DNA of 64,000 nt from a virus (lineage: Duplodnaviria > Caudoviricetes): the IMG/VR virus record IMGVR_UViG_3300031992_000031, positions 1 through 64,000 of that record. The stretch is one strand, 5' to 3'. The notes under the pieces were generated by a model. It ran no database searches and was not told where the DNA came from. It worked only from the letters and a program-made list of their open reading frames with translations. A program made the translations under genes and the position numbers. This document shows positions 1 through 64,000 of this stretch, piece after piece. Every line of letters begins with the position of its first letter. Within the stretch, counting starts at the first letter, position 1.

Positions 1-35
1 CATAAATCTGAATCCTGGGCAAAAACTGAATGATA

Positions 36-65
36 TATGGCGGCAGAAATGCCGCCATATTTTTT
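36..65 (+). terminator. Intrinsic terminator
   Basis: ATATGGCGGCA-GAAA-TGCCGCCATAT hairpin followed by a T run. Confidence 0.8.
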
Positions 66-67
66 AT

Positions 68-96
68 TTGACATTTTATCTAATTTCATATATAAT
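68..96 (+). promoter_or_regulatory. Sigma-A/70 promoter
   Basis: TTGACA-17-TATAAT upstream of GGAGG RBS and ORF 126. Confidence 0.8.
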
Positions 97-125
97 ATTC
101 TTATAAAGAAGGAGGATTTTATCCT

Positions 126-440
126 ATGTTAACAATGTTTACAGCACTAGAAGCGCGCGCAACCGCCTATCTAGTTTCATCCGAAGATTTCTCTCTATAT
201 CAACACATAGAGGTACGCATTTTAGATAGTGTTCAACACGGTGGAACATATATTATATATGGAGGGAAGATTACACACGGAGTAATTGATGCTCTGCGCG
301 CGCTTGGTTATGAAGTAACTCGTCTTCAATATGAAGGCAAAGATGAAATGATTCGTATAGATTGGTCACGTATTATGTGCCCTGATAGTTTAATATGCCC
401 AAAAGAAATGGAGGAAAATAAAAATGCCAAAAACACTTGA
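126..440 (+). CDS. Hypothetical protein
   Basis: ORF with AAGGAGG RBS. Confidence 0.7.
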   Translation: MLTMFTALEARATAYLVSSEDFSLYQHIEVRILDSVQHGGTYIIYGGKITHGVIDALRALGYEVTRLQYEGKDEMIRIDWSRIMCPDSLICPKEMEENKNAKNT

Positions 441-624
441 AGAACTTGCTCAGATGATTGCTGTCCGTGATAACATTAGCTATAATGAAGCTTTATCGAC
501 AGTACATGATTGCGCCATTGAGATGGAGAATGCTTTTATGAGTGGGAGTTTGGACGAGGCAGAAGATATTCTTCGGGATTACCTCGGCCTTGAACCGGAT
601 TATCTTGATTTGTTTATCTTTTAA
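424..624 (+). CDS. Hypothetical phage protein
   Basis: GGAGG RBS; overlaps previous stop. Confidence 0.7.
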   Translation: MPKTLEELAQMIAVRDNISYNEALSTVHDCAIEMENAFMSGSLDEAEDILRDYLGLEPDYLDLFIF

Positions 625-638
625 TAGGAGAATTAAGT

Positions 639-1172
639 ATGAAAAAGTATTCTGTATGGTATCTCCCATATAATAAGCGTTATTTACTGACGCATCCGTG
701 GAAATGGTTCCGCTGTATTACGCAGTGTTTTCGTGACGCATGGCGGCGGTCTGTTTATGGATGGACATATGGAGATGTATGGGATTGGAATTCATGGTTT
801 CTACATACTACTCCGGACATGCTAAGATATATGGCAGACAAGGGTGCTGCTTATCCTGGAAGTGAGCCATTTACCACGCCAGAAAAATGGCATGATTGGC
901 TACATGAAATTGCTGATTTGCTTGAAACAGGTCTTGAAGAATGGCAAGACAAGCATAATGAGTATCATGATGAATATATTAAACATTTGATGGATAACTG
1001 GGAACCACCAATCAAAGATGAAAATGGTTGCCTTATCCATAAATCACGTGAGTTTACTGAGATTGATAAGAAATATTTTGCGCGAGCTAAGGAACTGAAT
1101 GAACAGGGTCAGAAAAATGTCCAGACAGCTTTAGAAAATTTAGGAAAATTTTTTTATTGTGTTTGGGATTAA
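639..1172 (+). CDS. Hypothetical Trp-rich protein
   Basis: AGGAG RBS; 177 aa ORF. Confidence 0.75.
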   Translation: MKKYSVWYLPYNKRYLLTHPWKWFRCITQCFRDAWRRSVYGWTYGDVWDWNSWFLHTTPDMLRYMADKGAAYPGSEPFTTPEKWHDWLHEIADLLETGLEEWQDKHNEYHDEYIKHLMDNWEPPIKDENGCLIHKSREFTEIDKKYFARAKELNEQGQKNVQTALENLGKFFYCVWD

Positions 1173-1184
1173 GAAGGTGATTCA

Positions 1185-1370
1185 ATGGTAGCAAAATTAT
1201 ATTATAAAAATGGCGAGTACTATTGCGGCAATTGCTATCTAAAAACCTCAGCCAAAGAAATCCCAGTATATTGCCCATTTTGCGGCTATGAGTTCTCTAA
1301 CTGGGAAGAGATTATGATTAAAAGGATGGAGGAATTAGAAAATGAAAATGACATATATAGAGAGGATTGA
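1185..1370 (+). CDS. Small zinc-ribbon protein
   Basis: CxxC...CPFCG motifs. Confidence 0.6.
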   Translation: MVAKLYYKNGEYYCGNCYLKTSAKEIPVYCPFCGYEFSNWEEIMIKRMEELENENDIYRED

Positions 1371-1563
1371 GCGTAAAACCGCGATATCCCGAAAGATGTA
1401 TTGCGCCTATTGCGGCGGACATGAATACGAAATTGTAGAGCAAGTTGAACCGGAAGTAGATTTGAAATGGTTTGTAAGATGTCCTGCGTGCGGGGCCGAG
1501 GGATATGCGGCGCCAACACGTGATATAGCAATAGGTAGATGGAAACAAAATCAGTGCGGTTAA
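1342..1563 (+). CDS. Zinc-ribbon protein, Lar (restriction alleviation)-like
   Basis: CAYCG...CPACGAEG...AIGRW pattern. Confidence 0.55.
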   Translation: MKMTYIERIERKTAISRKMYCAYCGGHEYEIVEQVEPEVDLKWFVRCPACGAEGYAAPTRDIAIGRWKQNQCG

Positions 1564-1580
1564 ATACCGCACTTTTTTTA
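1554..1580 (+). terminator. Intrinsic terminator
   Basis: GTGCGGT-TAAAT-ACCGCAC then T run. Confidence 0.75.
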
Positions 1581-1672
1581 TTTGTCTAAAATAAATACAA
1601 TTATTTTTTCTTAGGCCAATTACCTTAAAATTAGGGAATATCCCAATATATTAGATAAAAGGGGTGATGAAA

Positions 1673-4132
1673 ATGGCGTATGCAATGACAAAACGAGGTT
1701 CATTGGATAATTGCGTTACATATGAATTTATATGTGATACAATTGAAGATATGAACGCCATTGAGGATAGATATAGAACAATTGGTTCAATCGCAATTGT
1801 ATTGCAGGGAGATAATGGATTAGAAGTATATATTTCTGGTTCAGATAAATAGTGGAATTCATTAAGTTCTATCGGCGGTTCATCCGGCGCTGGATTAGCA
1901 ATACATATTTGCGGGCAAAATGAAGTTAGTGAAGGCTTACCTAATGTAAGTGAGCCAGATGAAACTACTATTTATTTAGTTCCAACAGAAGATGAACAAA
2001 GTGGAAATTTATATGATGAATATATATATGTTGATAGTAATTGGGAGAAATTTGGTAGTGGAAGTACAATAGATTTAAGTGCTTATGCCCCAATTGAAAG
2101 TCCTGTATTTACTGAAAGTATTAGTTTAGGAAGAAAAGAAAATAGTTTAGTTGGATATAAGAGTTTTGCTGTGGGACAGTCAGTTACGGCTTCTTCATCT
2201 GGGGCCCATGCTGAAGGACAAGGAACAGTAGCTTCTGGTAGTAATTCTCATGCGGAAGGCATAGATACTACTGCCTCAGAAATTGCTTCTCATGCAGAGG
2301 GGTATGGCTCGACTGATGCAACAAAAACACTTGATAATAAAACTTATAATGGTACAGGAGCACATGGATAGTATTCTCACGCAGAAGGATATTAGACATG
2401 GGCAATAGGCCATCAATCTCATTCCGAGGGTTCGTATACAATTGCTTCTGACCTAGGTGCTCATGCAGAAGGATATAATAGTACAGCATCTAATACAGGA
2501 TCACACGCTGAAGGCAGTTACACTGTTGCATCTGGCCTTTATTCTCATGCCGAAGGAAGTTCTACAGTAGCTTCTAATTCATCTTCCCATGCAGAAGGAT
2601 CGACTACTACAGCTAAAGGTTCATCTTCCCATGCAGAAGGTTTTGGCAGTACTAGTGCAACAAAAACTATTGGAAATACTACTTATACCGGCACTGGCGC
2701 GCATGGAAGCTATTCTCATTCTGAAGGATATCAAACATGGGCGATAGGTGATGGAGCTCATGCTGAAGGACAATTCACTATAGCAAGTAATTCGGCTTGC
2801 CACGCAGAAGGAGGAAATACATAGGCTCTAGCTTAGTATACACATGCAGAAGGAAGTTATACAATTGCAAGTAGTGCTTATTCACATGCAGAGGGGAAAG
2901 GTAATAATAATTTAACAAAAACAATAAATGGTGTCTCTTATTCTGGAACCGGCGCGTATGGAGAATACTCTCATGTTGAAGGGCACGAGACTTGGACAAC
3001 GAGCGCTTGCGCGCATGCTGAAGGCGATAATACTGTTGCCTCTGGACCAGTTTCTCACGCAGAAGGGTCTGGTACAACTGCATCTGGGTCTCAATCCCAT
3101 GCAGAAGGTAACGGTACGACTGCTTCTGGAAGTTATTCACATGCGGAAGGTGGAGGAACAACTGCATCTAACCTTTACGCTCATGCAGAAGGAGCTAGTA
3201 CCAAAGCGACAAATTTTTGTGCACATGCGGAAGGTGCCAGTACAACCGCTTCTGGCACGGACTCTCACGCAGAAGGTAGTAGTACAATTGCCTCTGGTTC
3301 TAATTCTCATGCAGAAGGAATGGGAGGAACTTTTACATTAAATTCAGTACAATATACAAGTGAAGCAAAAGGTACAGCAGACCATGTTGAAGGTTATTAG
3401 TGCTTAACTGCTATCGGATAGCCTGGTAATCACGCAGAAGGATATTAGACAAGAGCAACTGGTGGTGCATCTCATGCAGAGGGCTCTGGAACTATTGCAA
3501 GTGGGACACATACTCATGCTGAAGGCAGTACAACTACTGCTTCAGGAGCGTATTCACATTCTGAAGGATACTATACAGTTGTTTCTGGAAACTATTCTCA
3601 TGTAGAAGGTAATTATGCTACTTGTTCTGGATATAGCGCTCATGCAGAAGGACAACATACTATCGCTTCTGGAGCATATGCTCATGTAGAAGGTCGGTAT
3701 GCCATTGCATCTGGAGATTATTCTCATGTAGGTGGTAGATTTAATATTGATGATGCTTTATCTAACTGGATGGCTAATACAGAATATAAAATAGGCGATA
3801 GAATAACACATGGCACTAACCAAAATTATATTTGTAAAACAGCTCATACTAGTGGAAGTACTTTTTCATCTCAATATTGGTCTTCAATTGAAGGAGAGAA
3901 AAATTATGCAGTAATAATTGGCAATGGTACTGCAGAAAATTCTCGTTCCAATGCCTATGCTCTTGATTGGGATGGTAATGAACATTTAATAGGCGATATT
4001 TACGTAGGATGTAATGCTGATTCTACTGGCGGTGTTAAATTGCCTCGTATTCCAGAACCACCCACAACCGATGGTACCTATACACTTCAAGTAGCAGTAA
4101 GTAATGGAATCCCAACTTATAGCTGGGTATAA
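1673..4132 (+). CDS. Tail fibre/adhesin with SHAEG (YadA-head-like) repeats and C-terminal CBM5/12-like module; TAG read as Gln
   Basis: ORFs 1664, 2171 and 3770 share a frame and are broken only by TAG; dozens of xSHAEG repeats; YKIGDRI...Y.CKTAHTS motif. Confidence 0.8.
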
Positions 4133-4150
4133 TAAATGGAGGCGATTGAA

Positions 4151-4426
4151 ATGTCAGCAATAATGACAAAACGTGGCAACATGGATAATGTTGTCACCTA
4201 CGAATTTGTCTGTGATACAACCGCCGATTTGAACGCAATAGAGCCCGAGTATGTGACTATGGGCTCTGTTGCTATTGTTATTCAAGGCGATAGCGGCTTT
4301 GAAGTATACATGGCAAATAGTAATAAAGAATGGATTATACTTAGCGGTAGCGGCAGTAGTAATAATAGTGAAAGTAATCCTACTGTAGATTAGGGTACCG
4401 CAGATAATATGGTATTATAGGAGTGA
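4151..4426 (+). CDS. Small virion-associated protein paralogous to N-terminus of 1673 gene; TAG=Gln
   Basis: MTKRG.(L/M)DN.VTYEF.CDT motif shared with 1673 gene; reads through two TAG to TGA. Confidence 0.7.
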
Positions 4427-4432
4427 TGAGAT

Positions 4433-4798
4433 ATGAGTTACGAACCAACAAATTGGAAGGCTGGTGACACTGTAACCAGCGCGAAACTTAATAAAATTGA
4501 ATAGGGAATCGCCGCAGGTGGCGGGATTCTAATTGCGCATCGCACAGATAGTGAAGAAACTTCTACTTTAGATAAGACTTGGCAAGAAATACATGATGCG
4601 GATGTTTGTTATATTATTTAGCGTGATGATGAATACTCTGACTGCCGTTTAGTTAGGGGAACAGATATTGACAATGGCGAATATATAGTGAGCGTTATTA
4701 ACTTTTAGCAACCTCCTCAAATTTTTGTTGCCGCTTCTTCTAGCGATTATCCTGCCTTGGATGCAAGTCCCATTATTGATCCCGGTACTACGCTATAA
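4433..4798 (+). CDS. Phage structural protein; TAG=Gln
   Basis: MSYEPTNWKAGDTVTSAKLNKIE(TAG)GI, a common phage N-terminal motif ending EQGI. Confidence 0.75.
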
Positions 4799-4828
4799 CA
4801 GTTTAAATAACGAAGGAAGTGATTCCCA

Positions 4829-6652
4829 ATGGATATAATTGATATTATGCTCGCGCGAGCCATGACTCCGCAGGGCAAAACAGAAGCCTATGTTGCCAAA
4901 GCAGAAAAGGCAGCATAGAGAGCCGCGGCCGCAGAAGCAAGCGCTGCTACCGCAATTAACACAGTAGAATCTGCTGCTGATGAGATAGCAGCCGCGCGCG
5001 AAGAGGCCGCAGCACTACTCGAAGAAGCACAGGAAACACTAGAAACCGCGCAGGAAGCATCTATTAACCTGCCAGAAGCCTATGGCACAACGGGCCAAAA
5101 TACAGATGGCTATATGACTCAAAAGGCAGTTACGGATGCTCTCGCGGCAAAAGCAGATTCTTCTACTTTAAATACTTATGTGACTATTAACGCGATGGAT
5201 ACGGCCTTAGCAGCGAAAGCAGATGCTTCTACGGCTGCGACAAAGCAATATGTAGATTAGCAAATCGCATCTATTCCTGCTAGCGGCGGAAGCGGGGCGG
5301 TCATAAATATGGACGCCGCAGACGCAAATCACTTAGTAAAAGTAGATGAAAATGGCCATTTAGTTGCTAGTGTCGCAACGGAAGAGGCTATTATTGAAGC
5401 TCTTTTACAGGCTGGCACCTATATAGCAAAAGACGCAGTTGGCCTTGATATTGACTATGCTAATCGCGCTTTCAACCGCGTACAAGAAGCTACGGGTAAA
5501 ACAATGGGCGAAGACTTTAACGCTTATACAATGTATGGCGGACGCACTCGTTGTAATGTTTCCGATAACGGCGCTATTACTGCTTTCTACGGTGACGCAA
5601 ATTATACAGAAGATGGCTCTAACGGTCAGGTAATGATTTATCAGCCAAAATTCTATTATAAGCGCATCATTCGTACCGCAGATGAATTAGTAAAAGGTAA
5701 GGCAATTCGTCACGAAACCTTAATAATTTCTCCAACTGAATAGTCTGGTTTTAAAATTGCGCCAATATTTAAAGGTGGATTAGACTATGTATTACTGCCT
5801 GCTTTCGATGCCGGATTAGTTGATGGTAAATTAACTTCTATTGCCGGCGTAAAACCAATCAATAATATTACTCGCGCAGAGGCAGAAACATACGCAAACG
5901 CTCGTGGTACTGGTTGGCATATTATGAATATGGCGGCTGAAAGCGCTAATCAAATGCTAGAAATAGTTGAATTTGGTTCTATGAATGGACAGCAATCTAT
6001 TGAATCTGGTATTACTTATATTCCAGATGGCTCCAATGGACAGTGTATGTTTATTACAGGCTCTACTTCCAGTCTAGGTAATGGTACCGGGCACGCAGAG
6101 GCCACTACGATGGATGTTAATGGTACAACTTCATAGCAAAATACCGATGGTACCCGCGCAATTAGTTATCGTGGTATGGAGAATCCTTGGGGTAATCTAT
6201 GGTCAATGATTGGCGGTGTTAATGTAGAAGGTAATGGGGTCTCTAATGGTGGAGAAATTTGGATTTGCCAAGATTTCAATTATAGCGGCGAAAATTATGA
6301 GGAAGTTGGTTTTAATTTACCTTCTCTTTATGGTTGGGTCAACGCAATGGGCTATGGCAATGAAAAATATGATTGGGTATATCTACCAATTGAATGTTCC
6401 ACTAGCGCCAATAGCTTATTACCAGTAGGCGACTACTTATGGACAGTAGCAAATCTAAATAATAAAATGATATTAGCAACTGGTGGTAGTTTTGGATTTA
6501 AAGATGAATGCGGGCCTTTCTATTACGCAGCAGACCGCACCGAGGTAACTTGTGCGCGTAATAATTACGGCGCTAAGCTTCTTTATATTCCTACTAAAAA
6601 TTCTACCTACACTGCTAATATAAACAAATGGAATATTTATATGGGAGGTTGA
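4829..6652 (+). CDS. Tail fibre/receptor-binding protein with coiled coil and C-type-lectin-like C-terminus; TAG=Gln
   Basis: ORFs 5309, 5924 and 6176 in one frame; SYRGMENPWGNLW motif. Confidence 0.75.
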
Positions 6653-6657
6653 TAATT

Positions 6658-6891
6658 ATGAAAGTAAGAAGTTCTGTTCGGCCACAAGAAGTAACCGTAA
6701 CGGCCAATTCAGTACTAGTAGCTTCTAACATCACTCCTTATGAAGAAGAAATTTATGATAGAACTAGCACAGGCTATGAATATGATTGTACTGAGTATTC
6801 CAAAGATGAATACTTAGTATTACAAACGGAAAAAGTTGCTGCGTTAGAGCAGGAGCTTCAAGCCGCGAAAATTCTATTAGGAGTTGATTGA
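6658..6891 (+). CDS. Small tail-associated protein
   Basis: GGAGG RBS; sits directly after the fibre gene. Confidence 0.65.
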   Translation: MKVRSSVRPQEVTVTANSVLVASNITPYEEEIYDRTSTGYEYDCTEYSKDEYLVLQTEKVAALEQELQAAKILLGVD

Positions 6892-6893
6892 GT

Positions 6894-7301
6894 ATGACAC
6901 TATTGGAATTAGCACAAAAACTTCGTCCTTATATTGAAAAGGCGGCCATCTCATTATCAGATGAGGACGCGCTTGAAGCGATAAATCTATTTCCGCATTG
7001 GAAAACTGGAATAGCATATGCCAAAGATACGCGCGTTACCTACAATAACATTTTATATTCCTGCTTACAGGCTCACACTTCATAGGAAAGTTGGACTCCC
7101 GAAACCGCGCCCAGTTTATGGGCAAAAGTACTAATTCCAGACCCAAATGTCATACCTGAATGGGAACAACCGGATAGTACGAATCCTTATATGAAGGGTG
7201 ATAAGGTTATGTTTAATGGGGCTGTATATGAAAGCACTATTGATAATAATGTTTGGGCGCCAGATGTTTATCCAGGTGGATGGCAAATACTTGACAATTA
7301 A
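6894..7301 (+). CDS. Carbohydrate-binding (CBM5/12-like) protein; TAG=Gln
   Basis: CLQAHTS(TAG)ESWTP...WEQPDSTNPYMKGDKV...NNVWAP motifs. Confidence 0.8.
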
Positions 7302-7320
7302 TAATTTAATATGATATAAT
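7291..7320 (+). promoter_or_regulatory. Sigma-A promoter
   Basis: TTGACA-18-TATAAT with TG extension. Confidence 0.6.
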
Positions 7321-7372
7321 ATAAATATCGTACAGGGTCGCTGCTTTGCGCCGATGGTTGTACGATAACAGT

Positions 7373-7406
7373 AAGGGGTGGCTGGTATAGCACCCCTTAT
7401 TTTTTT
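7373..7406 (+). terminator. Intrinsic terminator
   Basis: AAGGGGTG...CACCCCTT then T run. Confidence 0.75.
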
Positions 7407-7495
7407 ATACTATGTAGAAAAAATAATAATAGAAGTTAATTCCTCTTAATACTCTATAATGGAATTAAATTATTATTTTAAATGGAGGTGATATA

Positions 7496-8665
7496 ATGGC
7501 TACTGGAAGTAATTTCATGACCTCTGATGCTTCTCGAATTAGTTATGCTTTATAGGGAACAGTCGCAGCGTCAAACGTCGTGTCTGTTATGGATACAGGA
7601 CAAATAGATTGGCTTTATAATGTTTCATCGCCAGGGTTCTAGTATACCACATAGACAAATAACGGAATTCTTACATTAAATACAGGTAGTAGTTAGTATC
7701 ACCAATTAGGTTTTAGTTCAAATGGTAATATATATCACTAGACAGCTAATCAAACCACTAGTAGCGGCTGGAAAGCTCTTGTAATAGAAACGGGAACAAA
7801 TAATATAGATTCGCAAAGTGGGGTAGATCAAGATAGAACTTGGATGATACAAGTAGATGAGGCATATAGAGATGCTGACCATAATATAATTAGTGATACT
7901 TATTTAAAACTAAGTGGCGGTGTTATGACTGGACCGCTCACTATTAATACATTATTTGCGCAAAATAATGTTAGTTATGGCACCACTTTACCACTAACTC
8001 CTACTGAGGGGCAAGTTTTCTTTTAGATTAGTGACCCTTGGTATGAATTACCACCAGGAGGCGCCGCAGGATAGGCGCTAGTTAAACGCACAGCAAACGA
8101 TAGAGATGTAGAATGGGGCGCTGTTGGTGGCATTATGCGCCCAAATGCGACATCAAAATATTATGTTACTGGATCTTAGTATACTACAGAAAATACTGAC
8201 CCAGCAATTTTTAATACATAGATATATGTAGAAAATAGTGTACTAATGGGCGCGGCTTGGAATGACTATGCTGAATATCGTAAATGTAGTGAAAAGGTCG
8301 AACCTGGGCGCTGTATAGTAGAAAATGGCGATGGTTCATTATCACTTTCAACTAAACGGCTTCAATAGGGCGCAGAGATAATATCTGATACATTTGGTTT
8401 TGCTATTGGTAAAACAAACGAAAGTAATGTACCTATCGCAGTTAGCGGGCGGGTGCTTGCTTATATGAATGAAGATTTAAAAGATATAAAAATTGGCGCA
8501 CCAGTATGTTCTGGGCCAAATGGAACGGTTAGTCAAATGACAAAACATGAAGCACGAAAATATCCTTGGCTTATTATTGGAACTATTTCTTCTATTCCAC
8601 AGGAAGAAGAATGGGGTCAAAATAAAATCAAAGTAAATAATCGTGTTTGGATACGGGTGAGATAA
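7496..8665 (+). CDS. Tail fibre protein with C-terminal autoproteolytic chaperone (peptidase G2-like) domain; TAG=Gln
   Basis: ORFs 7844 and 8453 in one frame; WNDYAEYR...SDTFGFAIG...IAVSGRV motifs. Confidence 0.7.
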
Positions 8666-8666
8666 G

Positions 8667-8957
8667 ATGAAATGGCACGGAATAAGTATATATGATGGTA
8701 ATGATTTTTAGTTTACTCGTATGTTAATTTGGGATGGTACGGCTTGGAAATATGCCGACCCTAAAATATATTTAAATCGAGCTTGGAAGACGATTGGAGG
8801 CGCCTGTACTAATATGTTATGGCTGGAAGATGGAAATGGAGATTTAATATATTAGAATGGTGGGCCTTATTTAGTAAGAGAAATATGGGCATCAAAATTA
8901 TTTGATGAAAATAATGCTGAGCTTATTGATAGTTAGGATAGGATGCTTATTTGTTAA
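8667..8957 (+). CDS. Hypothetical tail protein; TAG=Gln
   Basis: Open when TAG is read through; IWDGTAWK motif. Confidence 0.6.
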
Positions 8958-8967
8958 GGAGGATATT

Positions 8968-9741
8968 ATGACACCATATAAATTAAAATATTCTGGAGAA
9001 GAAATAGATGATTTGTTAGATACTGTGAATGATATATTTGATTTAATATATCCTGTTGGCGCGATTTATATTAGCGCAAATAGTACTAATCCGGGTATAT
9101 TATTTGGCGGTACTTGGGAATAGATTTAGGATACTTTTTTATTGGCGGCTGGAAGTACGTATAGCGGTGGAAGCACAGGAGGAAGTGCGACTCACACACA
9201 TACAATGGAACATACACATACTATGGACCATACACACACTATGGCGCATACGCATACTTATGCTCATACTCATACAACTCCTGCTACAACAACAGGTAGC
9301 CATACCTTGGTTGAGCACGAAGTGCCTGCTCATACGCATACAAGAGGAACTATGAATATTACAGGCTCTACTGGTTATGTTAGTGCTAATGTGGTTTGGT
9401 CTAGTACTGCTATTGGAGCATTTACTGGATATACTAATGCTGGTGGTAGTATTACAAATGTAGCATAGAGCGGTACAGGTTCACGGTATCAATTTAATTT
9501 TGATGCGTCTAAGAACTGGACTGGCGCTACCTCGTCCTACGGCGGTAGTGGCGGACATACACATAGCCAAGTGGCGACAACTACTAATTCGCAAAGCGCA
9601 TCTACAACTTCCGCAGCCTCTAACGCTACAACATCAGCCGCATCAAATGCTACAACATCAGCTGCGTCTACATCAACAACTTCAAGTACTTCTAATCTTC
9701 CTCCTTACCTTACAGTATTTGTCTGGAAGCGTACCGCATAA
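8968..9741 (+). CDS. Baseplate/short tail fibre protein (T4 gp10 C-terminal-like) with HxH metal-binding repeats; TAG=Gln
   Basis: YPVGAIYIS...NPG.LFGGTWE(Q)I(Q)DTFLL and [15 protein letters not shown]; many HTH repeats. Confidence 0.8.
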
Positions 9742-9755
9742 AAGGAGATGATATT

Positions 9756-10361
9756 ATGCCTACATATGATTCATAGTATACCGGCTTAGAAATTGATTAG
9801 GCAGTAGCTAAGTTTTTACATATAGAAGATTAGGGTGGGGTTATTACTAGTAATGAAGTTGATGAGAAGTTGGAAGATTATTTGAGTATTACAAGTGCTG
9901 CTAGTACATATTTAAGTAAGACAGATGCGGCAAGTACATATTTAAGTAAGACAGATGCGTCAAATACATATTTAACCAAAACTAATGCGTAGTCTTCTTA
10001 TGCGCCATTAACAGGAACTGGAACAAGTGGAACTTGGCCTATTAGTATTACCGGAAGTGCTGGTTCTGTTAATTGGAATAATGTTTCTAATAAACCTATC
10101 ATTAAAAGCGGGTATAATACTTTTGCTAAAAGCGGTTCTTCTTCGTTAGGAAGTGCTACTATATACTACGCCACTGGACGAGTAAACTTTAGCAGCGCTT
10201 TTAATACAGTACCTACAGTAGTTGTATGTGCAAATGATTTAGCCGGAGGTGTTTTTGCCGCGGAAATAGATGGCGCGGTAGATAAATCGGGCTTTACTTG
10301 TTCTATTTATGGAGCTGATACTTCAACTTATGGAGTATATTGGATTGCCGTGGGAACTTAA
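9756..10361 (+). CDS. Tail fibre protein with lectin-like C-terminus; TAG=Gln
   Basis: STYLSKTDA repeats; ends F..AF..VP.VV...YWIAVG. Confidence 0.65.
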
Positions 10362-10642
10362 ATTTCAAAGTACGAAATTCAAAAAATTTCGTACTTATTT
10401 TTTTTACCTATTAAAAATTTTTACCCTGTTTTCTCTTCACTCATACCACTCTATCTTTGTAGAAGAGGTTTCATATTATTTATTAAAATAAAATTATGAA
10501 ATAACATCATATGGCCTATTAATCAATGCTAGCAGGGCTCCTTACATAAACGAATTTAATAGTTTAATAAATAATATACTAACTTTTAATACACATATTT
10601 TCCCTTAAATAATCAAAAATAATTTAAAAGGAGTGATGACCT

Positions 10643-11278
10643 ATGGGAGAAAATGGTTTATCAGCATCTGATGTTGCTCTAATGTCTCGTGATGGCGATG
10701 GTTTCAATGGAAATGGCTGGGGCGGCATGATTTGGCTATTCGCAATTCTAGCAATGATGGGCGGCGGATTCGGTTGGAACAATGGCGGCAATGGTAATGC
10801 TATTCAAGCTGATATTAATCGTGGTTTCGATAATCAGAACTTACAAGCACAGACCCGTGATATTTTAGCCGCTGTAACCGCTGGTACTGCTCAGTCTGTA
10901 GCCGCTACTAATCAAGTATATCATGATGTAGTTGGCTTCGTTGGAGACAAATACAATGAACTACAACGCGATGTAGCCGGTCTAGCAGTTGGTCAGGCTA
11001 ACCTACTAGCTCATTAGAATGAATGCTGCTGCAATTTAAGTCGTCAGATAATGCAGAATAATTATGACGCTGCTTTACGTGATGCTGCAACTAACGCAAA
11101 TATTGTAGCACAGAATCAGAAAATCTTAGATGCTATTATGGGCAATAAGATTGAAGCAATGCAGAATCGTATTAATCAGTTAGAACTCCAGAATCAACTC
11201 CAGGGTGTTGTACGTTATCCAAATGGTTGGACATACAATGCCGGCAATTCTCCTTTCTGTGGAGGATGTAATATGTAA
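10643..11278 (+). CDS. Gly/Asn-rich membrane and coiled-coil protein; TAG=Gln
   Basis: ORFs 10643 and 11051 in frame across one TAG; hydrophobic WLFAILAMMGG segment. Confidence 0.75.
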
Positions 11279-11314
11279 TTAAGAGTGTATTAAGTACACC
11301 AATATTATAAATAC

Positions 11315-11345
11315 AGGGGCGTACTTAGTACGCCCCTCTTTTTTA
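11315..11345 (+). terminator. Intrinsic terminator
   Basis: GGGGCGTAC-TTA-GTACGCCCC then T run. Confidence 0.75.
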
Positions 11346-11363
11346 TTTTAGGAGGTAATCAAT

Positions 11364-11777
11364 ATGTTACAGGTATATTCTAGTAATTTAGCCGTAGATG
11401 CTAATACCGTTTTTCCTTTCAATAATGTTGTAGTCGATAAAGGATGCGGCGAAACCCTAAGTGCGCCCGCAACAGTTCAATTAAATAAGCGTGGTATTTA
11501 TCTAGTAGAAGTAGATGGATTTGCGACCCCAGATGCTGCGACAGCAGTAACTGTTCAGCTATATGTAAATGGCGTGGCTCAGCCGCAGGCAATTTCATCT
11601 TTCACTCCAGCTTCTATTACAGATACTCGTACCTTTGGATTTAAAACCTTTGTGCGCGTGATGGAGAATAATTGCCCTTGTAACTGTTTAACCAGCCCTA
11701 CCACTATTCAATGTATGAATGGCGCGACTGCCGTAAGTGATGCCCATATCAATATGGTAATTACTCAAATTCGTTAA
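11364..11777 (+). CDS. BclA-C/C1q-like beta-sandwich protein
   Basis: 137 aa beta-rich ORF with GIYLV motif; GGAGG RBS. Confidence 0.6.
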   Translation: MLQVYSSNLAVDANTVFPFNNVVVDKGCGETLSAPATVQLNKRGIYLVEVDGFATPDAATAVTVQLYVNGVAQPQAISSFTPASITDTRTFGFKTFVRVMENNCPCNCLTSPTTIQCMNGATAVSDAHINMVITQIR

Positions 11778-11830
11778 TTTATATATTCAAGACGGGCTTT
11801 GCCCGTCTTATTTTTTTTGAGGTGATTATT

Positions 11831-12379
11831 ATGACGGTTGAAGAAATTTTTAATAAAATAGCAACTCATATGTATGAAGGGGTATGTTATCACGATTAGC
11901 TCGCGCGCATTTATGACTTCCTAGGACTATATGGCTATTCCCATTGCCATCTATATCATAGTAAAGAAGAATAGGATTCTTATCATTACTTAATTCATTA
12001 TTACTCTACTCATTATCATAAGTTATTAACAATTGCGCCGGAAAAGCATGAACTAATACCGCAATCATGGTATAAATATACTACAATGAGTGTAGATAAA
12101 AATACTCGTCAAAATGCGGTTAAAGAATACGCACAAAAATGGATTGATTGGGAACGCTCTACTAAAACCCTATATCAAGAAATGCGTAAAGAACTTTGTG
12201 AAATGGGGGAAATAGCGGCTGCGCTCCTTTTAGATAAATATATACTAGATGTCACGCATGAATTAAAACATGCTGAAAAACTTTTATTAAAACTCGAAGC
12301 TATTGGTTATGATATGCCAACCATTATTGATTGGCAAAAGCCATTAAAAGATAAATACACTAAGAAAATAGGGTGGTGA
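11831..12379 (+). CDS. Ferritin-like fold protein; TAG=Gln
   Basis: Upstream extension of ORF 12086 through TAG; helical with His/Glu motifs. Confidence 0.6.
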
Positions 12380-12384
12380 TTATT

Positions 12385-12759
12385 ATGATTAGACTAATTC
12401 AAAGACGTTTAATTATTCCGCAAGGAGATACGGGTACTTTTACAATTCCTACTCAGGGGACTGTTGGAGCCAATGATATAGCTATACTTTCAATCTATGA
12501 TAACTTAACACATCAAACAGTTTTAGAGAAAAAAATAAATGCGACTTCAGAAACTTTAACCTTTAATTTTCTGTCAGAAGACACATTAAATATAGAACCA
12601 GATGATAGAGGATACCGTTATACGTGGGACATAACAATTTTACGTAATCCCGAGTATGATGAAAATGAAGAACTTATACACGCAGATGATATTGATTCAT
12701 ATTATGCCGCATTTGGTTTACCATCATGTGTAATAAAGAGGGTGACGCGAAATGTATAA
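12385..12759 (+). CDS. Phage structural protein (BppU N-terminal-like)
   Basis: IPQGDTGTFTI...EDT..I...YTWDI motif. Confidence 0.55.
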   Translation: MIRLIQRRLIIPQGDTGTFTIPTQGTVGANDIAILSIYDNLTHQTVLEKKINATSETLTFNFLSEDTLNIEPDDRGYRYTWDITILRNPEYDENEELIHADDIDSYYAAFGLPSCVIKRVTRNV

Positions 12760-13231
12760 AAGCAACAGGACGCGTACACGCGACCTACTGCTTGAATACG
12801 ATCTTCGTATCATGCCTCCACGGCCGCGTGCCGCAGGATTATCAATGGTCTATCCTTGGCTAAATAGTAATGCTGAATCTGAGGGATGGATAAATATTCC
12901 TCCAATACCTAACACGCCAGAATTTCAAGTCGTTTACCCTTGGGAATCTGTTGGTTTAAGTATTCTTGGAGATTAGATTTATATGTTAGCTGCGCAAAGC
13001 GGTTATCATGGTACTCGTGAAGAGTTCCATCATTATTTTGGTTCCTATCTCGAAAACAATCGTTGGGAAATTATGTTTGATGAATTCTCTAATTTCCCTG
13101 AAGTTGGCGAGATAGATAAATTATATTTTGATTTAGATGAAAAAATATTGTATTATTGGGCGGGCAATGGATATACTCCAGTTAATGCTATGTTAATCGC
13201 TCATACTATTCTTGATGGAGGTGACGCTTAA
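12752..13231 (+). CDS. Phage structural protein; TAG=Gln
   Basis: ORFs 12752 and 12983 joined across TAG; FPEVGEIDKLY motif. Confidence 0.65.
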
Positions 13232-13968
13232 TGCCAACAATAAATAGAGTTGACGCAACTATACTTATTAGAAGTGCGCTAAAAGCCAATTGGACTACAC
13301 GAAATCCAATACTTCAATAGGGCGAATATGGGCTTGAAAGCGACACCCTCTTAATTAAAATTGGTGATGGCGTTCGTGATTGGTAGCATTTACCTTATTT
13401 AAATAAATTAGATTCTAAATACTTTGAAAAAATTTCTGAAGATGGTACTGTTACTTTTAGTGATGAATTTAAAAATTTAATCGCGACATTAGAAGCAGCC
13501 GCAGGATAGGCAATTGAACATTTAACAATTACAGATCCGCCTGTAAATGATACAGATGTGCCAAATAAAAAATATGTTGATGATGCTATCGCAGCGGCTG
13601 GTCATTTAAAGCGTGAAATCGTTTAGACATTACCTTCAGCAAGCACGGCCGACCCAAATACTTTATATATGGTATTGGCGCAATCTGGTGACCATTATGA
13701 AGAATATATGGTAATTAATGGCGTATGGGATATGGTAGGTAGTACAGGTGATGGCGGCGCTGGCGGTTTTACACTAGAAATTGCTACTGACTCGCGCTTA
13801 GGTGGAGTTAAATCTGCCCCTTTGGATAATGAAGGAAAAGTTAGAAAAGATGATGATTATATTGTAGTTAATAGTACAACAGGATTTATGACATTAAATC
13901 AAGTCTCGACCTCTTTATTATATGTCCCTACTGGAGATACCTTAATTCTCTATGGAGGCACGGCATAA
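13231..13968 (+). CDS. Tail fibre protein with hyaluronidase/Mtd-type N-terminal domain; TAG=Gln
   Basis: WTTRNPILQ(Q)GEYGLESDT..IKIGDG...LPY motif. Confidence 0.75.
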
Positions 13969-13983
13969 TTGGGGGTGAGTTAA

Positions 13984-15783
13984 ATGGCGGATAATACTTT
14001 AAATACACGTATATTATTACGTTATGATACTTATAATAATTGGATGAATAGTGATGTCATCTTATTACCTGGTGAAGCCGCGATTGCTGCGTTTCCAGAC
14101 CCAGATACCACTAAACCGCCACGTGCGGTTGGCATTAAAATGGGTGATGGGCAACACTATTTTGAAGAATTACCTTGGATTTAGGCTATCGCAGCGGATG
14201 TATACAATTGGGCTAAAGAAATTGATAAACCAGCATATTAGGCTACGGAAATTATAGGATTAGCCGAATACATCGCAGCGCATTCAGGCGGTAGCGGTGG
14301 TGGAGGCGGTGGCGCTGGAAGTGGTATATACCGTATTATCTATGATGCCGCTTCTTCCAAATATCTATTACAATAGTATAATGAAGATACTGGAGAATGG
14401 GAAAGTACCACAAGTGAAATTGATTTATCATCAATATTAAATCGTTTAAACACAATAGAGCGCTGGGCTAATGGCGCGGTGACTGGCCTTGGCGCAATCG
14501 AATTACCAATTTCTGGTATAGTATATGATGAAGTCGTAGGCTATATGAATCGGTTAGATGTTAATGATTTAGCTGTACCTCATGAATTTGTAACATCAGT
14601 TGAATAGTCAGATGGACGTATTTCTGTTACACGTTCAATTATTACGGCAGCAGATATTACATCTGGAGTATTTCAAACTTCATAGGGTGGTACCGGATTA
14701 ACTAGAGTAGAAGAGGATGAGGTACTAATCGGTAGTCAAGATGGCACTATTACTACTCGTACCTTCGTTACTTATCTTGATCCATCTGACCGTAATAGCT
14801 TTGCTACTTCCGGCGCAATTATGGATTATATAGCAGAAGAAACAGCTGGTCTAACTGGCGCGATGCACTTTATAGGAGAATCTTCTGTTATTATTGATGG
14901 GTCTGCTAATAGTAGAGTGGATCCACAAATTCCAGGATATAATTTTAGAAATGCTCAGCCAGGTGACGTTATTCTTGCTGGTAATGCGCAAGAGTACGTA
15001 TGGACTGGATCTAATTGGCGTCTATTAGGCGATGAAGGCTCATACGCAGTTAAAGGCAGTATTGTTAATGCTGATATTTCTGAAAACGCCGCGATTTCTC
15101 AATCTAAAATAGATGGATTGGCTGACTCTTTTAATGAAAAAGTAGATAAAGTAGAAGGTAAATAGTTATCATCAAATGATTATACAGATGATGAAAAAAC
15201 TAAATTAAGTGAAATTGAAGATGGCGCATAGGTTAATACTATTGAACATATAACAGTAAATGATACAGAGGTATTGTCTGACGCAAATAAGACGATTAAC
15301 TTAGATATACCAACATTTACGGATGAACAAATCGAAACAATTAATACTGCTCAGCCTAATGTTATTGAACATGTATTTGTAAATGGCGTTGAAGTTCCTC
15401 CTACTACCATAAATGAACAAACTAAATCGGTAGGTATTACTTTTACTCCATTCACTTAGGAAGAAAAAGATAAACTACATGATATTGAGGCTGGGGCAGA
15501 AGTAAATAAAATAGAAACTATCAGTTTTAATGGCGGTGACCCCATTAGTCCAGATGCTAATAAAAATGTAGATATTACTATTGATCCTGCCGCTTTACAT
15601 TTAAATGTTCTTGAGGGCGCTCGTTATCCGAGTGGAAATACATATGTCGATATTGAAAAAGACCCAACAAATAAAAAATTAGAATTGAGTAAAGTTGCCG
15701 CCACTGGTAATATTAATGATTTAATTCAAACTTCTGGTACTTTTGTTATTTTTAATTGTGGAAGTAGTACTGAAGTAATTTAA
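13984..15783 (+). CDS. Tail fibre protein; TAG=Gln
   Basis: ORFs 13984, 14821 and 15274 in one frame; KVDKVEGK(Q)LSSNDYT..EK.KL motif. Confidence 0.8.
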
Positions 15784-15802
15784 AATAAAAGGAGGAATTT
15801 AT

Positions 15803-16324
15803 ATGCCAGAATTTAAAACTAGAATATAGTTAAAAAGTGATACTGAAGAAAATTGGAAAATACTAAATAATTCTAGTACTAGTGGCTTTATTCCATTATC
15901 AGGAGAATTAATTATTTATGCCGCGGATAATACTCATTCATATTGTAGATTAAAAATAGGAGATGGTTCTACAAATGTAGTAGCACTTCCTTTTATAGAT
16001 GCCGGAACAATTAATGGCGAAGAAACTGAAATAGTTAAATTAAATAGCATTAATAATAGGCCACAGCCAGGATCACCGGATAAATTATATGTAGATTTAG
16101 CTACTAATAAAATATATCATTATGATCCCAATAGTGGTTATTCACAATTATCAAATTTTACTTATAGTGTTACAAAAACAGAGGTATCCAAAATTAATCG
16201 TTGGAGTTCTGGAATTATGACTAATATTTCAATAGACGGAAATATATTAAAAGTAATTAATGGCGCTTTACCAGAATTATCATATTATGATACTTAGGCG
16301 GTAAGCGAGATTACAAAGGAGTGA
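15803..16324 (+). CDS. Tail fibre protein with hyaluronidase-type N-terminal domain; TAG=Gln
   Basis: RI(Q)LKSDTEENW...GELIIY...LKIGDG...LPF. Confidence 0.7.
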
Positions 16325-16329
16325 TATAA

Positions 16330-17316
16330 ATGGGATATGTTGGAAAAATATAGATTGGTAATGATAGTACCAATTTAATCGCATTTGGCGATGTATTATA
16401 TGGTATATGTAGGACTCCTGCTGCTACCGCCGCGAAAACTGTAGTAAATAATACTTCCTATACAGACTTTCCTGCGGGTTTTCAAAACCTAATGGATGGA
16501 ATTTAGGTAAGAATTAAATTTACAAATGGAAACACAGTTGCCACTGGAGTTTCATTACAAATTTTAAGTACTAACGCGATACCAGTACAAGGAGATTGCC
16601 GCTGTAGTGAAGATGAAATAATATGTTTTACTTTTGAAGAGAATCCAAATGAAACTTCATGCTGGCGTGTTACTAGTGGTGGTCTTAGTAGTACTATTTA
16701 GGATTACGTAAATACCGCAGTTGGCTAGATGGCTGGAGCAGTTGATAGCATGGTATTTAAAGGTACTATTGGTACCGGTGGTAATCCAGGAATATTACCA
16801 ACTAATAATTATAAAAAAGGTTGGACTTATAGAATTATTGCTGCTGGTACTTATGGCGGATAGACATGCGAAGTCGGTGATTTAATTATTGCTATTAATG
16901 ATGGACCGGCCACTGGTTCTAGTATAATCAATAATGATTGGACGGTAGCGCAAACAAACATTGACGGCGCTGTTACTGGACCAGTTTCTTCCACAGAAAA
17001 TCATATAGCAGTATATGATGGAACCACAGGAAAGGTTATAAAGGATAGCGGCTTTACCATTGAGACTAGTGTTCCAGCTAACGCAGTATTTACTGATGAA
17101 AATACTTCATATTAGTATTCTCTTACCAACACATAGACTACGAATGCTTATACTGGAACAACTACATATGATTCAAGCAGCGCAACTTCAAAAGTCTTGG
17201 TATCGGCTTCTAATGGAGTATTACATCTAGAAGAAGGAATTACATTCACAACAACCGCCGCGATGACTTCTACGACTTTAAGTGAAAGCGCGGTTGCTGG
17301 TCCCTCAGTTGTATAA
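16330..17316 (+). CDS. Tail fibre protein; TAG=Gln
   Basis: Continuous frame apart from TAG; AMVFKGTIG...EVGDLIIA...WTVAQTNIDGAV motif. Confidence 0.7.
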
Positions 17317-17329
17317 GGAGGTGAGCTAA

Positions 17330-18019
17330 GTGGCTCAGGCGATTAGCGGTTTTATTGATAGAATTCAAATTGGTAGTGATGAAGCTCACCAAATAGCTAT
17401 TGGTTCTTCTGCTTATGGGGTTTGTTCAACTGAAGCTAATGAATCAGCAAAAACAGTAGATATAGCTGGATTTGTATTAAATTTAGGTACTACTATACAT
17501 GTTAAATTTACTTATACTAATACCGCAATCAGCCCCACTTTAAATGTAAATAATACTGGCGCGAAAGGTATAGTTATTTATGGTTTGACTTCAAGTGGTA
17601 CTAATGGATATTTTACTGGTTGGCAAGCAGGAGCAATTTTAACTTTAACATATGATGGTACAAACTGGGTTCGTAATCAAAGTTTTAATGAATTAGAAAT
17701 TCCTAGTTTAATTGTTAAAACCACTGCGGAATGGCAATCAATGTAGTCATATATTCCACCAAAAGATACAATTCTTGTTTATAGTGATTATGGAACTCTT
17801 ACTGTTAATGGACATAATTATGATGTTCCAGGAATTAAAATAGCAGATGGCTTAGCATATGGATTAGATTAGCCATTTGTAGGAGAAGATGTAAAACAGT
17901 AGGTATTAAATCATATAAATGATACAACGCGGCATGTTACCGTGGAAGAAAAAACATTTTGGAATAATAAATTAAATTGTGATATCAATGGTGAAGTATT
18001 GATATTTAATCGTACATGA
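17330..18019 (+). CDS. Tail fibre protein; TAG=Gln
   Basis: YGVCST...KTV...PTLNVNNTGAK...TYDGTNW motif; continues to TGA at 18017. Confidence 0.7.
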
Positions 18020-18033
18020 GGAAGTGATTTTAA

Positions 18034-18924
18034 ATGGCAGATATTTCTCAAATTACATTACCATCTGGTACTACTTATGATATAAAAGATACTGTGGCTC
18101 GTGCTGGTGTTAGTAGTGGTGGTACATTTGTTATTGCTTGGGCTGGTAATAGTGCGCCAACTGTAGCTAATATACCAAAAGATGTAGTTGTTAGATATGG
18201 TAATACTGATTATACAGGAACAAAGGTAGCCTCAGCTAATGATTTAAAAAAGTTTTTTTTAGTCGCTGCGAAGGACTAGGGAGATAATTAGGAAACATTA
18301 GATATCTATGATGAATATGTTGTTATAGATAATGGAGAAGGCGTAAATCCACGTTATACTTGGGAAAAAATTGGCGATACCCAGATTAAACTAACGGCAA
18401 TGGTAACGGGAGTTACTTTAAATAAATAGTCAACCGATTTTGTGACTAGTTATAGTGATCCGGGTAGTGCTACATTCTTGAAAAAAGTTACTGCTAATAC
18501 AACTAAATTAGCAACGACTACAATTACTGGTGTTAGCGGCTCTACTACCGCCTCAAAAGTTTCTGATTTAACAGATTAGACAACTGTAAGTGGTTTTACT
18601 AGTGATACGTCTACTAATGCCTTTTTAAAGGGGTGGAGTGTAACTAATGAAGTTTTAACAATTGGCGGCGCGGCCGCTTCTACTTAGACTACTAAACAAA
18701 TTAAAATTGATAATGATGTAACAGTGCCTAAGGCCGCGAGTAGTGCCACTAGAGTAGCTACTGGAGGCTTAAATTCTGACGATAGCAATGGTAGTACAAT
18801 TGCTACAGGAGTTACAATTAGTGGTTCTGGTTATACTGGAACAGCATTAACAAGCCTCGGTACAAGAAACACAAGTAAAGGATTGAATGAAAGTACATCA
18901 ATTACTGTAAGTCATCCAAGTTAA
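18034..18924 (+). CDS. Tail fibre protein; TAG=Gln
   Basis: MADISQITLPSGTTYDIKD start; ORFs 18034 and 18724 in frame. Confidence 0.7.
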
Positions 18925-18939
18925 TGGAGGTGAAAACTA

Positions 18940-21237
18940 ATGGCAGATTATATTAGCCAAATTACACTTCCAGATTAGAGTACATATGATTTAAAAGACC
19001 AAAATGCTACACATTTTAAAGGAGTTGCTGTACGCAATGATTTAGCTAATGATAGCATTATTGATCCTTTTGATTCTTCTGTCAATCCTAGACATTATGC
19101 TGGAGAATAGGGAGATATAGTTTTAGATAGTTAGGGGTCGCGCGAATATATATGGGATGGCAGTTCATGGAGAATATTCGGCTTTTATATATCTCAAGCC
19201 TATGATTCTAGTTCATTAACTGCCACAGAACTTGATGATAATGATGACTATAGCTGGGTTTCTGATATAGAGCAAGATAATGATGGAACTGTATCAGTCA
19301 CAAAAACATACATTAATATATTACCAATTTCTCATGGCGGCACAGGAAATAATTTATTTGAAAAAAATCAAGTAATTATATCGAATAATCCTAATTCAGG
19401 AACTGCCGCAACTTCATTAACCTCACGCGCTTACGCAGATACGCGCAGTGCTAATGCTTTATCTTCTGAAAGTGAAGATTTTGTAACAGAACGGTATATT
19501 TATTATGGACTTCCAACTATAAATGGTAATCATAATTATAATTCTAGCACAACACTATTTGTTCCTATAACAGCAGGTAATAGCAATTCATTGTTAATAT
19601 CTTCTGGTAGTGGTGCCCCAATATGGACAAGTACTGCTTCAATCTCTAACAATAGTAGTACTACTGTTAATCAAAGTGCTATTACAAATTTAACATTGGG
19701 TAATTCTACTAATATTAGTAGCTCTTAGGCACATTCCGAAGGACAAATTACATTATATTCTTCTGGAACCGGTAGTCATACATTAGCTGGAGCTAGTACC
19801 ACTGGAACATCATATATTCATACAATGCCTAATGTTACAGGAACATTTGTACAATTTACTGGAAGCAATGGTGCTGGAGGAACTAATTAGCCCGTATATA
19901 TAACTTCGTCTGGCATCGCAACAGCACTAACATATACTACTAATCGAATATATTATGGCGCGAGTAGTACATCATTTGAAGCTACCAATCATTATATTTC
20001 TTCCAATACAATGTCCATTGGTAGCACTTCCGCCCCGAATACAGGAGTAACTCTTAATATCAATGGAATTACCACGATTAGTAATACAACCAATTCAACC
20101 GCAACTACAAACGGAGCATTAGTAGTTTCCGGTGGAGTGGGAATAGCAAATGCTTTACGAGTAGGTGGAATATTAAATGTAACTGGGGCCGCAACATTAA
20201 ATAGTACATCATAGTTAACTGGTAATGTTGGTATTGGCGGCGCGCCAGATACTGGAACAGGGTCTCATATTTTAAAAATTATTGGCTCAACTTTAATTAG
20301 TACATCTAGTAATAGTATAGCTCATCTTGATATTGGTACTAGTCAAAATAATAGTGCTGAATTAGAGTTTTATCCCGATAGCGATGGAACAGGATATATT
20401 GGAAAAAGTAATAATCGTTGGCGCGCGGGATATTTCAATAATGAATTAGAAATTGGATCTTCTACAAATCAAGTAAATTTAAATGGTAATGGTTCCATAT
20501 TAATAAAACATGGTTCTTCTTCCATTAATTTAGTTACGGTCGAAGGAAATAATGCGAAAGCAGAGATTATTTTAGAAGATACAGTACCAACAATTTCATT
20601 AACATCTACCGCAGCGAATAGTTCAGACTGGTCAATTTATAATTCTTCGGGTAATTTTACAATTACTGATTCTTCTTAGACTGAATTGAAAGGAAATGCT
20701 TAGGGCTTTGATTTAAAACGTAGATTATATATTAATGAAACACAATCTTCTACTATTGGCGCTGGTGATAGTTATACTTTGTATGTTGGCGGCGACTAGT
20801 ATAACGATGGGGATTTATATATACAAGGAGATATTCTTCCCACCGGTACAGCTAGTTTAGGCGCTTCTGGAAATGGAAATCGCTGGAGTGCGGTCTATGT
20901 TGGCACATCAGACCAATATGGAGATGCTTATCAACCAATTTATTGGAATAATGGTGTACCAGCTCCAGTTAGTATGATATTGCGCGCTGCTTTTACTATT
21001 TAGTCTGGAAAATTGGGAGTTGAATTATCAAATGATGCTTTTACTGAAGATAGTTGGGTTGCTCAAATTGTAGTAACATCTGGTGTTGAATATTTAAACA
21101 GCCCAATTAATTATACCACTAGCACTGGGAAAGTTCGATTAACATGTGATGCTGTGGGTGGTTAGGTTAGCGGTTATATATTAGTAATTCGTGGAAGTAA
21201 TATTAGCCCGACTAGTTCACCAATTACTAATATTTGA
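18940..21237 (+). CDS. Long tail fibre/spike protein, Ser/Thr-rich; TAG=Gln
   Basis: Single frame broken only by TAG; includes ORF 20011 (GALVVSGGVGI motif). Confidence 0.7.
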
Positions 21238-21288
21238 CATTTTATAATAAATTATGTTATAATAAAAGAAAAAGGAGGTAATTTTCTT

Positions 21289-21606
21289 ATGAATATTACT
21301 TAGATTTTACTAGGAATTATTATTTTACTAGGCGGCGTAGTTAGCATGTTTGTTATGCCTTATATTCGCGCGCATATGACTGCCGATCAAATCAGTATTC
21401 TTACTGGTATCGCTCAGACGGTTGTATATGCGGCTGAAAAGATTTTTGGCGCGAAAATGGGTGAAGATAAGCTAGCCTATGCTATGAAACTCGCGGCTTC
21501 TCTTCTGAAGAAAAAGGGACTAACCTTTGATGAAGATGTAATCCGTGCTGCGATTGAAGCACAAGTACAGTCTCTTAAATTTGAACAGGCGGCGGTTGAA
21601 GGATGA
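21289..21606 (+). CDS. Holin, LL-H-like; TAG=Gln at codon 5
   Basis: N-terminal TM helix; VYAAEKIFG..GEDKL...IRAAIEAQV. Confidence 0.75.
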
Positions 21607-21875
21607 AAATGTATGTAAAAACTGCCAATGGGGGCACTCTTAATTTAAGAGTGTCTCCTAATGGTGCTGTTATAGCCAAAATTCCTAATAACACATTATT
21701 AGATGTAGAAGTAGATGGAAATTGGGCCAAAACACAATATAGTGGCCATGCTGGTTATGTGATGACAGAATACTTAGTTTCCACCGAAACATCTGCTATT
21801 ACCAAACAACAACTTCAATCTATTTATAATAGTTTGAGTTCAACATTAAAATTAATTGAAGAGGTATTGAAATAA
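21603..21875 (+). CDS. Bacterial SH3 domain protein
   Basis: LNLR.SP...WAK..Y.G..GYVM.EYL. Confidence 0.75.
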   Translation: MKMYVKTANGGTLNLRVSPNGAVIAKIPNNTLLDVEVDGNWAKTQYSGHAGYVMTEYLVSTETSAITKQQLQSIYNSLSSTLKLIEEVLK

Positions 21876-22019
21876 TGGAAGAATTTGGATGTCCATATTG
21901 TTGGGACTCACGAAAGAAAAAAGAAAAAGAATATTTGTGGTTTTTTGACGCAGCCAACAATCTGCGCGAATGCGAATACTGCCCAAAGTGTGGCAGAAAA
22001 TATGGGGAGGAACCAAACA

Positions 22020-22460
22020 ATGAGTAGTTGGAATCAGAACTATAATTCAAATCAAGGCCAAACAAATATGATGACTGGCGGCGCAAGTTTTAGTCCATAT
22101 TGGAATATGACGCCGTCTCCCGCGAATAATTATAGTATGCGTGCTCCTGTATATCATGCTGAGCCTATTCATGGAGAAAATGCTGCTTGGGCATTTCCGA
22201 TTGGTGGTGGCGATATTTGGCTGCCAGATGCTGATAAAGATATAATTTGGTGGATTAAAATTGATCAAAATGGTAATAAACAAGTATTACCGTTTGATGT
22301 AAAGCCACATGAAGAGCCTAAACAGGCCGATATGAATGAAATTCTCGCGCGATTAGGCGCAGTGGAGGAATGGATAAATGGCAAGTCTAGTAAGTCAAAT
22401 GCGAAACGGAATGCAACCGTACCCGCAAACACCCCAGGGACAACTGAATCGGTCAATTGA
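22020..22460 (+). CDS. Hypothetical phage protein
   Basis: GGAGG RBS before ATG 22020, inside ORF 21885. Confidence 0.6.
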   Translation: MSSWNQNYNSNQGQTNMMTGGASFSPYWNMTPSPANNYSMRAPVYHAEPIHGENAAWAFPIGGGDIWLPDADKDIIWWIKIDQNGNKQVLPFDVKPHEEPKQADMNEILARLGAVEEWINGKSSKSNAKRNATVPANTPGTTESVN

Positions 22461-22665
22461 ATAGGTTAAAGGCATGATGCAACAAGTTAAAAATGCCTAG
22501 AATCCGCAAGCAATGCTTGCACAAATATTACAAAACAATCCCAATACTTCTATGATTGCAAATATGCTTTCAAATAATGGTAATTTAGAAGGAATTGCTA
22601 GGCAAATGGCCTAGGCGCGAGGGATTGATATTAATCAATTATTAAAGTAGTTAGGGGGTGTTTAA
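22378..22665 (+). CDS. Gln/Met-rich small protein; TAG=Gln
   Basis: MMQQVKNA(Q)NPQAMLAQ...ARQMA(Q)ARGID; TAGs fall in Q-rich context. Confidence 0.65.
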
Positions 22666-22666
22666 T

Positions 22667-22981
22667 ATGATTAAATTAATATTAAACGATACTCAAGAAT
22701 TTGAAATTATAAGTTATTCTAGAACGGTATATTTACGTGATAATGACTTAACCGCTAAAAATACTGGTTATTGTGTTGTTTTATCAGAATTAGAACCATT
22801 GATGGAATTTGTAAATGTAACTATTACATCTTTTAAAATTTATCATGATGAAGAACTAATATATGATATATCTGATACAGAAATTTATATTAGCACAATT
22901 ACCGAATAGTTAAATAATAATAAAATTGAAGTAAGTGTAGGATTTTTATTTCCTGAATATTTGACTTCGGATGAAAATTGA
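22667..22981 (+). CDS. Hypothetical protein; TAG=Gln
   Basis: ORF 22658 extended through TAG to TGA. Confidence 0.55.
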
Positions 22982-22989
22982 GATATAAT
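22961..22989 (+). promoter_or_regulatory. Sigma-A promoter upstream of the suppressor tRNA/YcaO region
   Basis: TTGACT-17-TATAAT. Confidence 0.65.
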
Positions 22990-23059
22990 ATAAGTAGAAA
23001 ATGAGAGTAAGGAATCTCATTTCTAAATAAAATTTCATAACATAAGGAGGTTATGAGGT

Positions 23060-23401
23060 ATGATTAAAATTTATTCTGACAAAACCAATAAGTTCTATAA
23101 TTCAGTTGAGGAAGCAAACCGTGCTGAATTTGAACTAAAAGAAAAGGAGAATCGTGAAAAGATTCAGAAAGAGCGCGAACTCGCTCTTGCAAAGGAGCAG
23201 AAAGAAAAGGCACTAGCAGAGCGTAAGGCTGCGGCTGAAGTGGTTGAGGCAGCCCGTAAGCAGTATGGCGAAGCACAAAAAGCTTACCGTAAGGCTTTGG
23301 AAGATTTCTGTGAAAAATATGGTACATATCATTATAGCACCAACAATGCTGATGATGTACCTTCCCTTTTCGATTGGTTTGGAAACCTATTTAAATTTTA
23401 A
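23060..23401 (+). CDS. Coiled-coil hypothetical protein
   Basis: AAGGAGG RBS; E/K/A-rich helix. Confidence 0.75.
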   Translation: MIKIYSDKTNKFYNSVEEANRAEFELKEKENREKIQKERELALAKEQKEKALAERKAAAEVVEAARKQYGEAQKAYRKALEDFCEKYGTYHYSTNNADDVPSLFDWFGNLFKF

Positions 23402-23444
23402 GTAAAATGGCTTAGGGACTGAGCCTATCAGTCCTTCTTTATAT

Positions 23445-23532
23445 AGCCCCGCGGTCCGTGGCGGACAGACGGTCTCTAAAACCGTGGCCTCTGAAGCAAA
23501 CGAAGTAGGTTCGATTCCTACCGGGGCTGCCA
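23445..23532 (+). tRNA. Amber suppressor tRNA, anticodon CUA (probably Gln)
   Basis: AGCCCCG/CGGGGCT acceptor + G-CCA; ACGGT-CTCTAAA-ACCGT anticodon arm; GTAGG-TTCGATT-CCTAC T arm. Confidence 0.85.
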
Positions 23533-23556
23533 ACTATTTTATTGGAGGAAAACCAC

Positions 23557-25326
23557 ATGGCCGATTTATCGACGCATTATAAAGAACGAACACCAGAACA
23601 AACTATTGAAATTATTTAGCAATTTTTTAAAGATAAAGGTTTTATATTAAAAGAATCTGATATTAATTAGACCGAAGCTGGTACTTGGTATAATCATGTT
23701 GATATTTTTTAGGGAGACGTATTAATTGGCGGTGCTAATGGAAAAGGCGTTAGTAGAGAGTATGCTCGTGCCAGCGGCCACGCTGAACTATATGAACGCT
23801 TTTGTAATAATATGTTCTTTTTAGCAAACCCATATTGGAATAAAACATTTATGGACGCCGTAGAAGATAGAGGCTATTATTTTGATAAAAATGAAAAATT
23901 TTTAACTGAAGATGAACTCTATCATAGCTGTAAACACGCTGAAAAATGGTTGTCCTTCTTTTCGGGTAATAATCCTTTATTATTATCAACAATGTTAAAA
24001 TATATTACGAATGGAAAAGGTATAGGAGTGCCAGCGAAAACTCTAGATGGAGAAATTGGATTGTATATTGATCCGCGTCTACTGATTAGACTTACACATT
24101 CAATTGGAATGTCAGCTGGTAATACAGTAAATGAAGCACTCGTGTAGGGTTTATCTGAATTAGTTGAAAAAGAAGCATTTAATCAATTCTTACAAAATAT
24201 GGGCGGTTCATATACAGCTATTAATATTGACAAAATTACTGATCCAGTATTAAGACCAATTATTGATAATATTCAAAAAATAGGTTATAAACTTTATTTA
24301 ATTGATTTGTCTTGTAATTTTAATGTACCTACTTTAATGTCAATTTTAATTGATGAGAATAAAGGACTTTTAAATATTAACTTTGGTTCTTTTCCAGTAT
24401 TTGAAATCGCCGCGGAGCGAGTCTTAACTGAACTTTATTAGGGAATTAAAAGTTATAAAAGTGCTTTCCATTTAGGCAAAGTATAGAAGCCAAATAAAAT
24501 TGTAGAAAATAGAGAATTATATATTATTTATGGAAATAGTATTGATGGTACTGTATTTAACTATGATTTCTTCAAGAATCTAAAATATAGTGATACGTAT
24601 AATCATGATGTATTTGTAGATAGAAAAGTTTCTAATGAAGAACTAGTTAAATATTATCATAATTTAGAATAGAAATTAAATATTAAATTTTACTATCTTG
24701 ATAATTCTCAATCACCAGATATTAAAGCAATATACTCTTTTATAGACGGAGATAATGTATTTAATAATACTGAGGGATATTATGAAATGAAGAATCCCAT
24801 TGATATGGAAAAAGCGCGCAGATCTCTAATTCGTTTAATGGAATTATAGGATAATATTTATAATAAGACAGAAGTTGATTACGCCGCTTTATCAGATTTA
24901 GTTTTAAATGAATTTAATACATCTGAAGAGGTTTCTAATTGTATAGGTGAAACTGCGGTATGGAATAAAGTTCATATTAATATTATAGCTATTATGAATT
25001 ATGATTTTTTACGTGTTTTATTTGATATAACAAAACAACAATATACTAATATTGAAATCCCATTTTTATATGGCACGATATTTTTAGTTCCTTATCGTAA
25101 ATACATTCAGCTTATTTATTATAAGGTAACACAAAAATATGATGATGATGAATTATACTATATTTTTAATGATATTTATCATTATAATATAACTCATGAA
25201 GATATTTATAAATGTCTTTCTTTTTCGTATCTACTAAAAAAGGTTTATGTAGAACCATTAATGAATTATATTAATAGTGAGGATTATAATAATATAATAA
25301 AAGCCTATATAAATTCCTCAGATTAA
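23557..25326 (+). CDS. YcaO-family protein (589 aa); TAG=Gln
   Basis: ORFs 23812, 24199 and 24994 in one frame; NGKGVSREYARASGHAELYER and GMSAGNTVNEALV(Q)GLSELVEK are YcaO ATP-binding signatures. Confidence 0.85.
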
Positions 25327-25347
25327 TATTAATGAGGAGATGATTAT

Positions 25348-26676
25348 ATGGCAATTGGCACCGGAGAAAAAATATTATATTCTGATTTAGCATCAAAGTA
25401 TAATAGTTTTAATTCTTTTATTGCTACATATGGAGGCGAAATTACTACCTTAGTATTGCCCTAGACTGGCTAGCCCGCACACGCGTCTGATATTAATAAT
25501 TTGAATGATAAAATTGAAGAATTTCAATTTGATACTTTTTTAAGTACTCAACCAACTTGGTGGGTAAGTGGTTCAGTTACTATTGGTGAATTGATTGCGG
25601 CATCAAACATGGACAATATAAATACTACTATAAGTAATTTTAGTAGAGTGCAATGCCGTAATGCTGATGCTAGACATTCTTATTCTACTAATAGTAATGC
25701 CTGTAATCCTTAGACATGTAGTACAGAAGCATGTTCGCATCAATGCACTGGATAGTCTTGTAGTCGTCAATGTAGTATAACATGTAGTCATACATGTACT
25801 GCTCAGGCATGTAGTCGTTAGTGTTCTATTACATGCAGTAATAAATGTACGGCTTAGGCTTGCGGTCGGACTTGTAGTATTACCTGCAGTCACAAATGCA
25901 CGGCTTAGGCGTGTGGTAGAACTTGTAGTATAACATGTAGTAATAAATGTACCGCTCAAGCTTGTGGTAGAACCTGTAGTATTACTTGTAGTAATAAATG
26001 TACTGCTTAGGCTTGCAGTAGAACCTGTAGTAGAACATGTAGTAATACATGTGCAGCTTAGGGTGTATGCAATAAAAACTGCAGTTAGGCTTGTGGCCAT
26101 GTTACTAATGGATCATGGAAATGTAATTCTTATGGCTCATATCGTGGCTATCAAAATTGTCCTAATGGAGCAAGAACTAATACATGTGGTGCATAGGCTT
26201 GCTCTCATGGAAGCAACTCTGTTGCTTGTAACAATTCTTCTCATTCATAGAGTGGGCATACACATGGCACAAATAGTAATGCTTGCAACAATTCTTCTCA
26301 TTCATAGGGTGGACATACACATGGTACAAATAGTAATGCGTGTAATAATTCGTCTCATTCATAGGGCGGACATACACACGGAACTAATAGTAATGCTTGC
26401 AACAATTCTTCTCATTCATAGGGCGGGCATACCCACGGAACTAACAGTAATTCCTGTAATAATTCTTCCCATACTCAAGGTGGGCATACTCATGGGACAA
26501 ATAATAATGCTTGTAATAATTCGTCTCATACCTAGGGCGGGCATACTCATGGAACAAATAATAATGCTTGTACATATAGTTCTCATAATAATACTAACTG
26601 TGCTCATAGTACGCACGGATAGACCTGTAAACATTAGACCTATATTGATATAAGTAATGCACATACTAATCTTTGA
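25348..26676 (+). CDS. Cys/His-rich repeat protein (442 aa), putative substrate of YcaO/radical SAM enzymes; TAG=Gln
   Basis: GAGGAG RBS; single frame with TAG alternating with CAG/CAA in repeat copies. Confidence 0.85.
25771..26060 (+). repeat. 51-nt tandem coding repeat (CSITCSNKCTAQACGRT, about 5-6 copies)
   Basis: Repeated TGTAGTATAACATGTAGT...TGTACTGCT(C/T)AGGC units. Confidence 0.85.
26227..26570 (+). repeat. 57-nt tandem coding repeat (CNNSSHSQGGHTHGTNSNA, about 6 copies)
   Basis: Repeated TGTAA(C/T)AATTC.TCTCATTCATAGGG.GG.CATAC.CA.GG.AC units. Confidence 0.85.
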
Positions 26677-26688
26677 GGTAAATTGAAT

Positions 26689-28050
26689 ATGATAAATTTT
26701 AATAGTCAACGTTCCACCGCCGTTGTTTATAGTTGCGGTGTTTGTAATCTAAATTGTAGATATTGTACAATTGATAAAAATCCTGTATTAAAAGATATAG
26801 ATAATGAATTAGAAGAAAGTTTTAAGGGTGATTATTATTTTAATCGTATTAAAGAATACTTTCCACGTTATGATCAATTACATAGATTAGAAACTTGGGG
26901 AGGCGAACCTTTTTTACGTATGGACCGTGTTTATCCACTAGTACATAAATTAATTGAGCATTATCCTTATTTTAATGAAATGTTTTCTTCTACTAATTTT
27001 TCATATGATTCTTGGTTAGATCAATTTATGGGACTAATGAGAGTATTTGAACAATACCCATACAGAGAATTTAAATATGAATTACAGCTTTCAGTGGATG
27101 GCCCTCCTTATATTAATGATACTAATAGAGGTGCGGGCGTAACTGAAAGATGTATTAAAAATTTTGATAAGTTGATTAATATTATCAAAGAAGGAAAATT
27201 CCCTAAAAACGTAGTTTTAGATATGTATATAAAGGGAACATGGGATATTGAAGCAATTCATCGTTTAAATGATAAAGGAAAATTAATTGAATTTTTTCAA
27301 TTTTATGAACAGACATATTTATTAAAAGCAAGTGAATTAAATAAACCTAATATCATTGTCGGATGCGGAATTCCCAATGTAGCTATTCCATCACCAGTAA
27401 CAAAGCATGATGGAGAAGTATTTGCGGAATTAGTAAAAAAATGTAGAGAAATAGAAGAAGAAAATCTCACGCACCATTATTTTAAATTGTATGATCGTAT
27501 TACGCCATTTACTGGAAAATTCTGTAGTAATTATGGTGCTATGTGTGATGATTGCTTTGGCTGCGGATCGGGAGGCTGCATGGTAGGATTTTTACCTAAT
27601 AATATGGTATCAGCTTGTCATGAAGGATTTACTTTGCTTGTAGATAACTATAAAAAATTTGCAATGAAACGCTCTGATGAAAATCTTAGTGTTAATTTAA
27701 ATAAATTTTTTGAATTAAATACAACTCCGATGTGTTTGACTGATGAAGGGTACGTTGAACACGAAAGGAAAATGGATTTTATCAGCAATTCGTCTCCTGT
27801 TCAAGTCGCTAACACTGTTTTACTCATTATGACTCTAGCTATGAGCGGATTAGTGGATCAAAAGTATATTAATGAAGGTATGGCTTTATTCGCGGCAAAA
27901 ACAATATTAGTTAATTCATCATATTGTATTAAAGCTAATTATGCAATGACCGGTTCATTTATTCTAGAGCCTACTGATACTTATATTTTATTACTTAATG
28001 GAGCATTAGAATATATAAATGGAGGAGAAGATAATGAGTGTACTTGCTGA
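26689..28050 (+). CDS. Radical SAM enzyme with Cys-rich (SPASM/twitch-like) C-terminal region
   Basis: CNLNCRYC motif; WGGEP; LSVDGP; CGSGG...SACH. Confidence 0.9.
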   Translation: MINFNSQRSTAVVYSCGVCNLNCRYCTIDKNPVLKDIDNELEESFKGDYYFNRIKEYFPRYDQLHRLETWGGEPFLRMDRVYPLVHKLIEHYPYFNEMFSSTNFSYDSWLDQFMGLMRVFEQYPYREFKYELQLSVDGPPYINDTNRGAGVTERCIKNFDKLINIIKEGKFPKNVVLDMYIKGTWDIEAIHRLNDKGKLIEFFQFYEQTYLLKASELNKPNIIVGCGIPNVAIPSPVTKHDGEVFAELVKKCREIEEENLTHHYFKLYDRITPFTGKFCSNYGAMCDDCFGCGSGGCMVGFLPNNMVSACHEGFTLLVDNYKKFAMKRSDENLSVNLNKFFELNTTPMCLTDEGYVEHERKMDFISNSSPVQVANTVLLIMTLAMSGLVDQKYINEGMALFAAKTILVNSSYCIKANYAMTGSFILEPTDTYILLLNGALEYINGGEDNECTC

Positions 28051-29446
28051 AAATAAAATTCAATATCAAAAAGAGCAAGATCAGATACTAAAAACAATAT
28101 TGGATTATCGTTTTTTTAAACCGTGGAATAATATTGAGCAAATGGTTAATGACGCCGCGCTAAGAAACGATTCTAATTTAGAATTATTTATAAGCGGAAC
28201 CTGTAATCAACATTGTGATTATTGTTATTTATATAAGCATAAGGGCTTATATCCTCCTGAGTGTGATAACCCAGAACAGATTTTAAAAAATTTAAAAATA
28301 TTATATGACTATATTTTAGTTAATGATTATAATATTCCTGTTATTGATATATTTTCTGGCGAGATCTGGCATACTCAATTTGGTCTTGACATTTTACAAA
28401 TTACATTAGATTATATAAAAAAGGGAATGAAAGTAGAACAAATTTTAACTACCACTAATGGATATTTCCTTTCTAATGATATTAGTTTCCAAAAAATTCA
28501 ATCTTATATTAATCAATTTAATAATATAGGTTGCCCATTAGTATTTTCACTATCTATTGATGGTAAAATACTTGATAATGAATTTCGCGCTCGAAATAAT
28601 GGAATTGAATATGATGATAATTTTTATGATCATGTATTTAGTTTTTGTCGAGAAAATAATTTTCTATTTCATCCTATGGTATCTTCTAAAAACGTATTTA
28701 AATGGAAAGAAAATTATGAGTGGTGGAAAAAACAACTTAATTATTATAATTTTGATTTTAGTGCTATTATGACATTAGAAGTCCGCGATGCTGATTGGAC
28801 TGCAGAATCTATTAAAGCTTATTGTGAATTTAATAATTATCTAATTGATGACTTTATTAAAAATTATTGTCATAATAGTATTGAAACATTTGCTAAGGCA
28901 ATTACTGGAGTCCGTAAAACAAATGAAGTCCCCGATGTTGGAGGCTATCATCCTTGGACAATTGGGCCGGTTGACTCTTTTTTAGGATGTACCGTTTCAA
29001 ATCATTTAACTGTTCGAGTAGGAGATTTAGCAATTTGTCCATGTCATCGTACAGCATATAAAGAATATCTTTATGGATATTTTGTGGTTGAAAACGATCA
29101 AATCGTAGATATTAAATCTGAAAATCCATTAATGGCTATGAAAATTTTGATGGGGAATTTAAAATCAACAACTCCATTATGTACATATTGCATTTATAAT
29201 GATATATGCTTACATGGATGCTTAGGCAGTCAATTAGAAACTATGCATGATCCATTTTTCCCAATTGATAATGTCTGTAAATTATTTAGAGCGAAATATC
29301 ATAATTTGTTAAAATATTATAGACAATTAGGAGTAATTGATTATTTAAAACAAATTCCTATATCAGAAATAGATAATGAGCAAGCAAAGTTTATTGTAAA
29401 TATTGATAAATTAGACAGAGAGGTGTATCCAGACGATGTGGAATAA
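28034..29446 (+). CDS. Radical SAM/SPASM peptide maturase
   Basis: CNQHCDYC motif; SLSIDG; C...GDLAICPCHR...CTYC...CLHGCLG...C auxiliary cysteines. Confidence 0.9.
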   Translation: MSVLAENKIQYQKEQDQILKTILDYRFFKPWNNIEQMVNDAALRNDSNLELFISGTCNQHCDYCYLYKHKGLYPPECDNPEQILKNLKILYDYILVNDYNIPVIDIFSGEIWHTQFGLDILQITLDYIKKGMKVEQILTTTNGYFLSNDISFQKIQSYINQFNNIGCPLVFSLSIDGKILDNEFRARNNGIEYDDNFYDHVFSFCRENNFLFHPMVSSKNVFKWKENYEWWKKQLNYYNFDFSAIMTLEVRDADWTAESIKAYCEFNNYLIDDFIKNYCHNSIETFAKAITGVRKTNEVPDVGGYHPWTIGPVDSFLGCTVSNHLTVRVGDLAICPCHRTAYKEYLYGYFVVENDQIVDIKSENPLMAMKILMGNLKSTTPLCTYCIYNDICLHGCLGSQLETMHDPFFPIDNVCKLFRAKYHNLLKYYRQLGVIDYLKQIPISEIDNEQAKFIVNIDKLDREVYPDDVE

Positions 29447-29744
29447 TGCAAATGAAATTTTTCCTACGGGTTTTTCACCAGATATAAATGGAATAATTTA
29501 TAGTAATGATAGACTACCTGAAAGTGGTATAGAATTTATTAGGTGTGTAAAACCGAAATTCGCGCGTAAAATGCTCATTCAAGAAAACTCTCAAATTTGG
29601 GGATCTGAAGGATAGTACGCTGAAGCAATAGACTATAATATATATTCACAAACTTTCCATCCAGATGATAAATGGCTTCCGTTAAGTGTTTATGGGCAAT
29701 CAATGATTAATAATTATTTATATTTCCATGACATGGATGCTTAA
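29436..29744 (+). CDS. Hypothetical protein ending the operon; TAG=Gln
   Basis: GAGG RBS; overlaps radical SAM stop; one TAG. Confidence 0.55.
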
Positions 29745-29765
29745 ATTGCAGCGTTTGCTGCATAT

Positions 29766-29836
29766 GCGTCATTGGTGTAATGGTAACACGTGTGCCCTCC
29801 AAGCATACGTTGACAGTTCAAATCTGTTATGACGCT
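29766..29836 (+). tRNA. tRNA-Gly(TCC)
   Basis: GCGTCAT/ATGACGC acceptor; loop CCTCCAA. Confidence 0.8.
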
Positions 29837-30456
29837 CTTAGGTTCTTCTCTTAACCTATCGCGACAATAGAGAAGCGGCATGAAAGCGCCGTATAAGTAC
29901 TTCGGGCACCGATACTATGTCTTAGCTTGCCTAGGAAAGTAAAGTATCCGACGAGTTATAACGTCCGTAAAAGTGATATAACCGTATTAATGCCACGTAT
30001 GCGCATTCGCAGTACCGCTAAGGCGTTATAGAGCGGCGTAAGGCGACACGAGACATCGCTGGCGTAAGTAGGAATTGCGAGCCTATAAGCGCCGATTCCC
30101 GCATTTCTGGCGACCCATCGCAAATGGCTAGCAGGATTTGCGGGAATTTTTTTATTTGACTTTTTCTTTAATTTCATATATAATATCTATGAAAGGAGCG
30201 AGAAAATGAAATTTATAGTTGATCAGATGCCAGAGCATAAAGATGACTGTCCATTCGCAAGATGGGAATCATATCCGCCATGTGTGGAAAAAATTGGTGA
30301 TTGGTATTGTAGTTTTAGAAATCGTAAATTATGTGATTTAGAAGAAAATGAATGTAAATGGTTAAAAGAATATAAATCATAATAAGATTTTTATTTGACT
30401 TTTTATTAAATTTAGTATATAATATATGTAGATAAAGAGAAAAGGAGATTTTAATT

Positions 30457-30648
30457 ATGGAACGTATCAAAATGATCTACAATTTTAATGAAGGTGACAA
30501 AGAATCCTACGATGAAAAGACAGTTTCTGTTGTTCGCAATAGCGTAGAAGGGCTTCATGACTATGACGTATGCGAAATGTTTATGGATTTCATGAATTCA
30601 ATTGGATTCTCGGAAGAAAATATTTTTAGATACTTTAAGGAAGAATAA
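30457..30648 (+). CDS. Hypothetical protein
   Basis: AAGGAG RBS; upstream promoter. Confidence 0.6.
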   Translation: MERIKMIYNFNEGDKESYDEKTVSVVRNSVEGLHDYDVCEMFMDFMNSIGFSEENIFRYFKEE

Positions 30649-30652
30649 ATAT

Positions 30653-30681
30653 TTGACTTTCAATATAATTTCTGATATAAT
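30653..30681 (+). promoter_or_regulatory. Sigma-A promoter for an RNA cluster
   Basis: TTGACT-17-TATAAT with TG. Confidence 0.7.
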
Positions 30682-30733
30682 AATTATGTTGAAAGGCGAT
30701 GGGAACTATTTCAATGGTGAGAAGTTCTCATAT

Positions 30734-30806
30734 CGAACACTAGCTCAGTAGGCAGAGCAGCATCCTTATAAGTTGCGTGTGCCTGGTTCAAATCCAGGGT
30801 GTTCGA
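30734..30806 (+). tRNA. tRNA-Ile(TAT)
   Basis: CGAACAC/GTGTTCG acceptor; loop CTTATAA; canonical D and T arms. Confidence 0.75.
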
Positions 30807-30953
30807 CTATAAACCGAGTGCCTGTGGGCTCTCATTTCCAGAGAGCAGTCGCTCTAAACCCAGATGAAGCACAAAGACTCCGTAGTCCAGAGCGAGGACA
30901 TCCCTTTGGAGTTTGCCGGATTTACATTTTTGCGGTTTACCGGTATATTTATA

Positions 30954-31016
30954 TAGGCACACGCAGCAAACTTTTTTGAACAATTGTCTGTTAAACAATC
31001 AAGTTTATAGTGCCTA
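30954..31016 (+). ncRNA. CAGCAA stem element copy 1
   Basis: TAGGCAC-ACGCAGCAAA...GTGCCTA. Confidence 0.55.
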
Positions 31017-31468
31017 GTTTCCCAATAAGGCAGCATGGAGTAGCGCGAAACGAAGTGCTTGAGGGACGGGAACCACCATCTATGGGCCCGCAAGTAAAGA
31101 TAGATGGCGTATGAGAGAAGGAATATCTAGACTCCCCACTCGGCTAAACGGAATAGCAAAAGGTGACGGCTAGATCGCAAAGATTTTATCGGTTATTCAT
31201 AGTGCGTAAGATTATGGCAAACCGAGATAGCTATCGCTCGGAGAGACCGAGGATAAATAATCAAGCCCATTCTATGAAATGGTACAGCGCAAAGTTAGTA
31301 GATGACCGCTGGTATTGATTGGCGCTTTATAAAAGAGGATTAAATCGAAGGTTATTGCTCGAAAACCGCAGGGAGGAGTGGAGCTCCTCACCGGTCAGTA
31401 AACTGGAATAGATGGTTCGATTCCATATGCGGCGTACCGATATAAAGTTCGGAGTAGAGCAATTTTAT

Positions 31469-31539
31469 GCACCATTGATGTAGTGGCAACATAGCACGTT
31501 GCCAACGTGTTTTCACCAGTTCAAATCTGGTATGGTGCT
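31469..31539 (+). tRNA. tRNA-Gly(GCC)
   Basis: GCACCAT/ATGGTGC; loop TTGCCAA. Confidence 0.85.
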
Positions 31540-31543
31540 CTTA

Positions 31544-31668
31544 TAGACACATACAGCAAACCTTTTTCTAATGATGATTGAGGATCCGTGTGTTACAAGT
31601 TCGAACCTTGTCTAGCGCATCGCGCTAGTAGCTCAATTGGTAGAGCGACGTACTATTGAATGTGTCTA
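31544..31668 (+). ncRNA. Y RNA (YrlA)-like RNA: CAGCAA stem enclosing a circularly permuted tRNA domain
   Basis: TAGACACA...TGTGTCTA stem; T arm precedes closed acceptor hairpin CTAGCGC-ATC-GCGCTAG and D arm. Confidence 0.65.
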
Positions 31669-31900
31669 GTTTTTCCGCTTGATCAGCGGTGTCCGACAAC
31701 TGGACAATGTTACAAGAAGTTGTAGCCGGTAGCGCAGGGTTGATCTGCGTAGAGGGACAGTATTTTGTATGAGTGTCTTGGGTTCGAATCCCACACTGGC
31801 GGGAATAGTCCTGCTGGTGAGCTATGGAGCGGCTATACAAGTATTGATTTAGCTAATCTTACCTCGGTTAACTTGATAGCTACAAGTTAACCTTTTATAT

Positions 31901-31973
31901 CGCACGGTCGTCTAAAGGCTTAGGACGTTTGGCTCATAACCAAAGAATACGGGTTCGATTCCCGTCTGTGCAA
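31901..31973 (+). tRNA. tRNA-Met(CAT), initiator-like
   Basis: TTTGG-CTCATAA-CCAAA; C1:A72 mismatch. Confidence 0.75.
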
Positions 31974-32091
31974 CTTTGACTTAGGGTATCCCGCCTGAGT
32001 CATCATAAGTGTATTTGCCTGACTCGCCATCAGGCGCAATTCAGCGGTATAGAAATATACCGCTATTTGGTGTATAAAGGAGGATAATTAA

Positions 32092-33786
32092 GTGAGAGCA
32101 GCAGCTTATAGTGGTACCCGTAATATTTATTAGCAAATGCTAACCGCCGCAAAATCTCTATTAATGCATTCAAATGTTGAAAAAATATATTTTTTAATTG
32201 AAGATGATGAATTTCCCTATGAAATTCCACCAGAAATTGAATGTATAAATATAAGCAATTAGACATATTTTCCCGCAGATGGACCAAATTTTAAAAACGT
32301 ATTAACATATATGGTGCTTATTCGCGCGGCTTATACAAAAATATTTCCAGATTTAGATAGAATATTAAGTATAGATATGGATACCGTGATAAATGAAAAT
32401 ATATCTGATTTATGGGATTTAGATTTAACTAATTATTATATCGCAGCAGTAGAAGAAGCGGAATTAACAAAATCAGAAGGTTCATATTTTAATATGGGCG
32501 TTGCTATGATGAATTTACAGAAAATACGCGCCGATAAAAAAGATGATGAAATAATTAATGCTTTAAATACCTATTGGTATAGGTATAAAGAATAGGATTG
32601 TTTTAATGAATTTTTTCGAGGTCATGCTTTAATTCTTCCAAGTGATTATAATTGTTGTTATTAGGCTAACCCGCCCAAGCATGAAAAAATTACACATTTT
32701 GCTGGCTTGTATAAATTAGAACAATTCCCTCATTTTAATTATTATAAAAATTTAACGAATGATTTTCCTCGTAATGTAACGGATAATATTACACTTGATA
32801 TAATTATTCCTACTTATAAGAATAAAAAAGGATTAAGACGGACACTTAAATCAATTCCTTCTAATCCAAATGTTAATGTTATTGTAATAGATGATTGTTC
32901 TAATTTAGAATATGATGATATATTAAAAGAATATCCTTCATTAATATTCTATTAGCTAGAAAAAAATAGTGGCCCAGGAATGGCCCGTCAATATGGACTA
33001 GACCATAGTAATGGAACTTATATTACGTTTTTAGACACTGGAGATTATTTTTATGAAGATGGCCTTGACACCATCATGCGGGCTATAAATGAAAATACTT
33101 ATATTAAATTATATACTTTTTCTTATGTATATGATGATAAGAATATTTTAAGCGACCAACCAGATGATAAAACGATTGGTTCTGTTTATAAACGTTCATT
33201 TATTGAAATGTATAATATTCATTTTAATAAAAAAGGCTCATATGCGAATGAAGATTATGGCTTCAGCCGTGCTTGTAATTTAATATTAGATGATTGGTAG
33301 AGATATTTCTTTTCAGACGCGCGAAAACATATAAAAATACCAGTATTTTATGAGCATATTGATAAAAATTCATTAACAAAGGCTAATAATGATGAATTCT
33401 TTTATACACAACTTAGTCCTGGAATTATTATCAATGGTGTACATGCCATTAAAATAGCTGAAAAAGCAAAAGTAAAAACTGAATATTTATTAGAAGAATA
33501 TAATTATATTATGGCACAAGAATATTTTTTCTTCTTGTGTAATTTGTATGAGCGTCCAGAATTAGTTGATGATACATGGCAAACTATTCGTGATTTTTAT
33601 TTTAATCATTATCGTATTTATAGTAAATTCGCAATAAGAGATTTGCCGCAAAGATATGCTCAAGTCACTTTACCTAAAATTCATTCTCGTATGAAAAAAT
33701 GGGATAGAATGGCTCGTCCAAATATCATACGATTTATAAACGAATTAGAAACAGAATTATTTACTCCATCATATTATTTTCAATGA
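32092..33786 (+). CDS. Glycosyltransferase GT8-GT2 fusion; TAG=Gln
   Basis: ORFs 32311, 32707, 32980 and 33511 in one frame; SIDMD..YFNMGV (GT8) then IIIPTY...VIDDCS...GPGMARQYGL...FLD (GT2). Confidence 0.8.
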
Positions 33787-33803
33787 AATGATAAATAAAA
33801 TAT

Positions 33804-33832
33804 TTGACTTTTTATTAAATTTAAGTTATAAT
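33804..33832 (+). promoter_or_regulatory. Sigma-A promoter
   Basis: TTGACT-17-TATAAT. Confidence 0.7.
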
Positions 33833-33863
33833 ATTTATGTTGAGAGGGAGAAATCCCTCATAT

Positions 33864-33982
33864 GGCCCGGTAGCTCAGTTGGCAGAGCATGCGGCTGGTC
33901 CGATACGTTCGGTCTTAGATAGGTTCAACTCCTATATCGGAAATTAACCGCAGTGTCCTAGGTTCGAGCCCTAGTCGGGCCG
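33864..33982 (+). tRNA. tRNA-Asn(GTT) interrupted by a 46-nt insert in the anticodon
   Basis: GGCCCGG/TCGGGCC-G; TGCGG-CTG[33898-33943]TTAA-CCGCA. Confidence 0.75.
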
Positions 33983-34077
33983 CTCGTGCTTTGATGACCA
34001 AATGTAGCTTGGCAGTAAATAAACATTAATGCAGATGTGGGGTTATGATGAAAGCCTTTACCTTAAAAGACTATTAT

Positions 34078-34154
34078 GCCCGATTGGTGTAATAGGTTAG
34101 CACAGCACCCTTTCAAGGTGCAGACGTGGAGTTCAAATCTCCCATCGGGTACCA
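34078..34154 (+). tRNA. tRNA-Glu(TTC)
   Basis: GCACC-CTTTCAA-GGTGC; encoded CCA. Confidence 0.8.
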
Positions 34155-34426
34155 GTACGCCAGGATGCACGGCGTGTAATAAATGCAATCCACCGTTAAC
34201 ACGGATTTAGCACTTCAACTACCACCGGCATGAAACCTGCCGCGAAAGCAATTAAGTACGCTTGATAACAAGCGGGCAGATCAGTAGTGATATGTGGCAT
34301 AAGCGGAAAACGGTATATAAAGAAGCGAAGTAAAGTGCACTTAGGGTAGCATCGGAGTAATTAACCGATGAGATAATGCGCTCCATCGCAAGCCTAATTT
34401 TAAATATAATCTATGGAGGGATTATT

Positions 34427-35257
34427 ATGATAGGTATTTATAAAATTACTAATAAATTAACTGGAAAAAGTTATATCGGACAAAGCGTACAAATTGAAAC
34501 TCGATGGTCGCAGCATAAATCAGTGAGTCGATCTTATGATACTTTAGATGGGAATGAATTACATAAGGATATATTAGAATTAGGTATTGATAATTTTTCA
34601 TTTGAGATTATAGAAGAGACAACTGCCGATAAATTAGATGAACGAGAAATATATTGGATTAAATATTATGATACTTTTTATAATGGTTATAATCATACAT
34701 TAGGCGGTAATGGTAATATAAGATTAAATTATAATAAAATACAAGAATTATGGAATCAAGGTTTAACTTCTAAAGAAATAGCTTCTTTGATAAATAGTTC
34801 TAGAGATACGGTTAATTATGCCTTAACTAATTTGGGCATTTCTACATTAGAAAAACGTATACGAAGTCAAGAATTAATTATGCAAGCATATGCCACGTAT
34901 AAAAGAAATGTATTAAAATTGGATATAGACACAAACGAAATAATTGAATCATTTGAGTCAGTTTCTGAAGCGGCAAAATCTTTAGGAGTTAATCGTGCTA
35001 CTTTTCGTGAAGGATTACAAAAACATAATAATAAATATAAGGGATATAAATGGATTATTAATATAGAAACTAAAAACACTCGTGATTTTTCAGCTAAAAA
35101 AGTAGCTAAATTAGATCCTGAAACAAAAGAACCTCTTGAATATTTTGAGTCTGCTAGTGCTGCTGCAAGAGCAATGAATCTTGCAGGAGCAACTCTAATT
35201 TGTAGAGCATGTAAAAACAATACCAAATCGAGAGGGTTCTATTGGAAATATATATAA
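34427..35257 (+). CDS. GIY-YIG homing endonuclease with NUMOD1/HTH repeats
   Basis: MIGIYKITN...SYIGQS; FESVSEAAK and FESASAAAR repeats. Confidence 0.9.
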   Translation: MIGIYKITNKLTGKSYIGQSVQIETRWSQHKSVSRSYDTLDGNELHKDILELGIDNFSFEIIEETTADKLDEREIYWIKYYDTFYNGYNHTLGGNGNIRLNYNKIQELWNQGLTSKEIASLINSSRDTVNYALTNLGISTLEKRIRSQELIMQAYATYKRNVLKLDIDTNEIIESFESVSEAAKSLGVNRATFREGLQKHNNKYKGYKWIINIETKNTRDFSAKKVAKLDPETKEPLEYFESASAAARAMNLAGATLICRACKNNTKSRGFYWKYI

Positions 35258-35267
35258 TAAGGAGAAA

Positions 35268-35813
35268 ATGTATATGAATGAACCAAGATTAAAAATTTTA
35301 CCTCCATGGGTTATCGTGATTAGGAAACTAGAAGCACTATTTGATGGCGATCCTCAGATTGCTTTCAATACTGATTTCTCTGGTGAGCATCCTTGTGTCG
35401 TACTGGCCTGCAACAATGGTGATAAAGTCGCCGCGTTGCAGAAGATTCTACCTTCTGAAGTTAACTTTGGTAATGTTACACTCGAAGTAATGGTAGATGG
35501 CGTGCCAAGCAATCGCGCATTTACAAGCAAGGTTGAACTATTTGATACTGCTTTTAGCGGCAATCCAGCTTATGCTAAGTCTGTTTGTCCTGCTGAAGAA
35601 GGCTATCAGTGGATTGGAACTACCTATGTAATATTCAAAAATTGCGTTGTACAGTTCGCAGCAGACAATCTAAACGATTGCCACGGCCTCATTAGTACCC
35701 TATATCAGACTATTGCTGAAGAACTCCTAACTGGTGAAGCAACTGATGGTGTTTTCTATAATACCGATGTAGAACGAGCGAATCTAGGCTACCCTCTTGG
35801 TGAGTGGCCATAA
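35268..35813 (+). CDS. Hypothetical protein
   Basis: AAGGAG RBS; 181 aa ORF. Confidence 0.75.
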   Translation: MYMNEPRLKILPPWVIVIRKLEALFDGDPQIAFNTDFSGEHPCVVLACNNGDKVAALQKILPSEVNFGNVTLEVMVDGVPSNRAFTSKVELFDTAFSGNPAYAKSVCPAEEGYQWIGTTYVIFKNCVVQFAADNLNDCHGLISTLYQTIAEELLTGEATDGVFYNTDVERANLGYPLGEWP

Positions 35814-35902
35814 GGAGGAAATACGAAAATGGCGCTTCTCATTCTCTGACTTATATGGGCTAGTGCCCCATATTTAAATAAGCGAGAGAAGAACTATTTA
35901 CT

Positions 35903-35964
35903 TAGACACAAGCAGCAACTTATTTCTTTATATTAAGCAAATGAAGTAGAAAAAGATGTGTCTA
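35903..35964 (+). ncRNA. CAGCAA stem element copy 3
   Basis: TAGACACA-AGCAGCAA...TGTGTCTA. Confidence 0.55.
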
Positions 35965-36074
35965 GCAACTAAATATTTGACATATAACAGAATTTCTGTT
36001 ATAATAAATATGTAAGAAGGACAGACCGACCTGCTTTAGCAGGAGGCACGAGGTGATGAGCTTCGGTTAACTTA

Positions 36075-36142
36075 TAGGCACATGCAGCAATCCTATGTTG
36101 TAAATATTACTTCTGTTTCAAGCTTTATTTAATCTGTGCCTA
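36075..36142 (+). ncRNA. CAGCAA stem element copy 4
   Basis: TAGGCACA-TGCAGCAA...TGTGCCTA. Confidence 0.55.
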
Positions 36143-36757
36143 GTAGTTTTGGTAGTATGCGCCGTTGTACCGCTCAGTGCCCGCACTGGTCGAGGTATTC
36201 TACCATATGAAACGGACTTCCCGCAGTAGGGTTATAATATACTGAGTGCTGGTCAGCGATGCGGAAAGCACTTAAAACACGGGCAGCTGACTTGCTGGTC
36301 ACAGAGGGTGTGTAGAAAGCAAGTAAAACACGGGTATGCCCAATGGGTCGTGTTTAATGAGCACCACCTTCGGATGTACACCGATCTCCAGTATGAGTAA
36401 AAACTACCGTTTGGGCTGCGTGAAACGCGCCGGGTCCACCGTGCGAATGCACAAGCACGCTCGTAAGTGCTGGGTTACGCTCCACCCGTGGGAAGTCCCC
36501 AAAGGAGGATGTACGAGAAATAGAGCTGCCGACGCCTCTACTGACGAGTATGCGTACCACGGGGCCACCGTATTCTTAAAACATTTCTTACGGTATATAA
36601 AGAAGAACTACTGACACATGGTTCGTGCCGCCAGGAAAACTTGACTTCTGCAGGAGTTGATAATAGCTAAGGGAAGTTATACGCTATTAAACCGCAAAGA
36701 GCACGCGGTATATAAAGAGAATGCTCTTGGCCGCAACTGCAAGGTGCGGCACTTTAT

Positions 36758-36841
36758 CCGGGTGTAGCCGAACGGCCCAGGCAACAGACTTAAAATCTGT
36801 CGGAGCGAAGCTCCTTGTGGGTTCGAATCCCACCACCCGGA
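36758..36841 (+). tRNA. tRNA-Leu(TAA)
   Basis: ACAGA-CTTAAAA-TCTGT; long variable arm. Confidence 0.85.
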
Positions 36842-36941
36842 CTTTCCATTAGGTGGAGCTTGAAACCTACCGCCTTTTGGCTATGATGTATTGGACGCCA
36901 TAGTTGGCGCCCTTATTTTAAAATAAAAAGGAGGAATTTTT

Positions 36942-37325
36942 ATGAAAAAACTAATCGCACTACTTATGACTCTAATGCTATGCTTTACTGCTATTCATGC
37001 CTTATCAGAAACAGTAGATAGTTCAGAGTTTAATCCTGGTATTACAATGACTCTACCGGATCCTGATTGGAAAGTAGAAATCCGTTGTGACCAAAATGGC
37101 CAAACATTACAGGTTGGTTCTAAAGTAACTCTTACTGCTGAAATCACTACAGCTCAGTCTGATTATTACAAACTATCTGATTATACTATATCTTATAATT
37201 GGCTAGCTAAAAAAACAGCTGATGACGATTGGGAATCTGTAGGCACTGGAGCAACCTATGAATTTAATCTAAATGCAGACAATGTAAACTGGATTTTTAA
37301 AGTTACTGTAACACTAAGCAAATAA
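36942..37325 (+). CDS. Secreted Ig-like domain protein
   Basis: Signal peptide MKKLIALL...; beta-rich. Confidence 0.7.
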   Translation: MKKLIALLMTLMLCFTAIHALSETVDSSEFNPGITMTLPDPDWKVEIRCDQNGQTLQVGSKVTLTAEITTAQSDYYKLSDYTISYNWLAKKTADDDWESVGTGATYEFNLNADNVNWIFKVTVTLSK

Positions 37326-37341
37326 TATGGGGTAATGTATT

Positions 37342-39480
37342 ATGAAAAAATTTCTAGCAATATTAACAGCACTATTAATACCATTTGCTAGTATTGCTGA
37401 GACAATTATAGAAAGTGATGAATACACTCCAGAAATATCAATAGATGATGGTGAGGTATACGTACCACATATTGCACCCGTAAATTTAAATAAAGTAGCC
37501 GTTTCTAAAACGGCTACTAATTTAAATGAAAATTATGAGTCTGATATAATGTTAAAAATACCCACCACCAATATTGATGTATATGATATTGTATTTGTAG
37601 TAGATGCTTCCTTATCTATAGATAATGCAGCAGATAGACTATTACAACAATATATGTCTGCAGCCGATACTAGAGATGATATTAATGTCGGAATAGTATA
37701 TTTTTATGGCAAGTCAAAAATTTATAGACAATTAGATGGTACTGTAATAGCCAAGAATCATCCTTCTCAATATACTCATCGTGGTACAAATTTGAATTCA
37801 GGTATCCTAACAGGCACTTATATGCTTGATCATCATGCCGGGGTGCCAGCCTCTAATAAGTATTTAATTATACTTAGCGATGGGGACACGCATGTATATC
37901 AAAAAAATAATCAATTTGGTTTGAATGGTACAAAAACAGAAGGAGAAACTGTAGTAGTCCAAGAATATAATGGCAACATAGTTGCCGGACCAGATACATA
38001 TCTTTTTAAGTATGGTACTTATGCTGCGCCCGCAGATTGGTATAATTATTTTATAGAGGTTGCAAAAGCTATAAATCGTGATAGCAACCTATATGAACAA
38101 ACGTGGGGATGGGATCCTCGTAATTATTATAATAATGCGACTAACTATATTACCGGTGATCTATCTACCCATGCTGTATCTTCAGATAAAGCATTATATT
38201 ATGCGATGCTTTCTTATGCCGCAGCACAACAGAAGGGATATAATTGCTATGCAGTATATGTAGATAGCGGCGACTTCTCTTATAGAACAAGCCAGTATGC
38301 ACAGTCTTTTATGAACTATTTAAATTGCGGCCGCAGCTTCTCATTAGATAACATTGGTAAAGAAATTTCCTATGTTACTACTGGAAGCTATGTAATGGAT
38401 TACATGGGTTCTGGAATTGATAATTTGGGTAATGAGTATGATATGGACTTCATTCCAGATGCAAGTAGAATGTATGTAATTTGGAATGGACAGCGGATAA
38501 ATGCCACAACTAATGATAATATCACATTCTGTTTTGGTGATTTATTTACATTAGTATATAATGACAATGAAGAAAACGATTATTTCAAATGGATTATTAA
38601 TACTAATCTGCTATTATGCGATTCTGTTGAATTACATTATAGTATTAGATTGAGTAATCCACAAACTGTTGCTGGTGAATATGGCACATATGATTTTGAT
38701 GGAACGCAAGGCGGCATTCCGCTTCTAACAAATACAACTGCGACTTTATATACTCCAGATGATACAAAGATTCAAGATTTCCCGCTACCAGCAGTTGAAT
38801 ATTCAGTAACTCCTACTCCATCACCCACTCCTACAGTGACACCTACGCCCACCACTACACCAACTCCAAGTCCAACCCCTGAGGTAACTAATACACCTTC
38901 TCCTACCGCAACTGCTACACCAGAAATTACAAATACTCCGTCACCCACTCCTACTGCTACACCAGTAGTAACGGAGACGCCAAGCCCAAGTCCGACTCCA
39001 GGGCCCAGTCCAAGCCCAACTCCTAGAATAACAGCTACACCAGAACCTAGTCCCACTCCTGTCCCAATGATTACTTTACATCTAAATAAAATTTGGGATG
39101 ATGAAGGAGCAATAGATTCTCGACCAAATCACATTTATGTTAAATTATTCGCTAATGATGTATTTATACAAACATTTAAACTTACAGCTGAAGAAGATTG
39201 GGAAATAAGTACAAATGTAAGACAATATAATGATGATGGACAAGAAATACATTATAGTTGGAAAGAAGCAGAAATTATGGGATATAGACTTGAAGAGATA
39301 CAAACTAACGGTTTAACTACCACATTAATAAATAAACTATATAGTCCTCCGACAGTCCCAGAGGGACAAAGACAGCCGCGTATTCCAAGAAATCGCATGA
39401 CAACGCTTAATATTGATGAATATGATACTGCTTTGGGCTTAGAAGGTATTATTAATCATGTAGGAGACTGCTTCGATTAA
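37342..39480 (+). CDS. Secreted/surface vWA + Pro-Thr linker + Cna-B domain protein
   Basis: Signal peptide; VVDASLS MIDAS and IILSDG; (PT)n linker; KIWDD...RP..I.VKL...W...YSWKE. Confidence 0.8.
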
Positions 39481-39738
39481 GAGGTGAAAATAATGGATAT
39501 TATTTTTGATACTCTCACTAATACAGGATGGGGCGCCGCGATTGTTGGCGTCTTCATCCTTATTGCTATTTTAATTGAATTTTTTAGCAATAAACCACAA
39601 ATTTAATATTTGACTTATAATAAAAATTCTGTTATAATTTTATTGTACCGAGGGAAAAGGATAAATCCTGACGGGGACATTGTGAAATGACAATAAACGG
39701 TATGCGCGGAACACCATCGCGCCCTTTCCCTCAACTAT

Positions 39739-39809
39739 GCCTCTATCGTACAACGGAAGTACTATTGCTTCGTAAGCAATGTATGGCGGTTCGAATCCGT
39801 CTGGAGGCT
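39739..39809 (+). tRNA. tRNA-Thr(CGT)
   Basis: ATTGC-TTCGTAA-GCAAT. Confidence 0.8.
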
Positions 39810-40138
39810 CTATACCAACGGACAAGGCTTTGGCGCATGACTACTTGGCGAATGTAGAAGATAATCATGAGGAGCAGGCGGAAGTACGAATAGAAGGCCG
39901 CGATGGATGCCACAAATGTGGGTAAGGGTAGGCGGTATGGTCTGAAATATTAGCCATACAGTAATGATTATCGTTATACTACTAAGCAAGTAGAACAGGG
40001 CGGTAGGACGCGAGTGGTTGGTATTTTAGCTAAGCCTGTTGTCGCGTTATAATACAGGTGGCACTCGTGAACGTGACGAGTAAAGTTATATGTCGCTCAT
40101 ATATGCCATGATTACGCACGGGTCGCGCCCGTATTTAT

Positions 40139-40211
40139 ACGCCGTTAGTCTAACTGGACAAAACGATAGGTTACGGCCCTGTTGATGCGGGTTCGAGTCC
40201 TGCACGGCGTA
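40139..40211 (+). tRNA. tRNA-Arg(ACG)
   Basis: ACGCCGT/ACGGCGT; loop TTACGGC. Confidence 0.75.
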
Positions 40212-40217
40212 CTTTAT

Positions 40218-40290
40218 GCCGCGGTAGTTCAGCTGATAGAACGAGTGATTAGTAATCACTAGGTCGAGGGTTTGAGTCCCTCTCGCGGCT
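40218..40290 (+). tRNA. tRNA-Thr(AGT)
   Basis: AGTGA-TTAGTAA-TCACT. Confidence 0.75.
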
Positions 40291-40295
40291 CTCAT

Positions 40296-40620
40296 GGGGC
40301 TGAAATAGTATCGACAGGTATATGAAGTATTAAGGACACGGGTAGGCGGCGCACCTTACGCAGCAACCTAAAAGAAACGACGAATTTGATTTCGCACTAG
40401 CTGCTTAATTCACGCGGCTGCTTAAACGGCGAACCTAGCAATCGGTAATCGCCTGCGGCTCAGAGAAAGATTGCCGTTAGCACCAGTCTATTGCTCTCTG
40501 GCGAAACAAAGAGCATATTTGGTTTCAAGTTTGCTAGTTTCTCAAACTAGCTATCGTGTAAGTATTTCTTAATATGAATTATAGGCTGGACACGAGGGGC
40601 AGAACTCGTCAGCTCCACCA
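40296..40620 (+). ncRNA. ssrA: tmRNA
   Basis: GGGGCTG...TCGAC start, CAGCTCC-ACCA end with G3:U; internal tag ORF ...RNDEFDFALAA*. Confidence 0.9.
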
Positions 40621-40726
40621 AATCCCATAATAGCCAGGATAGAGTGGACCTATGGACGCCCTTTAAAGTTGTTCGCGGTAGTGAGAATAACCTTCGCCGT
40701 GGCGAAGTAAAAGAGCCACGGAATAT

Positions 40727-40799
40727 GCTCCATTAGCTCAGTAGGTAGAGCACAGCACTTTTAATGCTGGTGTCCGGAGTCCGACTCTCCGATGGGGCA
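40727..40799 (+). tRNA. tRNA-Lys(TTT)
   Basis: CAGCA-CTTTTAA-TGCTG. Confidence 0.8.
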
Positions 40800-40863
40800 C
40801 TAATATTTGACTTTTAATATAAATTATATTATAATTTATATGTAGAAAGGAAGGAAGGAAGTT

Positions 40864-41046
40864 ATGAAACATACAATTTGCCCCTACTGCGGTAAAACCA
40901 ATATTGATTCAGATTCTTCTTACCGATTTAAATGCTCTTTTTGTAAAGAATGGCTAATTGATTTAGACAAAGATCATCATAGACCCGAAATATATTTTAA
41001 AGAAAGGAACGAGAATAATGATTGTATCGGCAGCAGTAAAAATTAA
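40864..41046 (+). CDS. Small zinc-ribbon protein
   Basis: CPYCG...CSFC. Confidence 0.55.
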   Translation: MKHTICPYCGKTNIDSDSSYRFKCSFCKEWLIDLDKDHHRPEIYFKERNENNDCIGSSKN

Positions 41047-41284
41047 AGACTTGCGGCAAGATAAAGAAATAATTTTACCGTGTATGCGACATTGCGATAT
41101 ATCTTTTATATTACATGAACTTAATTATAAATTAAATATTGATTATAAAATTATTGAACAAGGTTTTTTAGATGAAAATGAGACATTTTATAATCGTATT
41201 AATGCTTATGAACACGCATGGCGGCATAATCAACTTAATGAAGAATATAATATACGAGAATTATTTTCTGAAGATTTGTGGTAA
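41018..41284 (+). CDS. Hypothetical phage protein
   Basis: RH...EQGFL...F..R..A...LFSEDLW pattern. Confidence 0.7.
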   Translation: MIVSAAVKIKDLRQDKEIILPCMRHCDISFILHELNYKLNIDYKIIEQGFLDENETFYNRINAYEHAWRHNQLNEEYNIRELFSEDLW

Positions 41285-41293
41285 GGTGATGGT

Positions 41294-42193
41294 ATGAAAG
41301 ATTTAACTGGACAACGTTTTGGGCATTTAACTGTATTACGAAAATACGGACACAAAGGTGGAAGAGTTTGTTGGGAATGTTTATGTGACTGTGGTAATTT
41401 ACATTATGTAATTACCTGTAATTTAACTACGGGTCATACGACTCGTTGTTCTAAATGTTCTAATTCTGTTGTTGATTTAACTGGGCAAGTATTTGGACAA
41501 CTAACAGTTATTGATCAAAATAAAACCTATCGTAAAGAAAATAATATTAAAGGTTATCATGCTTATTGGAATTGTCTATGTAGTTGTGGTAATACCACAA
41601 TTGCAAAAGGCACTGATTTGAGTAGTGGAAAAACAACGCAATGTAAACAATGTGCTGGTAATCAGTTAATTGATGAAACTGGAAATAGATATGGTTATTT
41701 AACTATATTAAATTATTTACGGACAGAAAATCATCAAATAATTTGGCTAGCACAATGTGATTGCGGAAATCAATGTGAAGTTAGAATTAATGATCTACGT
41801 CGTGGAAGAGCAAAATTATCTTGTGGATGTAAATCCATACGTTCGAAAGGTGAATTAGAAATTGAAGAATTACTAAAACAAAATAAAATTAATTATCAAG
41901 CACAATATGTATTTGATAATTTAGTTGGGCAACGTAATCGTAGATTACCATATGATTTTGCAATTTTAACACTAGATAATCAAGTTCAACGTTTAATTGA
42001 ATTTGATGGACAACAACATAATATTAGTGTAAATTATTTTGGTGGAGATAAAGTATTAAATCGTAGAAAAGAATTAGATAAAATAAAAAATAATTATGCT
42101 AAAGAACATCATATACCATTAATTCGTATTCCATATGATAAATTAAGTAAAATTACAATTGAAATGTTACTTGGCGATGAATATTTGATATAA
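41294..42193 (+). CDS. Putative homing endonuclease: CxCG repeats + PD-(D/E)XK domain
   Basis: Three DLTGQ.FG.LTV...W.C.C.CG repeats; YDF...LIEFDGQQH...LIRIPY. Confidence 0.8.
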   Translation: MKDLTGQRFGHLTVLRKYGHKGGRVCWECLCDCGNLHYVITCNLTTGHTTRCSKCSNSVVDLTGQVFGQLTVIDQNKTYRKENNIKGYHAYWNCLCSCGNTTIAKGTDLSSGKTTQCKQCAGNQLIDETGNRYGYLTILNYLRTENHQIIWLAQCDCGNQCEVRINDLRRGRAKLSCGCKSIRSKGELEIEELLKQNKINYQAQYVFDNLVGQRNRRLPYDFAILTLDNQVQRLIEFDGQQHNISVNYFGGDKVLNRRKELDKIKNNYAKEHHIPLIRIPYDKLSKITIEMLLGDEYLI

Positions 42194-42209
42194 GTGATGG
42201 TTTATATTA

Positions 42210-42416
42210 ATGAGAAATCCGAATCGTATTAAACCTTATTGCGATGCTCTTGCCACTTTATGGCAAATTGTGCCAGACCTTCGTTTATCTCAGCTTATGT
42301 ATACTCTAATGAATGCTTGGGAAGTAAGACGTGGTTCAAGCGCATTTTACGCGGAAGATGAAGAATTTCTTGCTTTTGCATTGGAATATTTAAATGAAAT
42401 TACAGAATCCACCTGA
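42210..42416 (+). CDS. Hypothetical protein (DUF1040-like)
   Basis: MRNPNRI...W...PDLRLSQL. Confidence 0.65.
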   Translation: MRNPNRIKPYCDALATLWQIVPDLRLSQLMYTLMNAWEVRRGSSAFYAEDEEFLAFALEYLNEITEST

Positions 42417-42608
42417 CATGGCTGTGACTACAAGGCGCGGAAGGATGGCGGCAATCTCTTGCCCAAGCAAGTTGAAACGATATACACCCTTGGGATGAAA
42501 ACTCAATATAGAGTAGAGTGAGATATAACGTGAGTTTAGAACTATAGAAAATGTAGTCGGTCTCCCTGTGGCCCGTTACGCAGTAAATTGGCACAGGGGA
42601 AGCTTCAT

Positions 42609-42689
42609 CGGGATGTAGCTCAGTTGGTTTAGAGCGCCTGTATGATAAACAGGAGGTTTTCGGTAGTTCGAATCTACCCATCCCGACCA
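42609..42689 (+). tRNA. tRNA-Ile(GAT)
   Basis: CCTGT-ATGATAA-ACAGG; encoded CCA. Confidence 0.8.
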
Positions 42690-42779
42690 CCGGGGCGGGA
42701 AGCTCAAAGATGCGTGGGTGGCCAACACGGTCATGAGAGTAAAATCCAGCGCAAGTAACCCGTAGGATCCCCGGACCAT

Positions 42780-42851
42780 AGGGGAATAGTGACAATGGTA
42801 GAACAAGGGTCTCCAAAACCTTAGATCTAGGTTCGAATCCTAGTTCCCCTG
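42780..42851 (+). tRNA. tRNA-Trp(CCA)
   Basis: AGGGT-CTCCAAA-ACCTT. Confidence 0.8.
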
Positions 42852-42969
42852 CAACTTGTTGTTTCGCGAACAACCCAGTGGATGGATTTGACGCATCCCG
42901 TGTCACTACTGCGAGAGGATTACGCCTCTGTTTACAAGCGGACCAAAATCCATGAAGGTGACACACTAT

Positions 42970-43040
42970 GGGGCTATAGTTTATTAGTAGAATAGTTGGT
43001 TTGCACCCAGCAGAGGACGGAGCGTTACCGTCTAGCTCCA
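42970..43040 (+). tRNA. tRNA-Ala(TGC)
   Basis: G3:U70 acceptor; loop TTTGCAC; atypical T loop. Confidence 0.75.
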
Positions 43041-43047
43041 CATTATA

Positions 43048-43119
43048 GGTTCCAACACTCGTCGGTCGGGTACGGGTCTGCAAAATCCGCGTTAGTGAGT
43101 TCGACTCTCACTGGAACCT
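43048..43119 (+). tRNA. tRNA-Cys(GCA)
   Basis: CGGGT-CTGCAAA-ATCCG; U73. Confidence 0.75.
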
Positions 43120-43136
43120 CATTAGGAGTGACATAA

Positions 43137-43451
43137 ATGATAGGAAATTATAAAGTAATAACATTATGTGGGAGTACTCGATTTAAGGAGGACTTTGAAC
43201 GTGTCAACCGCGAACTTACCCTGGCAGGTAATATTGTTATATCCGTTGGCTGTTTTGGTCACGCTGGCGATACTTTCACGGAAGAACAGAAAGTAATGCT
43301 TGATGACATTCATAAAAGAAAAATTGATATGGCAGATGCTATTTATGTAATCAATAAAGATGGATATGTTGGTTCAAGTACAAGATGTGAAATTGGGTAT
43401 GCAATTAAACACGGAAAACAAATTATATTTATGGAAGATGATTTAATGTGA
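43137..43451 (+). CDS. Nucleoside 2-deoxyribosyltransferase-like (DUF4406-like) protein
   Basis: ITLCGSTRF...HKRKIDMADAIYV...GYVGSST..EI.YA. Confidence 0.65.
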   Translation: MIGNYKVITLCGSTRFKEDFERVNRELTLAGNIVISVGCFGHAGDTFTEEQKVMLDDIHKRKIDMADAIYVINKDGYVGSSTRCEIGYAIKHGKQIIFMEDDLM

Positions 43452-43696
43452 GAAAGGGACGCGGTATAGACCATAATTGGGATATTCGTAAGTATAAAGG
43501 TGATTTGGCTTTATACGCCCATTGTTCTTGTGGATTTCAATATGCTTGTTCTTCTAATAAAAGAAAAGAAGATGGTTCTTTTAGTTTTGAACAAGAAATT
43601 ACCAATCTATATCATTATTGTCCAAACTGTGGCTCTCATAAATTATAGTATAATGAAGAGCCAAGAAAAATGGATGCTATTTTCCCTTGGGATTAA
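43448..43696 (+). CDS. Zinc-ribbon protein; TAG=Gln
   Basis: CSCG...YCPNCG; extends through TAG to TAA. Confidence 0.55.
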
Positions 43697-43774
43697 TGAT
43701 AGCTAAACCGGACAAGCGCCGGTACCGCTTCGAAAGCGATAGGTAAGATTTAATGTAATTGGGAGGAAAAAATA

Positions 43775-44551
43775 TTGAATTATACATATGTTACTTTATT
43801 AAGTTCTGTTGATTATTTACCAGGCATATTAGCATTAAATGATAATTTAAAAAATATAGGATGCAAATATCCATTACATATAATGGTTACAAATAATGTT
43901 ATTGTCCACATTAGTAAATATCTTATTAAAGAGAAAATTCCTTTTACTATTGTTCCAAAGATTACCTACTCCCCAGAGACAATTGCAGCAATGAATAATG
44001 CAAGATTAGAAACAATCGCATCAAAAATTAATGTATTTAGACTGGAAGAATTAGAAAAAGTAGTATATTTAGATACTGATAGTTATTTTATTAAACCAAT
44101 AGATGAACTATTTAATTATCCAGATGGAGCACTCTATGATTGTGGAGAACCACGGGGATTTTGTGGACTATTTACATGTATCCCTAGAATGCATCCTTTA
44201 GATTATTATATTTCACTATTAAAGCATAATCATATGTGGGAAAGCGATTTAATTGAAGAATTATGGTTTCCTTTTAAATCTAATCCCGACTATCGTATTC
44301 CGTATTCATATTTTGTAAATACTAAAGTTCAGGATTTTAATACACTTTTACCTATTGAAGAAAAGGTACATGGATTTCATTTTTGTGGTGAATTAAAACC
44401 GTGGAAATTTAAAAATCCCTATGATTATATTACGGCATTTCATAAAGAATGGCCTTTTCCTAATGAAAATAGGAACAAAATAATTAAAGATTATTATTAT
44501 CAATATATACAACCAATTAAAGATAAATATCCTGAGATTTTTACATATTAA
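43775..44551 (+). CDS. Glycosyltransferase family 8 (glycogenin-like)
   Basis: YVTLL...YLPG...KVVYLDTD...IDELF...HFCGELKPW. Confidence 0.8.
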   Translation: MNYTYVTLLSSVDYLPGILALNDNLKNIGCKYPLHIMVTNNVIVHISKYLIKEKIPFTIVPKITYSPETIAAMNNARLETIASKINVFRLEELEKVVYLDTDSYFIKPIDELFNYPDGALYDCGEPRGFCGLFTCIPRMHPLDYYISLLKHNHMWESDLIEELWFPFKSNPDYRIPYSYFVNTKVQDFNTLLPIEEKVHGFHFCGELKPWKFKNPYDYITAFHKEWPFPNENRNKIIKDYYYQYIQPIKDKYPEIFTY

Positions 44552-44555
44552 TAAT

Positions 44556-44584
44556 TTGACAAAATTTCAAATTTATATTATAAT
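44556..44584 (+). promoter_or_regulatory. Sigma-A promoter
   Basis: TTGACA-17-TATAAT. Confidence 0.75.
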
Positions 44585-44689
44585 TATATTGTAAAAAGGA
44601 GATAAGATATACATAAAGGGCAATTTGATAAAATTTGTTGCAAAAAATTAAGAAGTAAAATCTCCTTTCTCGCGGCGCAAGCCGCATAT

Positions 44690-44763
44690 CTGGGTGTAGC
44701 GCAGTTTGGTAGCGTACTAGATTTGGGATCTAGGGGTCGAGAGTTCAAATCTCTCCACCCAGA
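44690..44763 (+). tRNA. tRNA-Pro(TGG)
   Basis: CTAGA-TTTGGGA-TCTAG. Confidence 0.85.
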
Positions 44764-44767
44764 CTTA

Positions 44768-44824
44768 TAGGCCATTACAGCAAACTTTGTAGAAATAGGA
44801 AATAATACAACAAACAATGGCCTA
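44768..44824 (+). ncRNA. CAGCAA stem element copy 5
   Basis: TAGGCCAT-TACAGCAAA...ATGGCCTA. Confidence 0.55.
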
Positions 44825-44944
44825 GCTTTATGAATATTTGCTCCATCTTGGGGCTAATAGATTGCCGCGTTAGGAACCTTATGGTGGAAGAGCCTTATTT
44901 GAAAGAGGTAGAGTAGTATCTACAACTCTTCCGCGGCGTTTTAT

Positions 44945-45099
44945 TTTTAGAACTGTAGGCTTAGAAGCAGCCATCAGCTAAAGAGTTTTCGTTTCTCCAT
45001 TCGTGCGAAATGTATTATGGGCTTACGATTATACGCCCCATAAGTATGATGTGCGATAGATAATAGAAAATGAAATTTGGCGTAATAGCACATCTAAAA
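44945..45099 (+). ncRNA. RNA resembling the 23S rRNA L11-binding domain (H43/H44)
   Basis: TGTAGGCTTAGAAGCAGCCATCA..TAAAGA...GCGTAATAGC.CA closed by TTTTAGA/TCTAAAA. Confidence 0.65.
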
Positions 45100-45100
45100 T

Positions 45101-45188
45101 GACACTATGGCCGAGTTGGTAAGGCGCTAACCTGCTAAGTTAAGGCCACTTGTAAAAGGGTGCCGAGGTTCGAATCCTCGTAGTGTCG
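45101..45188 (+). tRNA. tRNA-Ser(GCT)
   Basis: Loop CTGCTAA; long variable arm; G73. Confidence 0.8.
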
Positions 45189-45300
45189 CTTTGCGGTGGT
45201 GGAATAGGTAGACATTTGGGGCATGACACACGTAAAGAGGTATGCGAGGGCGTGAAGTCTGGGTGTGTCCTGTGAGGTGCAAATCCTCACCCGCATTTAT

Positions 45301-45457
45301 AGTCCCTTAGCGTAATGGTAGCGCAACGGACTTGTATGGGTCGTCTAGGTTGGAAGGCCGGCTCGGTGTATTAGAATACACAGATGAGAAGAAGTGAGTT
45401 CGATCCTCACCCCATGCATTGACTCCGTATGTGTTGGTCCGATTCCAACAGGGACTG
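45301..45457 (+). tRNA. tRNA-Gln(TTG) interrupted by an 86-nt tRNA-like insert in the anticodon
   Basis: AGTCCCT/AGGGACT-G; ACGGA-CTT[45334-45419]TGAC-TCCGT. Confidence 0.75.
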
Positions 45458-45496
45458 CTTTGAAACAATCTTATTTATTAAAGCTTAGGAGGAATT

Positions 45497-46114
45497 ATGT
45501 TAAATATTCTTAGTGTAGATATGGATTGGATTATGGAACCAAGTATTAATTTTTATAATAATCAAGTTTCTGATTAGAATGATTTTTTAGCTGAAAATGA
45601 TGAAAGAATTATTATACCTGCCGATTTAAAAAAATATGCCATGATTACTAAATTAATTTTTTCTTTATTGTCATCTTTACAATTAAAAGATATATTTATA
45701 GCAGAGGGGCATGAAGAAATATTTAAAGCTATTAATAAATGGCAGCTAAATGATAAGTTTAAAATTTATAATATAGATCATCATCATGATTGCGGTTATT
45801 TATATGATAATATATCATTACATAATCTAATTAATGAATGTACTTGCGCTAATTGGGTTCCATATGTTTATAAAAAATTTTCAACATTTGTAAAATACAT
45901 ATGGATTGGAAATAAAAATTCATTCCCATTAGATTCACAACTTAAATCCATTCTTCCAGATTACAATATTTATGATAATCTTGAAATATTAGATAATATA
46001 AAAATAGATAAAATTTTTATTTGCAAATCTCGTACTTGGATCCCAGTTGAATATCGTGAATTAATTGATAGTTTTACATATTCTATTATAAAAGCATTGG
46101 AAATGAGAAAGTAA
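45497..46114 (+). CDS. UPF0489-like (arginase/deacetylase-fold) protein; TAG=Gln
   Basis: MLNILSVDMDW...H..I...NIDHHHD...CANW; GGAGG RBS; one TAG. Confidence 0.6.
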
Positions 46115-46115
46115 T

Positions 46116-46556
46116 ATGAAAATATATACGTCCTATTTTGCTCAATTAAGAAAATTTCCTACTAATTTAATTGGTCTTTCAACCGCGCATTGGAATCCTA
46201 AGTGGCGGCCAATGGGTAAAGATAAGCGAGGTATAATTTGTGTAGATTGTTCTCCATTTAAGCCCGGGCGCGAATGTGATGGCTTATGCCGTGGTGAGTG
46301 TAATCCTAAACATCCAGAAGATTGTGCGTTTCTCAAAGTATATAAAGCACAATTAGACAAATTAAATTTAACACATATACAAGACAGTTTAGGAAAATTG
46401 GCTACTCAAATTGCTCACGATGAAGGATTTAAAGAAGTAAATTTTGCCTTTTTAGTATATGAGACGCCTACAAACTTATGTAGTGAACGAATTCCAATAC
46501 AACAATGGTTCAAAGAGCATGGTATTCAATGTGAAGAATGGCAACCTAATATTTGA
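46116..46556 (+). CDS. DUF488-like protein
   Basis: MKIYTSYFA...Y..QL..L...YE.P...C.ER. Confidence 0.55.
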   Translation: MKIYTSYFAQLRKFPTNLIGLSTAHWNPKWRPMGKDKRGIICVDCSPFKPGRECDGLCRGECNPKHPEDCAFLKVYKAQLDKLNLTHIQDSLGKLATQIAHDEGFKEVNFAFLVYETPTNLCSERIPIQQWFKEHGIQCEEWQPNI

Positions 46557-46604
46557 CTTTTTATAAAAAATATATTATAATTTTTATAGAAAGAGGGTGA
46601 GAAT

Positions 46605-46964
46605 ATGTACAAATATAGTATGGCTTCACACAAACGCAGAAAGCACCAGCGGTGGTTTAATAAGTATTGCCGTCAGGTTAATAAAGAGATTGAAAATGAT
46701 GAACTATGGCTTGGGCGTTTTTGTATTAAACAATTGCGTTCCGATATTCATTGGTTTGAAGATGGTAGCGGCGGAATGATGGCTGCTGAGATTCTAATGC
46801 GTGATAAGAAAACTGGTATTATTCGCGCAAAATGGTATACTGGTCTTGACATGGATTGGAAATTTTGGTGGGATTTTAACGATTTCATTATTAACGATTG
46901 TAAAGTTTGGGAAGAAGAACCAGATGTTCGCATCAACCGAATTGACTTTAGAAAGAAGGTATAA
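46605..46964 (+). CDS. Hypothetical protein
   Basis: Promoter and RBS upstream. Confidence 0.65.
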   Translation: MYKYSMASHKRRKHQRWFNKYCRQVNKEIENDELWLGRFCIKQLRSDIHWFEDGSGGMMAAEILMRDKKTGIIRAKWYTGLDMDWKFWWDFNDFIINDCKVWEEEPDVRINRIDFRKKV

Positions 46965-46965
46965 T

Positions 46966-47175
46966 ATGTTTGAATATCGCGTAAATTGGTATAATGATGT
47001 TATTGATCAAGAAGAATATGTTCGAGGTCTTGTTTATGGGCCATCCTATAAGGACGCTATGGAAAAAGTAATGAAAGATTACGGCGAAGATTCTATTATT
47101 GATGTATACCTTCAAGCACTTGAAGATACGGATACTATTGAACTGGTAGCTATAAAAAAACAGTTCAATCTGTAA
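46966..47175 (+). CDS. Hypothetical protein
   Basis: ATG after AAGGT, inside ORF 46801. Confidence 0.5.
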   Translation: MFEYRVNWYNDVIDQEEYVRGLVYGPSYKDAMEKVMKDYGEDSIIDVYLQALEDTDTIELVAIKKQFNL

Positions 47176-47567
47176 TAAACACCGCTCGATGGGTGCAGGC
47201 GGTATAAAAATATGTAACCATCTCTCGTAAGTAGGGGATAGGAAGTGTGAATCCAGCTATACGAGATGAGTCCTGAAGCCCTATTGACTCAATTGGACTA
47301 TGCGTGAAAGCGATACTGTCAAAATATCGAACCACATTTCTTTGCAGCCCTGTTCGAGGCACAACCGCGCTAAAAGAGTCTGAAACGCTAGGCATTTCGA
47401 GTACGCGGCCAGCTCGTTAAATCGGCCTCAGAGGTACCAGTCACTCTGTATAATAACGACTGTGTATCATAGGTGTGATGGCGGCGGCACCTAAAATCGC
47501 CACCGTGCGGCGCCAGTGGGATAATGCGTTAAGCAAAAGTCGCCCCATAAGACTGGCAAATTTACTT

Positions 47568-47598
47568 CGGGATGGTAATTATACCATCCCACTTTTTT
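47568..47598 (+). terminator. Intrinsic terminator
   Basis: GGGATGGTA...TACCATCCC then T run. Confidence 0.75.
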
Positions 47599-47652
47599 AT
47601 TTGACTTTTTTCTTAATTTATTATATAATTTTTATGTAAAGGAGATGATAAT

Positions 47653-48129
47653 ATGCCTATTCTGTATATTATGTGCGGTCCATCTGGATGCGGTAAAACA
47701 ACTTATTGTAGTGATAAGATGGAGTTGGCTCATTGTGTTTATGTTTCTCGCGATGTAGTTCGCTATGAAATTGTTAAAGAAGAAGAAGATTATTTTTCTC
47801 ATGAAAAAGAAGTTTTTCGTGAATTTGTACGGCGTATTGTAGAAGCTATGACCAATGGCTATGATTGTATTGCTGACGCAACTCATCTTAATCAGTTCTC
47901 ACGCCGTAAGCTTACACAAGCCATTGATATGTATACTACTGATTATAAAATTATTTATGTAGTATTTAATGTAGATGCCAATACTTGCGTTGCTCGTAAT
48001 GCTAATCGCACTGGGCGCGCCAATGTCCCAGAAAATGTTATTCGTAATATGTGCCGTGATTTTCGCGCGCCAACTAAGGATGAAGATGAACGGGTAATTG
48101 ATATTATTGAGGTAGGTGATGATAAATGA
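47653..48129 (+). CDS. P-loop kinase (AAA_33, polynucleotide kinase-like)
   Basis: GPSGCGKT; VSRD..R; DATHL...RR; RN..R. Confidence 0.85.
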   Translation: MPILYIMCGPSGCGKTTYCSDKMELAHCVYVSRDVVRYEIVKEEEDYFSHEKEVFREFVRRIVEAMTNGYDCIADATHLNQFSRRKLTQAIDMYTTDYKIIYVVFNVDANTCVARNANRTGRANVPENVIRNMCRDFRAPTKDEDERVIDIIEVGDDK

Positions 48130-48696
48130 GTGAGATTTTCTTTACAAGTGATACTCACTTTTGTTAGCCATAATAAAGAATTTCTTTATAAGCCGCGTGG
48201 CTTCTCTTCAATAGAAGAGATGAACGAAGCTATTGTAGAAAGATGGAATTGTGTGGTGCCAAAGGAATGTGGTGTAATTATTTATCATCTTGGCGATATG
48301 GCACTATCAGATACTGAAGCCGCAATTCCTTATATTAAGCGTCTAAATGGAGAAATCCGTTGGATTCGTGGAAATCATTGCTCAGATGCTCGTGTAGATC
48401 AAATTCTTGCGGCTTGCCCCAATGTTCAGCTTATTAGTCAAAATAAGGATAATGCTTGGGCATATATATTGAAAGACGGGAAGTGGCGTTTTTATCTTAG
48501 CCATTATCCTACTAAAGTTGCTAATTATGATGATACTCCAAAACATAAAACCTGGTGTCTTTGCGGGCATACGCATACTCAAGATAGATGGAAAGACCTT
48601 ACAGATAGTTGTTATCATGTAGAAATGGACGCTCATGATTGTTATCCAATTTCTCTCGAACAAATTAAAGCTGAAATTAAAGCATTAAATATTTGA
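48126..48696 (+). CDS. Calcineurin-like metallophosphoesterase with apparent +1 frameshift after DTHF
   Basis: MSEIFFTSDTHF in one frame; HLGD, GNH, SHYP, GHTH in the next frame. Confidence 0.7.
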
Positions 48697-48843
48697 CTTA
48701 AAATAAAATTTCTGGTATAATTATTATGAAAGATGAAACAGTATGGGATTATTCTGATTGCCAAATCGGACACCCATGTATAAATTGTATAAAAGAATGT
48801 ACCTTCCGACTTGACAAAGTTGTAGATGAAAAGGAGAAAAAAG

Positions 48844-50346
48844 ATGAACGAATTACTGAAAAATCTGAAAAAAGAATCTAATTACCGTTATACTGAAAAT
48901 GGCGCTCTTACTCATAAGACCACCTTTAATAAGGTGCTTGATATGTTTGGTATGGGTGGCGCGATGCGTAATCGCTCTGAGGATGACATTATTACAATGT
49001 TTAAGGGCGCTTATGAAGAAGAGCCCACGTTGGCTCTTCGCTGTTTGTTCTACCTGCGGGACGTGCGTGGAGGTCAAGGAGAACGGCGCTTCTTCCGTAT
49101 CATCCTCCATTGGATGGGCAACTATATGACTGATGAGGTTGAACACCTTATTCCTATGATTAGTGAATATGGCCGCTGGGATGATCTCTTTGAACTCTTC
49201 GGCACTAAGTGTGAGCCTGCGATGCTTGGATATATTCACTATACCATCTCTAAGAACGAAGACCATCTTATTTATAAATGGCTTCCTTCTATCAACGCCT
49301 CCTCTCGCACTACTAAATCTCGTGGTCGCAAGATTGCCACCGAATTTAATATAACTGAACGCGAGTATCGTAAGATGTTGACTGAAGGCCGCAAGGCTTG
49401 TAATCTGGTCGAATCTCTGATGAGTCAGAATCATTGGGATCAGATTGCCTTTGATAAGTTGCCTTCCCGCGCGGGCCTTCTGTATAAGAGAGCATTTATG
49501 CGCCGTGAGGAAACTAAGGCACGGTATGCCGATTTTATGAGCAATGAAAAGACCAAGGTCAATGCTTCGGTACTTAACCCTGTAGAAATTGCTCATCAGA
49601 TCTTCAACTATAACAGTTGGAATCGTCCGAGCGATACCGAGCGCAGCGCTTGGCAGAAATACTGGGACAACTTGAAGGACTATTATAATGGCCGTGAAGA
49701 ACCCGGTATTGCTGTCGTAGATGTTAGTGGCAGTATGTATGGTCAGCCTATTGAAGCCGCAGTCTCCATGGGCGCATATATTGCCGAACGTGGTAAAGGC
49801 CCTTTCCAGAATCATTTCATTACGTTCAGCAGCAACCCTGAACTTGTAGAGTTTAGTGGTGTGGACGTGTATGATAAGTTTATGCGCGCGAGATCGGCTG
49901 AATGGGGCGGAAGCACTAATATCGAAGCCGTTTTCAATTTGCTTCTTGATACTGCTCGTCGGAATCATGTATCAAAAGAAGATATGCCCAAGACTCTTTA
50001 TATCTTCAGTGATATGGAGTTCAATGGATGTATCACTAGTGGGCCCGTATCTTACGATCGTTGGGCTTCTTCTGGCCGTCCTCTTAGTGAGTGTCAGATC
50101 AATACGGTCATTGAAGAACAGGCTCGTAAATGGCGGCAGTATGGTTATCAGATTCCTCGTGTGGTATTCTGGAATCTTGATGCTCGTCATGATAATATCC
50201 CTGCTATCGGAGATGGATTCTCCTATGTAAGTGGATTCTCCATGAACATGGTAGAATGTATTCTCTCTGGCAAAGATGGATATGACCTTTGTCTAGAAAA
50301 ACTGAATAGTGAACGCTATCAGCCAATCTCTAGTGCCCATAAATAA
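48844..50346 (+). CDS. DUF2828 (TROVE/Ro-like + vWA) protein
   Basis: TENGA...RDVRGGQGER...YGRWDDL...KWLPS...VDVSGSM...FSDMEF...VFWNL...VSGFS. Confidence 0.8.
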   Translation: MNELLKNLKKESNYRYTENGALTHKTTFNKVLDMFGMGGAMRNRSEDDIITMFKGAYEEEPTLALRCLFYLRDVRGGQGERRFFRIILHWMGNYMTDEVEHLIPMISEYGRWDDLFELFGTKCEPAMLGYIHYTISKNEDHLIYKWLPSINASSRTTKSRGRKIATEFNITEREYRKMLTEGRKACNLVESLMSQNHWDQIAFDKLPSRAGLLYKRAFMRREETKARYADFMSNEKTKVNASVLNPVEIAHQIFNYNSWNRPSDTERSAWQKYWDNLKDYYNGREEPGIAVVDVSGSMYGQPIEAAVSMGAYIAERGKGPFQNHFITFSSNPELVEFSGVDVYDKFMRARSAEWGGSTNIEAVFNLLLDTARRNHVSKEDMPKTLYIFSDMEFNGCITSGPVSYDRWASSGRPLSECQINTVIEEQARKWRQYGYQIPRVVFWNLDARHDNIPAIGDGFSYVSGFSMNMVECILSGKDGYDLCLEKLNSERYQPISSAHK

Positions 50347-50435
50347 TCTATCATCTCCTATAATGAAAAAGTCAAGTTTAAATACTTGACTTTTTTCATT
50401 TTTTCTGTTATAATTATAGTATAAGGAGTGATAGT

Positions 50436-51239
50436 ATGACAAATACTTATGGTTATAATAGAAAATCTCGTGAAGAAGATGAGGCGATCTTTAAGGCAGT
50501 AAAGCGTCATCATAATGCTGTCGCGGCAAAAGGTTATCTCGTTGTAATGACTAGTTTGGTAGGAAGCCAGAATTATGATCTTGATAATGATAATAGTGAT
50601 ATTGATACTTTTAGTTTTATTTATCCGCCTTTAAGCGATCTTTCCTTGGCGCGAGAACCATATGCGGGAATGTTTGAACTAAAAGATGGTCATTGTGAAA
50701 TAAAAGATATAAGGTTAGCATTTAATCTATTACGTAAAACCTCGCCAAACAGTGTAGAATATTTTACAAGTAAATATAAAATTTACAATCCAATATTTGA
50801 GCCTATTCTAAAAGAATATCTAGAAGATAATATTAGAATATGGAATATGATACATTGTAATTATAATCATATGCTGAGCGCGATAGCTGGTATGGCGCAT
50901 CAACTAACAAAACGTAATATGCCAGGAGGCAAACGTTTTAGTCATGCACTCAGATTAGATGATATGTACTATCACTTTATACATAGTCCAAATGCAAGTG
51001 CGGTTTTAGACTTGCGCGCGGGCGGTAATAGAGAGCTGGCTTTTATATCTAAGCACGATAAAGAAAATGAAAATGAATATGATAATCAATGTCAGCAGAT
51101 TGCGAATAAATTAGATAATTGTAAGGACAATTTTACTTTAAATGAAGAACAATTAAAAATACAACAATATGGGCTATCACTGATTGATAGCCTTCAGTGG
51201 AAATTATTTAAAAAATATTTGGAGGAAGTTAATAAATAA
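50436..51239 (+). CDS. Pol-beta-family nucleotidyltransferase
   Basis: GSQNY.L....SDID motif; PN.VE. Confidence 0.75.
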   Translation: MTNTYGYNRKSREEDEAIFKAVKRHHNAVAAKGYLVVMTSLVGSQNYDLDNDNSDIDTFSFIYPPLSDLSLAREPYAGMFELKDGHCEIKDIRLAFNLLRKTSPNSVEYFTSKYKIYNPIFEPILKEYLEDNIRIWNMIHCNYNHMLSAIAGMAHQLTKRNMPGGKRFSHALRLDDMYYHFIHSPNASAVLDLRAGGNRELAFISKHDKENENEYDNQCQQIANKLDNCKDNFTLNEEQLKIQQYGLSLIDSLQWKLFKKYLEEVNK

Positions 51240-51640
51240 TGGCACTAGATATTTATGCTGGAAAGCATGTACTGTATAAAAACGGTAATAGCGGATGGCT
51301 TGTTGGTACTCTTCAAGAAACAAAAGCCGCTGAAGTAAATGAGCAGGGAGTATGGCTACCCGTAGTACCAAAAGGCATGAGTGCTGAAGAAGAAATTCAT
51401 TGGGCAGAAATCAATAATATCTTTCTTGAAGCATTTCCTCTGGATGATTGGGTTAAAGATTATCCTAAATATTATATGACAAAGAAAGAGTATATTGCTT
51501 TTACAGAAAATGAAGATTTTGAGCGCGCGCGAGAAACCGCATATTTTACTGACGGAGAATATGTCTATTATCCAGTAAGTAAGTTTAGTAAAAGTTGGAT
51601 TGAAAAGCAACCATTTGAATATGTTGTAAGGAGCGATTAA
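51239..51640 (+). CDS. Hypothetical protein
   Basis: GGAGG RBS; coupled to previous stop. Confidence 0.7.
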   Translation: MALDIYAGKHVLYKNGNSGWLVGTLQETKAAEVNEQGVWLPVVPKGMSAEEEIHWAEINNIFLEAFPLDDWVKDYPKYYMTKKEYIAFTENEDFERARETAYFTDGEYVYYPVSKFSKSWIEKQPFEYVVRSD

Positions 51641-52498
51641 ATGATAAAATTATCTTTACCTGGCTTTTATGTACATTTTAAATTCGTTAAAATGTTTCTC
51701 GTATTTTATAATGAACATCCAGAATACTTTTATAAAGATAGAATAATTGATAGTTTTTATGATGCCGATCCTAATGTTTTATGGCGTGGAGGCAGGACTC
51801 CTCGTATAAATGAATATATATCTATGGATGAAATTCTAAATGAATTTAATCAATATCCTAATATTAAACTACGTCATACATTTACGAATTGTATGTTAAC
51901 AGAACAGTTAATAAATGATTATTTTTGTAATTCCTTTGTGGAAAACTTCATTCGTCCTCAAGACGAAGTTATTTTAAATAATCCATTATTAATTAAACAT
52001 TTTAAAACTAATTATCCTCAAATTCCAATTATTTATAGTACTACTTTAGGAATCACTGATATCTCGCGTATAAATGAAATAACTGAAAAAAATATTTATG
52101 TTCTCAATTATAATTATAATAATGATAATAAATATATTCAACAATTAAAAAATAAAAAGAATGTAGAAATTTTATGTGCTGAACCGTGCGTAATAAATTG
52201 CCCTTATCGTTATAAACACTATCAATTAATTAGTGAAGATGTATTATCTTTACGGCCAACTGAAGATTATAATTGTCCTTTTAATATGGAATCTAAACCA
52301 TTTATTGATATTATGAGTTTACCTCATGCAATTACTAATAATCGTTTAAAAGAATTAGAACAGCGTGGTTTTCAATATTTTAAAATATCCGGTAGAACTA
52401 ACCCAATCCCAAGATGGCTAGAAACTTTAGTATATTATTTAATATTACCAGAATATAAAGAGTATGTTCGTCAACTCTTATTAGATGACTGGTGGTGA
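51641..52498 (+). CDS. Peptidase U32-like Fe-S protein
   Basis: EPC..NC..R..HY...C and GFQYFKISGR. Confidence 0.55.
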   Translation: MIKLSLPGFYVHFKFVKMFLVFYNEHPEYFYKDRIIDSFYDADPNVLWRGGRTPRINEYISMDEILNEFNQYPNIKLRHTFTNCMLTEQLINDYFCNSFVENFIRPQDEVILNNPLLIKHFKTNYPQIPIIYSTTLGITDISRINEITEKNIYVLNYNYNNDNKYIQQLKNKKNVEILCAEPCVINCPYRYKHYQLISEDVLSLRPTEDYNCPFNMESKPFIDIMSLPHAITNNRLKELEQRGFQYFKISGRTNPIPRWLETLVYYLILPEYKEYVRQLLLDDWW

Positions 52499-52585
52499 TT
52501 ATATCAACTACTTGATAAATGTCAAGTAGTTGATTTTTTTTTAAAATTCTGATATAATATAAGTGTAAAAGAGAGGAGGATAGAT

Positions 52586-53296
52586 ATGCCAGTAGCTAAA
52601 ACCTATGAAAAAATGGCACAGCAGGGAGAACCGTTTAAAGAAAATGGTCGTATGTATGTAAATGTTCTCGCGCCAAAAGGCATTAAGAAAGTACGTTGGT
52701 ATACAGAAGTAGAATATAAGCGTATGTATCCGGACGCCGTGGTTGAACATACTTCATCTACATTTAATGCTCGTCATGCCTTTGGTTTTGATGAAAAAGG
52801 CTATATCCTTCTTTATAAAGGAAGAAATGTAGAAGAATGGGCTGAGAATGATAGGACAAATATTTGGTTTAATCTTATATTTGGATATTATACTCCCAGT
52901 AAATTTGAATGTCCAAAATTAACTGATGGCATTGAGTCGGTTGTATTAAATTGGGACGATGTTGCTGCGAATGATATTAGTATTAAATCCGACGATGAGG
53001 TAAAGAAAATCGTCGCCGCGATGTTAAATGATGAAAATAGTAGTAATTTTCAAGGCAATGTAAATGATTGGCTTCAAAAATTGGTTGTCGTAAAAGATAA
53101 GAAAAGCAAAGAAAGTCATTTTGGAACCAAACATACATATACATTAGAAGATAATGAAGGTAATATGTATATGTGGGAAACCGGGGCAAAAGATTACTCT
53201 ATTGAGCAGGAAGTTTCCCTTAAAATGAAGGTTAAAGACCATAAGGAAATCAATAATACAAAAATAACTATAGTGTGGTATTGTAAGGAGTGTTAA
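52586..53296 (+). CDS. Hypothetical protein with C-terminal OB-fold
   Basis: S.FG....Y.LED.EGN.Y.W...KVK.H motif. Confidence 0.65.
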   Translation: MPVAKTYEKMAQQGEPFKENGRMYVNVLAPKGIKKVRWYTEVEYKRMYPDAVVEHTSSTFNARHAFGFDEKGYILLYKGRNVEEWAENDRTNIWFNLIFGYYTPSKFECPKLTDGIESVVLNWDDVAANDISIKSDDEVKKIVAAMLNDENSSNFQGNVNDWLQKLVVVKDKKSKESHFGTKHTYTLEDNEGNMYMWETGAKDYSIEQEVSLKMKVKDHKEINNTKITIVWYCKEC

Positions 53297-53297
53297 T

Positions 53298-53486
53298 ATG
53301 AATTTAACGTGGGATAGACGGTACGATAAATGGGAGCAGCATATTAAAGATAGAGAGCGTTGTAATACATGTATGTATGACGCACCTGAAGGAGAACTAT
53401 GTTGTAAGCACCAGTGCGGTGAGTATAGTTTTTGTACAAATTGTAAAGCTAAATGTCGTGCTGGCAAAAAGTTATGTGAGAAGTGA
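53298..53486 (+). CDS. Small Cys-rich protein
   Basis: AAGGAG RBS. Confidence 0.55.
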   Translation: MNLTWDRRYDKWEQHIKDRERCNTCMYDAPEGELCCKHQCGEYSFCTNCKAKCRAGKKLCEK

Positions 53487-53698
53487 TACTAATGAAAATA
53501 TTAAATCAACGTTATTACGGTATGATTGCTAGATGTAATAATTGCGGCGCAATTCTAGGCTATGAGCCTAATGATGTAAATAGCGCACAGAATGTTAAAT
53601 GCCCGCAATGCGGTTTTACTTTATGGGTACCATTAAATTCTACTTATGATGGAGTTATTAAAGAAAGCGAGGAAAAAGAAAATGATCCTGTGGTTTGA
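53483..53698 (+). CDS. Zinc-ribbon protein
   Basis: CNNCG...CPQCG. Confidence 0.6.
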   Translation: MILMKILNQRYYGMIARCNNCGAILGYEPNDVNSAQNVKCPQCGFTLWVPLNSTYDGVIKESEEKENDPVV

Positions 53699-53927
53699 GA
53701 ATAGTCTGGGCATTCGGCGGCAAATCGCCGATTGTGATACTTGGAATGATGTATCTTATTGTATTGAAAAATTTATTGAACAAGCTAATGAAAATAAGCC
53801 AGCTGGCGCCCCAAGATTTAAAAGCTATTATAAGCGTGTCTGGGAGGAAGATGGAATGACGACAATTGATGTTGGCTCTCATACTGAATTTTTTTACTGG
53901 GAGGGTAAGTATGCTGAAAACAGTTAA
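53682..53927 (+). CDS. Hypothetical phage protein
   Basis: SYY.R.W...IDVGSHTEFF motif. Confidence 0.65.
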   Translation: MILWFENSLGIRRQIADCDTWNDVSYCIEKFIEQANENKPAGAPRFKSYYKRVWEEDGMTTIDVGSHTEFFYWEGKYAENS

Positions 53928-54117
53928 TTTTAATGATGATGCTCATAAATATATTGCACAACTTGAAGCAAAAAATGAAAGACTTCAACGTGAGGTAAAT
54001 TCATTAGAAAATGCTTGCCGTATGCTAAATTATGAAAACGAACAGGCAAAAAAAGATAAACTGCTGGCAGATGCAATAAGAACTATTATAAAAGAATGGA
54101 AAATATAGTGAGGATTT

Positions 54118-54336
54118 GTGATAATGAGCAATGAATATAAAGATTGGATTTGGGATACTATTCAAGAAGTTGTTTTTGATCGTAATTTAATAGATAAAAT
54201 CACTAAGATTTATCCTATTCCAGATAAAGGCGAACCTTATTATATAGAAGGTTTAAAAAATCTTCAGCAAGTAAAATATTATGTATATTATCTACCAGAA
54301 GAAGGATGGCTCTGTGAGCGCCGGGAGTTAGATTAA
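54118..54336 (+). CDS. Hypothetical protein
   Basis: GAGG RBS. Confidence 0.55.
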   Translation: MIMSNEYKDWIWDTIQEVVFDRNLIDKITKIYPIPDKGEPYYIEGLKNLQQVKYYVYYLPEEGWLCERRELD

Positions 54337-54427
54337 TACATATGTTAAAGTTGATAGTGTATAATTTTTTGACATTTGGTAAAAATTCTGATATAATATT
54401 AGTGTAAAGAGAAAGGAGTGAATTAAT

Positions 54428-55651
54428 ATGTTGAATGCTAATTCTGAGCGCGAACTCGCCTATGTTGTATTGATTGACGGTATTGAGCCTATTCCTGGCT
54501 ATGATCGTGTAGAGCACGCAATTGTTGGTGGTTGGCGTGTAATCGTTCAAAAAGGCCAGTTTAAGGTAGGCGACCCCGCTATTTACTTTGAAATTGATTC
54601 TCGTGTACCTTCTAAGGAGTGCTTTGCTTTTCTTGAAAAGCGGCATTATAAAGTTAAGACTTTGAAGATGTGTAAGACTTTGTCGCAGGGCTTGCTAATG
54701 CACGCTTCTGACTTTGGTTGGACTATTGGTAATGTTGAACCTGAAACTCCATATATTATGGATGATGAACGCATACCTCATTATGTAAATGATGAATCTC
54801 GCTTCCTCACCAAGAAACTTGGCGTAACCTATGTCGATGATGAAGATAATTCTCGTAAGGCTCCTTCAGTAGATAAATACAAGAAGATGGAGATGCGACA
54901 TCGCAAGCTGTTTAAGAATCCTGTAATTCATTGGTTTATGCGTTATAAGTTTGGTCGCAAAGTAATGTTTTTCTTCTTTGGTAAGAAGAAAGATAAGAAA
55001 AATGGTTGGCCTTCTTGGGTCCAAAAGACAGACGAAGAAAGAGTACAGAATATGCCTTGGATTCTTAATAGCACCGATAAGTGGATTGCTACTGAGAAAA
55101 TTGACGGCACTTCTACTACTTTCACCATGAAGCGTGGCAAATTCGGACGTAAGTCTTTCTATGTCTGCTCTCGTAATGTATGCTTCGGTGAAGAAGATAA
55201 ACCTTGCTACTACGATACGAATGTATATTGGGAAATGGCTAAGAAATACGATATTTACAACGTGCTTTCTGCTATGCTTGATGCTCATCCTCATGATGAA
55301 TGGATTACTCTTCAGGGTGAAACCTATGGTGCAGGTGTACAGCGGCGTGAATATTCTCTTGATGGTCATGATTTTGCGGCTTTTAACTTGATTTTCTCTT
55401 CTCGTGGACGTGTTGGAACTGTAGAAATGATTACTATTTTGAGTGAATATAATGTACCATGCGTACCTGTAGTAAAAGCAAATATGACCTTTACAGATAG
55501 ATTTGCAACTGTAGAAGATATGCTTCTCTGGGCTGAAGGCAATTCTCAAGTAGATGGACTTCCGCGTGAAGGAATTGTATTCCGTACTCTCGACGGACAG
55601 AAATCTTTCAAAGCAGTAAGTAATAGTTTCCTACTTAAATATCATGGGTGA
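54428..55651 (+). CDS. RNA ligase (Rnl2/DRB0094-like)
   Basis: N-terminal OB-like module; KTDEER, TEKIDG, QGE, EGIV, FKAVS motifs. Confidence 0.85.
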   Translation: MLNANSERELAYVVLIDGIEPIPGYDRVEHAIVGGWRVIVQKGQFKVGDPAIYFEIDSRVPSKECFAFLEKRHYKVKTLKMCKTLSQGLLMHASDFGWTIGNVEPETPYIMDDERIPHYVNDESRFLTKKLGVTYVDDEDNSRKAPSVDKYKKMEMRHRKLFKNPVIHWFMRYKFGRKVMFFFFGKKKDKKNGWPSWVQKTDEERVQNMPWILNSTDKWIATEKIDGTSTTFTMKRGKFGRKSFYVCSRNVCFGEEDKPCYYDTNVYWEMAKKYDIYNVLSAMLDAHPHDEWITLQGETYGAGVQRREYSLDGHDFAAFNLIFSSRGRVGTVEMITILSEYNVPCVPVVKANMTFTDRFATVEDMLLWAEGNSQVDGLPREGIVFRTLDGQKSFKAVSNSFLLKYHG

Positions 55652-55914
55652 GAATATGACAAGAATACCTAAACAAGAAGTTCTTAATGGCTTACGCATC
55701 GAACGCGAATGCGTAAGCCGCGATTGTGATAGAGATTGTGCCAATTGTGATATTGTACAAGAACGCGATTGGCTTCTATTAGTATATGACAATGCTATTA
55801 GAATGTTGGAGGAATTATGTTTGGACTAACTCTTAATGAGTTTAAAATCGTTGCAAGTATTATTTTGATTATTATCTATACCACTGCGGTGATTATTAAA
55901 TGGAGGAATAAATA

Positions 55915-56247
55915 ATGAAAAAGAATTGGAAACTTATTATACTAATTGTTATGTTACTTACTACGGTAATTCTTCTATCGAGCTGTACAGAACATAAAAC
56001 CGGTAATCGTATTACTGGCGGAAAAGATGTTCAAACATTTACTTATGCCTATGTTGTACTCGATGGACAAGAAATTGTCAAAGGTGCCATTACGCAATGG
56101 CGCGATTATGATGATAGCGATGTCGTACAGGTGCTTATAAATGGTAAGTATTATTTGACGCACTATTCAAATGTTGTAATGATTGCTGACCCAGAACAAG
56201 GTGCACTTAATTATGGTGACGTAAGTTGGCAAGGAGTGAAAGAATAA
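55915..56247 (+). CDS. Lipoprotein
   Basis: Signal peptide with LLSSC lipobox. Confidence 0.7.
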   Translation: MKKNWKLIILIVMLLTTVILLSSCTEHKTGNRITGGKDVQTFTYAYVVLDGQEIVKGAITQWRDYDDSDVVQVLINGKYYLTHYSNVVMIADPEQGALNYGDVSWQGVKE

Positions 56248-56660
56248 TGAGACTCTGGCATACATCCCTAATTTCTGCTTTACCGCGCGAGCAACTTGTG
56301 GCGCAATGGAGAGAATTAAGTGCCATAGCAGGGAAAATTCAGCTTAATGGAACTCCTAATCACGTACTAGTTAATTTTGTTACTGATTATGACTTTGACC
56401 ACTTTATTTCCTATGCCTATTATATCAGACAGGAAATGACCGCGCGAAAATATCGAACAATGAATAGCGTTTGGGAAAAAATTGTTTCGCTTAAACCAGA
56501 TTGGACTCTTTTACCGCTAGAAGAAGTATATAAAAATAAAATGAATGACTTCTATCTAACAGTATGTTATTACAATCTATATGAAAAATATGATTGCGGT
56601 ATGTTTGACAACTTTGATGAAATTGAATCTATATATAGAAAGGTGATTTATAATGAGTAA
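56247..56660 (+). CDS. Pyrimidine dimer DNA glycosylase (endonuclease V-like)
   Basis: MRLWH..LI..LPR.QL.AQWRE...NH.LVN...EM..R.Y. Confidence 0.75.
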   Translation: MRLWHTSLISALPREQLVAQWRELSAIAGKIQLNGTPNHVLVNFVTDYDFDHFISYAYYIRQEMTARKYRTMNSVWEKIVSLKPDWTLLPLEEVYKNKMNDFYLTVCYYNLYEKYDCGMFDNFDEIESIYRKVIYNE

Positions 56661-57013
56661 TGAGGCACGGCGGTTGCGGTATCTATACCGTATCAATCTA
56701 ATGGAACAGCGGGATGCTGAGGGCAATAAGCATTTGATTGCTAAGCTAAAACGCAGACTGCGTAAACTTGAGGCCGAATGAACGGCCTTTTTTATTTGAC
56801 TTTTTTATTAAATTATATTATAATTTTTATGAGGTGAGAAAAAGATGAAGTATGAATATGATCCTAATGATGCTTTATGGGATGAAGCTTATGAATGGTC
56901 CTATCAACGCGCAAGAGAAGAAGGCGATGTAGATTTAGACTATGATGAGGATTTGATCGCCGCTTGGGCCGATGAATATTATGACTATTTAATACATAGA
57001 AAGGATGATTATA

Positions 57014-57877
57014 ATGCATGATATTTTTTATTTTACAGATGTACATGGGATGTATGATTTATATAAAGCGGCAATTGATTATTGCTTAGAACAAGACCCA
57101 GAATGTATGATTCTATACGGCGGTGATGCGTGCGACCGCGGGCCTGATGGATATAAAATTATGAAAGAACTACTGACACATCCGCAAGTAAATTATTTAA
57201 AGGGAAATCATGAAGATATGTTCGTTTGTGCTGCGCAAGCTATTCAAAAAGATTATAAAGGCTCATTTGATGAACAGCATATTTCTGATTATTTATATTA
57301 TAGCCAACTATCAGAGAGTGGAGAATATAGCATTAAAAATCATTTATACAATGGCGGATATCAACTATTACATGATTGGATGCTGGATGGTATGCCACAA
57401 GATTTTGTAGAGAAAATTAATAATTTACCTATTACATTTTCATATGGAAATATGGACTTTTGTCACGCAGGAGGAAGATATAAAGAATTTTTATCCGCCC
57501 AGAGCGCAGAGTATGAAAATGTTAGGGTGAGTGAAGATGACCAACTTATGCTCTTATGGGATAGAAATTATTTAAGTCAGGGTTGGCGCCAAAATCGTAT
57601 TTGTATATTTGGACATACGCCTGTAACTTATTTAGCCGCGAAATATTATGGAAAAGATAAGAGTTTAGCGGCTATGAAACCTTGTTCTTATATTGGACAA
57701 TTAGATGATAAATGGACTGGTAAAAAAATTGATATGGATACCGGCGCATTTGTAAGTGGAAAATTATATGTACTTAATTGTTTAACTTTAAAAGCGCAAG
57801 GAATTATTGATAAAGATATTAATAACGAGAAAGTGAATAAGCATACAATTGAAAAAATTGAAGTGATTCAACTCTAA
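57014..57877 (+). CDS. Ser/Thr phosphatase-family metallophosphoesterase
   Basis: DVHG, GDACDRGP, GNHE, HAG, FGHTP, DTGA. Confidence 0.85.
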   Translation: MHDIFYFTDVHGMYDLYKAAIDYCLEQDPECMILYGGDACDRGPDGYKIMKELLTHPQVNYLKGNHEDMFVCAAQAIQKDYKGSFDEQHISDYLYYSQLSESGEYSIKNHLYNGGYQLLHDWMLDGMPQDFVEKINNLPITFSYGNMDFCHAGGRYKEFLSAQSAEYENVRVSEDDQLMLLWDRNYLSQGWRQNRICIFGHTPVTYLAAKYYGKDKSLAAMKPCSYIGQLDDKWTGKKIDMDTGAFVSGKLYVLNCLTLKAQGIIDKDINNEKVNKHTIEKIEVIQL

Positions 57878-57948
57878 TAAAAATACATATCTTTAAGGAG
57901 AAAGCCACTCTTATTTGAGTGGTTTATTTATTATATGGAGGTGAAATC

Positions 57949-60846
57949 ATGGCGATTAATAAAGACTTGTATAAAGGCACATTTAAAAAATATAAAAATT
58001 TAATGTTTTATGATGGTCATGAAGTAGATTATTTTTACTTTTTATCTCTATTAACTTATACAGATAATGATCCAGATTATAATTCACTAGCTAACGAAAT
58101 TGTTATGCAGGGCGCCGCAGCATTAGCTAAGCCGCCATTATTCAGAGAAACTAATAGTAGCGAGATGCCAGCTTTAATGCAATTGCAAAAAGCTTTAGAA
58201 TTTTTATAGAAAGCGGTATAGTATGAGCGTACAAACGAAATTCAATATTTTAAATAGAAATTTGCCATCTTAAAAGATAGTTTTTCTGCTGAAGAAATGA
58301 AAGAAATTAAAGAAATTACACAGTTAGAAAAATTATTCGCAGACGGCGGAAAAGGCAAATTCGATTATAATTATATGATAGTATTAATTAATATATTAGA
58401 ATAGGGTTTAAAGTAGACAAAAACAGTAGCACAATATGAAGAGAATCGCATTACAACTATTGCATAGTAGATGGCAAAAATTAAACAATCACGTAGAAAA
58501 TAGCTAGATGGATTATGGAAAAAACAAAATGGCTTAGGAAAAAATGATACTATTAATTAGAATGATCCTAAATATATCGAATATATTAAAAAAGCCAATA
58601 AAAAATTTCATCGAAATATTGAAGTTTCATATGTAACACACGGTAATTTATCTTCTCCTCTTGATGATAAAAAACGTAAACGTATTTGGGGTGCAAAAAA
58701 ATATTTAGCAGATATTCCAAAAACAGTAGATGTTAAAGTAGGAGAGTGGATTACATCGCATATTCAAGAAATTTTTGAATCAGAAATATATATGAAACAA
58801 TTTGAAGAATTAGCTTCAGAATATTTATCCACTGGAAAAGCAAACACTTCTACTGTTCGAGAAATGCTAGTAAAATCAATAATCAATGACGGTGTAAAAC
58901 ATACGGTTGAAATTCTTGAAGGGGCTTATAAAGAGTTACCAACAGATGAATTTATTAAAACATTAGAAGAACAAATTCAAGAAACACGCGAATATAAAAT
59001 TTCTGGCTATTATTCTAATTTTGGACAATATGGTCGTCATTTAGATTTTTTTGACTCTAAAACATTAAAAAATGGACAAGAAGTCGCGGATGGTCTATAT
59101 GATGCATATAGTAATTTAATTAAAGAATTAACTAAGACAAACCATAAACGAACTAAAGAAGAAACACAGCTCATGGCCGCTGTCAAATAGCGTGGACATT
59201 TACAAACATACACTCGTATGATTTCTTTAATTAATAAATTAGAGTCCGCAGAAAGAAAATGGGATAAGTGGCAACAAGATATTGCCTCAGGTCGCAGAAA
59301 GCAAGATAAAATGACACAAATTAATTTAGGATCAGACGGATATGGTGGAGACGTAATTGTACAAGTAAAAATTACTGCTAAGGGTGTAGAATTTCTAGGA
59401 GAATATGAATCACAAGATAGCGGGCAAGTATTAAACAGTGCATTGAATAGAACCTCTTTAATGAGAAAGGTTGGCAACGGTAGAACAAAGGCTACTACAA
59501 TTAAAGGAGCTGTTACAGGATTAAAAACAAAAATGAGTCATAGTTTAAGAAATGATTTATCAACTTCTATCGCATTTATCATGGCAAATCCTAAAAATAA
59601 TAGAACATATGAGCAAGTTACAACTGCATTTGAAAAAGCCTTAACAGGATTAAAACTATCCGTAGGCGGCCCAAAATTATCAGAAATCGCTCCGGGTATA
59701 TTATAGGCAACAATACAAGGTACATTAGACGTACATCATCCAGGCTCAATAAATAGACGTAATGATATGATTACGATTACACTTCAATATAATAATATTC
59801 ATTTAGAATCAACATTAACAGAGATTATGAATCTACGCGCAGAAGAATTGGTAGATAGATTAGATCCAGAAATAGCAAATATATAGAAAAACTATATTAC
59901 AGATTTTGAACACAAGTTTTATCAAAAAATGAGTAAACTTAAAAGTACTGATGCAAACTATAATAGTTTAGCAGAAAATGAAAAAATCTGGTTTGAATAC
60001 TATCAAGAATAGTAGAAACGTTTAAAAGATATTTAGGAATTAGGAACCGAACTTGATAGTGAATGGGGTCAATATGTAGAAAATGCTAGAAAAGAAGGGC
60101 GATCTGAAGAAGAAATTAATGCACAGAGAATAACCATTTTAGAATCATTAAAAGATAGTTTCTTCATCTCTGATACTATGAAAACATACAATTAGTATCA
60201 AAATAATTTAGGCTTTGGTGGCGCAAGTTTAGGAGCAAGCGTAGAAGCGCAACTTGCTAATTTAAATACATTATTTACAAAAGCCGGATGTCCCATTTAG
60301 GACTCGGATTTATTATGGTTACGCAGTGCTATAATCAATTGTTCTCCTGTTAGCATCGTTGGTGAAAAAAATAAAAACATAATAGAAAATTATTTAAGTT
60401 CTATGGCGGCATTAGCAATGTTTGATGAAGGCAGTGCTGAGGCTCAAATTATTGATGATTTAAACAAAAAAGTAGAGGAGCGAGTAAAGACTAGCCCAAA
60501 TATTTTACATTTATACCGAGTAAATGGTATTTTTGTGCCAGGATCCGTTGTATTGTCGCGTACGATAGAAGAATTATCTAAATGTTTAGATGCTGGTACG
60601 CGCTCTTTAGATATGACGTTATCCAAACGTGGTGCTGGCGTTACAATTATTAATACGATGAATGAAGGATTAATTCCTAACAGGTCTACTACCAGTAAAC
60701 GTTATCCCGTGGAGGATACGGATCCATGGGGAACAGTAGCCAGTGCTACTGATTCACATGTAAAATTAAAAATAATGTTTTTAGCTGGTTTATTAGATAT
60801 AGTAAATGATATGAATAAAATTATGGGTAATATACAAGCACCGTAA
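57949..60846 (+). CDS. Large (965 aa) hypothetical protein, probably virion-associated; TAG=Gln
   Basis: ORFs 57919, 58792, 59218 and 60403 in one frame broken only by TAG. Confidence 0.75.
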
Positions 60847-60880
60847 TTTATTATATTTCTTCCAAAAGGAGGTGATACCA

Positions 60881-61318
60881 ATGTCAAAATTTACTGACTT
60901 CTTCATGGGTTTCAAACGTCGCTATGATGCATAGGTCATTCGCAACAAAAATATGGACGATTTTCTAGCAACCGCAAAAGATAACTTCGATAAAATTGGA
61001 AAGATGAATACCGCAATAGACAATATCGAAACAAAAGTAGGAACACTCGAATCCAAAGTTGATAACCTACAAACTAATATGACCGCTATGAGCGAACATT
61101 TGGAAGTTATCGGAAGAGGGACTAAAATTGAACTCCTAGAAACGCTACATCGGAGGAAAAAATTATTGACTGAACGAGGATGGAAGACTAAGGAAGAAAT
61201 GAAAGAAGTCGAAGAACTCTACGAATTATACAATAAAAAACTACAGGGTAATGGTTAGGGCACTGACTATTATAATGAAATATGCGCTCTACCTGAAAGA
61301 GAAATTCCAAATAATTGA
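60881..61318 (+). CDS. Coiled-coil phage protein; TAG=Gln
   Basis: GGAGG RBS; LY..Y..KL.GNG(Q)G motif. Confidence 0.6.
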
Positions 61319-61368
61319 CATTTTGCTTAAATTATTGTATAATATATTTAAGTAAAGGAGGATATTGT

Positions 61369-61887
61369 ATGATACAAGAGAAGAGAAGCAAAGCGCAAAT
61401 TGCCCAACTTGAAATATATACAGATGGCTCATGTAAAAAGTTAGGAGCCAACGCAACATTTGGCGGCTGGAGCTTCATCGCTCTTCGTGGAGGAGAACGC
61501 ATTTATGAGGTTGCCGGAAGCGAATATGGGACCACAAACCAGCGTATGGAATTATTGGCGATACGCAATGCCTTAGAGTTCGCGCAAAAGAATCGGCATC
61601 CAAATGAAAATGTTATTATTTATAGCGATTCAGCTTATGCTATTAATTGCTATACACAAGAATGGTATACTAATTGGCAACGTAATGGTTGGACCAATTC
61701 TAAGGGTGAAGATGTAGCGAATCAAGATCTTTGGATTGAAATAATTCCATATTTTGACAACTTTTGGTATCATTTTTCTAAGGTTAAAGGCCACGGTTCT
61801 AATTATTGGAATAATGAATGCGACCGATTGGCTCAAATAGAATCTCAACAACTAAAAGATAATTTTAAAGGAGAAAACAATGGATAA
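61369..61887 (+). CDS. rnhA: Ribonuclease HI
   Basis: IYTDGSC...TTNQRMEL...SDSAY...NQDLW...KVKGH...N..CD.LA. Confidence 0.9.
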   Translation: MIQEKRSKAQIAQLEIYTDGSCKKLGANATFGGWSFIALRGGERIYEVAGSEYGTTNQRMELLAIRNALEFAQKNRHPNENVIIYSDSAYAINCYTQEWYTNWQRNGWTNSKGEDVANQDLWIEIIPYFDNFWYHFSKVKGHGSNYWNNECDRLAQIESQQLKDNFKGENNG

Positions 61888-62206
61888 TAGTATTTATGAA
61901 GTTGAACGTGATGATTATGCTGGTTTTATTGGTCAGCTTAATAAAGAAATGATGGACGTAGAACAGTATTATGAAGAAAATACTACTATTGTTAAAATTA
62001 AAAGTAAAAATACTGGCGTCCATTTATGTACTCGAATTATTCCAGAAGATGGAAATGAACATTATTACATTTTTAGTATGCCCGCTGATGATGAGCGAGT
62101 CGCGCCAAAACCAATACTAAAAGTAACACTTAATGATAGAGAAGAAGTTCAAGCTTTCTTCAATGCTTTAAGTCAAATACAATCGGAGGCACATAAAAAT
62201 GACTGA
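61880..62206 (+). CDS. Hypothetical protein
   Basis: AGGAG RBS; coupled. Confidence 0.7.
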   Translation: MDNSIYEVERDDYAGFIGQLNKEMMDVEQYYEENTTIVKIKSKNTGVHLCTRIIPEDGNEHYYIFSMPADDERVAPKPILKVTLNDREEVQAFFNALSQIQSEAHKND

Positions 62207-62408
62207 ATTATTTACTAATATTCCTGGCGATACAAAAAATCTTGCTACCACTATTTGGGATCTAGCTTACGCTCAGAAAAACCCAGTAGCTGCAGCAAAT
62301 TTTTTACACAATGCCACAGAATATTATAGAAATATATTATCTGATGAAGAGATAGAATTTCTCCAGTTCTATTTCAATTTACAGATGGAGATGATGAATG
62401 ATGAATAA
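62199..62408 (+). CDS. Hypothetical protein
   Basis: GGAGG RBS; coupled. Confidence 0.65.
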   Translation: MTELFTNIPGDTKNLATTIWDLAYAQKNPVAAANFLHNATEYYRNILSDEEIEFLQFYFNLQMEMMNDE

Positions 62409-62961
62409 TACAATAATTATTAGCGGCAAAGCAGGTAGTGGAAAAGATACAGTAGCTCAATTTATGAAAGAAGAATTAGAAAAGCGTGGCAAGCGCGTAC
62501 TAGTAATCCATTATGGAGACGCGGTTAAATGGGTTCTTCGAGAATTCTTTAATTGGGATGGACAAAAAGATGCGGTAGGTCGCACGCTATTACAGCGTAT
62601 TGGAACAGATGTAGTTCGCGCGCAATTTCCTAATTTTTGGACAGGAATAGTTGTCGGATTACTTAAAGCCTTTGAGCCATATAGTGACTTTGATATCGCA
62701 TTAGTACCAGATGCTCGCTTTCCTAACGAAGTAGATATAGCATTAGACACATTACAAAATTGCGTAGCGGTACGAATTGATCGTAGAAATGCTGACGGAA
62801 GTGAGTGGATTAACCCTAAATTAACTGATGAACAGCGGCAGCATCCTAGTGAAACTTCATTAGATTGCTATGCTTTTGATTATGTAATTCATAATGATGA
62901 AGGTCTTAATACACTTGAAGAAAGTGCTCAATCTATACTAAAAGATCTAAAATTGATTTAA
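62401..62961 (+). CDS. Deoxynucleoside monophosphate kinase
   Basis: SGKAGSGKDT...R.LLQ.IGTD...DARFPNE...HPSE. Confidence 0.85.
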   Translation: MNNTIIISGKAGSGKDTVAQFMKEELEKRGKRVLVIHYGDAVKWVLREFFNWDGQKDAVGRTLLQRIGTDVVRAQFPNFWTGIVVGLLKAFEPYSDFDIALVPDARFPNEVDIALDTLQNCVAVRIDRRNADGSEWINPKLTDEQRQHPSETSLDCYAFDYVIHNDEGLNTLEESAQSILKDLKLI

Positions 62962-62970
62962 GGAGAAAAT

Positions 62971-64000
62971 ATGATTAATTATTTTACTAGTGAACCAATG
63001 AAGTATTTTGCTCCACCTTCTACTATGAGTGCGGAGGTAAGACGTGCCAAATTAGAACAAATGGTAGATAGTGGTAATTATCTTTTTGGATTAAAAACAG
63101 ACGGGAATTGGTCTCGTGCTGTAATTACACCTGAGCGTCAAGCATTACAGACTCGTGGTATTTCCACTGTTACTAAAACTTATGGAGAAATACAGGATAA
63201 AGTATTTTTCTGGGATGAAGTTTGTAGCGCTTTTAAAGACACCACAGTTATTCTTGGAGAAGTATATTTACCGGGCGCGATTGATAAAGACGTAGGTTCT
63301 ATCTTACGTTGCTTAACTCCCAAAGCAATAGCACGACAGAAAAATAATCCATTAAAATGGCGTATATTTGATGTCCTTGCTTTGGATGGAGAAGATTATA
63401 TGAACGTTAGCTTTGAAGAACGCATTCAATTGATACCAACGGTAGTAAAACGTATTAATTCTTCCCTCGTAGAAGGCGTAACATATTATGAAATGGATGA
63501 TACATTTTTTGATAAAATGGGCGAGATTTTCGCAACGGGTGGAGAAGGCGCAGTATGCTATCGAAAAGATTCGATATATATTCCCGGGAAGCGCGGTCCG
63601 CACGCATGGGATACCTGTAAAGTAAAACAGGAAATTGCCTCAGAAATTGATGCCTTTATTATGAGTACAGTCCCTGGCGAAAAACTATATAATGGTAAAG
63701 ATTTACCTACATGGCAATTATGGGAAAATCACCGCACCGGAGAAAAGGTTGTTGGTACATATTTTGGAGAGTATCAACTTGGCGGTTCATATATCCCTGT
63801 ATCAAAAAATTACTTTAATAATTGGCCCGCCGCGATTCAGGTCGGCGTTTATGATAGAAATGGAAATGAAGTACCATTGTGTAAAGTATCAGGATTAACA
63901 GAAGAATTTAAGACTTCTTTACGCGATGATCCTAATAGATGGATTGGTTGTCCTGTTACTATTGGTGGCATGATGGTTTCATCAGCTAAGGCAGATTCAG
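62971..64000 (+). CDS. ATP-dependent DNA ligase (runs off window end)
   Basis: KTDG, GEVY, IFDVL, EGAV...Y.PGKR...KVK motifs. Confidence 0.8.
   Translation, partial: MINYFTSEPMKYFAPPSTMSAEVRRAKLEQMVDSGNYLFGLKTDGNWSRAVITPERQALQTRGISTVTKTYGEIQDKVFFWDEVCSAFKDTTVILGEVYLPGAIDKDVGSILRCLTPKAIARQKNNPLKWRIFDVLALDGEDYMNVSFEERIQLIPTVVKRINSSLVEGVTYYEMDDTFFDKMGEIFATGGEGAVCYRKDSIYIPGKRGPHAWDTCKVKQEIASEIDAFIMSTVPGEKLYNGKDLPTWQLWENHRTGEKVVGTYFGEYQLGGSYIPVSKNYFNNWPAAIQVGVYDRNGNEVPLCKVSGLTEEFKTSLRDDPNRWIGCPVTIGGMMVSSAKADS

Follow-up and report, generated by a model that had tools for sequence, protein, structure and literature searches.

Described systems of whole-protein modification

Only a few examples of whole proteins that undergo RiPP-type chemistry are known (QHNDH, MCR, uL16, HxsA and CrpA), none of them viral in the literature searched. 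The same literature, with subscription journals largely outside its coverage, holds no paper describing protein modification by phage YcaO or radical SAM (rSAM) enzymes. The CrpA/CrpC system of Methanococcus voltae (TIGR04463) comprises a large Cys-repeat protein with 17-residue repeats and C-x-x-Q motifs, encoded beside a seven-Cys SPASM rSAM enzyme, and it yields a protein modified by ranthionine cross-links (PMC13692751). It resides on an archaeal chromosome and employs one enzyme, with an RRE and without YcaO. The HXS anti-phage system HxsA-D (TIGR03976-03979) combines paired rSAM enzymes and a small partner with a repeat protein bearing a folded domain; it is bacterial, exported to the periplasm, characterized by HxS repeats and associated with a +8 Da change (PMC13128918). 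In the CXXX-repeat system (TIGR04114 target, TIGR04115 enzyme; PF27846), C-x3-C repeats are likewise found beside an rSAM enzyme. Seven-Cys SPASM enzymes linking Cys to side-chain carbons also occur in ranthipeptide biosynthesis (PapB/freyrasin, CteB/SCIFF) and in QhpD/QhpC, all of them systems lacking paired enzymes. PapB and CteB act on short precursors and contain an RRE. Finally, the Escherichia coli YcaO (PDB 4q84) is a stand-alone, acidic enzyme (about 590 aa, pI 4.4) that recognizes a folded protein, uL16, and thioamidates it without an RRE or TfuA (PMC13063428).

The locus described here lies in a window of 64,000 nucleotides (positions 1 to 64,000 of the IMG/VR virus record IMGVR_UViG_3300031992_000031) from a 133-kb, 75% complete genome; all features discussed are on the plus strand, and homologous loci are designated by L numbers. 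It encodes a YcaO, a Cys/His-rich repeat protein, two rSAM enzymes and a small ORF. We propose that this is a phage cassette of RiPP-type enzymes that modify a late, probably virion-displayed protein, a reading that, with its full mechanism, we consider evenly balanced between right and wrong. Membership of the Crp, HXS or CXXX families was rejected, as the family models score below cut-off (TIGR04463, 21 versus 525 bits; HxsB, 17 versus 370 bits; TIGR04114, 9.3 versus 20 bits; TIGR04115, no match), and with it the CXXX-repeat reading raised in the original prediction. Compared to CrpA/CrpC, the window has two RRE-less enzymes, and Cys is optional in its target family. In contrast to HXS, the cassette is phage-borne and its repeat protein has no signal peptide and only 2 HxS motifs, and the HxsA4 model matches one of 70 homologues. 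The family differs from CXXX-repeat targets in its period of 5 and in that Cys is dispensable. Partly viral clusters bearing PF27846 emerge as weak feature neighbours (score 0.85; 19-23% of members) in an Atlas search run with the database homologue P0013 in place of the window protein.

Genetic code and probable timing of expression

TAG is read as Gln in this rumen-type phage. With table 15, gene calling gives the 133-kb genome a coding density of 0.90 instead of 0.52, the same repeat-unit position in the repeat protein is filled by TAG, CAG or CAA, and in eight YcaO homologues TAG aligns opposite CAA or CAG in invariant Gln columns; these codon swaps and Gln columns rule out any other residue. 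The recoding claimed in the original prediction is thereby borne out, as is the gene set it described: under table 15, a 589-aa YcaO, a 442-aa repeat protein, two CxxxCxxC enzymes and a small ORF are all recovered. Its statement that standard gene calling misses YcaO and the substrate holds for code 11, which leaves only fragments (longest open pieces 158 aa in the YcaO gene and 79 aa in the repeat-protein gene), but not for code-aware callers, which find such genes; a public collection lists homologues flagged 'with_TAG=Q'.

An amber suppressor tRNA with anticodon CUA (23445..23532), which has a long extra arm with a Gln anticodon in the loop of that arm, ends 24 nt upstream of YcaO, just outside the span originally described, and is likely co-transcribed with the cassette. 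It also lies directly upstream of YcaO in L001, L005, L012 and L013, giving five loci with the window, and was looked for but not found there in L004, L007, L010 and L055; the tRNA is an adjoining gene, not a fixed cassette member.

Within the repeat-protein gene, TAG accounts for 18 of the 27 Gln codons, compared to shares of mostly 0.3-0.8 in tail-module genes and 0-5% in most replication genes, and the target gene carries TAG in 24 of the 25 loci scored. Recoded codons are a mark of late structural and lysis genes (10.1101/2021.08.26.457843), and TAG gating therefore suggests late expression of the repeat protein, in agreement with the proposed reading. Against it, the capsid and major-tail-like genes lack TAG and some non-structural genes contain it, which makes TAG content no more than a rough guide. 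The absence of TAG from both rSAM genes, as opposed to the substrate gene, is significant in the window (p 3e-8). Such a 'split code' is not conserved, with TAG present in rSAM genes of L001, L010, L013, L033 and L053.

Cassette layout and conservation

The genes for YcaO, the repeat protein, rSAM1, rSAM2 and the small ORF are separated by +21, +12, -17 and -11 nt, respectively. The order target-rSAM1-rSAM2-small ORF is conserved in more than 30 loci, from rumen and gut phages using codes 15 and 4 as well as code-11 phages, so the synteny that the original prediction proposed to look for in related phages does recur. For the rSAM pair, this fixed order supports the assignment of the repeat protein as substrate, and the pair very probably modifies it. 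Profile scans found homologues, whereas single-sequence scans of viral contigs returned nothing; relatives of rSAM1 were absent from 50,697 GenBank phages and limited to one weak match in GTDB genomes. It is conceivable that the genes are merely neighbours, with the enzymes acting elsewhere and the repeat protein forming an unmodified fibre stabilized by disulfides or metal: its HxH motifs and Cys ladders could do so without enzymes, and its 17-aa repeats model as a beta-roll. This is very improbable, given that a target of this kind adjoins the rSAM pair in almost every case, even where the cassette moves, and that targets are duplicated around the pair in L023 and L053.

YcaO, originally counted among the core members, is lacking in four cassette-bearing phage records that are at least 90% complete, and none of nine cassette records without a nearby YcaO encodes one elsewhere. 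Judged from these comparisons of gene content, the cassette core is the repeat protein plus the rSAM pair, and YcaO is accessory. Among related phages, YcaO has rejoined the cassette at four different places, which favours a functional tie: directly upstream of the repeat protein in the window clade, on the same side with one spacer gene in L043, directly after the small ORF in L062-L064 and L069, and duplicated 2-5 kb downstream in L037 and L071. In the rSAM2 tree (FastTree; for YcaO, a quick tree only), cassettes with differing YcaO positions fall on separate branches, and congruence between trees can stem from shared genome descent.

Architecture of the repeat protein

The repeat protein (25348..26676; 442 aa, 18 TAG) is the candidate substrate and contains 45 Cys and 30 His, with five 17-aa units at residues 142-226, flanked by degenerate units, and six 19-aa units at residues 294-407. 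Alignments and a structure model delimit a head domain of three helices (residues 1-105; 25348..25662) that ends in an invariant Cys-Arg-Asn motif (for residues 11-100, the window model has pLDDT 77-93; a homologue model exceeds 90). The head has no PDB sequence match and no PHROG or Pfam match, and fold searches gave none at E <0.1 in BFVD and a best VIA match of Z 6.2, which does not show the fold to be new. The lack of any sequence or fold match between the head and known virion proteins argues against a virion location. A proposed likeness to the structural gene at 4433 was unsupported by hhalign.

The outbound arm (25771..26025) consists of the five 17-aa Cys repeats with C-x3-C-x3-C-x4-C spacing and is modelled as a beta-roll (pLDDT about 71-86) resembling RTX-like beta-rolls (Z 12.6, rmsd 1.9, 104 aligned). 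It is followed by a non-repetitive aromatic segment (26095..26187; Trp257, Tyr262, 265 and 268) that contains the tail midpoint at residue 268 and may form a variable tip. The return arm (26227..26568), whose six 19-aa repeats each hold an HxH motif and a single Cys, yields no confident model (pLDDT <40). A conserved C-terminal strand (26626..26658) carries an Ile-Asp-Ile motif with invariant Asp434 and Ile435. The homologue model contains only two strands, 106-111 and 178-184, and predicts that the C-terminal strand pairs back with the strand following the head domain. The 13 C-x-x-Q motifs of the protein recall those of CrpA and favour the proposed reading. Neither a signal peptide nor a hydrophobic segment was found in the repeat protein.

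The family comprises 214 clusters at 50% identity and shares one plan: a folded head of about 105 aa, period-5 Asn/Ser/Gly/Thr arms, an aromatic, hypervariable tip at the centre and a clasping C-terminal strand. Several observations fit a displayed appendage: 77% of the W/F residues of the tails fall in their central 40%, compared to 40 +/- 3% in shuffles; the lengths of the two arms correlate (rho 0.51, null maximum 0.16); three paralogues in L053 have near-identical arms and different centres; and a target-like gene in L027 bears a LamG domain. Because of the head, correlated arms, tip and clasping strand, the protein looks like a stalk-and-knob appendage rather than a leader-core peptide. 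Cys content varies from 0 to 15% over the family, with at most 2 Cys in 15 of 81 complete tails, and Cys is therefore not the universal target. The Cys/His repeats noted originally are the variant of one lineage within a repeat family built on Asn/Ser/Gly/Thr and, elsewhere, rich in Asp. The distant Asp-rich targets show weak homology to the window head (hhalign probability 22%, E 0.001), which counts against the proposed reading.

The radical SAM pair and the small ORF

Both rSAM enzymes lack TAG and contain the CxxxCxxC motif. rSAM1 (26689..28050; 453 aa; NF033640, E 2.4e-9, below cut-off) has three invariant, twitch-like auxiliary Cys among 44 homologues. rSAM2 (28034..29446; 470 aa) has PapB as its best NCBIfam match, also below cut-off (E 9e-10; 38 versus 340 bits), and its nearest Atlas clusters are mostly viral and without names. 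Its seven SPASM Cys are invariant in 34 of 34 homologues, as in the ranthionine-forming CrpC, which speaks for the proposed reading. The assignment as radical SAM-SPASM/twitch enzymes stands on the CxxxCxxC and auxiliary Cys; the profile matches are weak and under every family cut-off. No RRE was found in rSAM1, rSAM2 or elsewhere in the cassette. The small ORF (29436..29744; 102 aa, 1 TAG) has no Pfam, NCBIfam or PHROG match; phmmer detects 10 distinct homologues (E 1e-7 to 1e-19), and it is conserved in position with and without YcaO, making it a possible partner of the rSAM pair.

In the mechanism we propose, reading of TAG as Gln late in infection would yield the 442-aa repeat protein, whose chain would run out and back from the head through a low-complexity arm to a variable aromatic tip and return through the second arm to the C-terminal clasp. 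rSAM1, rSAM2 and the small ORF would bind it without an RRE, probably via the head, and the pair would abstract hydrogen from side-chain carbons within the repeats. For the Cys-rich window member, Cys thioether cross-links (-2 Da each) would be the most likely outcome, a chemistry we put forward tentatively and hold at somewhat below even. Another acceptor would be needed in Cys-poor relatives. That Cys is dispensable in the family and that the Cys pattern of the enzymes is unchanged beside Asp-rich, nearly Cys-free targets both tell against the proposed reading.

The YcaO enzyme and its possible substrate

The stand-alone YcaO (23557..25326; 589 aa, 8 in-frame TAG) scores above cut-off with PF02624 (E 5.8e-36; 125 bits, cut-off 25.7) and TIGR00702 (107 bits, cut-off 76), confirming its original assignment, and below it with the E. 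coli-type equivalog NF040716 (105 versus 700 bits) and TIGR03604 (47 bits, cut-off 219). All three ATP/Mg-binding motifs are present in alignment with the E. coli enzyme, with one Arg-to-Lys change that L004, L007 and L010 have as well. We consider it a probable optional tailoring enzyme of the same repeat protein, whose backbone amides it would activate with ATP.

An alternative is that YcaO modifies a different protein, for instance host uL16, and works with the suppressor tRNA in recoded translation, with the rSAM enzymes still modifying the repeat protein. E. coli YcaO is the closest characterized relative and the best structure match (4q84, E 3e-31), the window enzyme has a pI of 5.1 (versus 4.4), the CUA tRNA is directly upstream in the five loci mentioned, and neither motifs nor any residue class clearly distinguish targets whose cassette includes YcaO from those whose cassette does not. 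However, the resemblance amounts to about 30% identity in the N-terminal half only, homologues reach pI 8.8, and many recoded cassette phages lack YcaO. The phage-borne enzyme is bound to the repeat-protein cassette and tracks it rather than the tRNA, which does not adjoin in L037, L043, L062-L064 and L071. We therefore regard a separate YcaO substrate as improbable.

Lower still stands a TOMM-like scheme in which YcaO cyclodehydrates repeat Cys, Ser and Thr to azolines (-18 Da each). Cys, Ser and Thr make up 42% of the tail, YcaO-adjacent targets are somewhat Cys-richer (mean 9% versus 5%, p about 0.02, for related sequences and nine classes tested), and in L042 and L044 distant homologues of YcaO have ThiF/E1-like genes next to them. 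In the window, by contrast, the TIGR03604 score falls far short, the C-terminus lacks Pro-x-Pro, no RRE is present, and no E1-like/ThiF or PqqD match occurs in the 133-kb genome (75% complete); L043 moreover combines YcaO with a Cys-free tail. Azolines are accordingly the least supported of the chemistries originally listed. On the repeat protein, thioamides or amidines would be the more likely products, and the same 75% complete genome contains no PF07812 match for a TfuA partner.

Proposed fate of the repeat protein

The originally predicted product, a modified protein and not a secreted peptide, is supported by the folded, conserved head and by the lack of a signal peptide, an RRE and an adjoining protease or transporter gene. 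The product would be kept whole and most likely belong to the virion, forming a rigid and protease-resistant appendage with its tip touching the host or gut surface; we hold a virion location to be slightly more probable than not. The window cassette comes after tail-fibre, holin and SH3 genes, and those of L022, L028 and L032 lie about 2-4 kb or less after tape-measure or tail genes, in favour of this location; against it, the cassettes of L017, L053, L062-L064 and L071 are outside structural modules.

The latter positions would suit a non-virion effector made by the same enzymes from the same substrate, either an HXS-like protein or a leader-plus-core RiPP, which would be freed at lysis or act intracellularly against rival phages or bacteria. 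Long RiPP leaders can span about 105 aa, a size that the conserved N-terminal part fits, and L053 has multiple variant precursors. The gene logic of HXS is also alike, as it too joins two rSAMs and a small protein to a repeat protein containing a folded domain (PMC13128918). On the other hand, the missing export and processing features noted above, the late expression implied by TAG gating and the paucity of HxS motifs speak against an effector, and the C-terminal strand folded onto the head in the homologue model argues against leader removal, though a host protease might carry this out. We judge an effector unlikely, though the most serious alternative to the virion appendage. A more specific version of the latter, in which recoding gates a stalk stapled by the rSAM pair, with its backbone rewritten by YcaO to thioamide or amidine and a hypervariable host-recognition tip, in phages infecting anaerobes, is offered as a speculative extension that we rate above the effector but as likelier to fail than to hold.

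Implications

Code-11 annotation conceals the repeat-protein substrate. If the speculative extension above is true, no virion protein before this one would have carried RiPP-type backbone chemistry, and an undescribed reaction on Asn/Asp repeats may be the work of the rSAM pair, which is Cys-independent. The cassette would supply enzymes of use in protein stapling, accepting tails of 50-330 residues of very different sequence, and would yield a new receptor-binding architecture for gut phages. Being widespread in phages, it would bring whole-protein RiPP chemistry to virus particles.

A conserved phage cassette for predicted protein modification

A cassette for predicted protein modification, consisting of a repeat protein (the target), a pair of radical SAM enzymes and a small ORF, is real, conserved and undescribed in phages; no paper describing a phage cassette of this kind was found in the literature searched. 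All five genes of the original prediction are present on the plus strand: YcaO (23557-25326), the target (25348-26676), rSAM1 (26689-28050), rSAM2 (28034-29446) and the small ORF (29436-29744), with gaps of +21, +12, -17 and -11 nt. Of the 442 residues of the target 45 are Cys, and its repeats comprise five 17-aa units followed by six 19-aa units. Both rSAMs match many RiPP-maturase models, but weakly, with none reaching its cut-off. Seven SPASM Cys are invariant across 34 rSAM2 homologues and three auxiliary Cys across 44 rSAM1 homologues. Neither enzyme has space for an N-terminal RRE, and a PqqD (RRE) search of the 75% complete phage genome gave no match.

The order YcaO-target-rSAM1-rSAM2-small ORF is kept in related phage loci L001, L004, L006, L010/L011, L012, L013 and L055 and, up to contig ends, in L005, L007, L050, L057 and L065. 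Profile scans place the rSAM pair in more than 30 loci, code-4 and code-11 phages included, almost always adjoined by one to three repeat proteins, so that the anticipated co-occurrence of target and rSAM pair holds in relatives. Because this association recurs, and because phages of the near clade retain the small ORF with or without YcaO, the cassette core consists of target, rSAM pair and small ORF. A code-11 phage (L030) encodes a His-x-Ser-rich protein (7089-7829), with four or five rSAM genes surrounding the rSAM pair, which may link the phage cassette to Hxs-type targets.

Genetic code and genome setting

The window covers the opening 64 kb of a phage record of 133,461 bases (estimated completeness 75%), whose nearest relatives are uncultured, metagenomic phages. 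The proposed TAG recoding is borne out by a coding density of 0.90 with table 15 versus 0.52 with table 11. TAG is read as Gln on two lines of evidence: within the target's repeat units, one position is encoded by TAG, CAG or CAA, and when YcaO sequences are aligned, TAG codons fall opposite CAA/CAG at invariant Gln columns.

A CUA suppressor tRNA (23445-23532) ends 24 nt before YcaO, and its extra arm holds a second 7-nt loop that can be read as the anticodon loop of a Gln tRNA. Scanning without bias yielded 68 distinct long-arm CUA hits, among which a closed loop, on closing stems that vary, spells CUG in 43 and UUG in 6. Just 5' of the tRNA lie a near-consensus sigma70 promoter (22961-22989), a cow-rumen-4 RNA motif (22994-23056, E 1e-12), a 113-aa ORF (within 22961-23436) and a terminator-like hairpin (23414-23436); transcription from the promoter region could read through the hairpin and feed the cassette. 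Elsewhere, a weak YrlA (Y RNA-like) match (31587-31653, E 5.6e-6) falls under the gathering score. Beyond the window, positions 109712-125902 of the whole record (G000) hold a 5,396-aa ORF with 176 TAG and zero Cys, near capsid-like and major-tail-like genes that have no TAG.

YcaO as a coupled accessory enzyme

The YcaO assignment is confirmed by PF02624 (E 5.8e-36). Its proposed operon membership applies to the window clade, where YcaO lies directly upstream of the cassette, but not to nine cassette-bearing records that lack it, four of which are at least 90% complete. YcaO lies upstream with one spacer gene between in L043, directly after the small ORF in L062-L064 and L069, and duplicated 2-5 kb downstream in L037 and L071. 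In the rSAM2 tree these placements belong to different branches, and the YcaO tree yields groups similar to those of the rSAM2 tree. By these comparisons, YcaO is an accessory that is nevertheless coupled to the cassette.

The closest relative of the window YcaO is E. coli YcaO, which thioamidates folded uL16 and does not need TfuA (PMC13063428), so a host ribosomal protein could be the substrate here as well; against this, YcaO repeatedly adjoins the cassette in genomes of 130-190 kb, an adjacency best explained by a substrate common to YcaO and the rSAM pair. The window YcaO has intact ATP motifs and lacks the Pro-x-Pro end, and neither ThiF nor TfuA partners were found in the 75% complete genome. 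For these reasons, and by analogy with the E. coli enzyme, a thioamide or amidine would be more likely than an azoline. ThiF/E1-like genes adjoin distant phage YcaO homologues in L042 (2176-2832, between two YcaOs) and L044 (6728-7459), possibly as sulfur relay or cyclodehydratase partner. Furthermore, L046 (9983-13783) has a YcaO convergent with another Cys-rich target (247 aa) and another rSAM, perhaps a second cassette type drawing on the same YcaO family.

Composition and architecture of the target

A head-domain profile retrieves 214 target clusters at 50% identity. Tails, measured from the invariant Cys-x-Asn to the C-terminal Ile-Asp-Ile motif in 81 complete members, are 53-327 aa long, the window protein being the longest, and comprise 16% Asn, 16% Ser, 12% Thr, 12% Gly, 8% Cys and 5% His. 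Their autocorrelation is highest at lags 5, 10, 15 and 20. The original emphasis on Cys/His repeats suits the window protein but not the whole system: since tail Cys ranges from 0 to 15%, and since the same enzymes in more distant phages adjoin Asp-rich, nearly Cys-free targets (whose heads match the window head only weakly), it describes a trait of one member.

Trp and Phe cluster mid-tail (77% in the middle 40%, versus 40 +/- 3% in shuffles), and the lengths of the two arms correlate (rho 0.51, null maximum 0.16). The aromatic cluster of the window protein lies at the tail midpoint, residue 268. L053 encodes three paralogues that have their arms in common but not their centres; they surround one rSAM pair (8094-14068), with no YcaO within 10 kb. 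In an AlphaFold model of a homologue (70-sequence alignment) the head is helical and confidently predicted (pLDDT >90). Two strands, at 106-111 and 178-184, enclose an unmodelled loop; as the model assigns no further strand, these are read as pairing with each other. The 17-aa repeats of the window protein are modelled as a beta-roll, a type of model that disagreed with the actual cross-links in Crp (PMC13692751). Sequence and models together suggest a picture of head, out-and-back stalk and variable knob.

Proposed chemistry and comparison with known systems

The analysis establishes the genes, the code, the motifs, the linkage and the architecture; the chemistry is a proposal. SPASM/twitch rSAMs next to repeat proteins are enzymes that take H from the peptide. 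As has been argued for CrpC (PMC13692751), one iron site stays open in a seven-Cys SPASM and can bind a thiol of the substrate. C-x-x-Q occurs 13 times in the window protein; this motif is noted in CrpA, whose mapped links fall in other motifs (PMC13692751). By analogy, thioether staples in the window target are a tentative proposal; Cys-independent links or epimerisation at Asn/Asp/His/Tyr would be the alternative. YcaO would contribute backbone changes on top of the rSAM chemistry.

The cassette resembles Crp (CrpA/CrpC of Methanococcus voltae) in mode of working and HXS (HxsA-D; PMC13128918) in gene organisation, but membership tests place it outside both, as well as outside the CXXX-repeat family (TIGR04114/TIGR04115) invoked originally.

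Where the target acts

TAG makes up 18 of the 27 Gln codons of the window target, as in tail-module genes, and of 25 loci scored, 24 have TAG in the target, also where the enzymes have none; in phages of this kind, recoding is a mark of genes for late structural and lysis proteins (10.1101/2021.08.26.457843). Tail-fibre, holin and SH3 genes precede the cassette in the window, as do tape-measure or tail genes in L022, L028 and L032, and a target-like protein of L027 contains a LamG domain.

A GT8-GT2 fusion (32092-33786, 6 TAG) and a GT8-like glycosyltransferase (43775-44551) lie in the window, with similar genes near the cassette in L004, L013, L017, L033 and L071; GT8-type genes possibly glycosylate virion proteins. 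Genes for U32-like Fe-S proteins come after the cassette in L033 (13036-14827), L037 (13032-14809) and L043 (16324-17226), and the window gene (51641-52498, PF01136) is 22 kb away; extra tailoring (hydroxylation) or tRNA modification are possible roles. Proteins of about 205 aa with a similar N-terminal pattern (window 45497-46114, L043 17223-17906, L071 17391-18002) adjoin U32 and YcaO genes in relatives and have no Pfam match.

Against a virion location, several cassettes sit among non-structural genes, and the head domain matches no known virion protein. The window target has no signal peptide. On balance, codon usage and gene neighbourhood make it somewhat probable that the target is located on the virion.

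Follow-up and report, generated by a model that had tools for sequence, protein, structure and literature searches.

The DNA analysed here (hereafter the window) is a stretch of 64,000 nt and represents the first 64 kb of a virus record of 133,461 bp (GC 34.9%). CheckV estimates the completeness of the record at about 75%, with a phage size of about 178 kb. Sheep-rumen sequencing runs cover the window almost completely, and its DNA shows a faint similarity to the Prevotella Lak megaphages. A tRNA array extends from 23.4 to 45.5 kb and includes a tmRNA as well as the cow-rumen-3 and cow-rumen-4 RNA motifs. Directly upstream of the tRNA-Asn gene that is the subject of this study, the frame of a GT8-GT2 glycosyltransferase fusion (32092-33786) contains six in-frame TAG codons, and a suppressor tRNA(CUA) is encoded at 23445-23532, which has a long arm, is labelled Pyl by ARAGORN and matches the Rfam tRNA-Sec model weakly. 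TAG is thus decoded as an amino acid in this phage. A putative sigma-70-like promoter on the plus strand (33804-33832; TTGACT, 17-nt spacer, TATAAT), recognized by its match to 11 of the 12 consensus positions, lies about 31 nt 5' of tRNA-Asn.

Several other structured RNAs are found in this part of the phage genome. The tmRNA at 40296-40620, located between tRNA-Thr and tRNA-Lys, reaches 49 bits with the Rfam model, barely above the cut-off, and is not called by ARAGORN. A cow-rumen-3 match at 36345-36440 falls within a large structured region (36150-36752) just 3' of a gene encoding a 181-aa marker protein. At the equivalent site one related locus carries a full ROOL RNA (L026, 12320-12894; 323 bits) and another a drum RNA (L004), and the region of the window may be a ROOL-like variant. 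A weak match to YrlA, a Y RNA-like family, is seen at 31587-31653 (39.2 bits against a cut-off of 69 bits), in which the T arm precedes the acceptor/D arm; it overlaps an ARAGORN call of a tRNA with a 106-nt intron at 31623-31802, which is doubtful at an Rfam score of 23.7 bits.

The tRNA-Asn(GUU) gene occupies positions 33864-33982 of the plus strand and is interrupted within its anticodon loop. The sequence reads TGCGG-CTG, 46 nt, TTAA-CCGCA, so that the loop consists of C-U-G, the 46 nt and U-U-A-A. The 5' exon (33864-33897) comprises nucleotides 1-34 of the tRNA, namely the acceptor 5' strand, the D arm, the 5' strand of the anticodon stem and C32, U33 and G34. The 3' exon (33944-33982) comprises nucleotides 35-73, beginning with U35, U36, A37 and A38 and continuing through the 3' strand of the anticodon stem, the variable loop, the T arm and the acceptor 3' strand to the discriminator G; CCA is not encoded. 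The initial annotation, made from the sequence alone, had placed a mini-tRNA-shaped insert between positions 34 and 35 of this gene, and the exact borders confirm it. In the metagenome contig L088 this gene is uninterrupted, and its exons match those of the window at 74 of 74 positions; the insert (33898-33943) therefore lies between G34 and U35, and the border CTG/TTAA has no alternative register. Contigs of another allele that skip 46 nt give the same borders. Identical exons are also found in three more pairs of insert-bearing and insert-less twins among related phages (L009/L042, L010/L027 and L026/L068).

The identity of the gene is equally clear. Deletion of 33898-33943 yields a canonical 74-nt tRNA-Asn(GTT), and the Rfam tRNA model spans the whole interrupted gene (47.2 bits, E 6e-7). 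ARAGORN misses the gene when introns are disallowed; with introns allowed it reports a 46-nt intron placed one base too far to the right and names the tRNA Thr(GGT). This threonine identity was rejected on the basis of the insert-less twins and a 27-nt exact match to tRNA-Asn. It is the only Asn gene found by ARAGORN in the 133-kb record of about 75% completeness. Folding of the 119-nt stretch by itself was uninformative (z = -1.4), with a minimum-energy fold that does not resemble a tRNA.

Comparison of related genes shows that the exons have been maintained as a tRNA. In an alignment of 11 insert-bearing Asn genes, all 231 exon stem cells are paired despite widely diverged exons, and 15 of the 21 cloverleaf pairs show compensatory double changes. 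The loop letters C-U-G and U-U-A-A are retained in every copy with an insert at the 34/35 site. Since insert-bearing genes stay under selection as tRNAs, it appears that the insert must be taken out of the RNA, with the caveat that recombination with intact alleles could help to maintain the exons.

We also examined RNA data over positions 29000-46000, using contigs rather than reads from two sheep-rumen metatranscriptome runs (X3 and X4), together with a DNA run (X1) and a goat DNA run (X5). The joint 33897 to 33944 is present in RNA contigs of X3 and X4 at depths of 113 and 100, and it is present in the DNA run X1 as well (depth 19). The joined contig carries G33979A and C33980G, and the syntenic insert-less allele L083 has both of these letters. 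As the same form occurs in DNA and shares its two letters with an insert-less allele, we rejected the contig as proof of splicing, and the joint is best read as the gene of another strain. Contigs of X4 with the window's own letters at 33979 are unjoined and sum to a depth of about 330; unspliced RNA of the window allele may therefore be abundant, a point that contigs cannot settle, and no spliced RNA assignable to this allele was seen among the X3 and X4 contigs. Skips of a similar kind occur elsewhere in the array. At 34227-34303, just 3' of tRNA-Glu, contigs skip 69-74 nt at RNA depths of 360-1060 and a DNA depth of 34, which marks a strain-variable segment in a highly expressed intergenic stretch. 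A further RNA, at 45190-45297, resembles a tRNA in having a D arm of class-II type as well as a T arm, but shows no clear anticodon arm. Contigs from the two RNA runs and from the DNA run lack 47 nt of it (45214-45260), and since the skip is seen in DNA at a phage-like depth (25.9), it is a presence/absence polymorphism of co-occurring strains.

The 46-nt insert resembles a tRNA minihelix, that is, an acceptor-like stem stacked on a T arm. In the order of the sequence, G33898 corresponds to base 1 of the stem in the insert family and faces A33942 in a G.A mismatch; it is followed by the 5' strand of the acceptor-like stem (TCCGAT, 33899-33904), a 14-nt linker (33905-33918), a T-arm-like hairpin (ATAGG-TTCAACT-CCTAT, 33919-33935) whose TTCAACT loop agrees with the consensus of tRNA T-loops, the 3' strand of the acceptor-like stem (ATCGGA, 33936-33941) and a tail of two A (33942-33943). 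Evaluated as a single sequence, the fold does not go beyond chance, as the minihelix (-9.2 kcal/mol) is only near-optimal and a two-hairpin fold reaches -9.9 kcal/mol, whereas the comparative data do go beyond chance. In an alignment of 18 related short inserts, the 12 minihelix pairs are 95.8% paired, against 61.9% in shuffled alignments and 27-43% in slid controls. Compensatory changes are found in 10 of these 12 pairs, the covariation score is 0.94 (0.25 when shuffled), and the closing G-C pair of the T-arm-like hairpin, equivalent to G53-C61, is invariant in all 18 inserts. The minihelix reading of the initial annotation and its expectation that the structure would be conserved across phages are both borne out by this alignment and by the covariance model (R1) built from it.

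Relative to its family, the insert of the window is a degenerate member, whose stem terminates in a G.A opposition and whose tail is AA instead of N-CCA. The family typically has 7 + 5 bp in the acceptor-like and T-like stems, and the window has 6 + 5 bp plus the terminal mismatch; the base that would pair with G1 appears to have been lost. The inserts of relatives carry a tail of N-CCA, N-CAA or AA; the tail in the window is one or two A, and 3' N-CCA is absent. A short AA tail is also found in the related loci L003 and L009. The T-like loop reads GGCAGCA or TGCAAGT in many relatives and TTCAACT in the window. The insert scores 32.8 bits with R1, a value to be read with the fact that it is itself among the 18 sequences used for building the model. 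It could be a decaying copy.

A second interrupted gene lies near the end of the array. The tRNA-Gln(UUG) gene at 45301-45458 (plus strand) contains an 86-nt insert (45333/4-45418/9) at position 33/34 or 34/35, and this insert has a whole tRNA-like fold of its own. The initial annotation had cited this gene as a second case. The insert by itself scores 23.3 bits with the Rfam tRNA model and has a long extra arm and an acceptor stem that begins with G1-C72 and U2.G71. Its exons are identical at 72 of 72 positions to those of an insert-less relative (L038), and the same insert occurs in L053. ARAGORN again misnames the gene, as Thr(TGT).

To place these genes in a broader context, 80 loci of related rumen phages (records up to about 200 kb) were retrieved with the neighbouring 181-aa gene, and short inserts were identified by ARAGORN and by comparing interrupted with intron-less tRNAs pair by pair. 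This gave about 30 different inserts, 43-105 nt in length, in Asn, Gln, Lys, Leu(UAA), Trp and Ile-type tRNAs of related phages of 130-200 kb; the case in the window is thus not a one-off, dozens of such inserts being present in the relatives. Every family insert starts at base 1 of a stem of 6-9 bp and contains a hairpin of 5 bp whose loop has 7 nt. In at least 17 of the roughly 30 distinct inserts the tail is ACCA or GCCA and abuts the 3' exon directly, where the random expectation for CCA at a given place is 1/64; the others end in ACAA, GCAA or AA. The insertion sites are 32/33 in Leu, 34/35 in Asn, Gln and Lys, and 35/36 and 36/37 in Lys and Trp. Since the same element families are found in different tRNAs and at different loop positions, the inserts are mobile, with junctions that are set by the ends of the element itself and not by the target. 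The idea that the inserts are linked to tRNAs for amide amino acids is refuted by the same observation, as tRNAs for Lys, Leu, Trp and Ile carry these families too, the sites ranging from 32/33 to 36/37.

The insert of the window clearly belongs to a lineage at Asn 34/35, of which 12 insert copies are present among about 62 Asn genes of the relatives, and about 50 of the 62 are insert-less. Over 1.35 Mb of related loci, each true R1 hit falls within an anticodon loop. No free-standing mini-tRNA that could be a source gene was found by R1 in the window with the filters off or in the 1.35 Mb, no further R1 match besides the Asn insert was seen in the window, and no exact copies of the insert or of its junctions were found in IMG/VR. 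The best explanation is an insert family confined to tRNA anticodon loops in a lineage of TAG-recoded rumen phages. Because close relatives possess insert-less twin alleles with identical exons, we argue that the insert is dispensable, and a selfish mobile intron fits better than a needed device; the element is probably selfish rather than useful. A free-standing homing endonuclease of the GIY-YIG/NUMOD1 type is encoded at 34376-35257 inside the tRNA array, an arrangement that recalls SegB of phage T4. Collaborative homing with this enzyme was considered and rejected, as homologs with 77% identity (L012, L013, L014 and L024) lie beside plain Asn genes and most insert-bearing alleles are without the endonuclease.

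Taken together, the element in the window is a real, conserved and mobile mini-tRNA intron in a functional-looking tRNA-Asn gene. As to its removal, we give roughly even weight to the proposal that this mini-tRNA intron of a mobile, selfish-type family is taken out by RNase P, a 3' endonuclease and a phage ligase, all of these being enzymatic steps that we infer. An acceptor stem with a T arm is the minimal substrate of RNase P, the hallmarks of which are a coaxial acceptor + T stem of about 12 bp, a T-loop closed by G53-C61 and 3' N-CCA; the window insert shows the first two of these and lacks the third. Host RNase P would take the minihelix for a precursor tRNA and cut at its first base, and the 5' border of every insert copy coincides with the expected RNase P site. 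RNase P leaves a leader with 3'-OH, the end needed by an ATP-dependent ligase, and this 3'-OH would here belong to the 5' exon. An endonuclease cut at the end of the tail would then produce a 5'-phosphate on the 3' exon, and the two halves, held together by the tRNA body, could be sealed by the ATP-dependent RNA ligase encoded at 54428-55651 (plus strand).

This ligase is of the NgrRnl/DraRnl type, with an N-terminal OB fold and a nucleotidyltransferase domain (PF21189 and PF09414; PHA02142 OB fold plus RNA_ligase domain; TIGR02306 match), and its closest solved relative is the RNA ligase of Naegleria gruberi (PDB 5cot, E 2e-27). With regard to a polynucleotide kinase-phosphatase like that of phage T4, only a calcineurin-like phosphoesterase at 57005-57877 was noted. 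We regard the ligase as a candidate exon-sealing enzyme. Among related records, a ligase above the family cut-off is present in 13 of the 15 that carry mini-inserts and in 4 of the 11 that do not, a comparison confounded by relatedness. Ligases of the NgrRnl type prefer nicks in duplexes over nicks in loops, and the enzyme may serve ordinary tRNA repair. The Rnl1 family (PF09511) gave no match in the record, and the control for this model matched nowhere either. The 3' cut is the weak point of this route. The tails vary in length from 1 to 4 nt (ACCA, ACAA or AA in relatives, one or two A in the window). This variation argues against a simple ruler-type 3' cut, and an RNase Z-like cut after the discriminator would fail to restore a loop of 7 nt. 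No RNase Z-type metallo-beta-lactamase, reverse transcriptase or CCA-adding enzyme was found in the 133-kb record of about 75% completeness.

A further-reaching version of the RNase P model, which we put forward only tentatively, is that the inserts constitute a new class of intron, a mini-tRNA excised by RNase P at base 1 and by an endonuclease at the CCA end, sealed by a ligase and spread by the reverse path. In such a path an anticodon nuclease would nick an anticodon loop, a freed mini-tRNA ending in CCA would be inserted there by ligation, and the product would subsequently be copied to DNA. This would explain why the copies run from base 1 to CCA, why the loop positions vary and why free-standing copies are not seen.

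Other readings of the insert have to be weighed against the same evidence. The RNase P model would be mistaken if the intron were removed by an endonuclease of host or phage origin that reads the three-way junction of the anticodon stem and the minihelix and cuts both borders, leaving a cyclic phosphate and a 5'-OH to be rejoined by host RtcB or by a kinase and a ligase. The selection on the exons is expected under this reading too, the variable tail length and the variable loop site (32/33 to 36/37) suit it better than they suit a minihelix ruler, and RtcB occurs in Bacteroidota, the control genome of B. thetaiotaomicron being positive. We nevertheless consider it unlikely: it leaves unexplained why the inserts begin at base 1 of an acceptor-like stem and frequently end in N-CCA, and neither EndA (PF01974) nor RtcB was found in the 133-kb record of about 75% completeness, where the EndA control matched four archaea only. 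Moreover, we know of no bacterial or phage endonuclease of this junction-reading kind. It is quite unlikely, in our estimate, that the insert simply stays in, in which case a selfish element would have inactivated the gene, the phage would use the tRNA-Asn of its host and the fold would serve the spread of the element. Such a fate would agree with the degenerate state of the window copy (no CCA, a G.A mismatch), with the frequency of insert-less Asn alleles in the relatives, and with RNA contigs that are unjoined, possibly abundant, and include no spliced product assignable to the window allele. Dead genes, however, would not be expected to keep every stem cell paired and to change most cloverleaf pairs on both sides across 11 diverged copies, nor to keep the loop letters on either side of the 34/35 site. 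Four separate insert lineages each have an insert-less twin whose exons are identical, so that the insert has been gained or lost without change of the exons, which again speaks against inactivation.

The possibility raised in the initial annotation, that the insert is useful and shields the tRNA from anticodon nucleases or modification enzymes of the host, or delays maturation until the phage ligase is made, appears very unlikely. The insertion sites are the classic sites of anticodon nucleases, colicin E5 acting at 34/35 of the tRNAs for Asn, Tyr, His and Asp and PrrC at 33/34 of tRNA-Lys; the phage also encodes an RNA ligase. But close relatives with identical exons do without the insert, and the affected tRNAs differ between phages with no pattern. 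Hardly credible is a self-cleaving or self-splicing ribozyme, for which nothing speaks beyond the RNA being conserved and structured. The insert consists of two simple helices, and as its linker and loop vary in sequence, hardly any conserved positions remain from which a catalytic core could be formed. Self-splicing is excluded, as 46 nt are too small for it and a comparison with Rfam at E up to 1 gave no intron or ribozyme family for the insert. The bulge-helix-bulge route is excluded as well, on account of the junction geometry and the absence of EndA from the record.

The broader meaning of these genes concerns RNA splicing as well as annotation. To our knowledge, the tRNA introns recognized so far in bacteria and their viruses are all self-splicing. 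Because inserts of 43-105 nt are too small to splice themselves and yet the split genes stay under tRNA selection, an unrecognized splicing route, dependent on protein or on RNase P, would have to exist in infected bacteria. Standard tRNA finders miss or misname such genes (both Asn and Gln become Thr), and inventories of phage tRNAs and of codon recoding are distorted as a result. The window insert is in addition a natural "minimal" variant, indicating that neither the CCA tail nor the 1-72 pair is strictly maintained.

Several known systems share parts of this picture. In the bulge-helix-bulge introns of Archaea and Eukaryotes, EndA or TSEN cuts at two 3-nt bulges separated by a 4-bp helix and RtcB or Trl1 joins the halves. 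Like the window insert they are small and interrupt the tRNA at the anticodon loop or close to it, and, as is proposed for the window insert, they depend on protein and their exon halves are rejoined by an RNA ligase, whereas the borders of the window insert flank a 7-bp helix, the first base of the insert is paired in the conserved structure and there is no bulge at the 5' border. We know of no EndA in bacteria. tRNA-like signals cut by RNase P and RNase Z are represented by the mascRNA of MALAT1, the t-elements of plant mitochondria and mitochondrial tRNA punctuation, and by analogy with the proposed route a tRNA-shaped module within a longer RNA recruits enzymes that trim tRNA ends. Those systems release the flanking RNAs; here the flanks are tRNA halves that would need to be ligated. 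In phage T4, Pnkp and Rnl1 reseal the tRNA-Lys cut by PrrC, which offers an analogy for a phage RNA ligase acting on a nick in the anticodon loop, with the difference that T4 repairs damage by means of Rnl1 and that a programmed splicing with a ligase of the NgrRnl/DraRnl type is proposed for the window phage.

Group I introns occur in the anticodon loop of tRNA-Leu(UAA) in cyanobacteria and plastids. They resemble the window insert in their location in a bacterial-type anticodon loop, in their mobility and in the existence of intron-less alleles, and differ from it as ribozymes of 175-280 nt recognized by Rfam RF00028, whereas the 46-nt insert has no catalytic core (P3-P9), no match and far less than the roughly 200 nt expected of such an intron. 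True group I introns (RF00028) are also carried by tRNA-Leu(UAA) genes of the relatives (L004, 9113-9363; L026, 11043-11227), so that two unrelated types of intron coexist in these tRNA arrays. Such introns were also noted in L010, L032, L044, L050 and L064, and by shared sequence blocks the suppressor tRNA(CUA) carries them too.

The closest comparison is with the Lak phages, which have genomes of 540 kb, as against about 178 kb and 35% GC for the window phage. Their tRNAs for Tyr, Phe, Gly and Thr contain introns described as "enigmatic", which are identical across cohorts and one of which may encode a tRNA, and Asn(GTT) is without an intron in the published Lak genomes (Devoto et al., 2019, Nat Microbiol, PMC6784885). 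Like the family described here, these introns are short, interrupt the anticodon loop in tRNA genes of phages of gut or rumen that recode TAG, have presence/absence alleles in close relatives, belong to no Rfam intron family and look like a tRNA. Lak-type tRNA introns are reportedly mentioned by Crisci et al. as well. In our own reading of Table S6 of PMC6784885, the Lak introns of Tyr, Phe, Gly and Thr also end with a T arm, an acceptor 3' strand and a tail of 2-3 nt. They are longer (79-114 nt) and have a 5' hairpin of 26-30 nt and an A-rich spacer before the tRNA-like part (PMC6784885), both of which are absent from the window insert, while the window family begins at base 1 of the stem, reaches down to 43-50 nt and mostly ends in N-CCA. 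A literature search returned no paper describing the base-1-to-CCA design or a route of removal or splicing; a survey of 2026 states that such phage tRNA introns "could encode another tRNA" (PMC13037316). tRNA-like introns in phage tRNAs have thus already been reported descriptively in 2019 and 2026, and the variant that runs from base 1 to CCA is new.

Follow-up and report, generated by a model that had tools for sequence, protein, structure and literature searches.

The window analysed here, a 64,000-nt stretch from the start of the virus record IMGVR_UViG_3300031992_000031, carries at 44945-45100 on the plus strand an element that copies a piece of bacterial 23S rRNA, namely the top of H42 together with H43 and H44, the helices of the GTPase-associated center (GAC). 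The predicted RNA is 155 nt long, and the element is flanked by two tRNA genes in what is a rumen-type phage. On the plus strand the unit reads, in order, promoter, tRNA-Pro, element, tRNA-Ser. Its head is a sigma-70-like site (44556-44584, TTGACA-17-TATAAT), a promoter by consensus match only, agreeing at 12 of 12 positions. tRNA gene calls place tRNA-Pro(UGG) at 44690-44764 and tRNA-Ser(GCU) at 45101-45189, the latter beginning 2 nt past the last pair of the closing stem of the element, and no terminator-like site was found between the promoter-like site and position 45700.

The letters on which the initial annotation had based its reading of this stretch were located in the window, the H43 letters GGCTTAGAAGCAGCCATC at 44958-44975 and the H44 letters GCGTAATAGC at 45080-45089. 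A closing stem of 7 bp (P1), which it had also described, pairs TTTTAGA (44945-44951) with TCTAAAA (45093-45099), or UUUUAGA with UCUAAAA in the RNA, and its 5' strand stands for the top of H42 (about 1049-1055). H43 (1057-1081) with the 1067 loop UUAGAAGCAG occupies 44953-44977, placed there by a partial Rfam alignment and by covariation in the family described below. The junction 1082-1086 (CUAAA) and the 5' strand of H44 (G1087-A-G-U1090) follow at 44978-44986, assigned from the sequence and from family pair counts. An insert measured at 93 nt (44987-45079), where about 90 nt of extra sequence had been estimated, then separates ...AAAGAGT from GCGTAATAGC at a site that corresponds to U1090/G1091. 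The H44 hairpin itself (G1091-C1100, loop GUAAUA) and the succeeding A1101 (U in real rRNA), C1102 and A1103 take up 45080-45092, an assignment from sequence and family counts. From 5' to 3' the RNA reads UUUUAGA-AC-UGUAGGCUUAGAAGCAGCCAUCAG-CUAAA-GAGU-[93 nt]-GCGUAAUAGC-ACA-UCUAAAA.

When set against the 23S consensus of about 52 Bacillota genomes (GGCTTAGAAGCAGCCA[TC]CATT.AAAGAGTGCGTAATAGCTCAC in DNA letters, GGCUUAGAAGCAGCCA[UC]CAUU.AAAGAGUGCGUAAUAGCUCAC in RNA letters), the element is Bacillota 23S up to U1090 and resumes as such at G1091, with both loops identical to the consensus. The proposed likeness to H43/H44 is therefore borne out on either side of the insert except at U1101->A, and the H43 hairpin (1067 loop) and H44 hairpin (1095 loop) keep the order and spacing of the 23S GAC. 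Three departures distinguish the element from real 23S: the 93-nt insert, which ends in UUUG; the change of U1101 to A; and the replacement of the remainder of H42 by a closing stem of its own. The window copy also has a C.A mismatch at 1082-1086, where its nearest relatives have C-G.

A search with the Rfam model RF02541 detected no contiguous LSU rRNA in the whole 133-kb record, in keeping with the earlier remark that no other rRNA lies nearby, and what flanks the element is tRNA genes. The H43 18-mer occurs once in that record and, with up to three mismatches allowed, once in the window, where shuffles lead one to expect 0.03 occurrences. Rfam searches with the element returned nothing at gathering score and nothing at E values up to 10 apart from a weak partial match to LSU_rRNA_bacteria (11.6 bits, E 0.35), in which 44953-44977 aligned to the H43 positions 1098-1122 of the model.

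The element belongs to a family. A motif of this kind with a variable insertion, which the initial annotation had suggested searching for in phage genomes, recurs in more than 190 related elements of IMG/VR, with inserts of 26-392 nt at a site that is constant at 1090/1091. Scans with both exact anchors and a gap of 60-150 nt recovered 28 loci, scans anchored on one half recovered at least 118 loci each, and the 198 elements (148 unique cores) counted here were taken from among the matches listed in these scans. No insert of 30-59 nt was found with both exact anchors, and a looser extraction gave a few short ones. The window copy bears all four marks of the family: the self-closing P1, the insert at 1090/1091, the UUUG linker and A1101.

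Pairing is preserved across the 148 unique cores while the letters change. All four Watson-Crick types (AU, UA, GC and CG) occur in the closing stem (1049-1055/1104-1110), and five of the seven P1 pairs have compensatory changes within the subfamily of the window. The 1057-1081 pair is AU in 104 cores and CG in 26, 1058-1080 is UA in 55, GC in 44, AU in 26 and CG in 7, and the GAC-specific pair 1082-1086 is UA in 65, CG in 42 and AU in 18. U1060 and A1088 occur together in 131 of the 148 cores, and U1090-A1101 takes the form UA in 130, with A1101 itself present in 84 of 86 members. The bases of the tertiary core (G1059, U1060, A1088, G1071, C1072, A1077, A1084/85, G1093.A1098 and R1056.A1103) are nearly invariant. 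This covariation places the fold under selection across the family, and the description of the element as a stand-alone, conserved and covarying imitation of the uL11/thiostrepton domain is well supported.

Folding of the single sequence gave a z of -1.40, which is not significant, and a minimum-energy fold that differs from the GAC fold. The minimum-energy fold pairs UAAA with UUUG; such a pairing cannot account for the covariation of 1082 with 1086 (A1082 with U1086 would break it), and this candidate structure was rejected.

Constraint is uneven within the copied domain. In sets free of anchor bias the loop tips are kept at lower rates (A1067 in 88 per cent, G1068 in 87 per cent, A1070 in 81 per cent and A1096 in 77 per cent), whereas these four bases are invariant in the roughly 52 Bacillota 23S sequences. 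The contrast between a near-invariant core and variable tips indicates that selection bears most on the fold and the core and less on the tips, the contact sites of factors and thiopeptides; this fits binding by the C-terminal domain of uL11. Alternatively, the loop tips may be evolving under conflict.

The initial annotation was right about a stand-alone mimic of the GAC, a description that can now be extended to a conserved and covarying domain, but it passed over the roughly 90 nt between the two halves as mere extra sequence, and this stretch is itself a conserved, covarying arm. The weaker conservation of the loop tips relative to real rRNA had likewise escaped it. The subfamily to which the window copy belongs has about 20 unique members, and an alignment of 16 sequences (A1) was scored against a proposed structure that combines the core (P1, H43, the 1082-1086 pair and H44) with the three helices Pa, Pb and Pc of the arm. 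In A1 92.2 per cent of cells are paired, as against at most 47 per cent when the partners are slid, and 18 pairs are altered on both sides, with such changes in each of Pa, Pb and Pc. By this alignment the arm extends over 44987-45075, between U1090 and G1091, and comprises Pa (44987-44990/45072-45075 and 44992-44996/45065-45069), Pb (45001-45006/45051-45056) and the Pc hairpin (45015-45021/45037-45043). Pb and Pc are separated by a purine-rich internal loop, GAAAUGUA opposite GUAUGAU (45007-45014/45044-45050), that is invariant in the A1 subfamily; the Pb stem of the window copy is weaker than that of its relatives. The UUUG linker that follows the arm (45076-45079) is a signature of the family, present as UUU(G/A) in at least 94 per cent of unbiased members and lacking a counterpart in real 23S. 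Both k-turn and sarcin-ricin motifs were considered by hand for the internal loop and dropped, because the register of the two strands is wrong for them and more distant members have AGUG where AGUA would be expected.

Two motifs recur among the arms. One, GCGAAAUG...UGAUGUG, is present in 21 unique inserts, and 28 unique members from diverse other lineages carry a CACCCC-hairpin-GGUAAGG motif at a distance of 15 nt (14-16) from the 3' end of the insert, its hairpin having 3 bp and a GNRA-like or UAAC loop (L002, L010, L019, L026, L039, L169 from phage pf16, and 22 more). Neither motif is present in 99 of 146 unique inserts. A derivation of the arm from elsewhere in rRNA finds no statistical footing: blastn-short matches of the 146 unique inserts to two whole rrn operons were at the level of shuffled sequences, and 149 of 300 shuffles aligned to Salmonella 23S as well as the window insert did at its best. 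The likeness of the arm motif GUGCGAAAUG...AAGUAUGAU to 23S around 1247-1272 (GUGCGAAUGCUGACAUAAGUAACGAU) was seen by eye and is not significant, the Bacillota letters there being GAGAAUGCCGGUAUGAGUAACGA. An 11-mer of the CACCCC motif, ACCCCGUAACU, is shared with 23S around 1680, probably by chance.

Most carriers are large phages, of about 90-430 kb, and they come from many environments. Three cultured phages contain members that are unannotated in their records: Cronobacter phage GAP32 (at about 289,511-289,761), Pseudomonas putida phage pf16 (between tRNA-Asn and tRNA-Pro) and Aeromonas phage 4_4572 (36 nt before tRNA-Met); CBB, XaC1, XacN1 and others are probable carriers. A family-specific 17-mer matched 57 times in 185,579 species genomes; most of these matches are chance occurrences inside genes, and about 18 are true elements, which probably lie in prophages. 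Bacterial isolates with an element include Flintibacter muris DSM 110149 (a prophage-like copy), Clostridiaceae strain 9 and 'Bacterium D16-76', and host 23S was recovered from only one of five draft genomes of prophage carriers. The present record, 75 per cent complete, has a single copy. Its close relative IMGVR_UViG_3300021399_000004 (169 kb, complete) has two diverged paralogues, L003 and L083, one with the UUUUAGA closing stem of the window copy and the other with a UUGUGG stem.

The tRNA setting of the window is common to much of the family. A tRNA gene lies within 300 nt of 121 of the 198 elements and within 20 nt of 70, and in 119 of these 121 cases element and tRNA share a strand. No neighboring protein family recurs at more than 13 loci. 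The RNA-binding domain of uL11 (PF00298) was detected in none of 40 carrier phage records, 27 of which are at least 90 per cent complete.

The C-terminal domain of uL11 recognizes the GAC fold, and the free 58-nt fragment 1051-1108 reportedly binds both L11 and thiostrepton, as in the structures credited to Draper, Wimberly and Conn. Given that the family keeps what the GAC fold needs and that its carriers are without uL11, the simplest mechanism would be an RNA that binds host uL11 off the ribosome and acts as a sink, for uL11 or for something directed at the GAC. The explanation that we favor, with a confidence slightly better than even, is that the element encodes a stable, non-coding, tRNA-processed RNA that imitates the GAC off the ribosome, binds the uL11 of the host and serves as a sink either for uL11 or for a factor or toxin directed at the GAC.

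Expression, processing, uL11 binding and the decoy effect are all things that we infer in this mechanism. tRNA-Pro, the mimic and tRNA-Ser would be made as one transcript from the promoter-like site, and the mimic would be cut out by the enzymes that process tRNAs; RNase P, in trimming the 5' end of tRNA-Ser, would define the 3' terminus of the mimic. The two ends of the RNA would fold into a self-closed copy of the GAC (the top of H42, H43 and H44), while the middle would project as a fourth arm from the point between U1090 and G1091. The free RNA would then bind host uL11 through the copied fold, and the naked RNA or the resulting RNP could sequester uL11, or else a factor or toxin aimed at the GAC. 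Some features sit less easily with this picture. A plain uL11 sponge gives the conserved arm and the UUUG linker nothing to do, and simple sponge models in general account neither for these two nor for A1101. An additional helix at 1090/1091 might upset the tertiary core centered on A1088, and the variable loop tips count against strict imitation of the factor surface, which would not tolerate them.

The idea of a decoy that titrates L11 or a defense protein targeting rRNA was already part of the initial annotation, and it appears plausible on three grounds: none of the 40 carriers has a uL11 of its own, the element sits in a tRNA operon and not ahead of a ribosomal-protein gene, and a toxin directed at H44 exists. 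That toxin, Tre23, ADP-ribosylates H44 nucleotides 1095-1098 and blocks the GTPase of EF-G (PMC8661411). A wider form of the proposal, to which we give somewhat less than an even chance, is that a tRNA-operon copy of the GAC in large phages of many hosts, as an RNP with host uL11, diverts an activity directed at the GAC, which might be an immunity toxin that modifies or cuts rRNA, stringent signalling of the RelA type or a translational GTPase; in that case these would be viral RNAs of a new class, counterfeits of a functional center of the ribosome rather than of a tRNA or an mRNA.

Several known systems resemble the element in part. The closest is the 23S GAC itself (top of H42, H43 and H44; 1051-1108 in E. 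coli; the 58-nt uL11/thiostrepton domain), which has the same helices, loops (UUAGAAGCAG and GUAAUA) and junction, and whose 1082-1086 pair, U1060/A1088, G1071/C1072, G1093.A1098 and R1056.A1103 are largely kept across the family. In contrast to it, the mimic lies outside rRNA and is closed by a short stem of free sequence, it has an arm of 26-392 nt and a UUUG linker at 1090/1091 and A in place of U1101, and its tips at 1067, 1068, 1070 and 1096 vary where those of the real 23S sampled are invariant. The leaders of ribosomal-protein operons (L1, L10(L12)4, S8 and S15) likewise copy a ribosomal-protein binding site outside the ribosome, but they are cis-acting parts of the mRNA of their own protein and reproduce a small motif only, whereas the mimic is an RNA in its own right, belongs to the tRNA operon of a phage that lacks a uL11 gene, and reproduces a whole tertiary domain. 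The synthetic RNA 1051-1108 of ribosome-in-pieces work on the thiostrepton region, which Munishkin and Wool reportedly found in 1997 to fold as a free fragment and to bind L11, thiostrepton and EF-G in vitro, offers a biochemical precedent for a mimic off the ribosome, but it is a laboratory construct and the element is a natural gene with an arm.

Phage tRNA arrays with their tmRNA, GOLLD, ROOL and Y-RNA-like RNAs provide the same habitat and strand as the mimic, and co-transcription and processing with the tRNAs are probable; GOLLD and ROOL are likewise known to travel with phage tRNAs (PMC5737381). The content of the mimic differs from all of these in being an rRNA domain and not a tRNA-like or large multimeric RNA, with no relation to them in Rfam at gathering score. 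Full-text literature searches, which included the Breaker-lab paper on 224 motifs and the paper on Tre23, yielded no description of such a phage RNA, and we found no described counterpart of this RNA class in the literature or in Rfam.

It is possible that uL11 is not needed at all. The mimic could be a surplus H43/H44 target for an enzyme, from the host or from a competitor, that modifies or cuts the GAC, so that the ribosomes are spared; this reading overlaps with the one we favor, and on its own we consider it unlikely. Tre23 demonstrates that a toxin with its target in the GAC, at H44 nucleotides 1095-1098, exists (PMC8661411), and the position of the element within tRNA arrays, a classic locus of phage counter-measures, its spread among large phages of many hosts and the presence of two diverged copies in some of them would all suit a decoy. 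A parallel is found in the phage tRNAs that replace those hit by anticodon nucleases. However, the very nucleotides struck by Tre23 (1095-1097) are the most variable in the mimic, which is odd for a bait unless there is an arms race, and ribosomes would far outnumber any likely decoy unless expression were very high. We know of no anti-phage defense system that is aimed at the GAC.

The uL11 sink, as the favored explanation, must also be weighed against a reading in which the copied domain is only a support. Here the GAC fold would be a compact, nuclease-resistant platform, perhaps stabilized by the abundant uL11, and the variable arm with its lineage-specific motifs would do the work. Inserts that range from 26 to 392 nt at a single fixed site, arms that are conserved and covarying within lineages, and the two recurrent motifs (in 21 unique inserts and 28 unique members, respectively) are what such a platform might be expected to display. 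The 99 of 146 unique inserts that have neither motif, so that no arm feature is universal, and the occurrence of very short inserts (26-29 nt) speak against it, as does the nearly letter-perfect preservation of the core, down to exposed loop bases that a mere scaffold could do without. We judge this reading to be a little more doubtful still than a decoy independent of uL11.

That the element is a cis-regulatory leader which mimics rRNA to control a downstream gene, in the way of ribosomal-protein operon leaders, seems very improbable. In two close relatives the arrangement would allow it: in L009 (7253-7429) and L012 (1151-1330) tRNA-Ser is replaced by a Shine-Dalgarno sequence and a conserved ORF of 58-59 aa (MEDKL.../MDDKL...) that starts about 10 nt after the mimic. 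That ORF has no ribosomal match and does not recur as a neighbor across the family, the next gene is a tRNA in the window (tRNA-Ser) and at most other loci, and a uL11 gene, sought as PF00298, is absent from all 40 carrier records. That the element is a functionless remnant of host 23S rDNA picked up by the phage, and perhaps split by an insertion, is hardly credible even though true rRNA scraps can occur in phage records, since hundreds of members with compensatory changes in unrelated phages, a constant insertion site and signatures missing from real rRNA (A1101, the UUUG linker and the self-closing P1) mark the element as something other than a chance fragment. An example of such a scrap is the 23S-like stretch of Paenibacillus phage Pd_22F (MZ092003.1, about 83,976-84,050; L273), which was not accepted as a member, being contiguous, insert-free and bordered by real rRNA flanks; it lies near the end of the record and is host DNA or a true rRNA scrap.

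If the uL11 sink or the wider proposal built on it is true, phages would have, in addition to tRNAs, tmRNA and ribosomal proteins, a further means to manipulate or protect translation, namely a counterfeit part of the ribosome itself. It would also point to host activities directed at the GAC that are still unrecognized, whether defense toxins or control of the stringent response, and it would supply a natural, compact uL11- and thiopeptide-binding RNA with a permissive insertion site that could be used as a scaffold. The cultured carriers pf16, GAP32 and Aeromonas phage 4_4572 make the idea directly testable.

Further structured RNAs surround the element. The spacer between tRNA-Pro and the mimic (44765-44940) folds with a z of -2.45 and holds two modules, a stem AGGCCAUUA...UAAUGGCCU around CAGCAA at 44768-44823 and, at 44864-44938, a GCCGCG...CGCGGC multi-stem followed by a U-run, which is common to L009. 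Directly after tRNA-Ser, 45192-45296 is tRNA-like, with acceptor-like ends and a T-arm GAGGTGCAAATCCTCAC; ARAGORN and Rfam make no call there, and it may be a further interrupted or long-arm tRNA. The next stretch, 45301-45458, is a tRNA gene with an 86-nt insert in its anticodon loop, and cmscan gives that insert itself a tRNA-like score (23 bits at 45334-45418); when introns are allowed, ARAGORN reads the gene as tRNA-Thr(UGU) with the intron at position 35/36. A 511-aa protein of Ro60/TROVE-like architecture (DUF2828, DUF7788 and vWA; 48811-50346) is encoded 3.7 kb downstream of the RNA cluster. DUF2828 was rejected as an obligatory partner of the mimic, as only 11 of 26 phage records with a mimic contain the family.

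Many long ORFs of the window read through TAG, such as 57919-60846 with 17 TAGs and 25348-26676 with 18. With TAG decoded, the combined length of all ORFs of 100 aa or more in the whole window grows from 15.6k to 26.6k aa, and the tRNA at 23445-23532 is a suppressor with the anticodon CUA. Three RNAs score above the Rfam gathering threshold, cow-rumen-4 (22994-23056, 78.5 bits), cow-rumen-3 (36345-36440, 96.4 bits) and tmRNA (40296-40620, 49 bits), and they fit both a rumen phage and the very high density of RNAs at about 29.7-45.5 kb.

Follow-up and report, generated by a model that had tools for sequence, protein, structure and literature searches.

Among described systems, the element reported here comes closest to the tRNA introns termed "enigmatic" in Lak megaphages (Devoto et al. 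2019, PMC6784885, Fig. 4, Table S6). These interrupt the anticodon loops of phage tRNA genes, are short and contain no ribozyme, are present in some relatives and absent from others, and are identical across samples; a possible tRNA was remarked on in one of them (PMC6784885). The paper does not propose how these introns are removed, and the string "splic" is absent from its main text; nor does it give a rule for the junctions or make a connection to a ligase or to homing. Inspection by eye of all four introns in its Table S6 reveals a T arm near the end of each, followed by an acceptor strand and one or two further bases (PMC6784885). Anticodon loops of bacterial tRNAs are also occupied by group I introns, with or without a homing endonuclease (PMC3984707). 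Archaeal tRNA introns can carry homing nucleases as well, and the archaeal and eukaryotic introns are cut and ligated enzymatically (EndA/TSEN with RtcB or Trl1) through cyclic phosphate and 5'-OH ends. To our knowledge, tRNA introns described so far depend for their removal on either a ribozyme (bacteria and organelles) or the EndA endonuclease (archaea and eukaryotes). Outside of introns, tRNA-like signals are read by RNase P and RNase Z in the MALAT1 mascRNA, mitochondrial tRNA punctuation and two-piece tmRNA, while phage tRNA clusters contain free-standing homing endonucleases such as SegB of T4, and collaborative homing is a further parallel.

Here, an 86-nt tRNA-shaped insert was investigated in the anticodon of a tRNA-Gln(UUG) gene that lies in the window, the first 64 kb (64,000 nucleotides) of a 133-kb phage record estimated by CheckV to be 75% complete. 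Like the Lak introns, this insert is short, lies in the anticodon loop of a phage tRNA, is present or absent among relatives, has its 3' junction at the 3' end of its tRNA-like domain, and belongs to a phage in which TAG encodes Gln; the Lak introns, however, begin with an extra hairpin and an A-rich linker and lie 3' of the anticodon, whereas this insert is flush with mimic position +1 and lies inside the anticodon (34/35). With group I introns it shares a split anticodon loop, a predicted removal at the RNA level and, in relatives, a nuclease in the intron loop that would spread the intron, but its family lacks a ribozyme core, is far shorter and tRNA-shaped, and is predicted to rely on protein or RNP enzymes and a ligase. 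The original prediction had judged the insert too short for a group I intron, and indeed its 86 nt contain no P3-P9 core and match no intron model in Rfam; the U that precedes a group I 5' site is present (U34), but the insert ends in T or A instead of the terminal G, and most relatives end in CCA. Archaeal and eukaryotic introns share the enzymatic cut-and-ligate splicing predicted here, yet a bulge-helix-bulge was found in 0/62 inserts of the family, no RtcB was found in carriers, and the predicted ends are 3'-OH and 5'-phosphate. As in mascRNA, tRNA punctuation and two-piece tmRNA, a tRNA-shaped element would direct end-processing nucleases onto a longer RNA; in those systems the flanks are released and not rejoined, whereas here both flanks must be ligated. 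The parallel with SegB-type homing lies in an HNH cassette that splits this gene in relatives, and an ORF-less insert at this site would be protected from cutting and might spread through a nuclease encoded elsewhere; unlike in that system, no homologue of the cassette HNH proteins was found in this genome.

The original prediction had suggested what would be a form of splicing unfamiliar from bacteria or phages; a tRNA within a Lak phage tRNA intron has been published, albeit with no mechanism proposed. No description of RNase P/Z-driven splicing or of a junction rule was found in the literature searched, which consisted largely of papers available without subscription. The insert is real and conserved and belongs to a widespread family; it varies on a type of intron that has hardly been described, and the mechanism it is likely to use would be new.

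Anatomy of the interrupted tRNA-Gln gene

The interrupted gene and its parts are listed below by window position.

45301-45458, plus strand: tRNA-Gln(UUG) outer gene, ending at G73
45301-45333, plus strand: 5' exon (acceptor strand, D arm, anticodon stem, C32-U33-U34), identical to the insert-less allele L308
45334-45419, plus strand: 86-nt tRNA-shaped insert, putative intron, between anticodon positions 34 and 35 (mimic G+1 to A73 plus one T)
45334-45340, plus strand: inner acceptor stem, 5' strand, with a predicted RNase P cut just before 45334
45343-45358, plus strand: inner D-like arm (sequence, Rfam alignment)
45366-45381, plus strand: 6-bp hairpin with a 4-nt loop at the place of the anticodon arm, with no valid anticodon (Rfam alignment, predicted fold)
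45394-45410, plus strand: inner T arm (scanner, Rfam alignment, predicted fold)
45411-45419, plus strand: inner acceptor 3' strand, discriminator A (45418) and one extra T (45419)
45420-45458, plus strand: 3' exon, U35 to discriminator G73, without an encoded CCA

When positions 45334-45419 or, equally, 45333-45418 are cut out, ARAGORN recognizes a 72-nt tRNA-Gln(ttg) with the loop CTTTGAC, while other cut registers yield a 6- or 8-nt loop, or a tRNA-Pro when shifted by one base. The boundaries are independently fixed by the allele in contig L308, which has identical exons and lacks exactly these 86 bases. The anatomy and boundaries of the insert are thereby confirmed as the original prediction had read them, including the one-base ambiguity of the cut, the 7-bp inner acceptor, the D and T arms and the absent anticodon loop; its span of 45301-45457 for the gene was right at the start and one base short of G73 at the end. 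The inner acceptor (45334-45340/45411-45417) comprises seven pairs, one of them G-U, and the place of the anticodon arm is taken by an irregular stem that ends in the 6-bp hairpin. Taken alone, the insert is scored by Rfam as a weak tRNA (23.3 bits against a gathering score of 29, E 0.011), the only match for E up to 5, with no match to the intron families, and no ORF lies inside it. In the minimum-energy fold of the precursor (z -2.3), the outer cloverleaf is intact and both the acceptor stem and the T stem of the inner element form, while the inner D arm is in part paired otherwise. For the uncut gene ARAGORN calls a tRNA-Thr(TGT), which is ruled out by the empty allele being Gln, and excision of DNA by a recombinase is opposed by the lack of terminal repeats, there being one redundant base only.

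The phage and its tRNA cluster

TAG is a Gln codon in this phage record: reading through it gives an ORF coverage of 0.90 of the record, against 0.52 under code 11, and a tRNA with the anticodon CUA is found at window 23445-23532. Over the whole record, TAG codons are denser in structural and late-looking genes. A long cluster of tRNAs and ncRNAs extends over ~23-45.5 kb of the window, and the record yielded neither tRNA-Gln(UUG) nor tRNA-Asn(GUU) in intact form. Among the tRNAs found in the genome, Asn is represented solely by a second split gene, overlooked in the original prediction, whose insert consists of an acceptor stem and T arm only.

33864-33983, plus strand: tRNA-Asn(GUU), split gene, with a 46-nt mimic at 33898-33943, also at 34/35

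Several other features of this region were recorded. A phage-encoded tmRNA and the Rfam cow-rumen-3 and cow-rumen-4 RNAs lie at window 40296-40620, 36345-36440 and 22994-23056, GC-richer long non-coding stretches near 29850-30140, 31020-31450, 36020-36740 and 39820-40130, and free-standing GIY-YIG and HNH-like nuclease genes within the tRNA cluster at 34427-35257 and 41294-42193. Window 25348-29446 encodes a Cys/Ser/Thr-rich repeat protein with many TAG codons; the two genes after it have radical-SAM-like cysteine motifs (by eye). An ACAGCAA-like motif is common to three stems (~30955-31019, 31545-31668 and 44770-44824), the second of which contains a permuted tRNA-like domain (T arm, closed acceptor, D arm) that we take to resemble bacterial Y RNAs, and a DUF2828/DUF7788/VWA gene at 48826-50346, near these stems, is possibly Ro60-like. 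Immediately upstream of the tRNA-Gln gene, window 45212-45296 holds a free-standing tRNA-Leu-like RNA without an anticodon, relatives of which keep the ends (acceptor, D arm and T arm) around a wholly different middle, with a total length of ~98-163 nt; this RNA is a possible tRNA decoy.

Alleles of the tRNA-Gln gene

A search with the 5' exon recovered the gene in 12 viral contigs, five of them without an insert, four with one of three unrelated tRNA-shaped inserts (86, 83 and 43 nt) and three split by an HNH gene. The four insert-bearing contigs divide into one with the same 86-nt insert, two (L310 among them) with the same 43-nt minihelix ending in ACCA, and one with an 83-nt mimic at 35/36. 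In the HNH-split alleles (L309, L313 and L314), an HNH gene together with an intact replacement tRNA-Gln splits the gene, and the old 3' half resumes in the anticodon, a layout seen in full for L309 and L314. This tRNA-Gln site is a hotspot for both nucleases and inserts. A search of related phages for inserts at the same site had been proposed in the original prediction, which allowed for a non-conserved recombination scar; the comparisons do not bear out such a scar.

L309, 877-1450: HNH gene and replacement tRNA-Gln in the anticodon of the same tRNA-Gln gene (also L130, L313, L314)
L239, 2504-3320: HNH-bearing tRNA-Lys insert
L362, minus strand, ORF 325-963: HNH-bearing tRNA-Lys insert

The 86-nt insert itself is identical in L003, L017 and L039 and has one change in L035. 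Three metagenome contigs, the real ones among 119 matches of a loose pattern scan, carry it identical or one base different, one of them belonging to nearly the same phage, and the isolated-phage collection gave no match. In two distant relatives, gene and insert form an island of 164-196 bp at 96-98% identity, next to a DUF488-like gene, the next shared gene, that is 68% identical; between G000 and G001, same-anticodon tRNAs have a median identity of 69%. This insert has either moved recently or been tightly constrained, as strong selection could give the same island pattern. The insert-less alleles and the brief, highly identical stretch around the site are as expected of a homing intron; an internal endonuclease ORF is lacking in this insert and found in L239 and L362, tRNA-Lys genes with tRNA-shaped inserts of 735 and 776 nt in which an HNH gene lies between the mimic D and T arms. 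Their HNH proteins share 56% identity and match the cassette nuclease at 37-42% identity over 59 residues, and no homologues of them were found in the 75%-complete genome of this phage. Elsewhere, L249 appears to have an intact tRNA-Ile(GAU) nested inside another tRNA gene (near 7350-7490), and in many of L187-L305 intact CCA-ending tRNAs are directly followed by the orphan 3' half of another tRNA; such orphan halves are probably scars of nuclease cassettes.

A family of tRNA-shaped inserts in phage anticodons

Pattern scans of IMG/VR and related loci, parsed with a purpose-written scanner, yielded 62 flush inserts (counted as distinct sequences and not as independent events), which measure 43-135 nt, occur in 12 tRNA types and lie after position 34 (24 inserts), 35 (27) or 36 (11). 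All 62 start at mimic position +1, which is G in 43 and C in 18, and they end at N73-CCA in 50, at N73 in 4, at N74 in 7 (this insert included) and otherwise in 1, with the share of CCA ends biased because the patterns required a T arm and one of them also ACCA. In every one of the 50 inserts ending in N73-CCA, the exon bases on both sides sum to exactly a 7-nt anticodon loop, a sum not imposed by the scanner and reached on average by 17.7 inserts, and by at most 31, over 100,000 permutations. The acceptor and T stems, which the scanner required to pair, do so by many different base pairs across the family, and the T loop, G53-C61 and 12-bp spacing are kept throughout (partly scanner-required); a canonical anticodon arm is kept in only 3/62, and the inner middles are unrelated in sequence and length. 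These elements are not due to chance, since tRNA regions shuffled in 40-nt blocks contained none over 836 kb, whereas 209 kb of unshuffled sequence contained 13. A scan of GTDB genomes returned only two, both on MAG contigs, which makes the family look predominantly viral. Inserts of the Lak type, in which a hairpin precedes the tRNA mimic on its 5' side and which lie 3' of the anticodon, were seen in L323, L332 and L402; their 5' cut cannot be at the mimic's +1.

The quality of the interrupted genes was assessed from pass rates at rising ARAGORN thresholds: joined exons pass in 62/62 cases, and at a strict threshold 56/62 joined hosts pass, compared with 118/213 intact tRNAs; the host genes thus show no decay. 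Of 15 interrupted genes in 11 genomes, whose tRNA regions were read, 14 are alone in carrying their anticodon, and they complete otherwise near-complete tRNA sets, G015 having no intact Gln-TTG or Lys-TTT and G021 and G023 no intact Ile-TAT; this single-copy status is suggestive only, as phage tRNAs can be dispensable. U34 tRNAs are commoner among the hosts (51/62) than among intact tRNAs (93/213).

RNA ligases and other candidate enzymes

The phage encodes the following candidate enzymes, and two phosphoesterases in all besides the kinase-like protein.

54428-55651, plus strand: ATP-dependent RNA ligase, Rnl5-like (PF09414 + PF21189, phrog_968), candidate exon joiner
47653-48696, plus strand: polynucleotide-kinase-like gene (47653) and phosphoesterase gene (48130), with a putative role in RNA end healing

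The nearest solved relative of the 54428 ligase is Naegleria Rnl5. Ligases of the Rnl5 type join nicks in duplexes and act poorly on single strands, loop breaks being sealed by Rnl1 and Rnl4 (PMC4408790); the role of Rnl5 ligases has been called uncharted (PMC5397189). An ATP-dependent RNA ligase was found in 25/26 insert-bearing records and in 11/20 other tRNA-bearing phage records (Fisher p 0.001, uncorrected for kinship), where control genomes were scanned for inserts only in fetched stretches and carrier G005 is an ARAGORN call by eye. The 54428 family accounts for 18 of the 26 carriers and Rnl1 for seven more, the ligase-less record being 72% complete. No RtcB was found in G000 or the 26 carrier records, a host RtcB being possible. 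A search for an RNase Z-like fold found none in this genome and only weak matches in 4/27 records, and a search restricted to type B RNase P RNA found none in this record, so that the nucleases would be those of the host.

A proposed splicing route and its alternatives

We rate splicing at the RNA level as likely. Our best reading, on balance a probable one, is that host RNase P and a tRNA 3' nuclease would excise the intron and that its flanks would then be ligated, which is the route suggested in the original prediction and is favored by the +1 starts, the N73/CCA ends, the single-copy hosts and the co-occurring ligases. The precursor is modeled as a tRNA whose anticodon loop bears a second tRNA-like domain, and by mimicking the top half of a tRNA the intron would be removed by ordinary tRNA-maturation enzymes. 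Bacterial RNase P cuts acceptor-plus-T-arm hairpins correctly at +1, a position that it locates by a distance of 12 bp to the T loop (PMC11143913). The insert has the features of such a substrate, with a 7-bp acceptor stacked on a 5-bp T stem, a T loop and a +1 site, and host RNase P is likely to read the inner T arm and acceptor stem and to cut before G+1, which would leave the 3'-OH of the 5' exon at U34. A tRNA 3'-end nuclease would cut just past the inner discriminator, leaving the 5'-phosphate of the 3' exon at U35.

RNase Z itself is a tentative candidate for this second cut, at somewhat less than an even chance. The enzyme cuts after N73 in CCA-less precursors and after CCA in CCA-bearing ones, and that of B. 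subtilis is strongly slowed by CCA in Mg2+ (PMC7479834). A junction after N73 or CCA is present in 54/62 inserts (50 CCA, 4 N73) and not in this one, which ends at N74. This end, one base beyond the canonical RNase Z site, counts against excision by RNase P and RNase Z, as does the CCA at the end of most members, which slows the B. subtilis enzyme. The identity of the 3' nuclease is uncertain, given the N74 end and the two-base tails of 10/12 CCA-less inserts. A general -1/N73 cut rule (with a U-1:A73 pair) would rescue this insert and was rejected, as it gives the wrong anticodon in L176, L185 and L313.

The products of RNase P and RNase Z have 3'-OH and 5'-phosphate termini, which an ATP-dependent ligase joins without healing, in line with the ligase census. 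End healing would be unnecessary, and the kinase and phosphoesterase included in the original prediction become superfluous if these two nucleases make the cuts; the corresponding genes are probably not needed for this intron. Pairing in the stems of the outer tRNA would hold the exons together for sealing into tRNA-Gln(UUG) by an ATP-dependent RNA ligase, which is probably encoded by the phage. For the 54428 protein as this ligase we see an even chance: it is an RNA ligase, as the original prediction required, and it belongs to the Rnl5 family, whose preference for duplex nicks over single-stranded breaks weighs against the proposed route. At the DNA level, the intron would spread by homing, with some members carrying an HNH gene inside the mimic, and this ORF-less insert probably persists because it interrupts a site that is attacked by HNH nucleases. 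As to its origin, an HNH cassette may have left a tRNA nested in a tRNA, and once ligation restored the outer gene, selection would keep the part that the nucleases read.

An alternative that we consider unlikely retains a true intron and assigns one or both cuts to another nuclease, either a phage enzyme or one of RNase III/Mini-III type leaving a 2-nt 3' overhang, in which case kinase/phosphatase healing may precede ligation. The two unpaired bases past the acceptor stem in 10/12 CCA-less inserts have the geometry of such an overhang, and the kinase and two phosphoesterases of the phage would have a task. A nuclease of double-stranded RNA, however, has no need of the T loop, G53-C61 and 12-bp spacing that the family keeps, nor of the CCA that ends 50 members, and neither the searches for an RNase Z-like fold nor those for RtcB in carriers point to a phage enzyme of this kind.

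It is improbable that the insert is an unspliced DNA remnant, left where a homing cassette brought a replacement tRNA, lost its nuclease gene and let the nested tRNA decay in a dead host gene. Just such a cassette of HNH gene and tRNA-Gln splits the same gene in L309, L313 and L314, and orphan 3' tRNA halves behind intact tRNAs are common, but the cassette destroys the outer anticodon stem and leaves five bases after N73, whereas the flush class has a pristine outer gene. A scar of this type is marked by a working inner tRNA and a decayed outer gene, neither of which is found here; the inner tRNA of the flush class has lost its anticodon, the outer loop is restored to the base in 50/50, and 14/15 cases have no replacement tRNA. 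The cassette route may explain the origin of the family and not its present state.

Still less probable is a decoy, in which the inner RNA would be the selected product, directed against anticodon nucleases or tRNA sensors, with rejoining of the exons absent or incidental. U34 tRNAs are typical targets of anticodon nucleases and are enriched among the hosts, 59/62 inner mimics lack an anticodon, and an anticodon-less tRNA-like RNA stands free just upstream in this phage; yet a decoy leaves unexplained the exact restoration of the 7-nt loop, the pristine exons and the missing intact copies, and the unrelated inner middles speak against it. A self-splicing ribozyme (group I or group II) or an archaeal-type bulge-helix-bulge intron is very improbable, for although sites 34/35 to 36/37 overlap known tRNA intron sites, the inserts measure 43-135 nt, have no conserved core and no Rfam intron match, and lack the central 4-bp helix in all 62 cases, this insert having 2/4 central pairs.

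Implications for phage tRNA biology

Returning to the proposed route, we rate it slightly better than an even bet that these inserts form a separate intron class, widespread in large phages, excised wholly by the 5' and 3' tRNA-maturation nucleases of the host, sealed by an ATP-dependent phage ligase without healing and spread by an HNH nuclease encoded in the anticodon region of the mimic. If true, this would constitute a further splicing route built from housekeeping enzymes, neither of the ribozyme nor of the EndA type, and would bring protein-assisted tRNA splicing into the bacterial domain. It would also supply a candidate natural substrate for Rnl5 ligases and make some phage tRNAs, mostly U34 species, dependent on a phage ligase. 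Standard annotation misses or misnames such genes, as with the tRNA-Thr that ARAGORN reports for tRNA-Gln here. The elements of 43-86 nt are small enough for direct work in vitro, and the proposed route offers a testable mechanism for the unexplained introns of Lak phages.
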